Below are positions 1-57,145 of a stretch of DNA of 57,145 nt, one piece after another. The DNA comes from Nemertoderma westbladi. Its lineage: Eukaryota; Animalia; Xenacoelomorpha. How positions within the stretch are numbered: the stretch's first letter is position 1; the number at the start of each line of letters is the position of its first letter. The translations under genes and the position numbers were made by a program. Where the stretch lies: positions 1 to 57,145 of the forward strand of contig JAUCBJ010002463.1 of the NCBI GenBank assembly GCA_032718475.1. The letters are read 5' to 3'. The notes beneath the pieces were generated by a model. That model saw nothing but the letters and a program-made list of their open reading frames with translations. It had not been told where the DNA came from and did not search any database.

Positions 1-353
1 TAATCCCTACATGTGTCAGTTGCGATCCTCCTTATATATGATCAAATTCAGTGACGGTCGGCAGATCAGTGCGCAGTAGTGTGAACTAGTGTGAAGTCGT
101 GTGAAGTCGTGTGAAGGTTAATAAAGCATCTCCTAAAGAATGCGCCTTTTACGAAACTCAGTAGCCATCCAGTTGTGATTATTATAAGTCATAACTCTGT
201 TTTGATACTTAAAGCGCCACGTCCTAAAGGAACTGTTAATATTTCCCCGAAAGTAAATATATTGTCAGAGATTATATATTAACGATCAATCGAATAATAC
301 AGTAGGTCTACACTGCAATCACTATCAAAGCATCCGAATCCAGTCTCCCTTAA

Positions 354-662
354 CTGTGGGTGAATGGTCGCGCACAGGCTGGCTTCGGCTGATGTACCTT
401 CAGTACATCAAATAATTGATATACAAAAAGACACCTAAAATTGGCAGGTTAAACTGCTAAAGGTCTAAAAGCGCGAACATTAATATTAGTATGCTCGCGC
501 ATACTTGCGTACTACTCGCATACATACTATACTTAATGTTCGCGCTTTTAGACCTTTAGCAGTTTAACCTGCCAATTTTAGGTGTCTTTTTGTGTATCAA
601 TTATTTAATGTACTGAAGGTACATCAGCCGAAGCCAGCCTGTGCGCGACCATTCACCCACAG
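354..662. mobile_element. Palindromic MITE with ~130-bp inverted arms and TAA target duplication (PIF/Harbinger-type TSD)
   Basis: CTGTGGGTGAATGGTCGCGCACAGG... at 354 is mirrored by ...CCTGTGCGCGACCATTCACCCACAG ending at 662; TAA at 351-353 and 663-665. Confidence 0.85.
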
Positions 663-667
663 TAACA

Positions 668-1078
668 TTAGTATGCTTAGAAAGTCTGCTTACTGGGCGG
701 AAAAGCCAACCAACCACCAAGGTTAAGGCTGATTCACCAGCCGATCGCCTCAATGGTTGGAAAGCCCACTTTGAAAAGCTCCTCAATAATGACAGGGTAT
801 TGCCTGATAACTTTATAGAAGTAAAAGTGTCTGAGTCTGTACTCCCAGACATTCCCATTGGCGATATCTCCTTTGCAGAAGTGAAGGCTGCTGCAAAGAG
901 CATTAATACCAATCGTGCCAGTGGAGTAGATGGTGTTCCCCCTGAGGTCTTTAAAATACCTGAGTGTTTAAAGCTCATCTATCCCATCATAGTAGACATG
1001 TACCGAACAACAAGAGTCCCACAAGAAATGAAAACAAATAAGTTGGTGCCAGTTCCCAAGAAGGGCAATCTAACCTAG
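668..1078 (+). pseudogene. Non-LTR retrotransposon (RTE-like LINE) ORF fragment, region just before the RT domain
   Basis: Translation WKAHFEKLLN...ISFAEVKAAAKSINTNRASGVDGVPPEVFK...LVPVPKKGNL matches typical LINE pre-RT motifs; truncated on both sides by small elements. Confidence 0.85.
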
Positions 1079-1232
1079 TGTTGAGAACTGTAACTGTAAT
1101 TATACTGTAACTGCAACTGTAACTGAATGGTTTTGATGATTCTTTTGATACTGTAACTATAACTGTAACTGTAATTGCGAATTTTGAATACTGTAACTGA
1201 AATGACTAAAAATCGATTCAGTTCTCAACCAC
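1076..1232. mobile_element. Small inverted-repeat element filled with (ACTGTA)n-like repeats
   Basis: GTTGAGAACTG (1080-1090) and CAGTTCTCAAC (1219-1229) are inverted repeats; internal actgta units; it truncates the LINE fragment. Confidence 0.55.
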
Positions 1233-1310
1233 ACAATTAACATGAATGGGCATTTGAAACAGAGTCGATATGAGTATCATTTTTAAAACATTGTATTTTT
1301 ATTTATTTCT

Positions 1311-1578
1311 ACTGTAGCAGGCAATACCCGAGGCATGTTACCCGGTATTTCCCACTACCGGCATAGGCCTACTGGCGTACTGGTACCGGTATAGGCCTAC
1401 TGACGTACCGGTACCCAGTACCGGTACCGAACGTGAATTAAACTTTTCGAAAAGTGGCCTATAACGACCGCTGGTTAAAGTTATACACACATGCCAAGTT
1501 CCAGCGCAATCCCTCTGCCCGTTTTGGAGGAGTTCGAACACACAGAGAGAGAGAGAATTTGATTTTTATAGGTATAGA
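1311..1578 (-). mobile_element. Non-autonomous Helitron-like element (Lep1-type architecture)
   Basis: Minus strand starts A|TCTATACCTATAAAAATC, then a (CT)n/(GT)n microsatellite and AACTCCTCCAAAACGG; ends CCGGGTAAC...CGGGTATTGCCTGCTACAG (degenerate CTAG-type end). This matches the known pattern of short arthropod Helitrons. Confidence 0.65.
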
Positions 1579-2550
1579 TTATAGTTTTGGACCTTGATAG
1601 TAATGGGCCACCATATTAGTCAAGTGTCCCAAAGACCCATTTCCCACTTAACTCAACTGTGTATTATTTGGCGAGTCAAGCATCGAGTAATGAACGAAGA
1701 TCTAGCATATACTGTAGTTATAATTAGTCATGTTTATCTATCTCAACTGTTAGACTATTATCAGCCTTATCAGCACTCTTTGCTTCCTAAATATCGCATA
1801 TCAAATGTAAATGTTTTAGATAACAAAAATATAGTTAATGGTAATATTAGAGGGATATATAACGGATATATATTTTACATTATGAATTATTAATGTTACT
1901 GGTACTATTAATATCACAGGGGATATCACACTAGAGGCACACTGGAAATTAAATTTTTATCAAGTTTACCGTTACAAATTGCAAAATTACAATTAAACTT
2001 AAAAAGTGAAAGGAACATCTTAACGAGGTGGGTCTAACCAAAACTACAAATATGTGCTTACTACAACAAATTTTAAATTAAGGGAAATGGGCAGGTTTCA
2101 GAAGCATGGCCTTTATAACCAAAACAATAAATGATAACTGTACAAGCACTGAAACAAAATGTACAGTAAAATGTGGGTGCCTTTAGTTGATCTTGTAACC
2201 GCCACTTTCATTACATTCAGTACTATCAGAATATTAGTTACAAATTATTACCATAGATGGGGTCCATCTTTCCTACAACAACTAACCTATACCGCTCAGG
2301 CAGTCAGGCTCTATAAAGAGGTGTAGTGTAGGGGGCAAGGAAATCAGAGGGGTAACACATACTTCTGCACTATACTGGCTAACGGTATTTTTTACATTCT
2401 TTATTGCTAGTACCGGTAGCCTGATAGCAGGAGGGAGGTTGCAGGAGTGCAGTAGGCCTACTGGGTACCTGTGAGTAATACGTGATACCGGTACCTGTGA
2501 TTAATTACGAACTGAACCATATTATATCTAACACGTAACGGAAAGAATCG

Positions 2551-2722
2551 AAACTCAGTGAGGAAAGTCGGGCTATGTATCTAAAGCTGAGTTTAACAGA
2601 TGCAGCACATGATGTGGTATGTCAATTGGAAGACGCAAATAAACAGGATTATAATCTGATCAAGCGACGACTGATCGAGGCTTTTGCGGATACACCATAT
2701 GCAGCCTATGAAATATGGATAC
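2551..2722 (+). pseudogene. Gypsy-like gag remnant, 5' half (insertion target of element 1)
   Basis: Manual translation KLSEESRAMYLKLSLTDAAHDVVCQLEDANKQDYNLIKRRLIEAFADTPYAAYE resembles retrotransposon capsid helices; it continues after 23347. Confidence 0.65.
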
Positions 2723-4647
2723 TATAGAATTATATTCCCTAAATGCCGTGGATTTTCAAAATTTTATTTTATTCGGATTAACTTTGTAAAGATTGCTTTG
2801 AGTTCTCATTCGTATTGGTTCTATCATTTGTACATCTATCGGTCAAGTGGTTCAGTAGCTCAGTCGGTAGAGCGTTGGAAATTATATGTATAGTAGATAT
2901 TGAGTTCGAATCCTAGTGAGTGCGAATTATTTTTTGTACAGAATTTCAACTCATTTAAATTAACCGCTACAAATTAATTGCATTTGTCTGTACCAATGAG
3001 ACTGTAGTTATTTGATTGTAACCAATGTCGTGCAAGTTATATATTAGCTGGACCAATAGCTATCTTTAAAACCTTGTTAGAATCTATAGAACAATCGAGA
3101 ATTTTCTCGATTGATTGCGGCACAAATTTAGTATATAAAGGTGCGATTTCGTTCATTAGTACACTTACACAAACTTCTTATACAATCTATATCTTATATC
3201 TCAATCTTTCTCAGATTATCTTATCAATATTCTGTCGTGCTTAGTTTAATTCAGATTACATTGTATTATAATTATATCTTCTGTAATAAAGTCAGAATAT
3301 TCTCTCAGCTTTTCTATCTGTTTTATCATGGATTCACTACGGTGAACAAACTTAGGGACAGGATGGCCGGCTAGAGATCGGGCCGCAGCAATGAACGGGA
3401 ACATCACGGGAATGTAGACGAGAGACAACCCGCAATACCATCTAGAGTTATTCGCCCATCGCCTGAAAGGTTAGACAGCGTTCGATCCTTGCTACCTAAG
3501 TGTAAGACAAAAAGATCAAAGGGTAGACGTAGTGACACGCTGTAAGCCTAAAATTACATCATAGGGACTGTACTGTCTTGATTCAGGAAAAACCGCAGTA
3601 GACCTTCATATTCCTACGGGGGGAGGGAGAGAGAGCAGAGATACTAGTACGCAGATAGGACGTAGGCACACCGGTACAAGGCATACACATTGGTTAGGGT
3701 GCAGCAAACTGTACGCTTAACTCTTGCTAAGTACAGGTGCGTCTGTGACTATTTGCCGTGCAACAGTGTCCATTTGCATTAGAACTTGTAGGCTAGGGGG
3801 GTTGCTGTGTTTTCACCTGAATTGGGATTGTACCGTTCAGGCGGTAGGGCAGTTTACGTACTAGGCGCAAATAAATTGAGGCTATCAGAGATATACTAAC
3901 ATCTACCGTGTCCCCGCCAACGCCCTAATAGGAAGTTACCCGGACTACCTGGGTGACTAAAATTCTAGATAGGAGCCAGGATAGCTATTAGTACCCGTAC
4001 GCCTACAGTAGTAAACTAACACATCTCTTCTTAGTATCAGGGACCTGGTACCTAAAATTGCCGAATTCTGGGCGTAGTATTAACCTTATGCCTGAATTTG
4101 AGTCCTGGAAATACGCAAGAGGGGAAGGAACCTTATCATTCGTGAGTATTGGACCTACAAGTTACAAAATTAGAATATTCGTAAAATGCACACCGTACCC
4201 AGTAATTATATATGTGAAGGAGCAAAACTGCTTTGACCGTTCAGAATTAACACACGCGCATTAGAAATTATTTACACCTCAAAATATATAAAATTAACTT
4301 TCGTCCTTACTGCACTTTGCTCGCTAGTTAGACATCTCCAAATCTCTGCCTCTGTACCTAGCTAGCGTCCCTTTGCCCAACCATATAAATCACACCGCGG
4401 CAAAGTATACGAGCCTCTTAGTCCGTCAGTGAGTCAGCCTGATTTTAGGATTCGCTGCGCGGGATTTTGTTTTATCAAAGTTTGTCTGCTCGTAGACTGT
4501 TTTCTGCCTCACCGGTTATAAGAGATCGATACTGCAATATATTCGCTTACTTAGAGTTTACTGTTTTGGTGAGAAGGTCGGATTTATGATTTGATTCACA
4601 AACTTTACAGTAGGATATTGCAGGTATTGTTGCTGTCTCTTCAATTA
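2723..4647 (+). repeat. 5' LTR of element 1 (1925 bp, TATAG...AATTA)
   Basis: Direct repeat of 18693-18832 plus 21564-23347 with roughly six substitutions and one short indel by eye; TATA-like GTATATAAAG near 3131; AATAAA near 3285 and 3870. Confidence 0.95.
2850..2935 (+). promoter_or_regulatory. tRNA-like RNA polymerase III cassette inside the LTR
   Basis: A box TAGCTCAGTCGG 2856-2867, B box GAGTTCGAATCC 2902-2913, T6 run 2930-2935; no intact anticodon or acceptor stem. Confidence 0.75.
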
Positions 4648-4676
4648 GTAGGAATATGTTTTACTGAACTACGGTT
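4648..4676 (+). promoter_or_regulatory. Primer-binding-site position of element 1: not tRNA-like, complementary to LTR 3591-3617
   Basis: GTAGGAATATG (4648-4658) is the exact reverse complement of CATATTCCTAC (3607-3617); no TGG follows the LTR. Confidence 0.65.
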
Positions 4677-5463
4677 CGGTAGGACTAAAGTTATTTGAAA
4701 ATTTTGTATTTTGAGGTAAAAATTTATATTTGATTAGCTAAGTGCTAATTTTTTTTTTTTGAAATAAAATTTGATTTGAACCGCGTGTAAAATATTTTTG
4801 GAATTGAATACCGGTGTTTAAAAGGGTTTAAATACCATATTGTACCGGTACAAAATTTTTCGTAAAGTAAAACCTAACTCTTTTGTTTTTTCAGGATTCA
4901 GAACTCATTTCTAGACTGTAACGGGAGCAAGACCGTGTTTAGCAAGTTTGGGAGATAGATAACTCAACAACTTTGGTTGGGAAAATCGCGTTTCGTCCGC
5001 AACGCTAAAAACGGAAAGGTTCATGTCCGGTTTGTATCTGGGAATCTGTTTTTCTGGAGAATTATTGGAGTGGGTGAGTTCGAAAAGTTGCATAAATAAG
5101 TTAGGCATTACCGTATTAGTTAAAATTATTGTGGGTTCCACTGTCTCAAGTATTTATGCATTCCGTATGATTTCTTTGTTCATTGCTGAATTAGTTCGTA
5201 TTATTGTATTTAATTTACCTTTTGATAACGCATATCGTTATCCGATTTATTTGTTATAAAATTGGCCGCTAGGCTAATTTTATTATATACTTATTCCGTG
5301 ACATTTATTTGCTGTAAAATTGGCCGTTTAGGCTAATTTTATCCATCTGCTATAAAATCGGCCGGTAGGCTAATTTTATAAGACTGTAATTAGTACCGTT
5401 TAGATACTAATACGGTAAACTCGATACTTTGACACTCACTTTACTTGACTTACAACTACCGAA

Positions 5464-8400
5464 ATGAGTGACAAACAAGACTATACAAAGAATACACAAA
5501 CCGACTATGACTCATGCGACGGAGATAAGTCAGCAGCGGAAGAACAACAGGGGAAGACTCGCGAGCCTACCGAACCTACACCGTGTGCGTCACCAGTACA
5601 TCCAACGGGAGTACCGGATGCCGTAGTACGAGGCGACGGCAGGACCGAGGACTTTCTAACTGTTCCGCAACCTAGATATAGGGAATCGGACATGGTAAGT
5701 TCAGTAGGAAGTCAGGAAAGCGTTGTTAGGAGCGTCGGTGGTTACATGGCGCATATTACCAGGAGTATTGGAGAAGGTCATCGCATATTAGACGAGTTGA
5801 CCGCTCCGATGTCTCGATTCGAGTTCTACACCCTCCAGGTTAGAGTACAAAGTAGAGTACACAAGTCCGTAGATAACCTAATTGGTCTACAAGATCTAGC
5901 TAGACAGAGACAGGACATGGATACTCAACTTAGAATCCTCGAGAAACTAATGATCGCTAGAGAGAAACTGATTCAGTTTAAGTCGACGATTAGACAGATA
6001 CAACAGGAACAAGCGGACCAGTTGTTAGGTGAGTCAGTTTCGGACGAATTATTACAGCCCGAGGAAGAACAGGAATTGTACCGATTGGATGGACAATTGA
6101 AACATCTGACGGACCACTTACGTATGTGCGGCGAAGACGTCAGCGATTCGGAAACCGTGCCGGAATATACGAGAGAAACTTCACCCGTACGAATCAAATC
6201 GGCACCGGGAATACTGGACCAATCGTTAGTGAGTATTCGCAGCGAAATTGGCGAGATAAGTATAGTGACGTCAGAAATTTCCAGACAGCAACAACAGCAC
6301 GACAGACAACAACGAGAAGCGGAGGAACAAGCACAACTGTTGACGGCACAAGCAGCGATGCAAGAAGAGAAACTACGCGTTGCGAATGTTGCAAGAATCT
6401 CTCATCTGCAAGAACAAGCCGAGTTGGAAGCAGCTGAGATGGAAAGGTTGGAGCTAGAAATAGCACAGCGAACAGCGACAGCTGAGTTAGCGCAACAAGC
6501 GGCAGCAGCTGAGTTAGAACGACAAGCAGCAGCAGCGGAGTCGGAGCGACGAGCAGCAGCAGCGGAACTAGAGCGACGAGCAGCGGAGTTGGAAGAACAC
6601 AAGCGAGTTTCGGAAGCAAGAGCTGAAATGAAAAAACGGCAAATAAAGGCTCAATCAGCGATAAGACAAGCGGAGCTCGAGGCGCAACAACAACAGACGG
6701 AACAACGCGAGAAGGAAGTTAAACTTCATTTCGAACTCGGAAAGAAGGCGAGAGAATTAGCCAACGCGAAGGAAGATCTGGATCTACAAGCCCGCGATTG
6801 ATCGATGAGATCTCGAGATGGACACGATCTAGACCAGTTAGAGGTAAGGCACCGCCAAATCCAGGAACGAATGAAGGAAGGTTCGGTAGGGGCACCTGGA
6901 CGAGAAAGACAATTAGTTAAGGACTTATGTCAAAGATTCCCTCAGGTAACTCCTATGTTTGCACCGGTTACGACAAAGGAACCTGTTTCGATTGCTGGTA
7001 GTAGTGATATCTCTCCTATCCATGGTGTGACGGAACACAGGTTTGTTATTCCGGACAAGTTTACACCGCCAAGAGCAACGTCGTCGCCTATTCCGAAAGT
7101 CAAGGTAAGTAACCCGCCGATTACAGATCGTAGTAGTTTGTTGACTGGACCTGCACTACTGACGACTAAACAGGTGAGTCCACCGTCGACACCTAAACCT
7201 GTTACGCACTACGCTTACCCAATGACGTTTAGGCCAACAAGGCCAGTTGTTTCAAATGCTGTTATTCGCCCACCGGTTCAGTTTACATCGCAATCTACGA
7301 CTTCGAGGAAGACTTGTGAGCCTACCGAACAACGGAGACCAGTGGATACGCGACCGTTCAATCAGTTTGCATCGCAATCTACGACTTCGAGGAAGACTTG
7401 TGAGCCTACCGAACAACGGAGAACAGTGACGCGACCGTTCAACCAATTTACATCGCAATCTACGACTTCGAGGAAGACTTGTGAGCCTACCGAACAACGG
7501 AGACCAGTGGACGATGTTCCAAAGCGAAACGTTAGAATTCGAACGACGCAACGGACGCGAGCACGTCGACCACCATATCCAGATGATAGTAGTACTTCGA
7601 GCGAATCGGATTACCCGAAACGCGAGGTATTTAGAACAGGGGCGGCCGATGAATACAAACGCGAGCGTTCAGACAACTCCTTTGCAGACAATCCTCCACA
7701 GAATACACCAACACAGAAGGCGTTACAACCAACGGACGCAATTAGTACACAACAGTTCGCCGACATTCTGCGACCAGTTGTCAATAAGTTGGCTCAGATC
7801 GAGGAACGTCTGGAGGAAGGTTACACCGACAGTTCGAGAAATTCCGAATTCGAACACAATAGACACCCGAAGGAACCACAAACCTTCAAACCCCACATCG
7901 TATCAGGGAAAAGCGCCAAGAAGGGATATCAACAAGGTTACCAACCAAGGACGCGAAACTCTGAACGTTGCCGAGGAGATAGCGAAATTCGCAGCCAGAC
8001 AGGGATTGCCGGTACAACAACCACCGAAGTTTTCCGGTAGCTCAAAACACTGGCATACTTTCGTAGACTATATCGAATCCCAGATCGCCGTGTGCGCCTT
8101 TACATCACGGGAGAAGTTTAATTACCTGCTTCAAACGTTGTCAGGAGAACCTAAACGTTTGGCGGAGACTTTCGTCGGTGTACCGGACGCTTTCGAACTA
8201 GCGTACGATCGTTTAACTTCGATATACGGAGGTACAGTTAGTATGGCCAGGTCAGTAATAGAGGAACTCTGTAAGGGAGGGGCTATCACTAAACCCGTCG
8301 ACTTATTAAAACTAGCTGACGAGATCAAGAATGCTATCACTACCTTAAGATCCATTGGACAACTTGATTACGGGAATACCCCTACAGTCCTATTAAAGAT

Positions 8401-10095
8401 CATAGGACGACTCCACCATCGACTTCGTCGGGAGTGGAGGAAGGTCGAATACCAGCGAGAAGAGCGGGGAGGATTCTTAAAATTAGAAGATGTGTACCTT
8501 TTAATATCCAGGGAGGCAGTAGTAGAAACTAGATCTAACTACACCGACCAGCACATCGTGGCAGAAGGAATCACATTGCCATCCTCCAACCGACAAAAAC
8601 CCCAGACAACATCCACTAAGACGGCCACTTACGCCACACCGACGGAATCACGACAATTCTCGGACGGTAGTAGGGTATCTGCGCCCATTGGGACCAAACA
8701 AACAGACAACAACTCGGTACCGACTTCAGCGGCTGCCAATACTGCGAGCATTTAGGCAAGCGGTATATCGGTCACAAGTTGAGGGGTTGTCGACAATTTA
8801 GCGAGTTGAACTCAGAAGAACGACGGCTGCAAATACGGCCATTGGACTCTTGTTGGCGGTGTACGCGACACGGACACGTCCGTAAAGATTGCCCAAATAC
8901 CGACACTTGTCCATCCTGTGGACGCAACCATGACGGTCTGCTCCACACAGACAGCCACACGCCGACGAAACGCTTCGCCAGGGAACACCCGGAAGCAGCA
9001 GCGAGATGTGATGCGGCCTACCGAAAACGAGAATCGAAAACAACTCCAACCTTCGTGACCCATATTGAGGATTGCTTCTCAGAACAATCCGGATCGTCGG
9101 ACGAAGAGTTAGAAGACGACGACGAATATTCCAATGGAGACGAACAACCGTCGATCGCGCTTCTGACTACTGACCAACTGAAGGGATTCAGTGTAATTCC
9201 GATTAAGGTTACTGGCACAAAGGGGAGTAAAAGAATCTACGCTATTCTAGATTCAGCCTCATCTCATAGCTACGTGGATGAAAAGATAGCTGACGTAGTG
9301 ACGGATCTTAAACAAGGTAAGCGCGTCAGTTATACCGTAAGTAGTATGCACGGACAGCGTGCAATACCAGTGACACGAGTTAAGTTGGACTTAGACTCTC
9401 TTCTTCCAAAATCGCAGCACAGCGTGAGGGAGAGGTCTTTGTTGCCCTTTAAAGATCTAACCTTTGCGGCTACGAAGGACTTTAGTAACCTACTAGGTCC
9501 AGTGCCGGAACAATCTCTAGAGGACCGTAAGTATTTCAGACACCTTGGTGTACCTGAATGTCCTGTCAATTATAGATCGGTAGCAATGCTGATCGGGACA
9601 GACCAATTCAACCTACATCAGGTGTGGGAAACCAGACCATCGGCAGTTGTAGCGGGAAACGCATACGCCTGCAGAACGCCGATAGGGTGGTATACTCGAG
9701 CGCCTGTGCGCACACTAGACGTAAGTGACGAGGAAGACGATGTACAGAGTACATGTAGTTTATTAACTACAAATTCAATTCATTCCTTTTCACACGACGT
9801 GAACCATACTACACTACAGTCGACAAAACATGACAGACGTGTAACTAGTATGATAAGTCACAAGGAGCAGCTAACCCACCAGCGGAGTTTAGAACTTGGG
9901 GAGAAGACGAGTCAGCTAGAGATTCCATCGACGACAGATGATAGGCTTGCGAGTCTACCTACCCCAACAACTTCAACAATGCCCGTCGAGATCGACGATG
10001 ACGCGTTGAGAAATCATCAGTTGGAACAAGCTGTACTAGACAAAGAATTAACGGAGAAGACTATCAGGTGGTTAGAACAAGATACAGCTGAACCT
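5464..10095 (+). pseudogene. gag: BEL/Pao gag-protease region (one in-frame TGA and two compensating frameshifts)
   Basis: Coiled-coil N-terminus; BEL capsid-like PPKFSGSSKHWHTF...EKFNYLLQTLSGEP (in the 7481 frame); CCHC cluster CQYC...H...C, CWRC...H...C, CPSC...H...LH; aspartic protease ILDSAS; TGA at 6799-6801. Confidence 0.92.
7279..7512 (+). repeat. Three tandem ~81-84-bp in-frame repeats in gag
   Basis: QFTSQSTTSRKTCEPTEQRR(P)V repeated three times in DNA and protein. Confidence 0.95.
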
Positions 10096-11311
10096 GGTAC
10101 CTAAAGAGGTGAGGTCTCTATAGGGGTGCCAGGAACAGGCGGCGGCGGACTCGTGAGGGTCTGGGGACACGTTAAATTGCTGTATAAGTGCAAGGGAGAT
10201 ACTGAAGGCCCTCGTGTCTAATGAACCATGAATCGACATGGTGCCGTGGTACCGTCTAGTCGGCCTGTTGCCGTACTGCCAGTCCTGTACACAGTAGGGG
10301 TGGTGGCATGGCGTGATTTGTGGCTCATGTGGCGTGAACTATGTTTTGTATGTGGGCGATCAGTGGCAGTTTGCTTGGGGCTTGGATGGTTCCATTGACC
10401 GTCAGCTGTTCCGTTTTTTTGATACTATATGTTATTGTCTCCATGTTCAGCTGATTGGTCTTTGGTGGCATTGGAATAAACCGTCGGGTCTTGAGCTTTC
10501 TGTTGCTGTGGGTACGTGAGTACACGTGATTGTATGTGTGGCCACTGCGAGTGGGTATGGGAACCCTTGCCAGTTGGACAAGACGCCGCTGGTATTAGTA
10601 GGACCATACTTTACTGCACCCCAGCATACTTTGTGCACACAAAGTTATTTTACCCTGTCGGTAAAATAAGGTACTCTCGACTCTTTTGTCGTGATTCAGT
10701 CGATACAATTTTGTCCCCTCTGATTTTGTCTTTCCCGATTTTGACCCCGATTTTGTCTTACCCGAATATGTCCTCTGTGTGTGCATGGTATGTGTCAGAT
10801 TTTGTGATTACCGTAGTGTACTTGATTTCGTGAACATCTGTTGAGTACACGTGTACAGGACGGGTAAGTGGTTACTTGTTCCTAGCTTTCGAGCTAGTCA
10901 GTATTGTTGAGGAACGGTGTCCCCTCAATACTGCCGGCGAGGCAGGTGAAAACGTGTCAATATTCCATGTTGGGTAGCGCAAGCCCGCTTGGGACAAGAC
11001 CGTCGGTTAGGCCCAAGGGCGACCTTGGTGCTCGATCGCTATCGACTGGTCCACCTGCCGGTTGACTCTTTGTTATACTTTGAGTTGGCTCAATGTACAG
11101 TCAGGCCACAGTAAGTTGACAGTAGCCGCCCATCTGGCTACACGTTCGACGAGCTGTGCCGGTGTGATCGGGGGACCGAAAACAGAACCCGGGAAGCATC
11201 GGGCCACCCTGCGGCCTGGTTTGGTTTGTCACCGGCCCCCAGGGTGGTGGAAAGGTGTCCGCCTCGTGGGTGCGCCTCGGGGAGGAGCCCAGAAGGACAC
11301 AAGTGAGCTAC
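10096..11311 (+). mobile_element. Unclassified 1216-bp structured insertion in pol with a 6-bp duplication GAACCT
   Basis: GAACCT at 10090-10095 and 11312-11317; removing the insert restores WLEQDTAEPCMSEQEKQSLKIMEDT in frame; no TIR, poly(A) tail or TG..CA ends. Confidence 0.88.
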
Positions 11312-14300
11312 GAACCTTGTATGTCGGAACAGGAGAAACAATCTCTGAAGATCATGGAAGATACTATCCGCCAGACGAAAGACGGACATTATGAGGTGGG
11401 GATGTTATGGCGTAGCCAAAGTCCTAAACTTATAAACAACTACCCACTGGCTTTAAGACGTCTACACTCAATACGGCAACGTCTATTAAAGGACGAGAAA
11501 GCCCATCTGCAGTACAACACTCAGATGGAGACGTATTTGACTAAAGGATACGCTATCCGAATGACTAACCCGGAGATAGTGACTGACCAAACATATTACT
11601 TGCCACATCACTATGTGAGACACCCCGACAAACCAGATAAAGTACGCGTAGTCAATGACTGTGCGGCTCTGTTTGAGGGAATGTCCCTCAATAGTGAGTT
11701 GATGGATGGACCAAACATGAATAATTATCTTATGGGGGTGATTATGCGCTTCCGTCAGCGTCAAGTAGCTTTTACTTGTGACGTTGAAGCGATGTTTCAC
11801 CAAGTGAGAGCGTTAGAGCGAGACAAAGACAGTTTGCGGTTCCTCTGGTACCCGGAAGGAGACTTAAGTCTACCACCGGCGACTTACCAAATGCAAGTTC
11901 GCGTTTTCGGTGCCAGAGACAGCCCAAATTGTACGATGTACGCCCTAAAGCAGGCCGCTAGGGATCAGAAACATCTATATGACCCAGAGATAATTAAAAT
12001 CGTAGAACGTGACTTTTACGTCGATGACGGTTTACAGAGTTGCGACACAGTAGAACGTGCTACAACAGTAGCACATCAATTACGGGACTGCTTAGCGGGC
12101 GGAGGTTTTAACCTCACCAAATTCGCCTCAAACAGTGCCGAATTAGTAGACTCGTTCGGAACTACTGAGCGTGGAGGTGGTGACATAGACCTAGAGTTCG
12201 AACCACTACCGACGACTAAGGTGTTAGGGCTCTTTTGGGACCCAAACACAGACAACTTTCGAGTGAAAGTGAGACTGGACAGTCAAGAGAACACACTGAC
12301 AAAGAGATCATGCTTGTCAAAGTTGAGCCGATTGTTCGATCCGTTAGGATTCATCAGTCCAGTGATACTGCAAGCCCGCATTTATATGCGCAGTATATGG
12401 AAGGATGGACTAACATGGGACGAGCCGATCTCATCAGACCAAGTGGACTTATGGAAGACCTGGGAGGCGGAATTATCTTCGCTAGAGGATTATTCCATAC
12501 CCAGGGTTTACTTTCCATTACAAAGTACATTTCCTGACAACTTGGAACTACACTGTTTTTCTGACGCCAGTGACAACGGTTTTGGTGTGGCAGCGTACTT
12601 GCGTAGACAAGTAGACTCAGACGAGTTCGATGTTTCGCTCATTACTTCTAAGGCTAAGACCATGCCTACCAAGTATATGACGACACCACGAGCTGAGCTA
12701 CAAGCCGCAACCCTGTCAACCACCATCGTGAACCTCATACAGACAGAACTACAGTCGAGTTTACAGATATTTTATTGGACTGACGCGACGTTGGTTTTAT
12801 TTTACATAAACAACGACACACTCGAATTCAAGACATTCGTAGCTAACCGTCGCGCGGAAATTCTAGATCGTTCAATAAAAGAGGATTGGCGACATTGTCC
12901 CGGACCACAAAACCCAGCTGATATTGCGTCGCGAGGAATGATGCCTGAGGAATTCTGTAAACCGGAGAACAAAGAATTTTGGCAACACGGACCCCAATTC
13001 TTGCAGAAATCGACACAAGATTGGCCTCCGTTATACGACAACAAATCTAATACTATCCCTAAGGACGCCGAAATCAAGAAACCAAAAAAGGGGAAGACAA
13101 AGAAAAGGACGACGGCGGCAAAACTCAAGAAAAAACCGAAGGCGAAATGGAAAGATATAACTTCAAAGGTCAAGAGAGGAAGACTTGCGAGCCTTTCTAC
13201 ACCAGACATATCGCCAGACGGTCAACCAGACATATCGCCAGACGGTCAGCCAGACACATTACTAGACAGTCGACTAGACATTTTGTCAGAAACATCACAA
13301 AATGTTCTACCGGACATTAGTAATGTATTGACAAACAGTAAAGCCGCAGTTTCCCTATTGGAGCGGCCTTCTATTGACAAACAACCAGATACGTTACCAG
13401 ACGTATCGCCAGACACACTACTAGACAGTCGACCAGACACTAGTAACGTACTGACAAATAGTGAAGCCGCAGTTTCCCTATTGGAGCGGCCTTGTATTGA
13501 CAAACTACCAATTTTGACACACTTGAGCAACCATAAGCACGGTGAAACCTCATGTATTACAGATGTGGGTAGTACCTACGCTAATGTAAATACAGGTGTT
13601 ACTTTGCGCTCAAGAGACATACCGAACTTGCAACCTATGGTGAGACCTGGGATTAATGTCGGCAGGAAAATAAGTTTACCGAAACCTGCTGACCCCATAG
13701 AGTTCAAACCACCATTAACGATCGACTTACAAAGTACTGACGATCAAGGTAAGAAGACAAAGAAGGACAAATTACTTGTAGACCCGGACGGATCAACAGT
13801 CAACAAGGGAATACTTACCGGCGGACCCGTGGGCCCTTCTAGTAATTCAAAACCTTCCAAATTCTCAATTGACTTACCTGATGACGTCACAAATACTCAT
13901 GTCGACCGTATTGTAAACTTAACAGATTCTTGGTCAAACGCTTGCCGAAAATTAGCGTGGATTGTACGTTTTGTACAATACGTTAAAGGCAAACGCGACT
14001 TTACACGTCGACTTACATTGGCTGAGATTGACAGGTGTGAAATTATATTAATTCGCCATTATCAACTGCGATATTTCGCGCGCGAATTCACATCCATAAA
14101 TCAAGGTCAACCAATCAAGTCGTCACCAATACTGAGTTGGAGTCCGATAATTTATAATGGCTTAATTTGTCATAAATCTCGGCTTCAAAACATTGACTTT
14201 AACACAAACTTTAGGTACCCAATAATAATACCGCAACACCACGAACTACAACGTGCAATGATACTGGACGCACATTTACATCTGAAACACGCTGGAAGAC

Positions 14301-15409
14301 ACCACTGTCTTTCCTACTTACGTACTAGATTTGTATTAATTAGACCCAGTAAAGCATTAAGTTCAGTGACACGTACGTGTATTATTTGTAAAAAGGTACA
14401 TTCTAGAATAGGTACCCAAGAAATGAGTGAACTACCACAAGCACGACTTCAAGCATTCAGACCACCTTTTACAGAGACTGGAATTGATTGCTTTGGTCCC
14501 ATACATACGAAACGTGGACGCATACTAGTAAAACGCTGGGGACTGATTTTCACATGTATGTCCAGTAGGGCAGTTCACATTGAACGTGTGATGGATCTTT
14601 CCACCAACGCGTTTATACTAGCACTGCGGCGATTTATCGCTAGACGCGGACTAGTGAAATGCTTGTACTCAGACCAAGGGACAAACTTTGTTGGTGCTCG
14701 GAATGAGATTGCTAGAGCCTTTAAGAAATTAGACCATGATCAAATCTCGAACGAACTGCAACCTCACAAGATTGTTTGGAAGTTTAATCCTCCAGATAGT
14801 CCTTGGAGAGGCGGAGTCTGGGAGAGACTGATTAGATCTATAAAGACAGCCATGGCAAAGGTCATTCCAGTAAACCACATATTGACAGACGACCAACTGA
14901 CAACATTGTTTGTTGAAATCGAGGCAATACTAAATACTAGACCAATAGTATTAGTACCCGATGACAAACAATCTCAATTTGCTTTAACACCGGCACACCT
15001 GCTAATGCAGGCACCGACCACATTAATGCCGATTTCTATTCCAATAGAAAGCGACAGCTACGGTAGAAAAGCGTGGAAAATCACGCAACTACTGGCTAAC
15101 AAATTCTGGGAAATATGGCAAAACCATTATTTGCCCTCTATTTCTGCCAGAACAAACTGGTACAATAACACCCGCGCATTAAAGCCGGGAGATCACGTGC
15201 TGTTAGCGGAAGTGAATCTAAAAAGACGCTTCTGGATAACAGGTGTAATTTTAGCCACACATCCATCTATGGATGGAGTGACAAGGACTGTGACAGTACG
15301 GACAATTGACGGTCGTACAGTAGACAGACCGACTCAACGTCTCGTACTTGTTGAAGAGACTCGTAACGAGTCTGGAGACTACAAATCTCCACCTAATACT
15401 AGTAAATAA
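11312..15409 (+). CDS. pol: BEL/Pao pol: reverse transcriptase, RNase H, integrase (open frame, separated from gag-PR by the insertion)
   Basis: YYLPHH, KVRVVNDC, DVEAMFHQV, FYVDD (RT); FSDAS, PRAELQAA, WTDA, NPADIASRG (RNase H); HHCC, GIDCFGP, SDQGTNF, GVWERL (integrase). Confidence 0.96.
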   Translation, partial: EPCMSEQEKQSLKIMEDTIRQTKDGHYEVGMLWRSQSPKLINNYPLALRRLHSIRQRLLKDEKAHLQYNTQMETYLTKGYAIRMTNPEIVTDQTYYLPHHYVRHPDKPDKVRVVNDCAALFEGMSLNSELMDGPNMNNYLMGVIMRFRQRQVAFTCDVEAMFHQVRALERDKDSLRFLWYPEGDLSLPPATYQMQVRVFGARDSPNCTMYALKQAARDQKHLYDPEIIKIVERDFYVDDGLQSCDTVERATTVAHQLRDCLAGGGFNLTKFASNSAELVDSFGTTERGGGDIDLEFEPLPTTKVLGLFWDPNTDNFRVKVRLDSQENTLTKRSCLSKLSRLFDPLGFISPVILQARIYMRSIWKDGLTWDEPISSDQVDLWKTWEAELSSLEDYSIPRVYFPLQSTFPDNLELHCFSDASDNGFGVAAYLRRQVDSDEFDVSLITSKAKTMPTKYMTTPRAELQAATLSTTIVNLIQTELQSSLQIFYWTDATLVLFYINNDTLEFKTFVANRRAEILDRSIKEDWRHCPGPQNPADIASRGMMPEEFCKPENKEFWQHGPQFLQKSTQDWPPLYDNKSNTIPKDAEIKKPKKGKTKKRTTAAKLKKKPKAKWKDITSKVKRGRLASLSTPDISPDGQPDISPDGQPDTLLDSRLDILSETSQNVLPDISNVLTNSKAAVSLLERPSIDKQPDTLPDVSPDTLLDSRPDTSNVLTNSEAAVSLLERPCIDKLPILTHLSNHKHGETSCITDVGSTYANVNTGVTLRSRDIPNLQPMVRPGINVGRKISLPKPADPIEFKPPLTIDLQSTDDQGKKTKKDKLLVDPDGSTVNKGILTGGPVGPSSNSKPSKFSIDLPDDVTNTHVDRIVNLTDSWSNACRKLAWIVRFVQYVKGKRDFTRRLTLAEIDRCEIILIRHYQLRYFAREFTSINQGQPIKSSPILSWSPIIYNGLICHKSRLQNIDFNTNFRYPIIIPQHHELQRAMILDAHLHLKHAGRHHCLSYLRTRFVLIRPSKALSSVTRTCIICKKVHSRIGTQEMSELPQARLQAFRPPFTETGIDCFGPIHTKRGRILVKRWGLIFTCMSSRAVHIERVMDLSTNAFILALRRFIARRGLVKCLYSDQGTNFVGARNEIARAFKKLDHDQISNELQPHKIVWKFNPPDSPWRGGVWERLIRSIKTAMAKVIPVNHILTDDQLTTLFVEIEAILNTRPIVLVPDDKQSQFALTPAHLLMQAPTTLMPISIPIESDSYGRKAWKITQLLANKFWEIWQNHYLPSISARTNWYNNTRALKPGDHVLLAEVNLKRRFWITGVILATHPSMDGVTRTVTVRTIDGRTVDRPTQRLVLVEETRNESGDYKSPPNTSK

Positions 15410-16066
15410 TTAGGAGTTTACAAATAGATTTCCACGTACCTGTACACTGTAGTAAGGACAGCGGTAGAATTCCATTGTCTTTATATGTGAACATTGAGGG
15501 TAGTACCCTTATGTGTCACATAGGAGCGGGATTTGTAGGTATAAGAAATGGAATTCTACTTGGAACTCACAATATTGAGACATTTTCGAAATTTTAGACA
15601 ATCCATTTGGATTTGAAAAATTTTTAAAATTTTCTCCAGTGAATAGATTTCAGGGTACAGTCGGGTGGAACTTAAAATTAGAGAAACAAGAGAGGAAGAC
15701 TTGCGAGCCTTTCTTAAAATTTTAATTAAATTTTACACGGTCTTGTTTCAATAAGTTACGTCAAAATAGACTCCCCTATATTTATTACTAATTCTTGATT
15801 GCTTATTTTCTGATAATAGTTTGGGATCAAAAGGTGAGTATTTTAGACTCACAGCCAGTTTAGCCCAAATTCGTTTTTATTTCGGCAAAAATTTTAGATA
15901 AGAAGCAGCGTGTCATTAAAGAAACCCTAGATCTTAGGGTATGGGTAGGAGGTTAGAGCGTTGTCGAGCCCAAAAGGCAGACGAAACTCTCACGTCTCCT
16001 CACAACTAACCACAAACTCTGTTGTATTCCCTCTAGTAGTAATGATTATGTAACTACACCCTAATT

Positions 16067-17769
16067 ATGGAGAAAGGGATACAAGGAGAGTCGAGATGGG
16101 GATATGATATCCAAGAGGAGGCAGCAGCGCCATTCGAAAGATTTGGAGCCAAGGACTACACTATATTTGGTATAAAGGAATTATCAGAAAGTACAGCGAA
16201 GCTCGCAAAGACAGTAATGCCTTTAATCGAGCAGGATTTAGCATATTTCGAGACGTGTATCTTCGCTGTGCGGGATCTCTTATCGAAAGACCATCTATGT
16301 TTACATTGTTACCCTATGAAGGAGAACGTATCGTGGAGATTACGGAAGAATCACGGCAGACGCGCGCGCCTATCGGTCACCTTGGTGATGAATTCGAAGT
16401 AACTACTACGATCGCCGACGATCCTTTAGAGGAACTTCTTGAGATAGAAAGGAACCTCCCGAAGAAATCTCAGACGGAGATTCGACAACTTGAAGCAACG
16501 GATGCTATAGTTTGTATACAACCTTCAGAAACCTACCAACCCATAGACCCAGATGATTACGATTATAGTATGGGAGGAAGCGCTCGACCGATTGGAGATC
16601 TTATATACGAACGAGTGTGGTACCCTGCCAATACGATGTGTAGTAAATGTGGCGTCGCTGGACATCATATGGCAAAGTGCAGTGGAAAGCACATTACTAC
16701 GACTCAGCTAATCTGTGGATGGTGTGGGGATCAAGGGTCTCATACCTTTTATACTTGCTGGAGATTTATGGCTCAGTGTACTTATTGCAATATAAAGGGA
16801 CATCGAGCATCTGAATGCCAACTAAGGGACATACCTTATGAACACGAATCTGTAAAACTCGTGAGGAAGTTATTTGATGAGTGGGAAGATTTAGCCGACG
16901 AACATGTATCGGCACAGAGAAGACGGTTTCCGATGAGAGCGCATCTCGGATTTTGGGCGGTAAATCCTCAAACGATGATGTCGGAAGGATATATCTCCGC
17001 TATGCCCCAATATGACGAACTTATCGAGGTTGTCGATATTTTGCCCCACGACAGCGGATTCCGAGTGGTGCGCGAGTATCTACTACAGATTCACCCGGAT
17101 AACAAAAACACGTGGAATTTTCAGAAAGTCGTTAATCGGATTACGTATGGTGAATTCGATCGTTTCCGAACTGAAAAGCGGAACAAAGGAGCTTGGTTAA
17201 CCGTCGCATGGGCGTACCGAGCCGCGTTTTACCATAAACGTATACGAGCGAGCGTATTCGAGGAAGAGGAGGTCCTAGAGGCGACAAATATACCAGCCAC
17301 TCCGGTTGCGCCGTCTGCACGTCACCCTCGGGAGGACGGACAGGGTAGGATCATACGGGTCCAGAAAGTGGGCCAACAATTAAAGAAAATTATTAATGTA
17401 GAAGAACGCAAGGGAGTTGAGCCGACTATTCGAGTTACTCGGGATACGGTATCACTTCCAAGAGAACCAGTAGGAGGATCGGGACATACACCAGCTGATC
17501 AACAGGGGGCGCAAGCTACTCTTGGGTCTGCGTCGTCCACTTCTCGCGCGTTCCCAGACGTTCTACCAACTGTAGTGACGACTGATCGGTCACGAGGAAT
17601 CGGTCGAGGTTTTGGGATGCCAAATAGACGAATTTGCGAGGAAATAGTCGCACCGTCTCTCAACGTCCCAAGTAAACCAGTGACTCGCCCCATTAGTCCC
17701 ATATCGCGAGCAAAGTCACCTGTGCGAAGTTTTCGAGGACGCGGCAGGGCTCGATCCACTAAGCGATAA
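16067..17769 (+). CDS. Accessory 3' ORF of element 1: three CCHC zinc knuckles plus uncharacterised domain (probably one frameshifted ORF)
   Basis: CSKCGVAGHHMAKC, CGWCGDQGSHTFYTC, CTYCNIKGHRASEC followed by LFDEWEDLADEH...RRRF...LGFW; lies between the integrase stop and the 3' LTR; ORFs 16067-16402 and 16255-17769 overlap. Confidence 0.8.
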
Positions 17770-17859
17770 AAGGGAGGGCAAGGGTGGACGGAAGACTCGT
17801 GGGCCTTTCTTATGATTTTGTGATTTATTTTGAATTATATGTTTTATATTTAGAAAGTT

Positions 17860-18480
17860 TTGTATTCTGGGAAAGACTCATATTTAGTAAAACTTATATT
17901 TAGTAAAACTTATATTTTATATTTTTGCTTATTCCGAACTTATGCAATTTGTATTGTTCCGAATTTATGAAATTTAGAGAGTTTATATTTAGAAGGAACT
18001 TATATTTGAAAGATTTATGTTTCATATTTGAAGATGCAAAGGAGTTTATATTATTCTAAACTTATGCAGTTTATATCTATATTTAGTAAGACTTATATTT
18101 GTAAGAATTTATATTTTATATTTGTGATTATTCCGAACTTATGCAATTTATATTATTCCGAACTTATGCAATTTATATTGTTCCGAATATTATGCAATTT
18201 ATATTTTATAAGCAGTATTTGTATTTACAGTGAAATAGAAAGTTTTATAGATAGAAAATTTTGTGCTCAGAAAGACTCATATTTGTAATTATTCCAAACT
18301 TATGCAATCTACATTTAGGTACGAAAGTATTTGTAATTATTTGAATTTATGCAATATTTGAGATGCAATAGTAGATGGAAGACTCGCGAGCCTTTCTTAT
18401 TGTTTTCATTTATTTGTATTTGTAATTGTTTGAATTTATGCAATATTGAGATGCAATAGATTTATATTGGTGAATTTAAT
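17860..18480 (+). repeat. AT-rich degenerate tandem repeats in the element 1 3' UTR
   Basis: Recurring TTATTCCGAACTTATGCAATTTA and GTAAAACTTATATTT units. Confidence 0.8.
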
Positions 18481-18692
18481 TTAGATTTATATTGTACTTA
18501 CTTAGTAAAGCCTTAAATACGTAAAGTTTGAATTTGTAATTATTTTTGTATCGAATCATTACGTAGAAAGGAAGTATTGTTTGAAATTTAATTGTAAATA
18601 TGTAAGTACGCCCTAAGTATTCTATAGTTTGATTGATTATTGGTGAAAACCGTATATTTTATGCACGATAATATCCTGTTTTCATGGAGCGG

Positions 18693-18832
18693 TATAGAAT
18701 TATATTCCCTAAATGCCGTGGATTTTCAAAATTTTATTTTATTCGGATTAACTTTGTAAAGATTGCTTTGAGTTCTCATTCGTATTGGTTCTATCATTTG
18801 TACATCTATCGGTCAAGTGGTTCAGTAGCTCA
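18693..18832 (+). repeat. 3' LTR of element 1, first part
   Basis: Matches 2723-2862; preceded by the short purine-rich GGAGCGG (putative PPT). Confidence 0.93.
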
Positions 18833-19335
18833 GGCAGAATACCTAAGGACTGTGGTAAATCTAAGGTTGAGAGTAGGCTGGAGAGCTAAGGTCGCGAGTA
18901 GCGTGGAGGTGAGGAAGGGAGTAGCTTGCTTAGGTGGATGGTAGGAAAAACCCGGCTTTCTATTGGCTGTTATAAATAGCTTACATAGTTTAAACTATAT
19001 AGTAGTTCCCCTGGTTGAGGAGATGGGAAATCATGTACTGGGATAGGCTGCTAAGTTAACCCAACAAAACAACTAAACTTTTAATTAATTATTGATTACA
19101 GGCAAGGATTTGGAAGGAATTTTTTAATTTCATCAAAGGTTTACGTTTAATTAAACGAGTATCAGTTAATCGTGTTATATTGACAAATAAATTATCATAT
19201 TACAAATATATTATCTAGTTTTCTATACTTATGAGTAAATAATAAACTTTCTATAATATGTCATGACTTCAAATGCATCCACGAATACCGTGTTTTGTTT
19301 GATAAGGGAATTAGCAAAGGAGACCTGCCATTTAG

Positions 19336-19366
<31 letters not shown>

Positions 19367-20156
19367 TCATTTTTGGGGGTTTTAGAGCATGTAGTCGTAG
19401 GCCTAGGTTTTTGTACTACATGGTGTTGATCGTGTGGGTGGACCACCGAACAGTTGCGAATTTTAGACTAAAATAGACAATTGTTTAAAATTTATTGTTT
19501 ATTTGGTAATCCGATACTCACATTGCACATATAGAGTAAGATATACAAATACAGTATTGTATAATTGCAATATTAAAAGTTAAGTTACAATAATACTTTG
19601 GACAATGGTGTGGCTAGTATTATAGCCCAATGTATTGTCTGGGAGTGCCGGGCAGGTAGGTATGTAGTGTAGGTAGGTAGGTAGGTAGGTGTGCAGTGCT
19701 TGCAAAAAAAAGGGGGGGGGGGATATTACTATTATGTGAATTGTGAGGTGTGAGATTGTTACTGTTGTTGTTGATAGGGAAATAATTAATTATCCTAAGT
19801 TAATCTCCAGCGCAATCAATTGTTTCACTGGAGTTCCGATGCTGGATCCAGGTATATAAAACTAAACTAATGAGTCGAGTTAGGAAATACATAAAATATA
19901 AAGTATTGGATGGAAAAGGTTATGGAAAATTGGTAAAATCTATGTTTTATTGATTGTTTACAGTGTACTTTAATTTAATATTTTAGAAGGTGACCTATTT
20001 CGAAAAGGGTACTATATTTTTGATTTTTTATGTTTTACGTCAGCAAAGGAATCAGAGTTCCATATCGTTGGCCCTGAAAAATAATTATTAGTGTTTGGAA
20101 ATTATTGGAAAACTAATGTATCTTTGAGATGAGCAATGCGCATATCCTTGCCTTAA

Positions 20157-20867
20157 GGGGGGGGTACACCATTTTGGTCCAAAATATGTCGAAATTTTTT
20201 TTATGGTCTATTATAATGCACCATTGAATGGTGTTTCCAAATCTGAAAACCGCTATTTAATAGCTCTTTCAGTTTTCAAGTTATGTAAATTTCCATTTAC
20301 GGAATCCTATTGAAATTACTATTACTATGTATAATGAAAGGTCGATTATCTCCAAATATTTTTTTCATGAAATTGTCAACTTCAAAACCCTACTACTTCT
20401 ACAATTTTTGAGTAATTAGTCTGAAACTTCCTGTGGGTGTCTAGATAGTCACCCTGCATAAAAGTATCAGGCAACTTTTCGAAATTTTTTGTTAATAAAA
20501 TTTAATACTATTTATAAAAAACCTAAAAATTTGCATAAATTTGCAGCGCCACCTAGCGGTGCAGAATTATTTTAACAAAATTTCGCCTGATAGTTATGTT
20601 GCCCCATCTTTGATCTATCATATAAAAAAACTTTCATGTGATTAGGTTCAAAACTGTAAAAGCCTTAGGGTTTTAAGCGCAACCAAGTTTTTATTGTTGT
20701 TAACTAGTATTAACTAATATTAAATAGCGAAAAAAAAAAATTTTCTGACCTGTCATGTAGAATAGCATCTTAGGCACCTATATGCCAAATTTTAGCCAAA
20801 ATCAAACAATTTTGAAACGCTGAGAGTGATAAATCGAAGAGTTGTCCGAAAATGGTGTACCCCCCCC
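20157..20867. mobile_element. TTAA-flanked MITE (Kolobok-like, purine termini)
   Basis: TTAA|GGGGGGGGTACACCATTTTGG ... CCGAAAATGGTGTACCCCCCCC|TTAA. Confidence 0.85.
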
Positions 20868-20871
20868 TTAA

Positions 20872-21252
20872 GGCCTGTTTACGCGTGGCAACTTTTAGAG
20901 CAACTTTCTCGGCAACTTTTAGAGCAAACCAGGTTGCCGATCAAGTTGCTCCGTGTAAACACGTAAGTTGCTGAAAAAAAATGCCGTAAAATTTGCTCAA
21001 CTTTTACGGCAACTTGAAGGAATTTGCGTTGGGGAATTAAAGCGGGATAATCAGATGTAATTATCAAAAACTAGCTAGTAGATAAAATGACCCACTATTT
21101 TACAGTTAAACTCGCCAAGTTGCTCTAAAAGTTGCCGGCCAAGTTGCTGGTAAAGTTGCCACGTGTAAACAGCGATTAAATTAAGTTGCTCCAAAAAAAG
21201 TTGCTAGTTTGCCGAGAAAGTTGATCTGAAAGTTTCCACGTGTAAACAGACC
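20872..21252. mobile_element. Harbinger-like MITE
   Basis: GGCCTGTTTACGCGTGGCAACTTT ... AAAGTTTCCACGTGTAAACAGACC inverted termini; internal AAGTTGC and GTGTAAACA repeats; TSD imperfect. Confidence 0.75.
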
Positions 21253-21563
21253 TTTAGGGGTCGAATAGCCTACGTTGATAGTTAGACGTAAAGGATAATA
21301 TATTATTTGTTGAATAAGTTAAATTTGTATAAGTTACTGTATAATGTACAATGCTCTATATGTATATTACATGTTCTCATACTGTATAATATTAATATTG
21401 ATGTTTCAATATTTACAAAGTATAATAATTCTAATAAAAATATGTATGGTAGAAAAATACATTATTGCGTTTTTCCTTTCTCTCTGCGTTTTTCCTCCCT
21501 CTCTGGTCATTTTTCCGCGTAATTCTTTTCCCCCCTTGTTTACAGTCTGTTTTGCCCCAGCCC

Positions 21564-23347
21564 TAGCTCAGTCGGTAGAGCGTTGGAAATTATATGTGTA
21601 GTAGATATTGAGTTCGAATCCTAGTGAGTGCGAATTATTTTTTGTACAGAATTTCAACTCATTTAAATTAACCGCTACAAATTAATTGCATTTGTCTGTA
21701 CCAATGAGACTGTAGTTATTTGATTGTAACCAATGTCGTGCAAGTTATATATTAGCTGGACCAATAGCTATCTTTAAAACCTTGTTAGAATCTATAGAAC
21801 AATCGAGAATTTTCTCGATTGATTGCGGCACAAATTTAGTATATAAAGGTGCGATTTCGTTCATTAGTACACTTACACCAACTTCTTATACAATCTATAT
21901 CTTATATCTCAATCTTTCTCAGATTATCTTATCAATATTCTGTCGTGCTTAGTTTAATTCAGATTACATTGTATTATAATTATATCTTCTGTAATAAAGT
22001 CAGAATATTCTCTCAGCTTTTCTATCTGTTTTATCATGGATTCACTACGGTGAACAAACTTAGGGACAGGATGGCCGGCTAGAGATCGGGCCGCAGCAAT
22101 GAACGGGAACATCACGGGAATGTAGACGAGAGACAACCCGCAATACCATCTAGAGTTATTCGCCCATCGCCTGAAAGGTAGTCGATCCTTGCTACCTAAG
22201 TGTAAGACAAAAAGATCAAAGGGTAGACGTAGTGACACGCTGTAAGCCTAAAATTACATCATAGGGACTGTACTGTCTTGATTCAGGAAAAACCGCAGTA
22301 GACCTTCATATTCCTACGGGGGGAGGGAGAGAGAGCAGAGATACTAGTACGCAGATAGGACGTAGGCACACCGGTACAAGGCATACACATTGGTTAGGGT
22401 GCAGCAAACTGTACGCTTAACTCTTGCTAAGTACAGGTGCGTCTGTGACTATTTGCCGTGCAACAGTGTCCATTTGCATTAGAACTTGTAGGCTAGGGGG
22501 GTTGCTGTGTTTTCACCTGAATTGGGATTGTACCGTTCAGGCGGAAGGGCAGTTTACGTACTAGGCGCAAATAAATTGAGGCTATCAGGGATATACTAAC
22601 ATCTACCGTGTCCCCGCCAACGCCCTAATAGGAAGTTACCCGGACTACCTGGGTGACTAAAATTCTAGATAGGAGCCAGGATAGCTATTAGTACCCGTAC
22701 GCCTACAGTAGTAAACTAACACATCTCTTCTTAGTATCAGGGACCTGGTACCTAAAATTGCCGAATTCTGGGCGTAGTATTAACCTTATGCCTGAATTTG
22801 AGTCCTGGAAATACGCAAGAGGGGAAGGAACCTTATCATTCGTGAGTATTGGACCTACAAGTTACAAAATTAGAATATTCGTAAAATGCACACCGTACCC
22901 AGTAATTATATATGTGAAGGAGCAAAACTGCTTTGACCGTTCAGAATTAACACACGCGCGTTAGAAATTATTTACACCTCAAAATATATAAAATTAACTT
23001 TCGTCCTTACTGCACTTTGCTCGCTAGTTAGACATCTCCAAATCTCTGCCTCTGTACCTAGCTAGCGTCCCTTTGCCCAACCATATAAATCACACCGCGG
23101 CAAAGTATACGAGCCTCTTAGTCCGTCAGTGAGTCAGCCTGATTTTAGGATTCGCTGCGCGGGATTTTGTTTTATCGAAGTTTGTCTGCTCGTAGACTGT
23201 TTTCTGCCTCACCGGTTATAAGAGATCGATACTGCAATATATTCGCTTACTTAGAGTTTACTGTTTTGGTGAGAAGGTCGGATTTATGATTTGATTCACA
23301 AACTTTACAGTAGGATATTGCAGGTATTGTTGCTGTCTCTTCAATTA
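21564..23347 (+). repeat. 3' LTR of element 1, second part
   Basis: Resumes at TAGCTCAGTCGG, matches 2856-4647 and is followed by the TSD GATAC. Confidence 0.95.
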
Positions 23348-23450
23348 GATACATATGCGGATACATATTTGGCTGATCTACGCCGACTGTTATCGCGAGT
23401 GCTACAGGACCATTTCAGGGAGGTGCACGAACAGCGGCTGGTCGGGACCT
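23348..23450 (+). pseudogene. Gypsy-like gag remnant, 3' half
   Basis: ADTYLADLRRLLSRV resembles the major-homology-region motif expected after ...TPYAAYE of the 2551-2722 fragment. Confidence 0.6.
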
Positions 23451-23460
23451 ACGGGACGCC

Positions 23461-25840
23461 GTCGCTGGACAATGCGATCTTCGAGCATTTCCACTACGTG
23501 GTGAAAGGAGATGAGGCGAAGTTCGGGATTCCGTATAAATCCCGTACGCGAGAGAGTCACCGAGGAAAGATTGGAAGAGGTTCATAGAGTCCGTCAGCAG
23601 GGGAGGGTACATGATCCTAGACGACGAAGGAACCGTGGAAGACGAGGAGGGTTCGAAGAGAGGGTCGGCGGGATCGGCCAGAACCATACTCCTACATTTG
23701 GCCGCGCCAAATGGGGATATTTTCCTATTTGACCTGGGAACATATGGGAAGAAGGACGGCCCGAAGTTAAACCGGTTGCCGAAGGCAGTGCAAGTCCTAG
23801 TAAGAGAGAAGTCGACAACGAAAGTGGGATCGGCGATTCGCGATGATGTGGAGAGAATCATCGGTCCGGACACCCCAACCTCCTGGATATGCAGACGGTC
23901 TTCATGGCTATGACAGCACCAGACGGGTTGGGACTAGTCGAGAACACAGACCATTGCGGAGCGGTGGCGATGGGCCAGCTATTGGGGCTCGTGTGTCACA
24001 AACCAATGGACTGGGGGAAGTTCAGAGAAGAGTACAGAGCAGAATTAGCGAACTCGCTGAAGTGGGGAGCGAGGCCGGGGAAACAAGAGGTGTATCAATT
24101 CCGGAGAGGAGCAATAAAGGTATATCAGAAGCGATATATCCTGCAGGAGGACTGGATAATGATAGGTTTGCTTAACCTATTCATGACCGTGGTTATTGAG
24201 AGGGAACCAACGGCATTCCTATTATCGGGATCACCCCTAAGCTACAGAAGAGCCTTTAAGACGGCTTTCGTGGGTCTGGTAGACCACCCGGGGCTGAAGG
24301 GCGAGTCGGTGTACTACAACAGCCGACATCTGGTAGACGGGGAGATAGATACGCCGTATCAGAGGTGGGAGGAGCTAGAGACGGATAGACGAGAGGCGAA
24401 GCAACTGGATGATGTCGCTAGACAGGAGAGGAGAGAAGCAGAGGTAAGGGAGGAGGAAGCTAGGACACAGAGCTACGGCTTCGAGGAACAGGCGGGCTTA
24501 GACGAACTTCGTTGGACTTCATCAGGGAGTTCGGGGGAGTCTCTAGGGCGAGAACTGGGATGGACGGTGGGCTCACCGAAACAGTCGACGTCGGGATTGC
24601 AGACGACGCCCATACCAGCGGGCGCCGAGGGCGACCGGCCGCTAAGGAGGCTAGGGGAAAGGATGGGCTAAGGATGGAAAGCTACGGGCGAGAGCCAAGG
24701 CGGGAAGGGACATAGTGGGTCCACCGGGATACCGGGGCTGGAGCCACTCCCAGAGGAGGACGAGGACGACGACGAGTTCGGAGAGATGCCGCCCATCGGG
24801 AGGATCAGCCACTCGGACACGGACTGGGTTGGCGGGAGGGTGGTGACGGCCAGTGGGGCGAGGGCCTTCTGGGATAGACCCGGCAAGCGGGCCTGGGTGC
24901 ACGAGGAGCCGGCGATGGATTTCGCGGGGAGCACTATCAGGTTGGGCGAGCAACCGGGGACGGCACCACGGGTAGTATTCGGGGAGACGATGCCCGGGAG
25001 GGGCGAGGAGATCGATGTAGACAGGGACACTAAAGTCCGGAAGTTCGCTTACCAACGACTCCACAGACCGCGGAGATCGCTTGGGACGAAAGACGACGTG
25101 GGGCGGGAGACATTGGTGCTCGGCTGTGACTACTGTGGGAGACAGACCCATCAGGAAAGGAGCTGCTGGTACCGGTTCCAGAAAGGGACTAGTTGTCTCT
25201 ACTGCCGCGAGTCGAGCCACAGGATGGGGGCGTGTCCACGGTTGCATAACCGATGTTTGAAGTGTAACTTTCGGGGACATTACGGATGCCAGTGTGACTG
25301 CATGGATGACGAAGAGAAGTTTAGGATCTTCGAGGAGTGGGCCGACGTCGGGGCGATGACTCGGCAACGTATGAAGGCCCAGGAGTTCCGGTGGGGCTTC
25401 TTTAACATCAATCAGGAGGCTCACATGGAAATTATCAAACGGAGGCTTCCGTTTACTTACCAGGAAGTGGCGACGGCGGCATCATATGCCGGAGTGATAA
25501 ATACACAGAGGTATTTGGATAGGTGGACGCCACAGAACAGAGGAGAGTTTAGGGATTTCTTGGCGGAGCATGTGCCGCGGGCAATGAAGTTGATCCTATG
25601 GGACGCCACCAGGGGGAGACAGCAGGGCCACTCGGAGGGGCCACCCGCGAAGCGATACCGGGAGCTAATAACACCGGCACCCAAGGAGTCGACGACCGGG
25701 ATCAGTAAAGAGGTGGTGGCGAGAGTCCGAAGCCAGAGCACAAGACCAGAGGAGCGGCAGTGACCAGGAAACGACCTAGGGAAGAGGACGACAGGGGGAA
25801 AGACTTGAGGTGGTTCCCAAAGGCAGGTGGAACGAACTAA
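23461..25840 (+). pseudogene. Frameshifted accessory ORF: DEDDy-type 3'-5' exonuclease-like domain plus three CCHC knuckles
   Basis: YMILDDEG, LLHLAAPNGDIFLFDL, KVGSAIRDD, KWGARP...QKRYILQED; CDYC..H..C, CLYC..H..C, CLKC..H..C; split across ORFs 23611, 23889 and 24786. Confidence 0.8.
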
Positions 25841-26530
25841 GACTTCAGTGTAACATGCCTAGAAGGCACCACGCGAGACGTGCGAACTCCTAAGTACAAA
25901 TTCAAGTAATTTAAATAATTGAAAAAGTGCAATTAGTAGGTACGTACGTAGTAATCATTATTAGTTTAGCAAAATATAATCGAAGTAAGTACTGTAGTCA
26001 TTCAACCTTTTTCCAATTAGCTACTGGACTGGGGGACGACTGACTATGACGAACGAGACGCTGGACGACATCACACATCTTGAGTGCGATGGCACAGGAG
26101 GGGGGTGAAACTCGTCGGGAGTGAGTGGGAGAGAAAGGGGTTGAGTTGTGGTGCTGAGAGAGTGCAGGTGCAATTCAAGTGTGGGGGGGGGGGGGGGGGG
26201 GAGGAATAAGAGGCAGAGTGAGGGACAGGGAAGTCCGAAAGTTAGAGCGGAAGTGAGGAGAAGTAGAGGAGAGTCAGGGTGAGAACAGAGCAGAGTTAGT
26301 GGTGAAAGTGTTGGGGAAACAAAAGTCGTGTGAGAGGAGCGCACGATCGGCCCGACACGGGATGCCAGGTAAACAGGGTAGCGATATCATACCCATAGGG
26401 GGCGGTCTGGAAAGCCGGCTCCGAAAAAATAGTTCCACCCCACACTCGACACTAGGTCGTGATCCAGCGGAATTGTAGCGCACTAGAGGTGGATGCTATC
26501 TTCTTACCGGGAAGATAGCATGGGGGGGAG

Positions 26531-27116
26531 TGTTAGCGTATTCAATTCTGCTAGCCAGGCCCACAGAGAGTTGGGTTTTAAGCAATATTGGAACTACAAG
26601 GTTGATTACCAATCAACCTTGTATCACCCCAATAAGCGGGGACAATAGGCCCCAAGGGAACACACACAGTGGGGGTCAGAGGTTATACCTCCGGGAGAGA
26701 GAGAGAGATAGCAGCGGGGGGGAAGCACACCCAGGGGATGGGAAGGTGACAAGTGAGTTATTAGCCAATGGGGGGAAGGCATCAGCTGGGTAGCATTATA
26801 TGGCCAACCCGTGCAATATATTACCAGCTACCATGTCATTTAGTTCAGTTATCTCATTCAGTCAGTCGGTTCAGTTAGGGCACAGCGGTGACTTCTAATA
26901 CCGTCCACTGCCGCCATTATTCACCTATATTTTAGTTCATTCATTCAATGCTGCAATAACTGTCTTTGTGCTTATCCTATTATATTTATACTGCTACAGC
27001 GTCAACAATATTAGAACTCTTAATCTGACAATAAAACGCTTTTCACTCACACGGCGGGGACGCGTAATTAAAGAACCAAAACCGGATAAACCGAGATCCT
27101 CCTGGATCCCGTCACA
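26531..27116 (+). repeat. 3' LTR of element 2 (586 bp, TG...CA)
   Basis: Follows the PPT; CCAAT, TATA-like and AATAAA motifs; ends GGATCCCGTCACA like 33585 and 29005. Confidence 0.9.
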
Positions 27117-28756
27117 AATACCAATAACTTGATTAACAGAAGATTTTGCATATGTGGATTAGTTACTAATCCACTTAATAGCCCCTCAGCTTAAATATGT
27201 GCTTAAAAATGGTGTATAGCAGGAACCAGAACCATGTCAATTAATATTCTGGTAATGTACGTTTCAGAAGAAACCTGAGAAGCTGTATACCCCACAGACC
27301 CAAGTGGTCATTTTGTCATATTGGTAAGTTCAATAAAGTCCTTCTGTAATTCATAAGTCCTACATCCTATGAGGAAGAAGTATAGGAGTTCGGTGCAGAG
27401 GTCCTCTTTTCGAAATGATTCGATTACCTTGAAGACTAAACATTGTTTATATTCCTCATAAAATCTATTAAATAATCTTAAATATAGGTAATATTATAGA
27501 ATAAAACAAAAGTTTAACTTACATAGGGTTGATTCACTGTTATTAAGTTCTGGAACTGAAAGTGGATGGAACAACACGGAATGTTGGTTACCTGGGGGAG
27601 GTTCGTTTATATTCACTTCGTATTCTGTATCTTCTGTGTCGTTGATCAAGCTAAAATAATAATAGTAATTACAAACGGATAGTAATTATTGGTAAGTAAT
27701 AATTATGATAGGTATTTAGGGCCTGGTTATGAAAGTACAGACTGATGGTAAGTCTAGGTATCTACGTAAAGACGGATGGTAAAGTCTAGGTATGTATGTA
27801 CATTGTACATACATATGATATGTCTGTGTATGCAGACTGCTAGTGGTTAGACTAATTATGTGCTAATAAAATAATGCAACCGAACTATGTAATAAACTTA
27901 CACTTATTTGTAGATAAGTTTTTCTTACGTCAGGATCTTTGGAGCTGAATAAATTGTAGCGACTCTGCGACACTTTGATTTTAGACGCGTAAAGTTTACT
28001 GACGCTGTGGATTCACATGCCACCTATATGATGTTATTAGAAACTGAACTTTATATCTACAAATATTGGTGTTACCAGTTCACTGTATATTCCTATAGAG
28101 ATATAATCTCAAATACCTCTGTAATGGAATGTTTGTCACAAGTAACAAATCACAAACGTCACAAATAACATATAAAAAATCCTGATTATGAATAACATTG
28201 GTCGAAACAATTATATTCGATATAAATGATTAGCGCAATAGCGGCTATTAGCGGATTAGCGGATATCACAATATAACATAACAGACACAAAGATATTACT
28301 ATCTTAACAAGAAATGTTCAGCATATTTGATGATTTTTACAAAAGAATAGATCTATTCTTTGTAAAAATCAACAACCAAAATTAATTCAAATGAGGTGGA
28401 ATGTTTATGTAAAATCCTCAACTGCATTTGTATCGAGTTGATTAATCTGTTTGTTATCCTCAGAATGAACATTAATTTACTTGAATATTGAATTATAATT
28501 ACATGAAGTTACTGAGTTTGACAATTCGTTTATTAGCCAATATACTCCTCACCACCAGGATAATTAATTCCATCTAGGGTCAGTATCCCTATTTAAATAA
28601 CTTGCGATATTTGCAAAGCTAGCCTTTTAAGTTTTAGCAATGGTGTGGACCAAGTATGTTGTAAGTACTTAACATATCTTTAAGTGTAACTACGTAGTTC
28701 TACTAAGTATAGCAAGTTTTCAGCAAGTTTTAAGTATAGCAAGTATAGCAAGATAC

Positions 28757-29005
28757 TTAGTCGGTTAGCTAGGGTAGAGCGGAGACTTCTAAGACCGTCC
28801 TCGCCTACCACCATTATTTGTACATACTGTAGTACTTCAATTGCCATCTATCCATTTATACTATATCCATCTTAACATTTATATTATACATACATCGGAG
28901 AACTAATAACATCAGAACTCTCGAACTCTTTTCACATACAAACGGCGGGGACGCGTACTTGCAATAACCGCGGATAAACCGGGATCCTCCTTGTATCCCG
29001 TCACA
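28757..29005 (+). repeat. Partial 5' LTR of element 3
   Basis: TTAGTCGGTTAGCTAGGGTAG...ATCCCGTCACA is nearly identical to 33345-33585. Confidence 0.9.
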
Positions 29006-29058
29006 GTCATAGAACACCAACTACTACCCTAGTATTAGAACTTCCAGCTAGCTACGAT

Positions 29059-29502
29059 ATGAGTGACGTAACGCCAACGCGGACCCCGGACGAAGAACTA
29101 ACGATCCGCGAGGCCGCGACCAGACGGTACAGGCCCACGACGCCGGACCCATCGGTAACGGGTCATCCGGCAGTTCAAGATGAGGGGGGCCGTCTGGAGC
29201 CAGAGGTCGAGTCGAGAGGAGCGGGAGTCGAGTTGAGAGGAGGAGAGGGCGAGTTGGAAGGAGAAAGAGACGAGTCGACACACGACGACGGTCGACGTGC
29301 CGATGTCGCCGGCCAGCCACAGGCCGAGGGCGACGGACGGCCCACCGGAACGGCGATGGTGGGGCCGCCGGTACGACGTCGGACCTGGAGAGATGGAGGA
29401 GAAGTCGGAGACGAGGACGTCGTACCGGCGGCCCCACCGTCATACTGCTGTACTACACAGGCCCATAGAGTAGGTCAGAATGTGGATTATGAACCAGAAT
29501 AA
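29059..29502 (+). CDS. Short low-complexity ORF at the gag position (probable gag N-terminal remnant)
   Basis: 147-aa ATG-initiated ORF 54 nt after the 5' LTR; Arg/Glu/Gly-rich, like the N-terminal gag region of element 5; no recognisable domain. Confidence 0.45.
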   Translation: MSDVTPTRTPDEELTIREAATRRYRPTTPDPSVTGHPAVQDEGGRLEPEVESRGAGVELRGGEGELEGERDESTHDDGRRADVAGQPQAEGDGRPTGTAMVGPPVRRRTWRDGGEVGDEDVVPAAPPSYCCTTQAHRVGQNVDYEPE

Positions 29503-29825
29503 TCCATAGGTAATAGTAAGTAGTAGCACAGTAGAATTAAATTAAAAAATTAAATAAATAAAATAAGAATAGGGCTAAAAAAGTTACAAATTATGGTAAC
29601 AGTAGGGAAATTATTCTGGAATACAATAAAAGTAACTGACAAAATTGCGAATTAGGGTACATTTAGTAGCTTCAAAATTAAGTAGTAGGAATTTAGGCTA
29701 TAAGGCAAAATTAGATAAGAAATAGGCCATTATCGGACCGTACAGACCATCCTAGCTGCATCACTCACTTATACTGCGCCTTGGTAAGGCATCACCTTAT
29801 AGGTGAGCGATCGGGAGAGTTCGAA

Positions 29826-32336
29826 ATGGCGGGGAAACTGATCAGGAAGAGAAAGGCGGAGTCAGGAGGAAAGGAGATACAGGTGGATTTCACCAAGAGG
29901 CATCCGGAAGAGAGGACGAGGGGATACTACGACCGGTTAGGAAAGGGTCACGCAGCACGAGCGCTACAGTCGTTGGACAATGCGATCTTCGAGCATTTCC
30001 ACTACGTGGTGAAAGGAGACGAGGCGAAGTTCGGGATTCCAAAGTACGCGAGAGAGTCACCGAGGAAAGATTGGAAGAGGTTCATAGAGTCCGTCAACAG
30101 GGGAGGATACATGATCCTGGACGACGAAGGGACCGTGGAAGACGAGGAGGGTTCAAGGAGAGGATCGGCAGGATCGGCCAGGACCATACTCCTACATTTG
30201 GCCACGCCAAATGGGGACATTTTCCTATTTGACCTGGGAACGTATGGGAAGAAGGATGGGCCGAAGTTGGACCGGCTGCCGAGGGCGGTGCAGGTCCTAG
30301 TGAGGGAGAAGTCGACGACGAAAGTGGGATCGGCGATTCGCGAGGACGCAGAGAGAATTATCGGTCCGGACGCCACCAACCTCCTGGATATGCAGAAGGT
30401 CTTCATGGCTATGACAGCACCAGACGGGTTGGGACTAGTCGGGAACACAGGCCAATGCGGAGCGGTGGCAATGGGCCAGCTATTGGGGCTCGTATGTCAC
30501 AAACCGATGGACTGGGGGAAGTTCAGGGAGGAATAAGGAGCAGAACTAGCGAACTCGCTAAAGTGGGGAGCGAGGCCGGGAAAGCAAGAGGTGTATCAAT
30601 TACGAAGAGGAGCGATAAAGGTATATCAGAAGCGATATATCCTGCAGGAAGATTGGATAATGATAAGTTTGCTTAACTTATTCATAACCGTGGTTATCGA
30701 GAGGGAACCAGCGGCATTTCTGTTATCGGGATCACCCCTAAGCTACAGAAGAGCCTTTAAGACGGCTTTCGACGGTCTGGTAGACCACCCGGGGCTGAAG
30801 GGCGAGTCGGTGTACTACAACAGCCGACATCTGGTAGACGGGGAGATAGATACGCCGTATCAGAGATGGGAGGAGCTAGAGACGGATAGACGAGAGGCGA
30901 AGCGACTGGAAGAGGTCGCTAGACGGGAGAGGATAGAAGCAGAGGAGAGGGAGGAGGAGGCCAGGACGCAGAGTTACGGCTTCGAGGAACAGGCGGGCTT
31001 AGACGAACTTCGTTGGGCTTCATCTGGGAGTTCGGGGGAGTCTCTAGGGCGAGAACTGGGATGGACGGTGGGATCGCCGAAACAGTCGACGTCGGGGTTG
31101 CAAGCGATGCCCATACCAGCGGGCGCCGAAGGCGACCAACCGCTAAGGAAGTTAGGGGAGCTAGAGGGATGGAGAGCTACGGGCGAGAGCCAAGGCGGGA
31201 AGGGACATAGTGGATCCACCGGGATACCGGGGTTGGAGCCACTGCCAGAGGAGGACGAAGACGACGACGAGTTCGGAGAGATGCCACCCATCGGGAGGAT
31301 AGGCCACTCGGACACGGACTGGGTTGGCGGGAGGGTGGTGATGGCCAGTGGGGCGAGGGCCTTCTGGGATAGACCCGGCAAGCGGGCCTGGGTGCACGAG
31401 GAACCGGCGATGGATTTCGCGGGGAGCACTATCAGGTTGGGCGAGCAACCGGGGACGGCACCACGGGTAGTATTCGGGGAGACGATGCCCGAGAGGGGCG
31501 AGGAGATCGACGTAGACAGGGACACTAACGTCCAGAAGTTCGCCTACCAGCGACTCCACAGACCGCGGAGATCGCTTGGGACGAAAGACGACGTGGGGCG
31601 GGAGACATTGGTGCTCGGCTGTGACTACTGTGGGAGACAGACCCACCAGGAAAGGAGCTGTTTGTACCGATTCCAGAAAGGGACTAGTTGTCTCTACTGC
31701 CGCGAGTCAAGCCACAGGATGGGGGCGTGTCCACGGTTGCATAACCGATGTTCGAAGTGTAACTTTCGGGGACACTACGGACGCCAGTGCGACCGGATGG
31801 ACGATGAAGAGAAGTTCAGAATCTTCGAGGAGTGGGCCGACGTCGGGGCCATGACGCGGCAACGCATGAAGGCCCAGGAGTTCAAGTGGGGTTTCTTCCT
31901 TATCAATCAGGAGGCTCACTTGGAAATCATAAAGCGGAGGTTACCGTTTACCTATCAAGAGGTAGCAACGGCGGCGTCGTATGCCGGGGTGATAAATACA
32001 CAAAGGTATTTGGACAGGTGGACGCCACAGAACCGAGGGGAGTTTAGGGATTTCTTGGCGGAGCATGTGCCGCGGGCAATGAAGATGATCTTATGGGACG
32101 CCACCAGGGGGAGACAACAGGGCCACTCGGAGGGGCCACCCGCGAAGCGATATCGGGAGCTGATAACACCGGCACCCAAGGAGCCAACGACCGGGATCAG
32201 TAAGGAGGTGGCGGCGAGAGTCCGAAGACAGAAAGCGGATCCCAGAGGAGCGGTAGTGACCAGGAAACGACCCAGGGAGGAGGACGGCAAAGGGAAAGAC
32301 TTGAGGTGGTTCCCAAAGTCAGGAGGGATAAACTGA
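29826..32336 (+). pseudogene. ~836-codon accessory protein: WRN/MUT-7/EXD-like DEDDy exonuclease, acidic linker, three CCHC knuckles and FEEWAD motif; single nonsense codon
   Basis: ORFs 29781-30536 and 30591-32336 are in the same frame; TAA at 30534-30536 corresponds to TAC in element 2. ExoI ILDDEG, ExoII KVGSAIRED, ExoIII-like W...QKRYILQED. Confidence 0.82.
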
Positions 32337-33036
32337 GACTTCGATGTGGTACGCCTGGAAGGCGCCACGTGAGACGTGCGAACTATTAAGTACAAATTCA
32401 AGTAATCTAAATAATCAAATAAGTGCAATTTGTATGTACGTACGTAGCAATCAGTAATCTACGAGAATATACATTCGAAGTAAGTACTATAGTCATTCAA
32501 CCTTTACCCAATTAGCTACTGGACCGGGGAGGACTGACTATGACGAACGAGGCACCAGACGACTTCACATTTCCTGAGTGCGACGGCACAGGAGAGGGGG
32601 ATGGGACTCGTCAGAGATGAGTAGGTTAGCCAAAGAGGGGTCGAGAGACGGAGTAATAGTGCGGAGTGCGGAGAGAGTGCGGATGCAATTCAAGTGTGGG
32701 GGGGGGGGATAGGAGGCTGAGTGAGGGACAGGGAAGTCCGAGAGTTAGAGCGAAAGAGAGGAGAAGTAGAGGAGAGTCAGGGTGAGAACAGAGTGGAGTT
32801 AAAGTGGCGAAAGTGTTGGGGAAACAAAAGTCGTGTGAGAGGAGCGCACGATCGGCCCGACATGGGACGCCAGGCGAACCGGGTAGCATTATCATACCCA
32901 TAGGGAGCGGCCTGGAAAGCCGGCTCCGAGAGAAAATAATTCCACCCCACACCCGATACTAGATCGGGATCCAGCGGAATTGTAGCGCACTTGAGGAGGA
33001 TGCTATCTTCTCACCGGGAAGATAGCATGGGGGGAG

Positions 33037-33585
33037 TGTTAGCTTATTCAATTCCGCTAACACCCCACAAAGTAAGCCGTTAAGCAGTATTGGGGGCCAC
33101 GAGGTTGATTACCCAACCTCGTGCCACCCCAACAGAGTGGGAAGGAGAAACACACAATAGGGGTCAGGGGCCACACCCCTGACAGAGAGAGAATAGCAGG
33201 AGTGAGGGGAAACACTCCAAAGGGCGCCAACAGGGATATTAGCCAATGGGGGGAAGGCACCGGCTAGGTACTGTAACAACGGCCAAACCGTGCAATATAT
33301 ATTATTAGGTATCAGTAATCAGTTATTCAGTTATCTCATTTGTGTTAGTCGGTTAGCTAGGGTAGAGCTGAGACTTCTAAGACCGTCCTCGCCTACCACC
33401 ATTATTTGTACATACTGTAGTACTTCAATTGCCATCTATCCATTTATACTATATCCATCTTAACATTTATATTATACATACATCGGAGAACTAATAACAT
33501 CAGAACTCTTTTCACATCCTAACGGCGGGGACGCGTACTTGCAATAACCGCGGATAAACCGGGATCCTCCTTGGATCCCGTCACA
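33037..33585 (+). repeat. 3' LTR of element 3 (549 bp, TG...CA)
   Basis: PPT GGGGGGAG, then TGTTAGC...GGATCCCGTCACA. Confidence 0.92.
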
Positions 33586-36500
33586 TATGCCACCGCAGCG
33601 AACCCTGCTTCTGATGCATCGCAGAAGAGGTGCAGTTGCCTAGCAACCAGCACGTCCCCCAGCCCGTAACCCGAGGAATCCTCATGCTCGAGATCCCTCT
33701 CATCGCAACTCGCCACCGCTCGAACTCCTCCTGTAGTTCATCGGGAACCAGTGCATCCCATCCGCACTTCAGTATCCACAGTTTCTGTAGTATCAACTTG
33801 GCGAAGAACATCACCGGAAGAATGAACCCAAGCGGATCGAACACAGAACACAACACAGAGAGCATTCTGCGTTTGGTAGTCGCTTCCTCCACCTCGGGGA
33901 AACTGAAAGCGATTTCGTCGACTTCCATATCCCAACGCACCCCCAGAGTCCGAACCACAGGGAGGGTTCCTACTTCAAGATCGAGTGAGGAATCCGCCCG
34001 CTCTGCCGGAGGTATCGACCGCAAAAACCTCCCGCGAGTTACTCTACCACTTCGTCAGACAGAAGCTGCCGGCTGCCAAAGTACCGATAAGTTTACCAAT
34101 AAGTTTCTTTGCATCCTTGACCCCGTGTACAGAGTCAGCGAGATCGTCGGAGTAGAAGGAGTTCTTCACCGCACGTGCAACCTCCGGAGGGCAACCCGGT
34201 TCCTCTGCGCACGTCGTCATCGCATCGATTGCACACGCCTGCGAACTGATGACCCCAAACACATGCGACGTCATCTGGTACGTGATTGGCGGACCCTGTG
34301 CGCATTGTCCCGCCATAGGAATCGAAGCAACTGCTGATCCTGAACCTGGACTTTCACCCGGTGGTACATCGCCTTCACATCCGCCGTGAAGGCAACGGCA
34401 TAGCAACGGAACCGGAGCAGAATGCCAACTATTGAGTTCAATATGTCCGGCCCGGAATAGAGTTTGCTGATCAATGAGACGCCATGGTACACCGCCGCTG
34501 TGTCAAAGATGACTCGAACCTTCCCGGGCTTGTTTGGGTCCTGCACCCCGTGGTGAGGCAGATAGTTGTCCCACGTGTTGGGATTCCGCAACTCCTCCTT
34601 CGTCGTCTGACGTGCGTACCCGTTCACGAAATAAGAGTTAATAGTTTCTCGGTACATCTTTTCCAACTTGGGATCTTTTCCCAACTTCCTCTCCAGAGAT
34701 AACAGCCACGAAACGCGCCGGCCCGGTTGCCAGGGAACCGAGGAGGATCCTTAATCCACGGCATCGCAACTTCGAAGCTTCCATCCTCCAGTCGATTCTT
34801 CCGTTCCTTAATCAGTTGGATTGCCTTCCGATCATCTTGAGACCTCGGTCTCTGTATGTCAACCGAGATTCCGAAGCACTCTGTCATCCAGAAACGTTGC
34901 AACTGTTGGGACAATTGTTCCTCCAGATCATCCTTACATAACAGGTTTACCTTCCGCTTTCGCTCCACTCTAATCTCATCTGTTTGGCCACCCAGAGTCA
35001 CTAGACCATACACAGACCACCCGAATACTGAACGCACTGCATAAGGCTGACTCTTACGACCATACACTGACTCCCTGCTCTCTACCAATGCTGGGTCCCT
35101 TGCTCCCAACACAACTGTCACCTTCGAATAGTCTATCCCCTCGGGCAATGGCAGATCTGCTAAATACGGATACCTCTCATTCACACTCGCCATGCTCAAC
35201 CTCAGGGATGACATATTAATTTTCGGGATAGTCCACGCCTCGTCCACCTGGTAGACCTCCTTTGACCCATCACACGCCTCAATCAAGAATGACACCAACA
35301 TGGCGGGCCTAGCACTCCCGTCATGTTCCACCGACCCAATCATCAACTCCTCAGTAGGTCCACGTAAACCCAATCGCTCTGCCAACCCATCCTCGACCAG
35401 AGTCAACTCACTGCATGGATCAAACACTGCGTATGTATCCTCAACGCCATACATCCGCACCGCCACAACTCGTAATAATACTACCTCTCGGGCCCTGTCA
35501 CTCAGCCACGAACTCAATACTGCTCGACTCACCCCTACCTTCTCTGATGCACCCACCGGCTGTACCGATACTACTCCCAACTCGTTTCTCTCGCGCAGGG
35601 CAACTCCACCTGACTCACTGCACTCTGCTCAGCTATACGCCCGACTTCTGGAATCAGTGCCCAATGGAGTAATGTACTGTGCTTCTTACCACACTTTTGG
35701 GCCTTACACCTCCACAGGCTGTTATACTTGTCCACCTTATGTCCTGGACCTAGGGAATTTGTGCATAACTGCTTCTCTGTAACGGTAGCTAACCATTCCT
35801 TGTGCTTCAACGCCTTGTACTCACTATACCAAAACACCGTATGTGTACCACCGCAATAAGCACAGACAATCACTCTTGGTTCTGCTACCGGTACCTTTGT
35901 ACCTGTACACTTTCCACTCTCAGACGTCCTGCATACCTGATTACTGGAAGGCCTACCAGTACCGATACTCTCAGCCGCACTGTCCATCTGCATACTGGAT
36001 TTAAACACCGAAGCATTCCTGCGATTGAAGTCACCACCTTTCTTCCCACTACTTCCCATATTTCTCCCCCTCTTTACTATAGCCCGACGTGACATCAGAT
36101 AATTCAATAGTGCTGGGTTCAAACGATGCCTTGACTCGCCTTCTCAACCAACTCTCCATACTCATAAGTGAAGGCTCATTACCCCCTTCCCTAATAATCA
36201 GGCACTGCTCTCTCCACCTTCTCTGCAGATAAGCCGGTAAGCTTAGATACACCTTACGCAATGTCTCAGCTGAGTGTAAGTCAGCCACATTGTTCATCTG
36301 ATCCAAAGTATACACATTCAGAGAAATGTTTGTTGTCTCAGACCCAGCCTATCCGACTCTGCTACCTGTCTTCCCTCCGTAACAGTACCAATGAAAACGC
36401 GTGAAATAATTGCTGGATGAGCAAACATCTCTTTCAAGGTTTTCCAAACAACCGCATAGGCTCGGCCATTACAACCGAAACCCGACACCACACTTTTCGC

Positions 36501-38175
36501 CTCCCCATCCATCTGCCCTTGCAACATCGCTAACCATCTAGAATCAGTGTAAAGACCCTCGTATGCACAAGTTCATGGAACCGCTCAACAAACTATGGCC
36601 ACGCTACAGGGTCACCACTAAACCGCAGCAGGTGGATATCTGGTACACCCCTCTCATCACTCAAACGCAGTAGGGCAACCTCAACACTATGCCCTCCAGG
36701 AGTCTCTGGGTCTGGAATAATGGTCTCTTCTCCTTCTACTAACTCATCTATCCAATCATCCAAAGCCCTATGTGTTCCTACAGGGTGGCCTCCTCTCACC
36801 CCACTCTCACCCCTAGACCCTGTGCCTCCCTCAGAAACATGTCTACTCCTCACGCCCTCATCAACCCTCCGACTCCCATGACCAGGGCCTCTGTCTCTGT
36901 CCCATCGTCTATCGCTCAACCCAGTCTCACCCTGTGGAGCAAAACCTCCATCCACTCTATCCCGACTACCCTGCTCTGAAACGGGTTCGTGTTTGCTTTC
37001 CACAGGCCAAGCATCACCCTACAGGCCCCCCATATCAACTCTTGCACCCGAATGCACAGGAACCTGTTCCACTTTCTCCCCTCCCGGCCAGACACCCCCC
37101 TGTTGAAATACAGGTCCCTGATGGCCACCTACATCCACCATCCTCACACTTTCGACATTGTTTCCCTGCACTGTGAGGTGCTGTTCAACCACTGTCACTG
37201 GCTCCCCCTCAAACTCTTGCAACCTCACCCTCTGCTCATCCTCTATATCTTCTCTCAATCCTTGCTTGTACAACCCAGCTTCATAAGCTTTCTCTGCATG
37301 TTCCCATGCTATCACATCTTCCCGCTCTTCCCATTGCACCCTTCTCTCCTCTCCTCTATTCTCTCCTCTACTCTTGCTTTTCTCCTCTCCTCTATCGCCT
37401 CTACTCTCACTTTTCTCCTCTCCTCTCTCATAATCTCTTTCTTCTTATGCAATTCCTTGTCTACTTCTAACCGCTCAACCTCCCTCTTTCTGTCTACTTC
37501 TATCCATTCAACCTCCATCTTTCTGTCTACTTCTATCCGTTCAACCTCCCTCTATCTACAAGCCCGTTCTTTCTGTAACCGAAACTCAGCCATCTTCGCT
37601 TCCCCCTCTAGCCTTCTCGCCTCAGACATACCATTATATCCCGAAGCCCACAAACTTCCTTTCACCACTTTGCCCGTATGGACGGACCTACCACTCTCCT
37701 TACTGTATATAGACAGAGTCCCACTACCTTTTCCTGTTACTCTCTGTATACTAATACATCCCAATGTATCCTTGTGTGCCACAATTCTCCTTCTAGCCTC
37801 CTCATATGTGCCCGCAATCCATCCCCATTCTCCAGGTGTAATATCCCCACTCAAATACGCCGCTTTCACCCGCGATCCTGCCTGTTCCAACAACCGGGCT
37901 CAAACTATCCGCACCAGCTACCGCATCTACCACACCTCCCCCTCCAGCGATGAATGCCCGCACCTTATCCTCAACTTTCTCCAATTCCACCTTAAACCTA
38001 TCCATGGGCCTCACTTCCTCACTCTGCCCACCTGCCGGTACACACATACTCGCTACCCTCTGCGCAATAGTTGGCCCAGAATTATCAGGGGACGACACCT
38101 CTTCACTACTATCCATGGCACATACTGCACAATAAATAGTCACTCACCAATCTTAAACCACAACCCCACACTAAG

Positions 38176-38193
38176 ATCCGATTCGAAGGACCA
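38176..38193 (-). promoter_or_regulatory. Canonical BEL-type tRNA primer-binding site of element 4
   Basis: Minus strand reads ACA|TGGTCCTTCGAATCGG directly after the LTR end. Confidence 0.85.
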
Positions 38194-38360
38194 TGTGCGC
38201 GCTAAAACACGCCGACAACCCGCGACAGCGCGGGGTGTGAACTAAGAGGATTCTTTGTGGGGGTTGGGGGGGGGGGAAGGGTAAGGTTTATAGTGCCACA
38301 CTTTGGTTAGGATGGGGACGTGGGGGACTACAGAGGCGCCAGCGAGATCGGCCGACAACA
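38194..38360 (-). repeat. Short 5' LTR of element 4
   Basis: Minus strand TGTTGTCGG...GCGCACA with TATAAA; the outer boundary is inferred because no second copy lies in the window. Confidence 0.55.
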
Positions 38361-39824
38361 AAGGCAGGGCCGTTAGCTGACAGTGTCTGACAGAGTGGTA
38401 GGGATGTAGATAAAATAAATAAAGTGTGGCAATAAAATAAAGTTATAAAAACATAAGGTTATAAAAACAATCATATAAAGTTCTGTATATTTACGTACTT
38501 AAGGTTATCATGGTTTACAATACGATGTTACAATCAGTAACAATATTATGACAATATAGTGAATATAATATAATTAATGCATAATAATAAACGCATAATC
38601 AATCACAATATAAATTGCCCAAACTATGTCGCTAAAATAATAATAATAATAAAAAACATCCTTCTGCTTGGCTGGGGTTCCGTAGGCTACTGAAGAAATG
38701 AAACCCAGAATATCGGTTTATATACAACAAATCCAACCCAATATTATCTACTGAAAATGTGTTAATTAATAACCGAGCAATAAACTGCACTGTTACTCCT
38801 ACAAACATTCGGGCTGGCTATAACCAGTTTGACCTTTACGACAATAGAGTAATACAACTGAGTGCATCTCCACCTAAAGAACTATAGATACAACAAGCGA
38901 AGCAAACACACCACAAAGGCACTCTAATATACCCGCTCACTCTCTATCTCACTCCCAGAAGGAAAATACGGGCCCCCAGATTACTCCTACAACCAACAGA
39001 GGCTAATAATGATTATGATTAAATTCAATGTAACTACAACACAAAATAATCTATACTCAACTAGCGCAATAATTATGAAGCCTACACCAAGCAATAATAT
39101 TACTGCCAAATACCACTAGAAACTCACCAAACATTAAATCAAATATTCCCTAATAAAATACATTTAACTTTAGCATAAATAAATATAATAAATCAATGTA
39201 AGATACTTTATGGAGATAATTCAACTAAATAATCAACAATATTAACATAAAAATATGACGCCTAAATCACTATAATATTATCAAATAAATTAATGCAAGA
39301 TAATATGACGTTACGCAATTCACAAACGTTCTATATAAGCTCCAGTTGCGACAAACTCCCGATTTCCTCGTTGTAAACCCACAATTTTGCACCGAAAATG
39401 TAGTTTTGATCTTTTTAATAATAGTTGGTTTCAGTATATTATTATACAATTTACAGTAGAAAGCGTAGGTCTACAGAATATACGTTGTGGGGTATTCCTA
39501 GCAAGAATTGGAAAATTTCAGGACATCCAATTCCTAGACCCCCTGCCTAAATGAATCTCGAGTCTCACAGAATAAGAAACTACTATGTAGTGGGATGATC
39601 CTAATGGGAATTGAAAAATTTCGATTTCAATTATGCGAGTTTTATCGAGGTTCAGTATTGTCCAATCAGAGCATCCCATTGCTTCACTCCGGAACCTCCT
39701 GAGTCTAAAAATTTGCGAGTGACCATATAGTAAGTGTACCAAAGATGAGATACATGAAATGTGTTACACAAAGTCCACCAAATAAAGAGTGATTTTTGTG
39801 TATAATGGTTTATTTCCAGCAAAA

Positions 39825-40031
39825 TTAATTGGAAAAGTGTGCGTAAACCATCACTTCACATATGTTCATTGCATGACCATTGTCGGTGAAAATGACCACA
39901 TATCTTCCTCTCTTTCCGTTGCAGTTAATTTGAGTTAAAGCATTGCCATTTGGTACTGTACCGCACAGGGGTTCACCATTCGTTCTTAGGCCGTTCAGCA
40001 AAGATGTTGAAACGCTGTTTACAACATGTAC
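39825..40031 (-). CDS. Host TSP1/F-type lectin gene, terminal coding exon
   Basis: AG|GTA...TAA, 69 codons: VHVVNSVSTSLLNGLRTNGEPLCGTVPNGNALTQINCNGKRGRYVVIFTDNGHAMNICEVMVYAHFSN*; GRYV and CEV motifs of F-type lectins; AATAAA at 39809-39814. Confidence 0.9.
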   Translation of the reverse strand, partial: VHVVNSVSTSLLNGLRTNGEPLCGTVPNGNALTQINCNGKRGRYVVIFTDNGHAMNICEVMVYAHFSN

Positions 40032-40309
40032 CTTAAGTAAATAATCACAATAATACCATTAAAATTAAATATAACTAAATTATATTGATATAAAAAATAT
40101 ACATAAATTTCCAAAAAATAAGTTCACAACACTTAACTTATCCTTCTCAGAGCCATAATGTGCTTATTTATCAAAAAAATATAATGAGCTACACGACCTT
40201 TACCACGACTTTGCCAAACAACAACTCAGGTCAGGTATTCTATGTCATTGATCAATAAAACTTGACACCTCCATGCAGCATAAAGGAGGTGCCAACTGTG
40301 GCTGAATAC

Positions 40310-41779
40310 ACCGACCCTCTTACTAGGGCAAATCTGGTCCTGTAACTAGGACCCCCTTCGTTCTGGATGGGATAAGGACGCCCTTGGTCCTGGATTAAGG
40401 ACCCATATACTTGGTCGCAGGGTATAAGGCCTGGCCAGGCAGATGGTAATCTACCAATGGCTGGTCAGGAGTAAAGTGTTCTCATGTCCACTATGAGTGC
40501 ACTTCACTGCGACCTACACGTGGCAGCAGGGGTACAGGGCATGGCCCAGCAAATGAGCTACATAGCCAATGCAATCATATGCCTCATATCTGATTCCACT
40601 GCGACACCCACCCTGTGAAGTGGCAAACCAGAGTGTGGTATTTGCCCCAAGAGCTGACGCGGCAAAAACGCACCTCCAACCTCCAGTATGGATTACATTA
40701 GCAATGCGGAGGTCCGGCCACTAGAGAGGCCAGTGGAATTACCGGACACAATTGGCCTCACAGGCGTCAGTTATCTCCTGACTGGCTGCCTGTCTCACCC
40801 CCTACTGGAGAGAGAGCAGCCAACAATTATGTGAGTCCCGTTCCTGATGACCTTTCTGGCCCAAAACCTGGTTCACCAGGGAGGCCAAATTGTGAGGGGG
40901 AGAAGGATTCTGGAGTTGGTGGCTACTCTTATATTCCACCCCGACCAACCAAGCCATTGGTGAATCTGAGGAAAGTCACTAGACTAGCCTCAGTTAACAC
41001 TCTAACACTCGGGTCCCCAATGCGACAAGGTGAGCTGACTGCCTTGGCTGCTTCTAGTGTTGGTCTTTTTATTAACTCCAAAAAGACCAAAATTTGGATA
41101 GTTAACTTTGAAAGTCCTCAGCATGTCTCTGATAGGATGAGCATAAGATCAAAGGATGGTATGATCGAGCATGTGGATGACTTCTGTTAACTAGGATCAT
41201 GGATCCGGAAGTCAGGTGAGGACCTTCGAATACGCAAGGGAAAGGTATATGCAGCCCTGAATAGGCTTTCCAGGATTTCGAAGTCACATAGAATTAATCG
41301 GAAACTTAAGGTCCAATTATTTAGAGCAGCAGTAGTTCCAGTGCTCCTCTATGGGAGTCCATACTGGGCTATAACTGCTGATGACACCAAATCTCTGGAT
41401 GGCACATTCACAAGAATGCTACGCCGAGTTCACACAGATATCCAATTTGACACTATATATTATTGGACGTGTCTCATTGGTTCCCCAAACTTGACACTAG
41501 AACAAAGCCGCCTCCGCTTTGAAGGACATTGATTTCCCCATGAGGACCAGCCAGTGCATAATCTTGTACTTTGGCAGCCTTATGGGGTGATTAACCATGT
41601 GGACAGCCCATAACTTTCTTGAGATGCATCTTAAAGGACACTGACCTCGAAGATGCGGATGTTCTAGCACATGTCATGGGTGATAGGGAGTTGTGGTGGC
41701 GCAATTTTGTTGACAAGCCGGCACAGCATTCTTGAAAATGCAGCTACAATGCAGCATGCCGACCCTAGTAGTAGTAGTA
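40310..41779 (+). mobile_element. Internally deleted RTE-like LINE with (TAG)n tail
   Basis: Endonuclease start RLASVNTLTL fused to RT C-terminus VGLFINSKKTK...VDDFC*LGSWI...KLKVQLFRAAVVPVLLYGS...LDGTFTRMLRR; ends TAGTAGTAGTAG; 5' boundary approximate. Confidence 0.82.
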
Positions 41780-42127
41780 CCAAACCAATTAAGGTTCCCA
41801 CATACAATATATCAGTAGGATCCATTATTTGATGCTATTGTATATCTTCGCATCAATTGGAATTCCACAAAAAGATCCAAAAACTGTTACGTTTTCATCC
41901 TTGCGAAATGGCACAAACTTATTCGTTATAATTTCTTGTGGGAATAATCTGATCGTTCTGTCAATGTCTATGGATAAATGAGACACTAACACATGAAATT
42001 TAAAGACCCCATGGAGGAAACTATTTATCTACTGTGGGTAGCAGATCTTCATCTACCAACCCAAATCCACCATGGCCTGAAATGCTGTATAAATTACAAC
42101 TTTTTAACTTCCAAAGATTAGGCCAAC

Positions 42128-43990
42128 TGTTGAACTGCAAACGGAGCTGTACCTGCTAACACTTCATGTAATGCCGGCAGCAGTACACATTACATACTTA
42201 TCCAACATCCATATCCACTCTGCCTCCACTTAATTTCAGTCTTAATTACACTTTATAATATACTGTATTTTGTAGTGTTTTTGTTATTAAAACCCATGAC
42301 ACTACTCTGGAGCGGAATCAGTTTCAGTGGAAAGTTCATCTCCACTTTACGAATCATTTCTCAGTGGATAACAGTGATAGATCTCCGCTCTCATTCGGTA
42401 AACTTTCTGTTAACAACCGCTAAATAGTGAAGAAATATATCACTAATACTACTACTACTATAATCGGCCTGCTGCATTGAAACTGCACATTGAGATGCTA
42501 TGCCAGCTTATCAAAAACATTTTGTCACCACCATGCAATCCACAATTGGCAAGCCCAATGCAGCATGAATTAAGAATGCTATGCCGGCTTTTCAGCAAAG
42601 TTGCACCGCCACAACCTCCTACCCCCCCCCCCTGACTTTTGCGAAAGTCATCAAAAAAGGGTCTCAGCCCATTTTTCATAGTCCCTTCCCTTGGACTGAA
42701 GAAAGAATGATGACTGAAGAACAAAGACTGAAGAATGAAGACTGAAGGACGAAGACTGAAGAACGAAGACTGAAGGAGGAAGCCTCCTTGGTCCTTTTCG
42801 TTTCTTGGAGCCTTCGCCTTGGCCCCCATCCTTGTTGTACCCTTCCTTCTTGGTCACCCAATGTAAACATTTTATAAACATAGCATTATATGGACATGTG
42901 AAAGGTATATGTTAACTTATGTGAATCTCGAAGCATCTACTTGACACCAACCAATGGGCTATCCAAGTCTCATGATAGTCACGGGCTATCCACCATGCAT
43001 ATTCTCTCCATGGAGCTGCCAAAATACAAGATTGTGCACAGGGTGGTCTTCACGGCGAAAGCAATGTCCTGCAAAGCGGATGTGGCGTTGTTCCAGTGTT
43101 AAGCATGGGGGAACCAATGGGACACCTCCAATGTTATATAGTGTCTGGTTAGAGATGTGTGTATTGTACTGGACACAATGAACCCGGCGTAGCATTCGTG
43201 TAAAAGTGCCCTCCAGAGATTTAGTGACTTCAGCAGTTAGAGCCCAGCATGGACTCCCATACAGGAGTACTGAAACTAATGCTGCTCTAAATAATCGGAC
43301 CTAAGGTTTCCGATGAATTCTGTGTGAAGTTTGACTTCCAAATCTTGGAAAGCACATCCAATACTCCCCAGCCCATGCCTCTCACTTCCGTTTAGCATAG
43401 CATTCTTAATGCATGCTGCATTGGTGGATTGCATGGTGGTGGTGGTGACAAAATGCTTTTGATAAGACGGCAATGCCGCAGGCCGATTATAGTAGTAGTA
43501 GTATCAGAGATGTACAGTATTTCTTCACTATTTAGCAATTGTTAACAGAAAGTTTACCGAATGAGAGTGGAGCACTATCACATTTATCCACTGAGAAAAG
43601 ATCAGAGAAGTGGGGCTGAACTTTCCACTCAAGCTGATTCCGCTCCATAGTGTCATGAGTATTAATAACCAAAACACTACAAAATATATTTAATTCAATA
43701 TAGAACATAGGTACAGTATGTAGTGTAGCAGGGGATGGAAGTAGGTCTAAATATGATTAGAAAGTATATCTAGCAGCTCAGTCTAGTAGGTGGTTTAGTA
43801 GTGGTAGTCTAGTAGGTGGGTTAGGCTTTTATTAAGACTGTAAGAAGCATCTTGTCTTGAGTTCGAATAAAGTGTAATTATAATTAAGACTGAAATTAAG
43901 TGGAGGCAGAGTAGATATGAATAAGTATGTAGTATGTAATGTTGCCGGCTCTAAAGTGTTAGCAGGTACAGCTCCGTTTACAGTTCAACA
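42128..43990. repeat. Long imperfect inverted repeat (arms ~42128-42610 and ~43400-43990)
   Basis: TGAACTGCAAACGGAGCTGTACCTGCTAACACTT vs AAGTGTTAGCAGGTACAGCTCCGTTTACAGTTCA, and CATTCGGTAAACTTTCTGTTAACAA vs TTGTTAACAGAAAGTTTACCGAATG. Confidence 0.88.
42955..43345 (-). pseudogene. RTE-like LINE 3' fragment
   Basis: Minus strand LLYGSPCWALTAEVTKSLEGTFTRMLRRV...RFAGHCFRREDHPV, homologous to 41280-41620. Confidence 0.8.
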
Positions 43991-44129
43991 TTCTGATTGG
44001 CCTAGAATGGCAACTCACAGTCTAACAGTTAATAATAACATAGTTTTGTACTGTAGTTTAGCAAAAATGATGTTTGTTTGCACTATTTGTGCGTGCAGGG
44101 GTCTTGCATTGTAATTTGCATTGTAAATT

Positions 44130-44510
44130 TGAAAATGTGTTTTTTTGTGGTTTTAGGCCATTTCAGACACTTCTAGCACTGGGAAAAGTCATATTTTAAA
44201 TAAAAATTTATTTCTAAATGAATTAATTTTACATCGTTTTGTATAAAATGTTGTTTGTTTGAACTAATTTTGCGGGGGTCATGCATTGTCAAAAATTGGG
44301 ATAGTGATGTTTTTTGTGGTTTTGGGCCATGTCAGACACATCTGGCACTGGGAAAGTCATATTTAAAAAAAAAATTTATTTCTAAATGAATTAATTTTAC
44401 ATAGTTTTGTAAAAAATGTTGTTTGTTTGAACTAATTGTGCGGGGGTCATGCATTGTCAAAAATTGGGATAGTGATGTTTTTTTGTGGTTTCAGGCAATT
44501 CACACATTTC
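44130..44510 (+). repeat. Tandem ~188-bp duplication
   Basis: TTTTGTGGTTTT...CAGACAC...GCACTGG...TGCGGGGGTCATGCATTGTCAAAAATTGGGATAGTGATG occurs twice. Confidence 0.8.
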
Positions 44511-44761
44511 CAAAATTTTTTTTTTTCGATCTACCCTAATATACATACAGTAGGAATAGTTTCTGCAGCTGTGGCAATGGCCTCATACCTGTGGCTCATC
44601 TGCATTGTGATGCTTGATCTCACACTAAGCTGTTGTAATGGAGATAACAGATCATGCTGTGGTGGCAAGGCATAATGTCAGATTTGATATCATGGACATT
44701 AAGTCTCACCTTAGCCATAAAGACTAAGGTGAAAAAGGGATAAGAGGTTAAGTGTACTTAA

Positions 44762-46293
44762 CCCTATTAGTACCGGGCTATAAAATGTTGTACAAATACC
44801 GGGGGGGGGGGGGGGGGGTCATATTGACCCCCCCCCCCCTCTAAAATCTACAAATATTTACAAAAACGTCTGATTTTTTGTTTGTACGTAGGTATCACTT
44901 ATCTGGATCCAACCGAAAAAAAAATTTTCGAAAAAATGTACTGGGGTGGTTATATTGCAGCACCAAAATTACAAGTAGTGCACAATTTTCACCAAATTTG
45001 AAAGTTACATTTTCGGCGAATTATTTTTCAATACAGGTTTTCTGGGGTGCAAAATACATTGGAAAATATTAAAAAATGATATGATTACTATAAATGGCTG
45101 TTTAGTCCTTGTGTTTAGAACACAAAATTTTTAATTCACTTATACGATGCTATAAATTCACATTTTCAGGTTTTCGATGGCGCTGATTCTAATGGAATAC
45201 ATTTCTAATATGCCAGATCATTGCTACTTGTATTTTTCGGCGTAATTTGGCAAATTTTGGTGCTAGCACCAAATTTCGTACCCATCACCAAAAAGTACAA
45301 GTTTGCGATGTCCAGTGCTGTTTTTATTGATTCCATCGGATTCAGGACCCTCATAAACCCGTATAACGCAAGAAACAAGGTGATACTATCTACTTATCAA
45401 TTTGCATATTTTCCAAAATTTGGTGCTGGCACAACAATTTTCACCCACCGGCGAAAAATACAAGTTTGAGAACTCTTATGAAATTTTTACTGATTCCATT
45501 GAATTCAGAACCATCACAAACCCGTATAACACAAGAAACAAGGTGACACAATCAATTGATATATTTGATGGTTTTCAAAATTTGGTGCTAGCACCACATT
45601 TTGCACCCACATCCGAAAAATACAAGTTTGAGATGTCTAGTTCGATAATTATATTTTCCATTGAATTCAGAACAGCCATAAACCTCTAAAACGCAAGAAA
45701 TAAATTGTCACAAGCAATTTTATCTATTGAATGGATTTTCAAAATTTCGTGCTAGCACCAAAATTTGCACACAGCACCGAAAAATACAAGTTTGATACGC
45801 TTGGTGCAACTCGTATATATTTCATCGAATCCAGAAACCCAAAAAACCCCTATTGCGTAAAAAACAAGTTTCAAACGTTCAATTTACAAAATTGACTTAT
45901 TTCAAAATTTGGTGCTGGCACCAAAATTTGGCACCCGCCGAAAAAAACAAGTTTGAAATTTCTAAATCAATTTATATGAATTCCATCCAATTGCTAACAC
46001 CAACAAACCGGTGTAAATCAAAATTAGAGATTTTACAGTTAATATTTAATGAAATGTAATTTTCAAAAAACGTCTCAAAAAAAAGTGCCAAAAGTAGGGT
46101 TAAAAAATAGTGCTATAACTCGAGAACTACCCAATATTTTTGTAAACAGCTTTCACTACTAGGAAAACAATGGATTTTTATGAAAAGTCATAAAATTTCA
46201 GAATCCCAACTGCGTTTGTTTCAGAATTATAATATAAAAACCACGGGTGGGGGTCATATTGACCCCCCCCCCCCCCCCCCGGGTTTAATAGGG
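44762..46293 (+). mobile_element. piggyBac-like non-autonomous element, copy A
   Basis: TTAA|CCCTATTAGTACCGGG ... CCCGGGTTTAATAGGG|TTAA; subterminal GGGGTCATATTGACCCC palindromes; internal ~170-bp repeats. Confidence 0.92.
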
Positions 46294-46712
46294 TTAAGGA
46301 GAGTTAAGTAACTTGTCTCATGTTCACCAACTAACTGCTGAGTGAGTTGGAGTAGAATGTTAGAGTATCCTCAAGCTCTAGTATCCTTCTTCCCCGTACA
46401 ACGTGGTACCTTTGGTGACCCAGGGTTTGGGCAAGAAAGGTCATCAGGTCATAACTGGCGCTTGTGATGCCATTTTGGTATAATTTTTCCACTGGTTCCC
46501 AATGATCAGACGTCCGCAATATTGTTGTACTCCATAGTGAGGCTTAAGAGTGTTTGTATTTCTCCTCAGCTCTCAGGCCAAATACCCTCCTTGTTTGCCA
46601 TTCCACAAGATTTTGGTGTCGCAGCAGCTAGATGTACTACATGTCAATTGTACTGGGTACACCACTCTCGGCCTATTGTAAAATGATTTATACGATATAA
46701 GTACATACTTAC

Positions 46713-46954
46713 CCTTGAACCAACAATTCGGAAGGCGCAACAATCCTGTCGATTGTAGATATTAACCAAACCAATGGTTAGGTCGTCAAACCCAATATCA
46801 ACCCACCACCAATCCTGTGGTAAATAGTCTAGAGTGTGGAAACAAGAACCACCAGCCCAATGGGAGTTGGTATTGCCATCGACTCCTTTCGAAGATGGTT
46901 TTTGGGTACTCATAACGCTACTCATACCTGTGGGTCTCCCAAAGGCTAAGTTAC
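46713..46954 (-). CDS. Host TSP1/F-type lectin gene, exon with the N-terminal half of the F-type lectin domain
   Basis: TTTTTTTAG|GTAAC...AGG|GTAAGT; NLAFGRPTGMSS...KGVDGNTNSHWAGGSCFHT...WWWVDIG...IYNRQDCCAFR contains the H...RxDxxxxR fucose-binding motif; phase 1 to phase 0 fits both neighbouring exons. Confidence 0.93.
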
Positions 46955-47013
46955 CTAAAAAAATTGTATGGAATTAATTTCGCACTCTATTGCTAGCAAT
47001 TATTGGTTTTTAA

Positions 47014-48282
47014 CCCTATTAGTACCGGGCTATAAAATGTTGTACAAATACCGGGGGGAGGGGGGGGGGGACCCCCCCCCCCCCCCCCTAAAATCAATCT
47101 ACAAATTTTTACGAAAACGTCTGATTTTTTGTTTGTACGTTGGTATCACTAGTCTGGATCCGACCGAAAAAAAAATTTTCGAAAAAATGCATTGTGGTGG
47201 TTATATTGCAGTACCAAAATTACAAGTAGTGCACAATTTTCACAAAATTTGAAAGTTGCATTTTTCGGCTAATTGCAATTCAATACAGGTTTTCTGGGGC
47301 ACAAAATACATTGGAAAATATTTAAAAATGATATGATTACTATAAATGGCTGTTTAGTCCTCTCTGCGTAAGGAAAAAAAATGAAAAAAACAACTTTTCA
47401 GTTAGAACACAAAATTTTTTATTCACTTATACGATGCTATAATTTCACATTTATAGGTTTTCAAGGGCGCTGATTCTAATGGAATACATTTCTAATATGC
47501 CAGCCAGGTCATTGCTACGTGTATTTTTCGGCGTAATTTGGCAAATTTTGGTGCTAGCACCAAATTTCGTACCCATCACCAAAAAGTACAAGTTTGCGGT
47601 GTCCAGTGCTGTTTTTATTGATTCCATCGGATTCAGGACCCTCATAAACCCGTATCACGCAAGAAACAAGATGATACTATCTACTGATGAATTTTCTTAT
47701 TTTCAAAAATTTATCGATTGAATGGATTTTCAAACTTTCGTGCTACTGTAGCACCAAAATTTGCAAACAGCACCGAAAAAGACCGTTTGATAGGTTTGGT
47801 GCGACTCGTATATATTCCGTCGAAACCAGAACCCAAAAAAAAACCAATTGCGTAAAAAATAAGTTTCAAACAAACAATTTACAAAATTGACATATTTCAA
47901 AATTTGGTGCTGGCACCAAAATTTAGCACCCGCCGAAACAAAACAAGTTTGAAATTTCTAATTCAATTTATATGAATTCCATCCAATTGCTAACACCATA
48001 AAACCGGTGTAAATCAAAAATATAGATGTTACAAATCATATTTAATGAACTGTAATTTTCAAAAAAACGCCTCAAAAAAAGTGCCAAAAGTAGGGTTAAA
48101 AAATGGTGCTATAACTCGAAAACTACCCAATATTTTTGAAAACGGTTTTCACTACTAGGAAGACAATAGATTTTTAGGAAAAGTCATAAAATTTCAGATA
48201 CTCAACTGCGTTTGTTTCAGAATTATAATAAAAAAACCACGGGGGGGGGGTCATATTGACCCCCCCCCCGGGTTTAATAGGG
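47014..48282 (+). mobile_element. piggyBac-like non-autonomous element, copy B
   Basis: Same termini and TTAA flanks as 44762-46293, with fewer internal repeats. Confidence 0.92.
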
Positions 48283-48625
48283 TTAAGGTGTTGAGATTTA
48301 TTAGGGATTAATGCCATCATACAGAATTGCTTAACACCTATAAGTAATGATTGACACTACTTATAATAATGGCTTAATTAATTAATTAATGGCTTAATGC
48401 AACTTGAAGTAATTTGTACTATTAACCAAAACACCAAAACACTAATTAAGTGTTTAGGTACAACAAATGTGTGAGTAATGGGAAATAATATTTCCCCTCA
48501 ATGTATTTAGAAATATTGTATCTAAATATAGGGTAATCATGGTTTTCTTACTATTGGAATTGGAGAGTTATCAAATGTAACAAGCAACTATTGGAACAAA
48601 GTTTTTTTATAGGCGTTCGATTCGA

Positions 48626-50065
48626 AATATTTAACAATATCTGAATTTCGTTGAGAAACAGCTGTGATATAGGCTTTCAAATATTGTAAGAATTATTCTT
48701 CGCTAGATGCCATTTATTTTATTTAATAAAATACACAATGTTCTAGAATGTGTTATTTATTTTATGAGTTAGTTGGCAACATCGCTATTCCTATCCAATA
48801 TATCTATTGTGTAGCTATTCATACCTAAACAAAATGTTCCAGAACATAATAATAATAATAAACATAATAATTTTAATAACTGTCTATCTATGCAGTATTG
48901 CAGTATTGTAGTATGCAGTTAGGAACAGTAGCGACGTTTACATTTAGAGTGCAGTCGCAGTGTAGCCTATCTGCCTATGTAGATAGAGAGAGGTGTAGAA
49001 TGTAGAGAGACATTATGAAACGCTCTTATCCAAAAGAGGGACCCGAAACCCCTGAAACGACTTGGCTTCGATATCGATGACAGTTCTTCCGAGTCAGATG
49101 GCGAAGTATCAGACATCGAAACGACTGATGATGAACATGCGGATAATTGTTCTGACTCGGAATCTTCCGATTCTGATCCTATAGATTTGGGCCTTCCTAC
49201 TTACTGGAACCAGTGTTGGTTATGGAAACATCCCACCTGACTGCCTGAGTTGGCGCCTTGGAAACTTGTAACGGGAAACAATGATTCAATAAACTTAGAT
49301 AAGCCTTTCCCTGGGAACTCGTGTCAAGTTGGGTGGCAGAATGCTATTGACGCAACGGAGTTTGCTTTGAAGGATTATGTCGATACGTTTGTTACTGATG
49401 TTTGATTCAAGTACTCTGTGATAGTACGAATAGAAGAATCGCCATACAGCGAGCGAAAATAGCTGAATTACCACCGAACACCTGTACTGGCACTGGTCTG
49501 CTGGTAGCGGTCCGATGGAACTAAAAGTGAAGGACGTTACTCTATTGGAGATGAGGGCTTTTTTAGGACTCGCCCTATAAATATACTACTATAATATCCT
49601 AATAGGCTAATAATAGTCGGTTATAAATATATAAAATAATACATATTAGTCAGGTAACCCAAACCCACTATTTTTCGAAGGAGGTTACTATCATTTATGC
49701 ATTGTATAGAAATAAAAATATTAAAAATTTAGAAAAAAAAAGTAAAAAAAATATATATATATATTAAAAAAAAAAATATATATATTAAAAAATAAATATT
49801 GTATTATATATATTATTTTATGTATATAATATATTTATATACAAATATATGTTGTATACCTAAATATGTGTTACTATATATGTTGTTTTACATGGATAAT
49901 GTTTTGACAATTTTTTCAGAGCCCTAGCATGCAGTTTCAATTGCAGCTTCAGGCGTCAAAGGGTTAATAAATGGAATAAATGGCATTCAGCGAACGATAC
50001 TTCTTGCAATATTTGAACTCATCTTAGCTGTTTCTCAACGAAATTCAGACATTGTTACATATTTA
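48626..50065. repeat. Inverted repeat pair (~48626-48720 and ~49975-50065) enclosing a piggyBac remnant
   Basis: TCTGAATTTCGTTGAGAAACAGCT vs AGCTGTTTCTCAACGAAATTCAGA. Confidence 0.65.
49017..49963 (+). pseudogene. Deleted piggyBac transposase remnant with right terminus
   Basis: Acidic N-terminus (DIDDSSSESDGEVSDIETTDDE), ...LCDSTN... and KDVTLLEMRAFLGLAL, typical of piggyBac transposase N-termini; ends AAAGGG|TTAA. Confidence 0.7.
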
Positions 50066-50470
50066 GAATCCTTGTAACGAAAGCTTTCTAGTGATATTTA
50101 TATAGAGAGGTTAATGTGAAAAATGGCGATGATAGGAGATGTGCAATTTCGCAAAAGATACTTTATTAAAACGCTTATTAAAAAAATTTAAAGGCGAAAT
50201 CAAAAATTCCGCCTTCATGGGGTCAACCACGCACGGTGAGTTGAACTAGTTGCGTTTCTAATTTCAAGCAATATGATAAAGATTTGTAAAAAATCTGGGG
50301 GGGGGGGGAGGGGGGGTTCCGTGTGCTATATTACGGTTCATGGTGTATAATACTTTAATCTTTATCTATATTCGAATTAAAAAAATTTTAAACAATGTTA
50401 TATAATGAAAGATATAAGATCAATACTACATCTATGCTATACTGAAGTCACATATGTACTTTTACTTTAC

Positions 50471-50632
50471 CTGTTGGTACAGACTGACAGATTTTGTCAT
50501 CACCAACGCAATGGTTTGAATATTCCGAATACCCCACAATTGTATGACAGAAACGAGTGCGTGATCTTTGATAGGTACCACATTCGCTATCCCATAACCA
50601 TTGGGTTGTGTATTCCGACCAGAAGAAGGTTG
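50471..50632 (-). CDS. Host TSP1/F-type lectin gene, thrombospondin type-1-like exon
   Basis: TTACAG|CA...ACAG|GTAAAGT, 162 nt, phase 1-1: TFFWSEYTTQWLWDSECGTYQRSRTRFCHTIVGYSEYSNHCVGDDKICQSVPT; W..W..CG..RxRxRxC pattern. This frame is not in the ORF track. Confidence 0.82.
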
Positions 50633-51000
50633 CTGTAACACGAACATTTTTATATAAGAAAGTTTGTTCAAACCTGTCTCAAACCTATCATACTGAGAAA
50701 ACTAAGGTGCTACATGACCTACTATTACTATTACACATCACTGTAACAAATTTATTTAGTGTATACAGACACCTTCAAAATTAAAGAGTAGTGATTAATT
50801 CACTATAGTTTTTGTACAAAATGTGTGGAATGGGTCAACTCAATATCAAGTATTAATTGGTGGACATAGTCTTCAAGACATCACATCAAGGCGGTAATGT
50901 AGACTTTTGCCGGACTTCACATTTTCTGCGATATCTCAAGAACTATTCGCTCTACATTTGTTTTGAAGGCTACCCCCACTAAATCATAGGTCATTGCGGT

Positions 51001-51580
51001 TGTGACGGGATCAAGGGATCCCGACCGGGTTAGGTTTTTATGCGTCACAGCAGGCTGATGGGTGCATACGAAAAAGTTAGAGTTTGATGTTCAACTGAGT
51101 ATAATATAAAAGCAATGATAGCAAATTGGATAAGTGTACAGAACGGTAGCAAGATAATAAATCAGTGTATGGCAGCACCGCAATGACGGTAAAACTACAA
51201 TGCCGGTTTGCAATGAAACTGACTACTGAATAACTGAACCGGTAACTAATATGCATTGATAGTATATGTGATCACTTCTACACTACTGTGGCCTTTCACC
51301 TAGTGGATGATCTCCCTCGCCCCTATTGGCTAATAATCTACTTCACACCTCTCCACTCTCTGGGAGTGTTTCCCCCCCTGTTGGCCCCTGCTGGCTGTTT
51401 CCCCTTCCGAGGTGATTTGACCTCTAACCTTCCCTTTGTATGTGGCTTTGGGGTTGTGTTGTCCCCGGTGATGGTTGTGATACGAGATTAGTTATTGCTA
51501 ATCTCGTATCTCCAACATATTGCTGAAAATGCCACTTCCCATTTTATGAGGGTAATGCGGCGGAATTGAATCCGCTTACA
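51001..51580 (-). repeat. 3' LTR of element 5 (580 bp)
   Basis: Termini and adjacent PPT (CTCCCCCCCA at 51581-51590) are homologous to LTRs 26531 and 33037. Confidence 0.9.
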
Positions 51581-52079
51581 CTCCCCCCCATGCTATCTTC
51601 CCGGTAAGAAGATAGCATCTACTATAAATGCGCTTCAATTCCGCTGGAACCCGATCTTCTATCGGGTGTGGGATGGAGTTCTTTTCCAGGCCGCTCCCTC
51701 TCGGTATGATATTACTACCCCTTCTTACCCCTCCTTCAACCGAAACCTATGTTGCACCAAGACATCTGACATCTCCATTTGAGACAATTGTGGACTCGTC
51801 ACACAATTTTAAAATCTCTCACTCTCTAAACTCAATCTGAACTCACTCGACTCCGCTTCAGCTCCACTCTAACTCCACTCTACTCTCTCTATCTCACTCC
51901 CGGACCTCTCTGTCCCTTTCTCTCTCTTCTCTCCCTGCTCGCTCCCCACACTTGAATCGCACTCGTCTGCACTCTCTCACGCGCCAACACCTCCTCTCAA
52001 TATCTCCCTGTGCTCCTGTACTCTCTACCACTCCCAAAGGTGTCAAATTTTCTTATGCTACTATACTGTGCTATCGTTC

Positions 52080-52630
52080 TATCTACCTCGCTACTTACTT
52101 CTTACTTACTACTTACTATGTAACTATCTTACTACTAACTCTCTAACTCTACTAATTCTAATTCTACTAACTCTCTAACCCTCTAACTCTACTAACTCTC
52201 TAACTCTACTAACTCTCTAACCCCCTATCTACTAACTCTAACTCTACTAACTTTCTAACTCTCTAACTATGTGGCGCTTTTGGTGCCCACAACCCCTCTA
52301 CTACTACCTCTCATGGTATATCTACATTCCACACTCCCTCTCTTTCTACGTGGCGCTTTTGGTGCCCACAACCCCTCTACTCTGTTTCTACGTGGCGCTT
52401 TTGGTGCCCACAACCCCTCTACTCTCTTTCTACGTGGAGCTTTCGGTGCCCACAACCACTCTGCTACTACTCGTGGTATGTCAATATACCACACTCCCTA
52501 TACCTGCCTACTTCTAACTACTTCTAACTCTACTCTTACTAACTTCTACTGACTTTCTAACTTCTTACTTAATTTCTAACTACTACTTACTATCTAACTT
52601 CTACTAACTTCTACTAACTTTCTGACTTTC
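52080..52630. repeat. (CTCTAACT)n-like simple repeats and four ~32-bp GTGGCGCTTTTGGTGCCCACAACC units in the element 5 3' UTR
   Basis: Directly visible; the four units lie at ~52270-52460. Confidence 0.85.
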
Positions 52631-53038
52631 TACTTATTTTATTATTTTTATTATATTTGTGTAGGAAGGGCGTCTCGCCCTCATTCCCACCCCCCTCAGT
52701 CCAACATTTGGACGACTAAACTCAAAGGTGCCTCTTCTATAAGGCAGCACTTTCCTACAGCCCTCCTCTAGGTCTTCCTCTCCTTTGCTTCCATCTTGCC
52801 TCCTATTCTCACCCCCACCGACTGGACTCTTCTGTCCTCGTCGGAAGATCTATGTACCTATCTCTATGTATCTACCACTCTCCCTAGCCTCCTCCACCAC
52901 CCTAAAATCGGGTCTTTCTGCCGCCTTCTTGACTTCCTCATCTCCTGGCAGCAAAATGCCACCCCCCACCTTATCGTCTCCCGGCGGCAGAATGAAAAGA
53001 ACCCGAAAGAACAGACAAAACAGAACGGACAATAGTAA

Positions 53039-54226
53039 TCATATCCCTTTCCACCCTGTCTTCTTGTTTGACCTTCCCCTTCTCGGTATGCCTCTCAACC
53101 GGACCGGCATCTCCTCCGGACACTCCTCCGGGTACTCCTCTGGACATCTCGCCATCCACTCTTCCCCATCCTCATACCGATAGTTGCTGGGAACATCCTT
53201 GTTCCATCCCATCGTCTCTAAGTCTTCCGCGTCGAATCCATTCTCCTCAGCCCACTCTCTTGCTGTTGCTTCCCCTCCTAACTGATCTACTGACGGTATT
53301 TTCCTGGAACTATCCTCTATCTGTTCAACACGCTCCACTATGCGTGGTTCCAGATCTATACCCGACTCCTGGTATCTTTCCTCGGACCGCTTCTCACATG
53401 GGACCTCCCCATCGCCCGTCTCTGGTTTCTTCTCTACGTCCTTAACGGTGCCTGGTAGCATGCACCCTGATGTCTGCGTCACCCTGAGTGGAACCTTGGT
53501 TTTAATTGGGCTGCTAAGCGTCCATCCGAACGGCGTGAGAATCGCCGTCGGATCCCGCTGCTTATTCTCTCTGAAGACTGTTCTTAGTCTCTCATGGGCC
53601 GTCGGACAATCCATTCCGACTATGATGGATACCTTCCTGATGTCCATCTCCGGTATTGAGAAATCGATATCGTCCAGGAACTGGTATTGCTCGACCTCGA
53701 TCTTAGTTGGTCTCATGGCATTAATATTGATCGATTCTATGATCTGAATGGGGTCGATGGTCGCCCCATAGTCACATTCTGGTGCTATTGCTGATATCTT
53801 GTTCCGTCCCGTCCTCATCTCCAGGACCTCATCTTTACTCGAGATAGTAGTTACCGCCAACCTACTTGGCCTCGTCTGTAATCCTATCTCCTCGGCCACC
53901 CAATTCTCCACCAGCGTGAAGGCTGCTCCGCTGTCGACCAGCATTAATGTTGTGACTGATCGGCCGCCCCTTCCTGTTATCTTCACTGGTACTACCCCGA
54001 GTAGTACTTTCCTCTTTCTTCTTGCTCCTGTCGTGCTCGTAGCCATTGTTTGGCCTCCGGTCTCGTCGTCTCCTATCGCTGTTTCTCTACACTCTCCGAG
54101 TCTGTGTCCTTCTACCACACATTGATGACATAGTCCGTTTGCGTCCGCGTAGGCTACACGATCTTGTTTGGGCAATGCTTGCCAATGCTTACAACTCATG
54201 GTCTTATGGGTTCCATCTCTATGCAA
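53039..54226 (-). CDS. BEL/Pao zinc-knuckle and aspartic protease ORF with a non-pol C-terminus
   Basis: HKTMSC, LCHQCVVEGHRLGEC, LLGVVPVKI, LVDSGAAFT, IIVGMD, AILTPFGWTL. Confidence 0.88.
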   Translation of the reverse strand: MHRDGTHKTMSCKHWQALPKQDRVAYADANGLCHQCVVEGHRLGECRETAIGDDETGGQTMATSTTGARRKRKVLLGVVPVKITGRGGRSVTTLMLVDSGAAFTLVENWVAEEIGLQTRPSRLAVTTISSKDEVLEMRTGRNKISAIAPECDYGATIDPIQIIESININAMRPTKIEVEQYQFLDDIDFSIPEMDIRKVSIIVGMDCPTAHERLRTVFRENKQRDPTAILTPFGWTLSSPIKTKVPLRVTQTSGCMLPGTVKDVEKKPETGDGEVPCEKRSEERYQESGIDLEPRIVERVEQIEDSSRKIPSVDQLGGEATAREWAEENGFDAEDLETMGWNKDVPSNYRYEDGEEWMARCPEEYPEECPEEMPVRLRGIPRRGRSNKKTGWKGI

Positions 54227-54294
54227 TTGACATTCAAATCCTGGATTGTAGCATTCCCTGTATAGTCCTTCACGTATTGCGCGTGGATTTATAT

Positions 54295-55660
54295 CTACCG
54301 GTTTTTGTTCGTGGTGTTATTTTGTTTCTGTCCCTGCCAGCTCCCACTCCCAGCTATCTGTGGGCTTGTAGCCCCCTGTGTGGCCGCGTGTGGTAGCGAC
54401 TGTCTCACTCTCGGAAATGGATCTGCAGGATTGTGTTCGGGTTTAGGCCTGTTGTATTCGGTCTTTGGCGCCTTCCCCAAACTATCCTCACTGTAGACTG
54501 GGTCTGTAATCAACTCTGCTTCGTAGTTGAGGAAGTTCGATATTTCCTCTAGCCCTGGCTCTGCACCTTTCTTCTCCCGAGTGGAGAAGGCGATCTTCCT
54601 CCACTTGCTCCGTAACCAGATCGGCAGTGCCTGCGCTATCGTGGTGATGTTATTAGATGTGTTGAGCTCGTATGGCGCGTCTAGCGTCTTCAGCACGATT
54701 AACGCCTTCTCAACCTTATTCGCAAAGGTCTTTATACTAACAGGGTTGTCCTGTAGGCCACCCGATGTTATCCCCCTCAGGGTTTGCCGGATGATCTTGG
54801 CTGGGTGTCCGTATTCCCTGTCTAGGGCCCGCCATGCAGTCGTGAAGCCACCCTCGATGCCCTGATACTGCCTCACGATGTCGTACGCTGGGCCTCCTGT
54901 GTATACCTGTAGATATTTTAGGCACTCCGCCTGCATCAGGTTCTTAGTTAATATCTCCTGTATCTAGCTGTACATGCGCCGGAATTGCAGGTATTCTTCC
55001 GGCCTGCTTCCGTCGAATTTAAATGGCTCTACAGGTGGTAGCTCGATCCTGGTCTTCAGCGCATCGATAAGTGTCGCCATTCCCATTGCCTGTGCTTCCA
55101 ATGGGTTCGAGGGATGCCGTTCAGATTCTAACGTTGGGTGCGGTCCACCCGTCGGGCCTGTTTACTTTCTCTGCGTCGGATATACCATTGGGGGTAACGG
55201 CCCCCTCCATATTTTCGTGTTGCACGACCTGTTCTCGTCCAGGGGGTTCTATGTTCTTATTCCTGGTTGAGTGTATTGTTGATATTGTGATGGGGGAATG
55301 TCACCCTGCCCCCCCCCCCCCCCCCCCCACCGGTATTATGTTTGGTACTGGTGTTGATGTTAATATATTGGGGCCGATACACCTATCCCAATAACTCTCC
55401 CCTCCCCTGGATATATGTTATGTCCCTGCATATTATAGTCATGCTGCTGTGCTGGTACCGATATAGGCCTATCCACTTCTTGCCTACCTACCGGTATATA
55501 CGCCGCGACTTCCGGATCTAATCCCATCGTTCGCGCTACCCTATCGCCTACACTATCTCTCCCAGCACGGCCTGTAGTATGTGCAGTAAGGCCTACAGTA
55601 TGTCCTGCAGTCTGCATGTGCCCTTCCGGACCGAAGTTTAACCTTCTCGAATATTCCAAG
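54295..55660 (-). pseudogene. gag: BEL/Pao gag capsid region
   Basis: Minus strand ELPPVEPFKFDGSRPEEYLQFRRMY, CLKYLQVYTGGPA, AWRALDREYG, LPIWLRSKW, FLNYEA...DPVYS. Confidence 0.85.
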
Positions 55661-56167
55661 AAGGCCTCTCCCGCCTGACTACCGTACTCTCGATCGGCAG
55701 CTATATCCCGTCGGGAAGTTTCTCTTCGATCCCCTCTCCTGTTCTCTTCCTCAGTATCGGTACGTCCTGTACCCTTCTCCTGGTGTGCGGTGCGTCTCTC
55801 CGGGGCGACGGCAATCTCCCGGAGTTCGACCCCACTGACTCCCCAACTCCATCTCTACTACCGACGGCTCGCTATCCGTCCTCGCTCTCCGGTCGCTCGT
55901 AGCGACGCTTCTTCTATTCTCTTCTCTCCTTCTCTCTTCAGTGTAGCGTCCCCGCTCATGAGATCTCTCGCCGACCTCCCGGTTAGACTCCACTGTTCTT
56001 CTTCTCTCTTCCGACTGACGTCTTCTCGCTCGCCCGCTCTCGGCGCTAACATCTCTCTCTCTGTCCGCCTGGACCCTCCTGGGGATACTCGTCATCCCCC
56101 TACTATTCTCCGTCGTCCGGTGCCGCGGTTCACCTAACTCGCCCTCGCGCATTATCCCCCGACGCCT

Positions 56168-56555
56168 AGTGGGACATTCTCTGCCCCCCCCTCTCGCCAC
56201 TAATCTCCCATGGTGGGGCGCCCGTAGCCCCCCCCCCCCCCCCCCCACTCGCCACTCTTACTTCACTACCTCTTACTTCGCTTCTACGCCCCTCTTGTGG
56301 GACATTCTTTGCCCCCCCCCTTCTCACCACTAATCTCCCGTGGTGGGGCGCCCGTAGCCCCCCCCCCCCCCCACTCGCCACTTCTTACTTCACCACCTCT
56401 CACCTCGCTCCCACGCCCCTCTTGTTGGACATTCTTTGCCCCCCCCCCTCTCGCCACTAATCTCCTGTGGTGGGGTGCCAGTAGCCCCCCCCCCCCCCCC
56501 CCCCCCCCCACTCGCCACTTCTTGCTTCACTACCTCTTACTTCGCTTCTTCACCC
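56168..56555. repeat. Three tandem ~128-bp C-run-rich repeats in the element 5 leader/gag start
   Basis: GGACATTCT..GCCCCCCC..CTCGCCACTAATCTCC..TGGTGGGG.GCC.GTAGCCCC repeated three times. Confidence 0.9.
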
Positions 56556-57145
56556 CTCTCTAGTCAACGCACTGTCTCTACTGCGGCTGGGTCTGTTCAC
56601 CCCTGCCTCTCCCTGTGCAACTGCGTGGCCTGGCAGGCTCCTGTCGGGTTGACTCACCCCTGCTGCTCCCTGCCTAACTACGTGGCCTTGCAGGCTCCCT
56701 TCGGGGTCTCTCACCCCCGCTACTCCTGCACACTAACTACGTGGCCTTGCAGGCTCCCATTGGCCAGACCACCTGTGTCTCCTATATTAGTATTAATAGC
56801 CCTGTTATCAATATTATTATTTTCTAAATTATTTGAATTATTGAATTATTATTATTTTGTATATTTAAATTAATATTATTATTCGAATTATTTTGAATAT
56901 TTGGATTTAAATTATTATTTGGATTATTTGTATTTAAATTTAAATTACTACTACCAAGTAAAAGTAATAAAATTTTGGTTAGGGTTGTCTACTACAGTAC
57001 TATTATTATTAATTTATTCTAACGTATTATTATAACCCCCCCCCCCCCCCCCCCCCCCCCCCGCCCGTACGATTACACCAGTCTTGGGTCTGTCGTCCGG
57101 TCCCTGTAAGTGGGGTATTAACAAACGTTTCCATAACTTCTGGCT

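Follow-up and report, generated by a model that had tools for sequence, protein, structure and literature searches.

How minus-strand DNA synthesis is primed in element 1, a long terminal repeat (LTR) retrotransposon of Nemertoderma westbladi, and whether a tRNA takes part in it, is the question raised by this locus. Replication of BEL/Pao elements is poorly understood and is described as tRNA-primed (PMC8742986). The window, that is, the whole stretch of DNA that was analysed, is 57,145 nt long.

Element 1 and the limits of its LTR

Self-BLAST paired the two LTRs of element 1 (Table 1) in two segments, a left one with 100% identity (2723-2863 and 18693-18833) and a larger one of 1793 nt with 99.2% identity (2856-4648 and 21564-23348), and contigs from two public runs, X4 and X5, have loose ends at 2723, the left edge of the LTR. 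Because GATAC stands at both flanks, A4647 is fixed as the last base of the LTR, directly followed by G4648. LTRs generally end in TG...CA; here TA is found in place of these termini (2723-2727 and 4643-4647), alongside a clean 5-bp target duplication. The purine tract ahead of the 3' LTR is weak (18686-18692).

Between the LTRs, protease, RT, RNase H and integrase follow each other in the BEL/Pao order. The start of gag is at 5464, and gag is scattered over several frames. Pfam matches were obtained for DUF1759 (E-value 3.5e-12), Peptidase_A17 (1.7e-42) and DUF5641 (2e-20), while the Integrase_H2C2 match in the pol ORF is below the curated cut-off; a protease motif in ORF 8674-10104 and the RT and RNase H motifs in the pol ORF were read by eye. 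About 1.2 kb between the protease region and RT (10105-11300) is without the expected coding frame. The protein search gave 1534 homologs, the best of them 39-44% identical and mostly unnamed, and PF05380 was present in all 120 homologs listed among the 1534; no PDB relative was found. For the extra ORF after pol, every Atlas lead scores under 0.9. Judged by its domain content, element 1 is of BEL/Pao type. The gag-pol of this copy is interrupted, and the family has a high copy number and young insertions.

Several other features were observed in the window. At about 2850-2935, the LTR contains a degenerate tRNA-like motif with a T run and with look-alikes of an A-box and a B-box; the motif was called by neither ARAGORN nor Rfam. 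The 2.7-kb insertion that splits the 3' LTR (18834-21563) contains two MITE-like units (20139-20885 and 20864-21260), and its 8-nt duplication, TAGCTCAG, falls right within the A-box-like motif; no terminal inverted repeat of the insertion was found among the 25 longest listed. It is possibly a tRNA-gene-targeting element. The stretch 3075-3348 resembles a solo LTR captured from another family: it is bounded by TG...CA, holds a TATA box and AATAAA, and its 5-nt flanks nearly match. Among the joints listed in the contig comparison of 2650-5450, none skips it. More nested pieces of LTR elements with related ends lie at 23461-33592 and 51000-57145, one of them on the minus strand with DUF1759 and protease matches.

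Table 1. Coordinates of element 1 and of its putative priming signals in the window.
Feature	Position	Strand	Remarks
Left target-site duplication GATAC	2718..2722	.	Right copy at 23348-23352
5' LTR	2723..4647	+	1925 nt, TA...TA termini; from self-BLAST and target duplication
TATA-like box (3132) and AATAAA (3285)	3132..3290	+	Upstream promoter and poly(A) signal as candidates, from motifs alone
GT..AG intron	3470..4894	+	1425 nt; joint in X4; holds primer and primer-binding site
Outer pairing arm	3591..3600	+	Pairs with 4662-4676; AACCG part not conserved
Candidate self-primer CATATTCCTAC	3607..3617	+	T3609C variant in family; YYANWYY initiator-like motif at 3606-3612
Purine run and possible inner helix arm	3618..3649	+	3626-3649 can pair with 4619-4642; weakly supported
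Candidate primer-binding site GTAGGAATATG	4648..4658	+	Flush with LTR end; A4656G variant pairs with 3609
Gag-protease region	5449..10104	+	Four frames; DUF1759 within ORF 7430-8755
RT - RNase H - integrase ORF	11168..15409	+	1413 aa; YVDD; Peptidase_A17, Integrase_H2C2, DUF5641
Extra ORF after pol	16108..17769	+	553 aa; zinc-knuckle-like motifs; no family assigned
3' LTR	18693..23347	+	Split by 2.7-kb insertion at 18834-21563

The match at the primer position

The initial annotation had stated that the first 11 nt after the LTR are the perfect reverse complement of 3607-3617, and this exact match was confirmed. It begins at the first base past the LTR end, where priming starts, and it ends at 11 nt, with no 12th pair. 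In the whole window, the complement of GTAGGAATATG occurs only in this LTR segment and in its copy in the 3' LTR (22307-22317). When the LTR was dinucleotide-shuffled 5000 times, 15 shuffles gave matches of at least 11 nt at any of four offsets, and 13 of 13,900 interior positions taken as mock primer sites reached this length, so that the rarity of the match is 0.001-0.003 overall. A survey that distinguishes three primer classes calls a self-primer from at least 10 nt of complementarity starting 0-5 nt after the LTR (PMC6317226, available part); element 1 has 11 nt at offset 0.

The lack of a tRNA primer-binding site, also noted before, is consistent with the complete absence of TGG from 4621-4677, and the G/purine run noted after the 3' end of the primer is seen at 3618-3635. 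ARAGORN found 0 tRNA genes, and Rfam gave no tRNA family in 2600-5600 but two weak matches, neither of them meaningful. An encoded primer in the tRNA-like motif at about 2850-2930 was rejected: 3607-3617 is the only part of the LTR with a complement to 7 or more of the site's initial letters. None of the GT/GC..AG junctions within the LTR builds a complement of the primer site of at least 10 nt. Element 4 of the window, previously described as tRNA-primed, served as a control and fits that description: it ends in CA, the next letters being TGGTCCTTCGAATC (minus strand, 38193-38180), and a search of 1307 nt upstream for a self-complement found none as short as 5 nt. Likewise, the repeat end at 29005 has no self-complement of at least 6 nt in 28600-29005.

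Variation, folding and transcripts of the LTR

Copies of the family were sampled through the contigs of public runs, 6 of the 11 listed runs containing the stretch. Four runs (X1, X3, X4 and X5) were compared over 2650-5450 and three (X1, X3 and X4) over 3540-4760, with variants counted from 8% of the summed contig depth; the shares are therefore short-contig depth and not allele counts. X5 (organism B) has zero cover at 3496-3683 and 4624-4811 and is uninformative on the helix. In the 1221 nt of 3540-4760, 21 sites vary at this threshold, and 3609 and 4656 are the only ones inside the two 11-mers. T3609C accounts for 23% in X1, 27% in X3 and 100% in X4 (a single covering contig), and A4656G for 31%, 29% and 31%, respectively. 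Position 3609 pairs with 4656, and T3609C together with A4656G changes U-A to C-G. If 21 sites were placed at random in 1221 nt, any partner pair would be hit with a probability of 0.003, and the partner of 3609 with a probability of 0.016. Covariation between the site and the LTR segment had been suggested as a check in the initial annotation, and the outcome is favourable: the sole common variants of the 11-mers are pairing partners that restore Watson-Crick pairing, on short contigs that do not link them.

This covariation concerns a single pair, and the short contigs do not join T3609C and A4656G on one molecule. In X4, the shares of 3609C and 4656G disagree (100% vs. 31%, one contig each), and 3609 may be covered there mostly by 3' or solo LTRs. 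Since A4656G alone retains a U-G pair, part of the signal may reflect tolerance and not compensation; in the DNA runs, 4656G has a slightly larger share than 3609C, as might be expected with a U-G intermediate. The pairing had also been extended outward through CAGTA/TACTG and AACCG/CGGTT, both of which are present in this copy, but AACCG/CGGTT is not conserved in the family. A3592C (17% in X1 and 20% in X3) and G3595A (13% and 24%) break this helix, no partner change reaches 8%, and both variants are found on the same X4 contig as 3609C. CAGTA/TACTG is invariant across the runs and thus uninformative.

Two further kinds of variant were seen near the LTR end. At low depth in X1 and X3, the last 62 nt of the LTR are replaced by 26 other letters, and the sequence rejoins at 4647, just before the site, an arrangement that counts in favour of self-priming. 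Loose ends at 4636-4656 in X1, X3 and X4 show the LTR end, together with the initial 9 nt of the site, tandemly repeated in some copies, which might be a product of faulty second strand transfer. Searching metagenome contigs with a 20-nt junction pattern gave 2 matches, both unrelated by BLAST, and viral contigs, searched with the RT protein and then with a 25-sequence alignment (24 of the 120 listed homologs plus the query), yielded no locus.

The core helix, taken as a duplex of two strands, has a predicted energy of -13.7 kcal/mol, or about -38 to -40 kcal/mol with the possible inner helix, which is absent from the initial annotation. The inner duplex itself (3626-3649/4619-4642) is predicted at -25.6 kcal/mol, with a pair probability of 0.02 or less in global folds; it contains zero paired variants, and its 3' arm is swapped out in one low-depth variant. 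It was rejected as a distinctive feature, for the junction window reached -34.1 kcal/mol with 3603 and -32.7 kcal/mol with an unrelated site in the interior; among 60 random windows, on a coarser grid, the best value was -30.8 kcal/mol. The core helix has a pair probability of about 0.9 in the fold of 3607-4760 and is unsupported in the folds of 3155-4760 and 3607-4900. With 21 choices of start and end, it was part of the minimum-energy fold in 8, whose starts all lie at 3560-3608, and it was never part of the best fold with starts at 3155 or 3440, nor with the end at 4800. The predicted folds thus lean slightly, and in a fragile manner, towards an RNA start near the primer.

The intron has an AAG/GTTAGA donor and a pyrimidine-rich CAG/G acceptor. 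Its joint is carried by one X4 contig, with 25 nt on the short side, and is absent from X1, X3 and X5. It implies a start upstream of about 3445, and thus upstream of the primer, for at least one transcript; the spliced form is without primer and site and retains the gag start at 5464. The 8-nt deletion in the 3' LTR of this copy (vs. 3472-3481) strikes the splice donor. We judged X4 to be an RNA-like run, though none of the listed runs is recorded as RNA, because of the GT..AG joint, A>G changes at 114 of 171 changed places and an adapter-like loose end. The latter, presumably a template-switch oligo, is on one X4 contig before 4586 and could mark another RNA start. One X4 contig at 3799-4504 has 91 differences, the listed changes being A>G and mostly missing from the DNA runs, and looks like a hyper-edited sense RNA of the LTR.

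The presence of 3607-3617 in the transcript, on which the initial annotation had made its proposal depend, agrees with unspliced X4 contigs that cross the primer (3550-3739 and 3429-3797), X4 being RNA-like only and either LTR being a possible source. No RNA 5' or 3' end at 3607 or 3617 was found among the loose ends listed, and contigs cannot show RNA ends. For the same reason, drops in the X4/X1 depth ratio near 3307, near 3490 and after 4647, which would fit the poly(A) signal at 3285 and the splice donor, were dismissed: contig depth can show neither ends nor levels of RNA. A second AATAAA is found at 3870. The initiator-like YYANWYY at 3606 is one of 19 in the LTR scan, and no TATA box is found near 3607. 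A sigma-70 scan, which is not applicable to the host, found nothing.

Priming of element 1 compared with known systems

Element 1 probably primes minus-strand synthesis with the LTR 11-mer of its own RNA, freed by a cut after 3617. We prefer this reading because the sole complement to the priming position is in the LTR itself, and it varies with the site; the earlier proposal of tRNA-independent priming in a BEL lineage is therefore supported by the 11-nt match and by the matched variants at one pair. In any LTR element, the primer position sets the right end of the LTR, and the new site is a copy of the primer made in plus-strand synthesis. In element 1, unspliced RNA would fold 3607-3617 onto 4648-4658. 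It would then be cut, presumably by the RNase H of the element as in Tf1, at the junction of C3617 with the G run, which would leave a 3'-OH from which RT would copy about 1030 nt (from 4647 to 3618). The strong-stop DNA would jump to the matching part of the 3' LTR, for which the packaged RNA must run past the primer copy at 22317. The 3' LTR counterpart of the AATAAA at 3285 must then be read through, which counts against the model. Plus-strand synthesis would copy the primer into the new site, so that any mutation of the primer would pass to the site by this step alone. The spliced RNA would be message only.

Whether the genomic RNA would start at 3607/3608, with the primer as its 5' end as in Tf1, or upstream, with the primer internal, is about evenly balanced: the former is favoured by the exact 11-nt primer, the initiator-like motif and the lost outer pairing, and the latter by the upstream promoter candidate and the splice. 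As a tentative possibility, a BEL/Pao lineage may have come off tRNA priming in a particular form, in which the primer is cut from the interior of a long LTR leader, at a distance of several hundred bases from the cap, and a single intron with both primer and site sorts genome (unspliced) from message (spliced).

The matched variants would be accounted for equally well if the primer were the 3' end of the genomic RNA (at 22317) or of a separate short LTR transcript (at 3617) that anneals with no cut of the leader. The 11-mer is present in both LTRs, and the spliced RNA starts upstream of 3445, so that the 11-mer is not its 5' end. Such priming is unlikely, because an exact non-polyadenylated 3' end would be required where no terminator is known, and X4 contigs cross 3617 (3550-3739); we know of no precedent for it among LTR elements. 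Covariation in itself indicates selection or copying, not priming, and the pairing may be a conserved structural stem (for packaging, dimer formation or a splicing switch) in an element primed by a host RNA or by another route. Both strands lie in one intron, which makes splicing control possible, and a further helix (3626-3649/4619-4642) can form. A stem of this kind is improbable as the whole explanation, as the helix stops exactly at the LTR boundary, the sole place where a primer can sit, and the search gave no other primer candidate.

A host tRNA 5' half that primes at 4648, as in copia-type half-tRNA priming, is a very unlikely source of the primer. The half-tRNA route is an established third class (PMC6317226, available part), BEL/Pao elements use tRNA-Arg or tRNA-Gly (PMC8742986), and in our reading the complement ends with 7 nt that can be taken as an anticodon loop with CCU (Arg). 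But the exact complement inside the LTR and the matched variant would be left unexplained, a fixed host primer should, when copied, keep resetting 4656, and in the available part of the plant survey, use of half-tRNAs is limited to Ty1/copia lineages (PMC6317226). Finally, match and matched variants might be coincidental and the primer site degenerate: among very many elements, matches at P about 0.002 will occur, and the covariation is a single pair. Against this, two largely separate tests gave 0.001-0.003 and 0.003-0.016, and, in a family with many copies and young insertions, just one of the 11 site positions reaches the 8% threshold, which makes coincidence highly improbable.

Self-priming has so far been documented for the Tf1 group (Ty3/gypsy) and predicted in one plant copia lineage. 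If element 1 does prime itself, a third superfamily would be added and the switch to self-priming would be a repeated evolutionary event. It would also test whether LTR reverse transcriptases have a latent capacity to cut an RNA-RNA helix by their RNase H, and would draw attention to elements immune to blocking of the primer site by tRNA fragments. Annotation tools demanding a tRNA site and TG...CA ends would miss such elements. Young, high-copy insertions and a natural variant pair make the family directly testable. No published self-priming of BEL/Pao elements was found in a search that left out most subscription papers as well as Repbase and GyDB, so that its absence from print is not established. 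Cer7 of Caenorhabditis elegans, an element of the BEL group, has been proposed to encode its own tRNA-like primer; the primer segment of element 1, in contrast, has no tRNA form (ARAGORN, 0 genes; Rfam, no tRNA family in 2600-5600).

Element 1 resembles canonical BEL/Pao elements (Belpaoviridae, and element 4 in the window) in DUF1759, Peptidase_A17, DUF5641, the RT-RNase H-integrase order and the 5-bp duplication. The ICTV profile gives an 18-nt site for tRNA-Arg or tRNA-Gly, LTRs of 0.2-1.2 kb and genomes of 4.2-10 kb (PMC8742986), whereas element 1 is without the 18-nt tRNA site and has a 1.9-kb LTR, TA...TA ends and an extra ORF. In the main text of a BEL/Pao survey, as far as available, the words 'primer', 'PBS' and 'tRNA' do not occur (PMC3118150). 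The literature considered also includes PMC4600332, PMC3601003, PMC13524379, PMC5443660, PMC5445492 and PMC2864245.

Tf1 and Tf2 of Schizosaccharomyces pombe and Tj1 of S. japonicus are like element 1 in having no tRNA site and 11 post-LTR nt complementary to an LTR segment. Tf1 and the sushi group are Ty3/gypsy chromoviruses, whereas element 1 has BEL/Pao proteins, so it is not a member of the group but would work alike. For the accessory stem that accompanies the primer helix in this group, the duplex 3626-3649/4619-4642 would be at most a weakly supported candidate in element 1. In Tf1, RNase H cuts off the first 11 bases as primer (PMC7175516, available part); compared with this RNA 5' end, the primer of element 1 is a putative 5' end or internal, with a loop of about 1030 nt within the 1.9-kb LTR. 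Tf2 makes a translation-only RNA without primer through a downstream start (PMC5341516, available part), whereas the primer-less RNA of element 1 arises by splicing. The same sequence criterion applies to the TAR lineage of plant Ty1/copia (Houba, Osr-1) and to the Tcn1 chromoviruses, which belong to other superfamilies and hosts; self-priming has been predicted for 89% of 203 TAR and 83% of 1500 Tcn1 elements (PMC6317226, available part). TAR and Tcn1 show that the switch to self-priming has happened independently before.

Follow-up and report, generated by a model that had tools for sequence, protein, structure and literature searches.

Element 3 (E3) probably uses its own RNA, by the 5' end, to prime the synthesis of minus-strand DNA in the style of Tf1, a reading to which we give a probability of about 0.55. 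The leader of E3 pairs with the LTR, the pairing is specific to the element's own LTR, and a TGG is missing. Judged from sequence, E3 has a real, family-wide, self-complementary candidate primer site in a superfamily that is described as tRNA-primed, and in outline this site would work like that of Tf1, outside the Tf1/sushi lineage. What is new is that in predicted folds of elements 2, 3 and 5 (E2, E3 and E5) U5 pairs, in different letters, with the bases that follow the putative primer end, and that this end comes about 55-70 nt after promoter-like motifs.

The window, meaning the whole 57,145-nucleotide stretch of DNA that was analysed, is animal-like eukaryotic DNA and contains several LTR elements of the BEL/Pao kind. 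Element 1 (E1; 2723-23347) is a BEL/Pao element with DUF1759, Peptidase_A17, Integrase_H2C2 and DUF5641 domains (Pfam). Over the best 120 of 1802 matches, identities between its reverse transcriptase (RT) region and BEL/Pao polyproteins are 39-44%, and the named BEL/Pao matches among these 120 come from marine invertebrates, mostly molluscs, sea urchins and corals. Its 1.9-kb LTR (2723-4647) has TA..TA ends and a 5-bp target-site duplication, GATAC, which is intact, and the LTR pair is 99-100% identical. One LTR family is common to E2, E3 and E5. Of the domains that serve as BEL/Pao criteria (DUF1759, Peptidase_A17 and DUF5641), E1 has all three and E5 has DUF1759, in a Gag accompanied by an aspartic protease (Pfam); a Ty3/gypsy chromovirus-type polyprotein is found in neither, the domains of both being those of BEL/Pao. 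A further criterion, a TG...CA LTR behind a polypurine tract (PPT), is seen in the 3' LTRs of E2 (26531-27116, forward strand), E3 and E5 (51001-51580, reverse strand), the ends of E1 being TA..TA. E3 is assigned to the BEL/Pao type solely through the LTR that it shares with E5. An 18-nt primer-binding site (PBS) for the 3' end of a host tRNA is absent from both E1 and E3. Element 4 (E4), a BEL/Pao-like fragment, has a TGG-type PBS (38176-38193, reverse strand) directly after the CA, which we take to be of tRNA-Tyr identity and which serves as an internal control; two types of PBS thus occur among BEL/Pao-like elements within one window.

Several other features of the window were recorded. The E1 LTR has a tRNA-like stretch at about 2848-2915 with words that resemble an A box and a B box; ARAGORN and Rfam call nothing there and have no match within the whole window. 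It is possible that the E1 LTR contains an intron; E3, for its part, does not require a primer produced by splicing. The E1 3' LTR carries a 2.7-kb insertion (18834-21563) with an 8-bp duplication at its flanks and short inverted repeats at 20864-21260, short tandem repeats at 13199-13510 of E1 Pol extend the linker between RNase H and integrase, and a duplicated block with an array of repeats of about 163 bp occupies 44758-48288. A DNA pattern search with the LTR ends matched 1 viral and 19 metagenome sequences; as none of them aligned to the window, they were taken as chance. Protein-led locus searches of viral contigs (with the E1 RT, P0028, P0013 and P0001) and of genome contigs (with the E5 Gag-protease) returned nothing usable.

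E3 lacks pol, its ORFs being a short first one and an accessory one, and is therefore non-autonomous. Its 5' LTR remnant (28757-29005, forward strand, as is all of E3) holds most of R and U5 and ends in CA; U3 and the promoter are gone, the first 308 bp being missing relative to the 3' LTR, from which the remnant differs by 4 substitutions and one 8-nt indel. The break at 28756/28757 lies about 25-35 nt behind the Inr-like motifs described below and 3 nt before the outermost pairing with the leader, and a different repeat (28583-28719) is found upstream of it. The 3' LTR (33037-33585; 549 bp, TG...CA) follows a PPT at 33029-33036, and the same tract precedes the TG in E2, E3 and E5; a 3' LTR start at 32884 (TA) was ruled out by the PPT-TG junction at 33037. 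Upstream of the PPT is a strongly conserved block (32884-33036 in E3, 26379-26530 in E2 and, on the reverse strand, 51720-51581 in E5) that ends in an 11-bp inverted repeat (about 33000-33028) adjoining the PPT and is possibly a packaging or plus-strand priming signal. There is no target-site duplication at the ends of E3. The leader (29006-29058) leads into the first ORF (29059-29502), which has no Pfam family and whose start is covered at high depth in public contigs. The accessory ORF (29826-32336) encodes a DEDDy-type 3'-5' exonuclease domain and a triple Cys/His knuckle, and an in-frame stop at 30534-30536, inside the exonuclease domain, breaks the present copy.

Position 29005 is the real end of the LTR: the 3' LTRs of E3, E2 and E5 all finish in GTCACA, and the depth of public contigs drops sharply there. 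The observations from which the earlier note set out, namely two paired segments with equal 9-nt spacers, pairing from the first base after the LTR and a lack of TGG, hold throughout. Helix 1 joins 28787-28795 to the putative self-PBS at 29006-29014 with 8/9 pairs (an A.A mismatch at 28792/29009) and a pair probability of about 0.6. Helix 2 joins 28769-28777 to 29024-29032 with 9/9 pairs, seven of which have probabilities of 0.96-1.00, and is stronger than the primer-proximal helix. The 9-nt spacers on the two strands are not complementary to each other, and no TGG occurs in 29006-29065. C28795, the last LTR base of helix 1, is the putative 3' end of the primer. The predicted fold of 28757-29065, whose overall stability is not unusual (z -1.2), has in addition a third helix between LTR and leader (28760-28769 with 29047-29058; mean pair probability 0.69) and a 10-bp stem between R and U5. 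The leader also holds two similar 9-mers 26 nt apart (29006-29014 and 29032-29040), the second of which is the exact complement of the E2 helix-1 strand; the pair is perhaps a relic of a duplication.

The duplex between the LTR and the first 30 leader bases has an energy of -26.5 kcal/mol, a value that none of 1000 LTR shuffles and none of 1000 leader shuffles reach; when the partner is instead the final 600 nt of the region of the 3' LTR, the counts are 4/1000 for LTR and 1/1000 for leader shuffles. In an ungapped test anchored at leader base 1, E3 has 18/27 Watson-Crick pairs (0/200 shuffles). The first 11 leader bases taken alone pair at 8/11, which is within chance (28/200 against the 5' remnant and 84/200 against 32884-33585), and comparable duplex energies, down to -28.1, occur in some coding windows downstream that are rich in GC, so the signal resides in the in-register pattern at the exact junction. 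The leader is specific in that it pairs at 18-19/27 with its own LTR versus 12-15/27 with the LTRs of E1, E2 and E5. The TGG-type leader of E4, taken from its second base, has no fit beyond chance to any of these LTRs. For the 3' LTRs of E2, E3 and E5 the anchored shuffle tests included 136-153 extra upstream bases.

E1 offers an independent instance of what its sequence shows as a self-complementary PBS, in an unrelated type of LTR. Its putative self-PBS (4648-4658, forward strand) starts at the first base after the LTR and is complementary to 3607-3617 of that LTR at 11/11 positions (1/200 shuffles), versus 7-8/11 for other LTRs, and a TGG-type PBS is lacking after the 5' LTR. In both elements the putative primer ends in AC opposite a GT, as had been claimed, and pairing begins exactly at leader base 1; the two leaders differ, each tracking its own LTR. 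The TATA-like motif nearest to the E1 segment, at 3131, precedes it by about 450 nt, and the PBS duplex is absent from the minimum-energy fold of 1161 nt.

The possibility raised in the earlier note that position 29006 is just a deletion junction was checked in contigs from four public runs, representing three samples (one of them perhaps the source of the window), which were aligned to the region; their depth does not measure copy number. Among the 22 of 36 rows listed, 14 rows, comprising 40 contigs, concern loose ends at the LTR end. In these 14 rows, 22 of the 40 contigs, from all four runs, continue past the CA/GT junction and leave the reference at 29007, 29008 or 29014; 15 depart at 29005 with low agreement, as expected of 3' flanks, and the other 3 at 29003 or 29006. 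No TGG is seen at the junction in the rows listed, which are mixtures that could hide a few TGG leaders. In four contigs a diverged leader of 60-70 nt connects the end of the LTR with the start of the ORF. Since the CA/GT junction and the LTR-leader-ORF layout recur in other copies, the junction is a family trait and not a deletion. The leader is the variable part: 29023-29052 has no cover in one contig set, and elsewhere a single spanning contig differs by 22 changes and 9 gaps. Two loose-end cells, inspected by eye, contain runs complementary to E2-type sequence, in one case to the helix-2 strand of E2 and in the other to a start of R resembling that of E2; both are unphased and only suggestive. 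Leader starts predicted earlier for E2 and E5 find no letter-for-letter match among the loose-end cells listed, which are likewise unphased.

Because TGG is lacking, because own-LTR-specific pairing occurs in two unrelated LTR types and because CA/GT is genuine elsewhere, self-priming is supported as the likeliest reading of these sequences for both E1 and E3. The interpretation in the earlier note is thus partly supported: shared self-priming is likely, and the trimming of an RNA 3' end that had been suggested with it is disfavoured.

The choice between the two ends of the RNA depends on what surrounds the putative primer end. The 3' LTR of E3 has a CCAAT at 33243, a TATA-like motif at 33294 and Inr-like TCAGT at 33312, 33319 and 33327, which, judged by consensus sequences, we take to be a promoter, and its copy of the primer segment ends at 33383. 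Transcription of E3 likely starts some 55-70 nt upstream of the primer end, which would place the primer segment near the RNA 5' end and inside R. Directly after the putative primer end begins the R-U5 stem, in which 28796-28805 pairs with 28944-28953. The counterparts predicted in E2 (26899-26913/27052-27066, forward strand) and E5 (51193-51173/51057-51037, reverse strand) likewise belong to the minimum-energy folds, with mean probabilities of 0.97 for the E3 5' remnant plus leader, 0.94 for E2 and 0.72 for E5, and few shuffles match them (0/500, 1/500 and 2/500 for E3, E2 and E5). The letters of the stem differ among the three, with C-G versus A-U at the fifth pair and other differences beyond. 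E1 has an analogous stem (7/500 shuffles). When the E3 3' LTR is folded alone, the stem is outside the minimum-energy fold (mean probability 0.32). Accessory pairing in U5 beside the primer duplex, a Tf1-type criterion, is therefore predicted in three families, and a stem that is conserved yet differently spelt agrees with cleavage within the 5' copy of R. Together with a primer end about 55-70 nt behind promoter-like motifs, the R-U5 stem favours a Tf1-like 5' fold-back with cleavage over 3' trimming.

The hexamer ACCGTC is identical in the LTRs of E2, E3 and E5 and straddles the junction of the primer helix and the R-U5 stem. A hairpin around this segment had been described for all three; a local hairpin with TT..ACC in its loop does fold in each, but none is individually significant (122/300, 39/300 and 50/300 shuffles). 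Just before the LTR end is a terminal U5 hairpin (28980-29000), predicted in the E3 and E5 folds, that has one mismatch in the E3 5' copy and 8 bp in the E3 3' LTR and is conserved in sequence across E2, E3 and E5.

The start site, the cut and the priming step that we infer for E3 can be arranged as follows. The RNA would start about 55-70 nt before C28795, and its 5' end would fold onto the leader in the three helices. The next ten bases, 28796-28805, would be held by U5, placing the 28795/28796 bond at a helix junction. This bond would be cut by an endonuclease, for which the RT-associated RNase H of a helper element is the likeliest candidate, and the cut would leave a 3' end ..AC on the first leader bases, GT. 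The helper RT would then copy U5 and the remainder of R, which is presumably long enough for the first strand transfer. The other copy of R, at the 3' end, is followed by no leader and would remain in its local hairpin. In Tf1 cDNA, plus-strand synthesis apparently copies the self-primer, according to the available text of PMC11042837. If this also happened in E3, changes in the LTR would enter the PBS, which would explain why the leader tracks its own LTR.

It is possible, though somewhat unlikely, that the pairing is instead a regulatory or packaging switch between the hairpin and the long-range fold, with something else as the primer, for instance a fragment from inside a tRNA or a different host RNA. 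The bases at the primer end are predicted to adopt two mutually exclusive folds, the local hairpin and the long-range pairing, as a switch would, the greater strength of helix 2 over the primer-proximal helix is consistent with such a role, and Ty1/copia elements are known in which half-tRNAs act as primers and TGG is lacking (PMC6317226, available text). A switch would leave the exact start at leader base 1 in E1 and E3, each leader following its own LTR, without a ready explanation, and a host primer would need to differ from one subfamily to the next even though GT always faces an AC that does not vary.

Priming from the 3' end of the RNA is the less probable of the two self-priming routes, and we consider it unlikely. 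Here the loop of the 3' R hairpin would invade the leader, and a DEDDy exonuclease would trim the tail and poly(A) back to the duplex. If the motifs are read correctly the segment is in R and hence at both RNA ends, the primer end lies in the local hairpin loop in E2, E3 and E5, and docking of the loop first would free a tail that could be trimmed. The exonuclease itself is real. The proteins encoded at 29826-32336, 23350-25763 and 16108-17769 belong to a family with 87 relatives in the database, recognised through the knuckles (E up to 0.001), almost none of which has a Pfam name. A profile made of 30 relatives, with the proteins of the window excluded, matches the N-terminal part in E3 (E 9.7e-12) and E2 (E 2.2e-9). 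In the Atlas, clusters bearing PF01612 are found at 0.93, the family being present on 29-40% of members; one of 30 longer homologues matches PF01612, just below the cut-off. The E3 exonuclease part has no match among longer proteins, in Pfam or by PDB sequence. Its predicted model (pLDDT 69) has a DnaQ-like fold, with EXD2, RNase D and Nibbler as best Foldseek matches (E about 1e-5), which makes a domain of the EXD2/RNase D fold in E2 and E3 real at the level of modelling. Acidic residues and a Tyr are found by eye at motif-like places of the E3 domain, and catalytic activity is putative.

Evidence against trimming comes from E1, which bears the cleanest self-PBS. The accessory ORF that E1 had been said to share with E3 is indeed common to both, through the knuckle region only (E 3e-8), and the profile detects no exonuclease domain in three frames of E1 15400-16500, compared with 61.8 bits in E3; remnants seen by eye at 15430-15700 gained no support from it. 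Moreover, the U5 stem opens the 5' copy and thus favours it, and use of 3' R as the primer would presumably remove most of the acceptor for minus-strand transfer. DEDDy ORF3s also occur in other LTR elements without, in the available text of PMC5408684, a demonstrated role in priming. The trimming suggested in the earlier note consequently fares poorly, even though the enzyme proposed for it exists in E2 and E3. A broader scenario, in which an animal BEL/Pao lineage dropped tRNA priming, the hairpin loop of the 3' R docks on the leader and the RNA is then trimmed to the duplex by a captured protein that combines an RNase D-like exonuclease with knuckles, strikes us as improbable. If true, it would be a route unlike both tRNA priming and the Tf1 cut, and would give the exonuclease ORFs of LTR elements their first function.

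That the pairing is an artefact of this one dead copy, produced by a deletion junction or by an inverted duplication, is very improbable and largely refuted, for although this E3 copy is damaged (truncated 5' LTR, no target-site duplication, stop in the accessory ORF) and its exact leader is absent from the contigs of one set, CA/GT and the LTR-leader-ORF layout recur in three samples, the spacer is non-complementary though both flanking helices pair, and E1, with its intact duplication and nearly identical LTRs, has the same anatomy.

Priming by means other than a complete host tRNA has several precedents. The Caenorhabditis elegans element Cer7 carries its own tRNA primer. Extra exonuclease ORFs downstream in an LTR element are known from the bdelloid elements Juno and Vesta, whose DEDDy ORF3 encodes an RNase D-like 3'-5' exonuclease with no function shown in the available text of PMC5408684; in contrast, the exonuclease of the E2/E3 type is fused to a triple knuckle and occurs in a BEL/Pao-type element. 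The ICTV describes BEL/Pao (Belpaoviridae; Semotivirus) as host-tRNA primed, with an 18-nt PBS for tRNA-Arg or tRNA-Gly (PMC8742986). The domains of E1 and E5 match this family, but the tRNA PBS of the profile is lacking in E1 and E3, E3 is without pol, and the E1 LTR is 1.9 kb long with TA..TA ends. No report of self-priming in BEL/Pao was found in the literature searched, which was available in part and lay largely outside subscription journals and Repbase reports; the terms primer, PBS and tRNA do not occur in PMC3118150.

Self-priming has been shown for Tf1 (PMC7175516), and there are proposals of it for Tj1, for Tcn1 and for the TAR lineage of copia (PMC4600332, PMC6317226), as stated in the available parts of these sources. 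For the TAR/Houba/Osr-1 lineage of Ty1/copia, which belongs to another superfamily and host than E1 and E3, it is likewise predicted from LTR-PBS complementarity alone. By the rule given in the accessible text of PMC6317226, at least 10 bases starting 0-5 nt after the LTR, E1 has a self-PBS, and E3 falls short in a single run (8/9, then 9/9).

The closest likeness is to Tf1 and Tf2 of Schizosaccharomyces pombe, Tj1, Tf1/sushi elements and Tcn1, which lack a tRNA PBS and have a sequence after the LTR that is complementary to their own LTR transcript (PMC7175516, PMC4600332, as far as available). In Tf1 an 11-base fold-back and RNase H cleavage make the primer, as PMC7175516 reports in its available part. 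The Tf1 group is Ty3/gypsy, unlike E1 and E3, which are BEL/Pao. The primer end is at base 11 in Tf1 and is predicted 55-70 nt behind the promoter motifs in E3 and several hundred nt behind them in E1, so the primer of E3 would be far longer than the 11 nt of Tf1. Pairing in E3 is split into several helices, unlike that of Tf1, and cleavage, which has been shown in Tf1, is proposed for E3. Lin and Levin (1998) are said to have found that a helper structure in U5 is required in Tf1. An element that primes itself in this way would no longer depend on the tRNAs that the host supplies, and annotation that relies on the PBS would overlook families of this kind; the high copy number and many diverged subfamilies of this one make covariation and the primer junction directly testable. 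Self-priming in BEL/Pao would also bear on whether hairpin priming is ancestral or was re-invented, a question raised in the available text of PMC3601003. If the Tf1-like reading of E3 is true, a third LTR superfamily self-primes beside Ty3/gypsy and Ty1/copia, with a longer, multi-helix primer.
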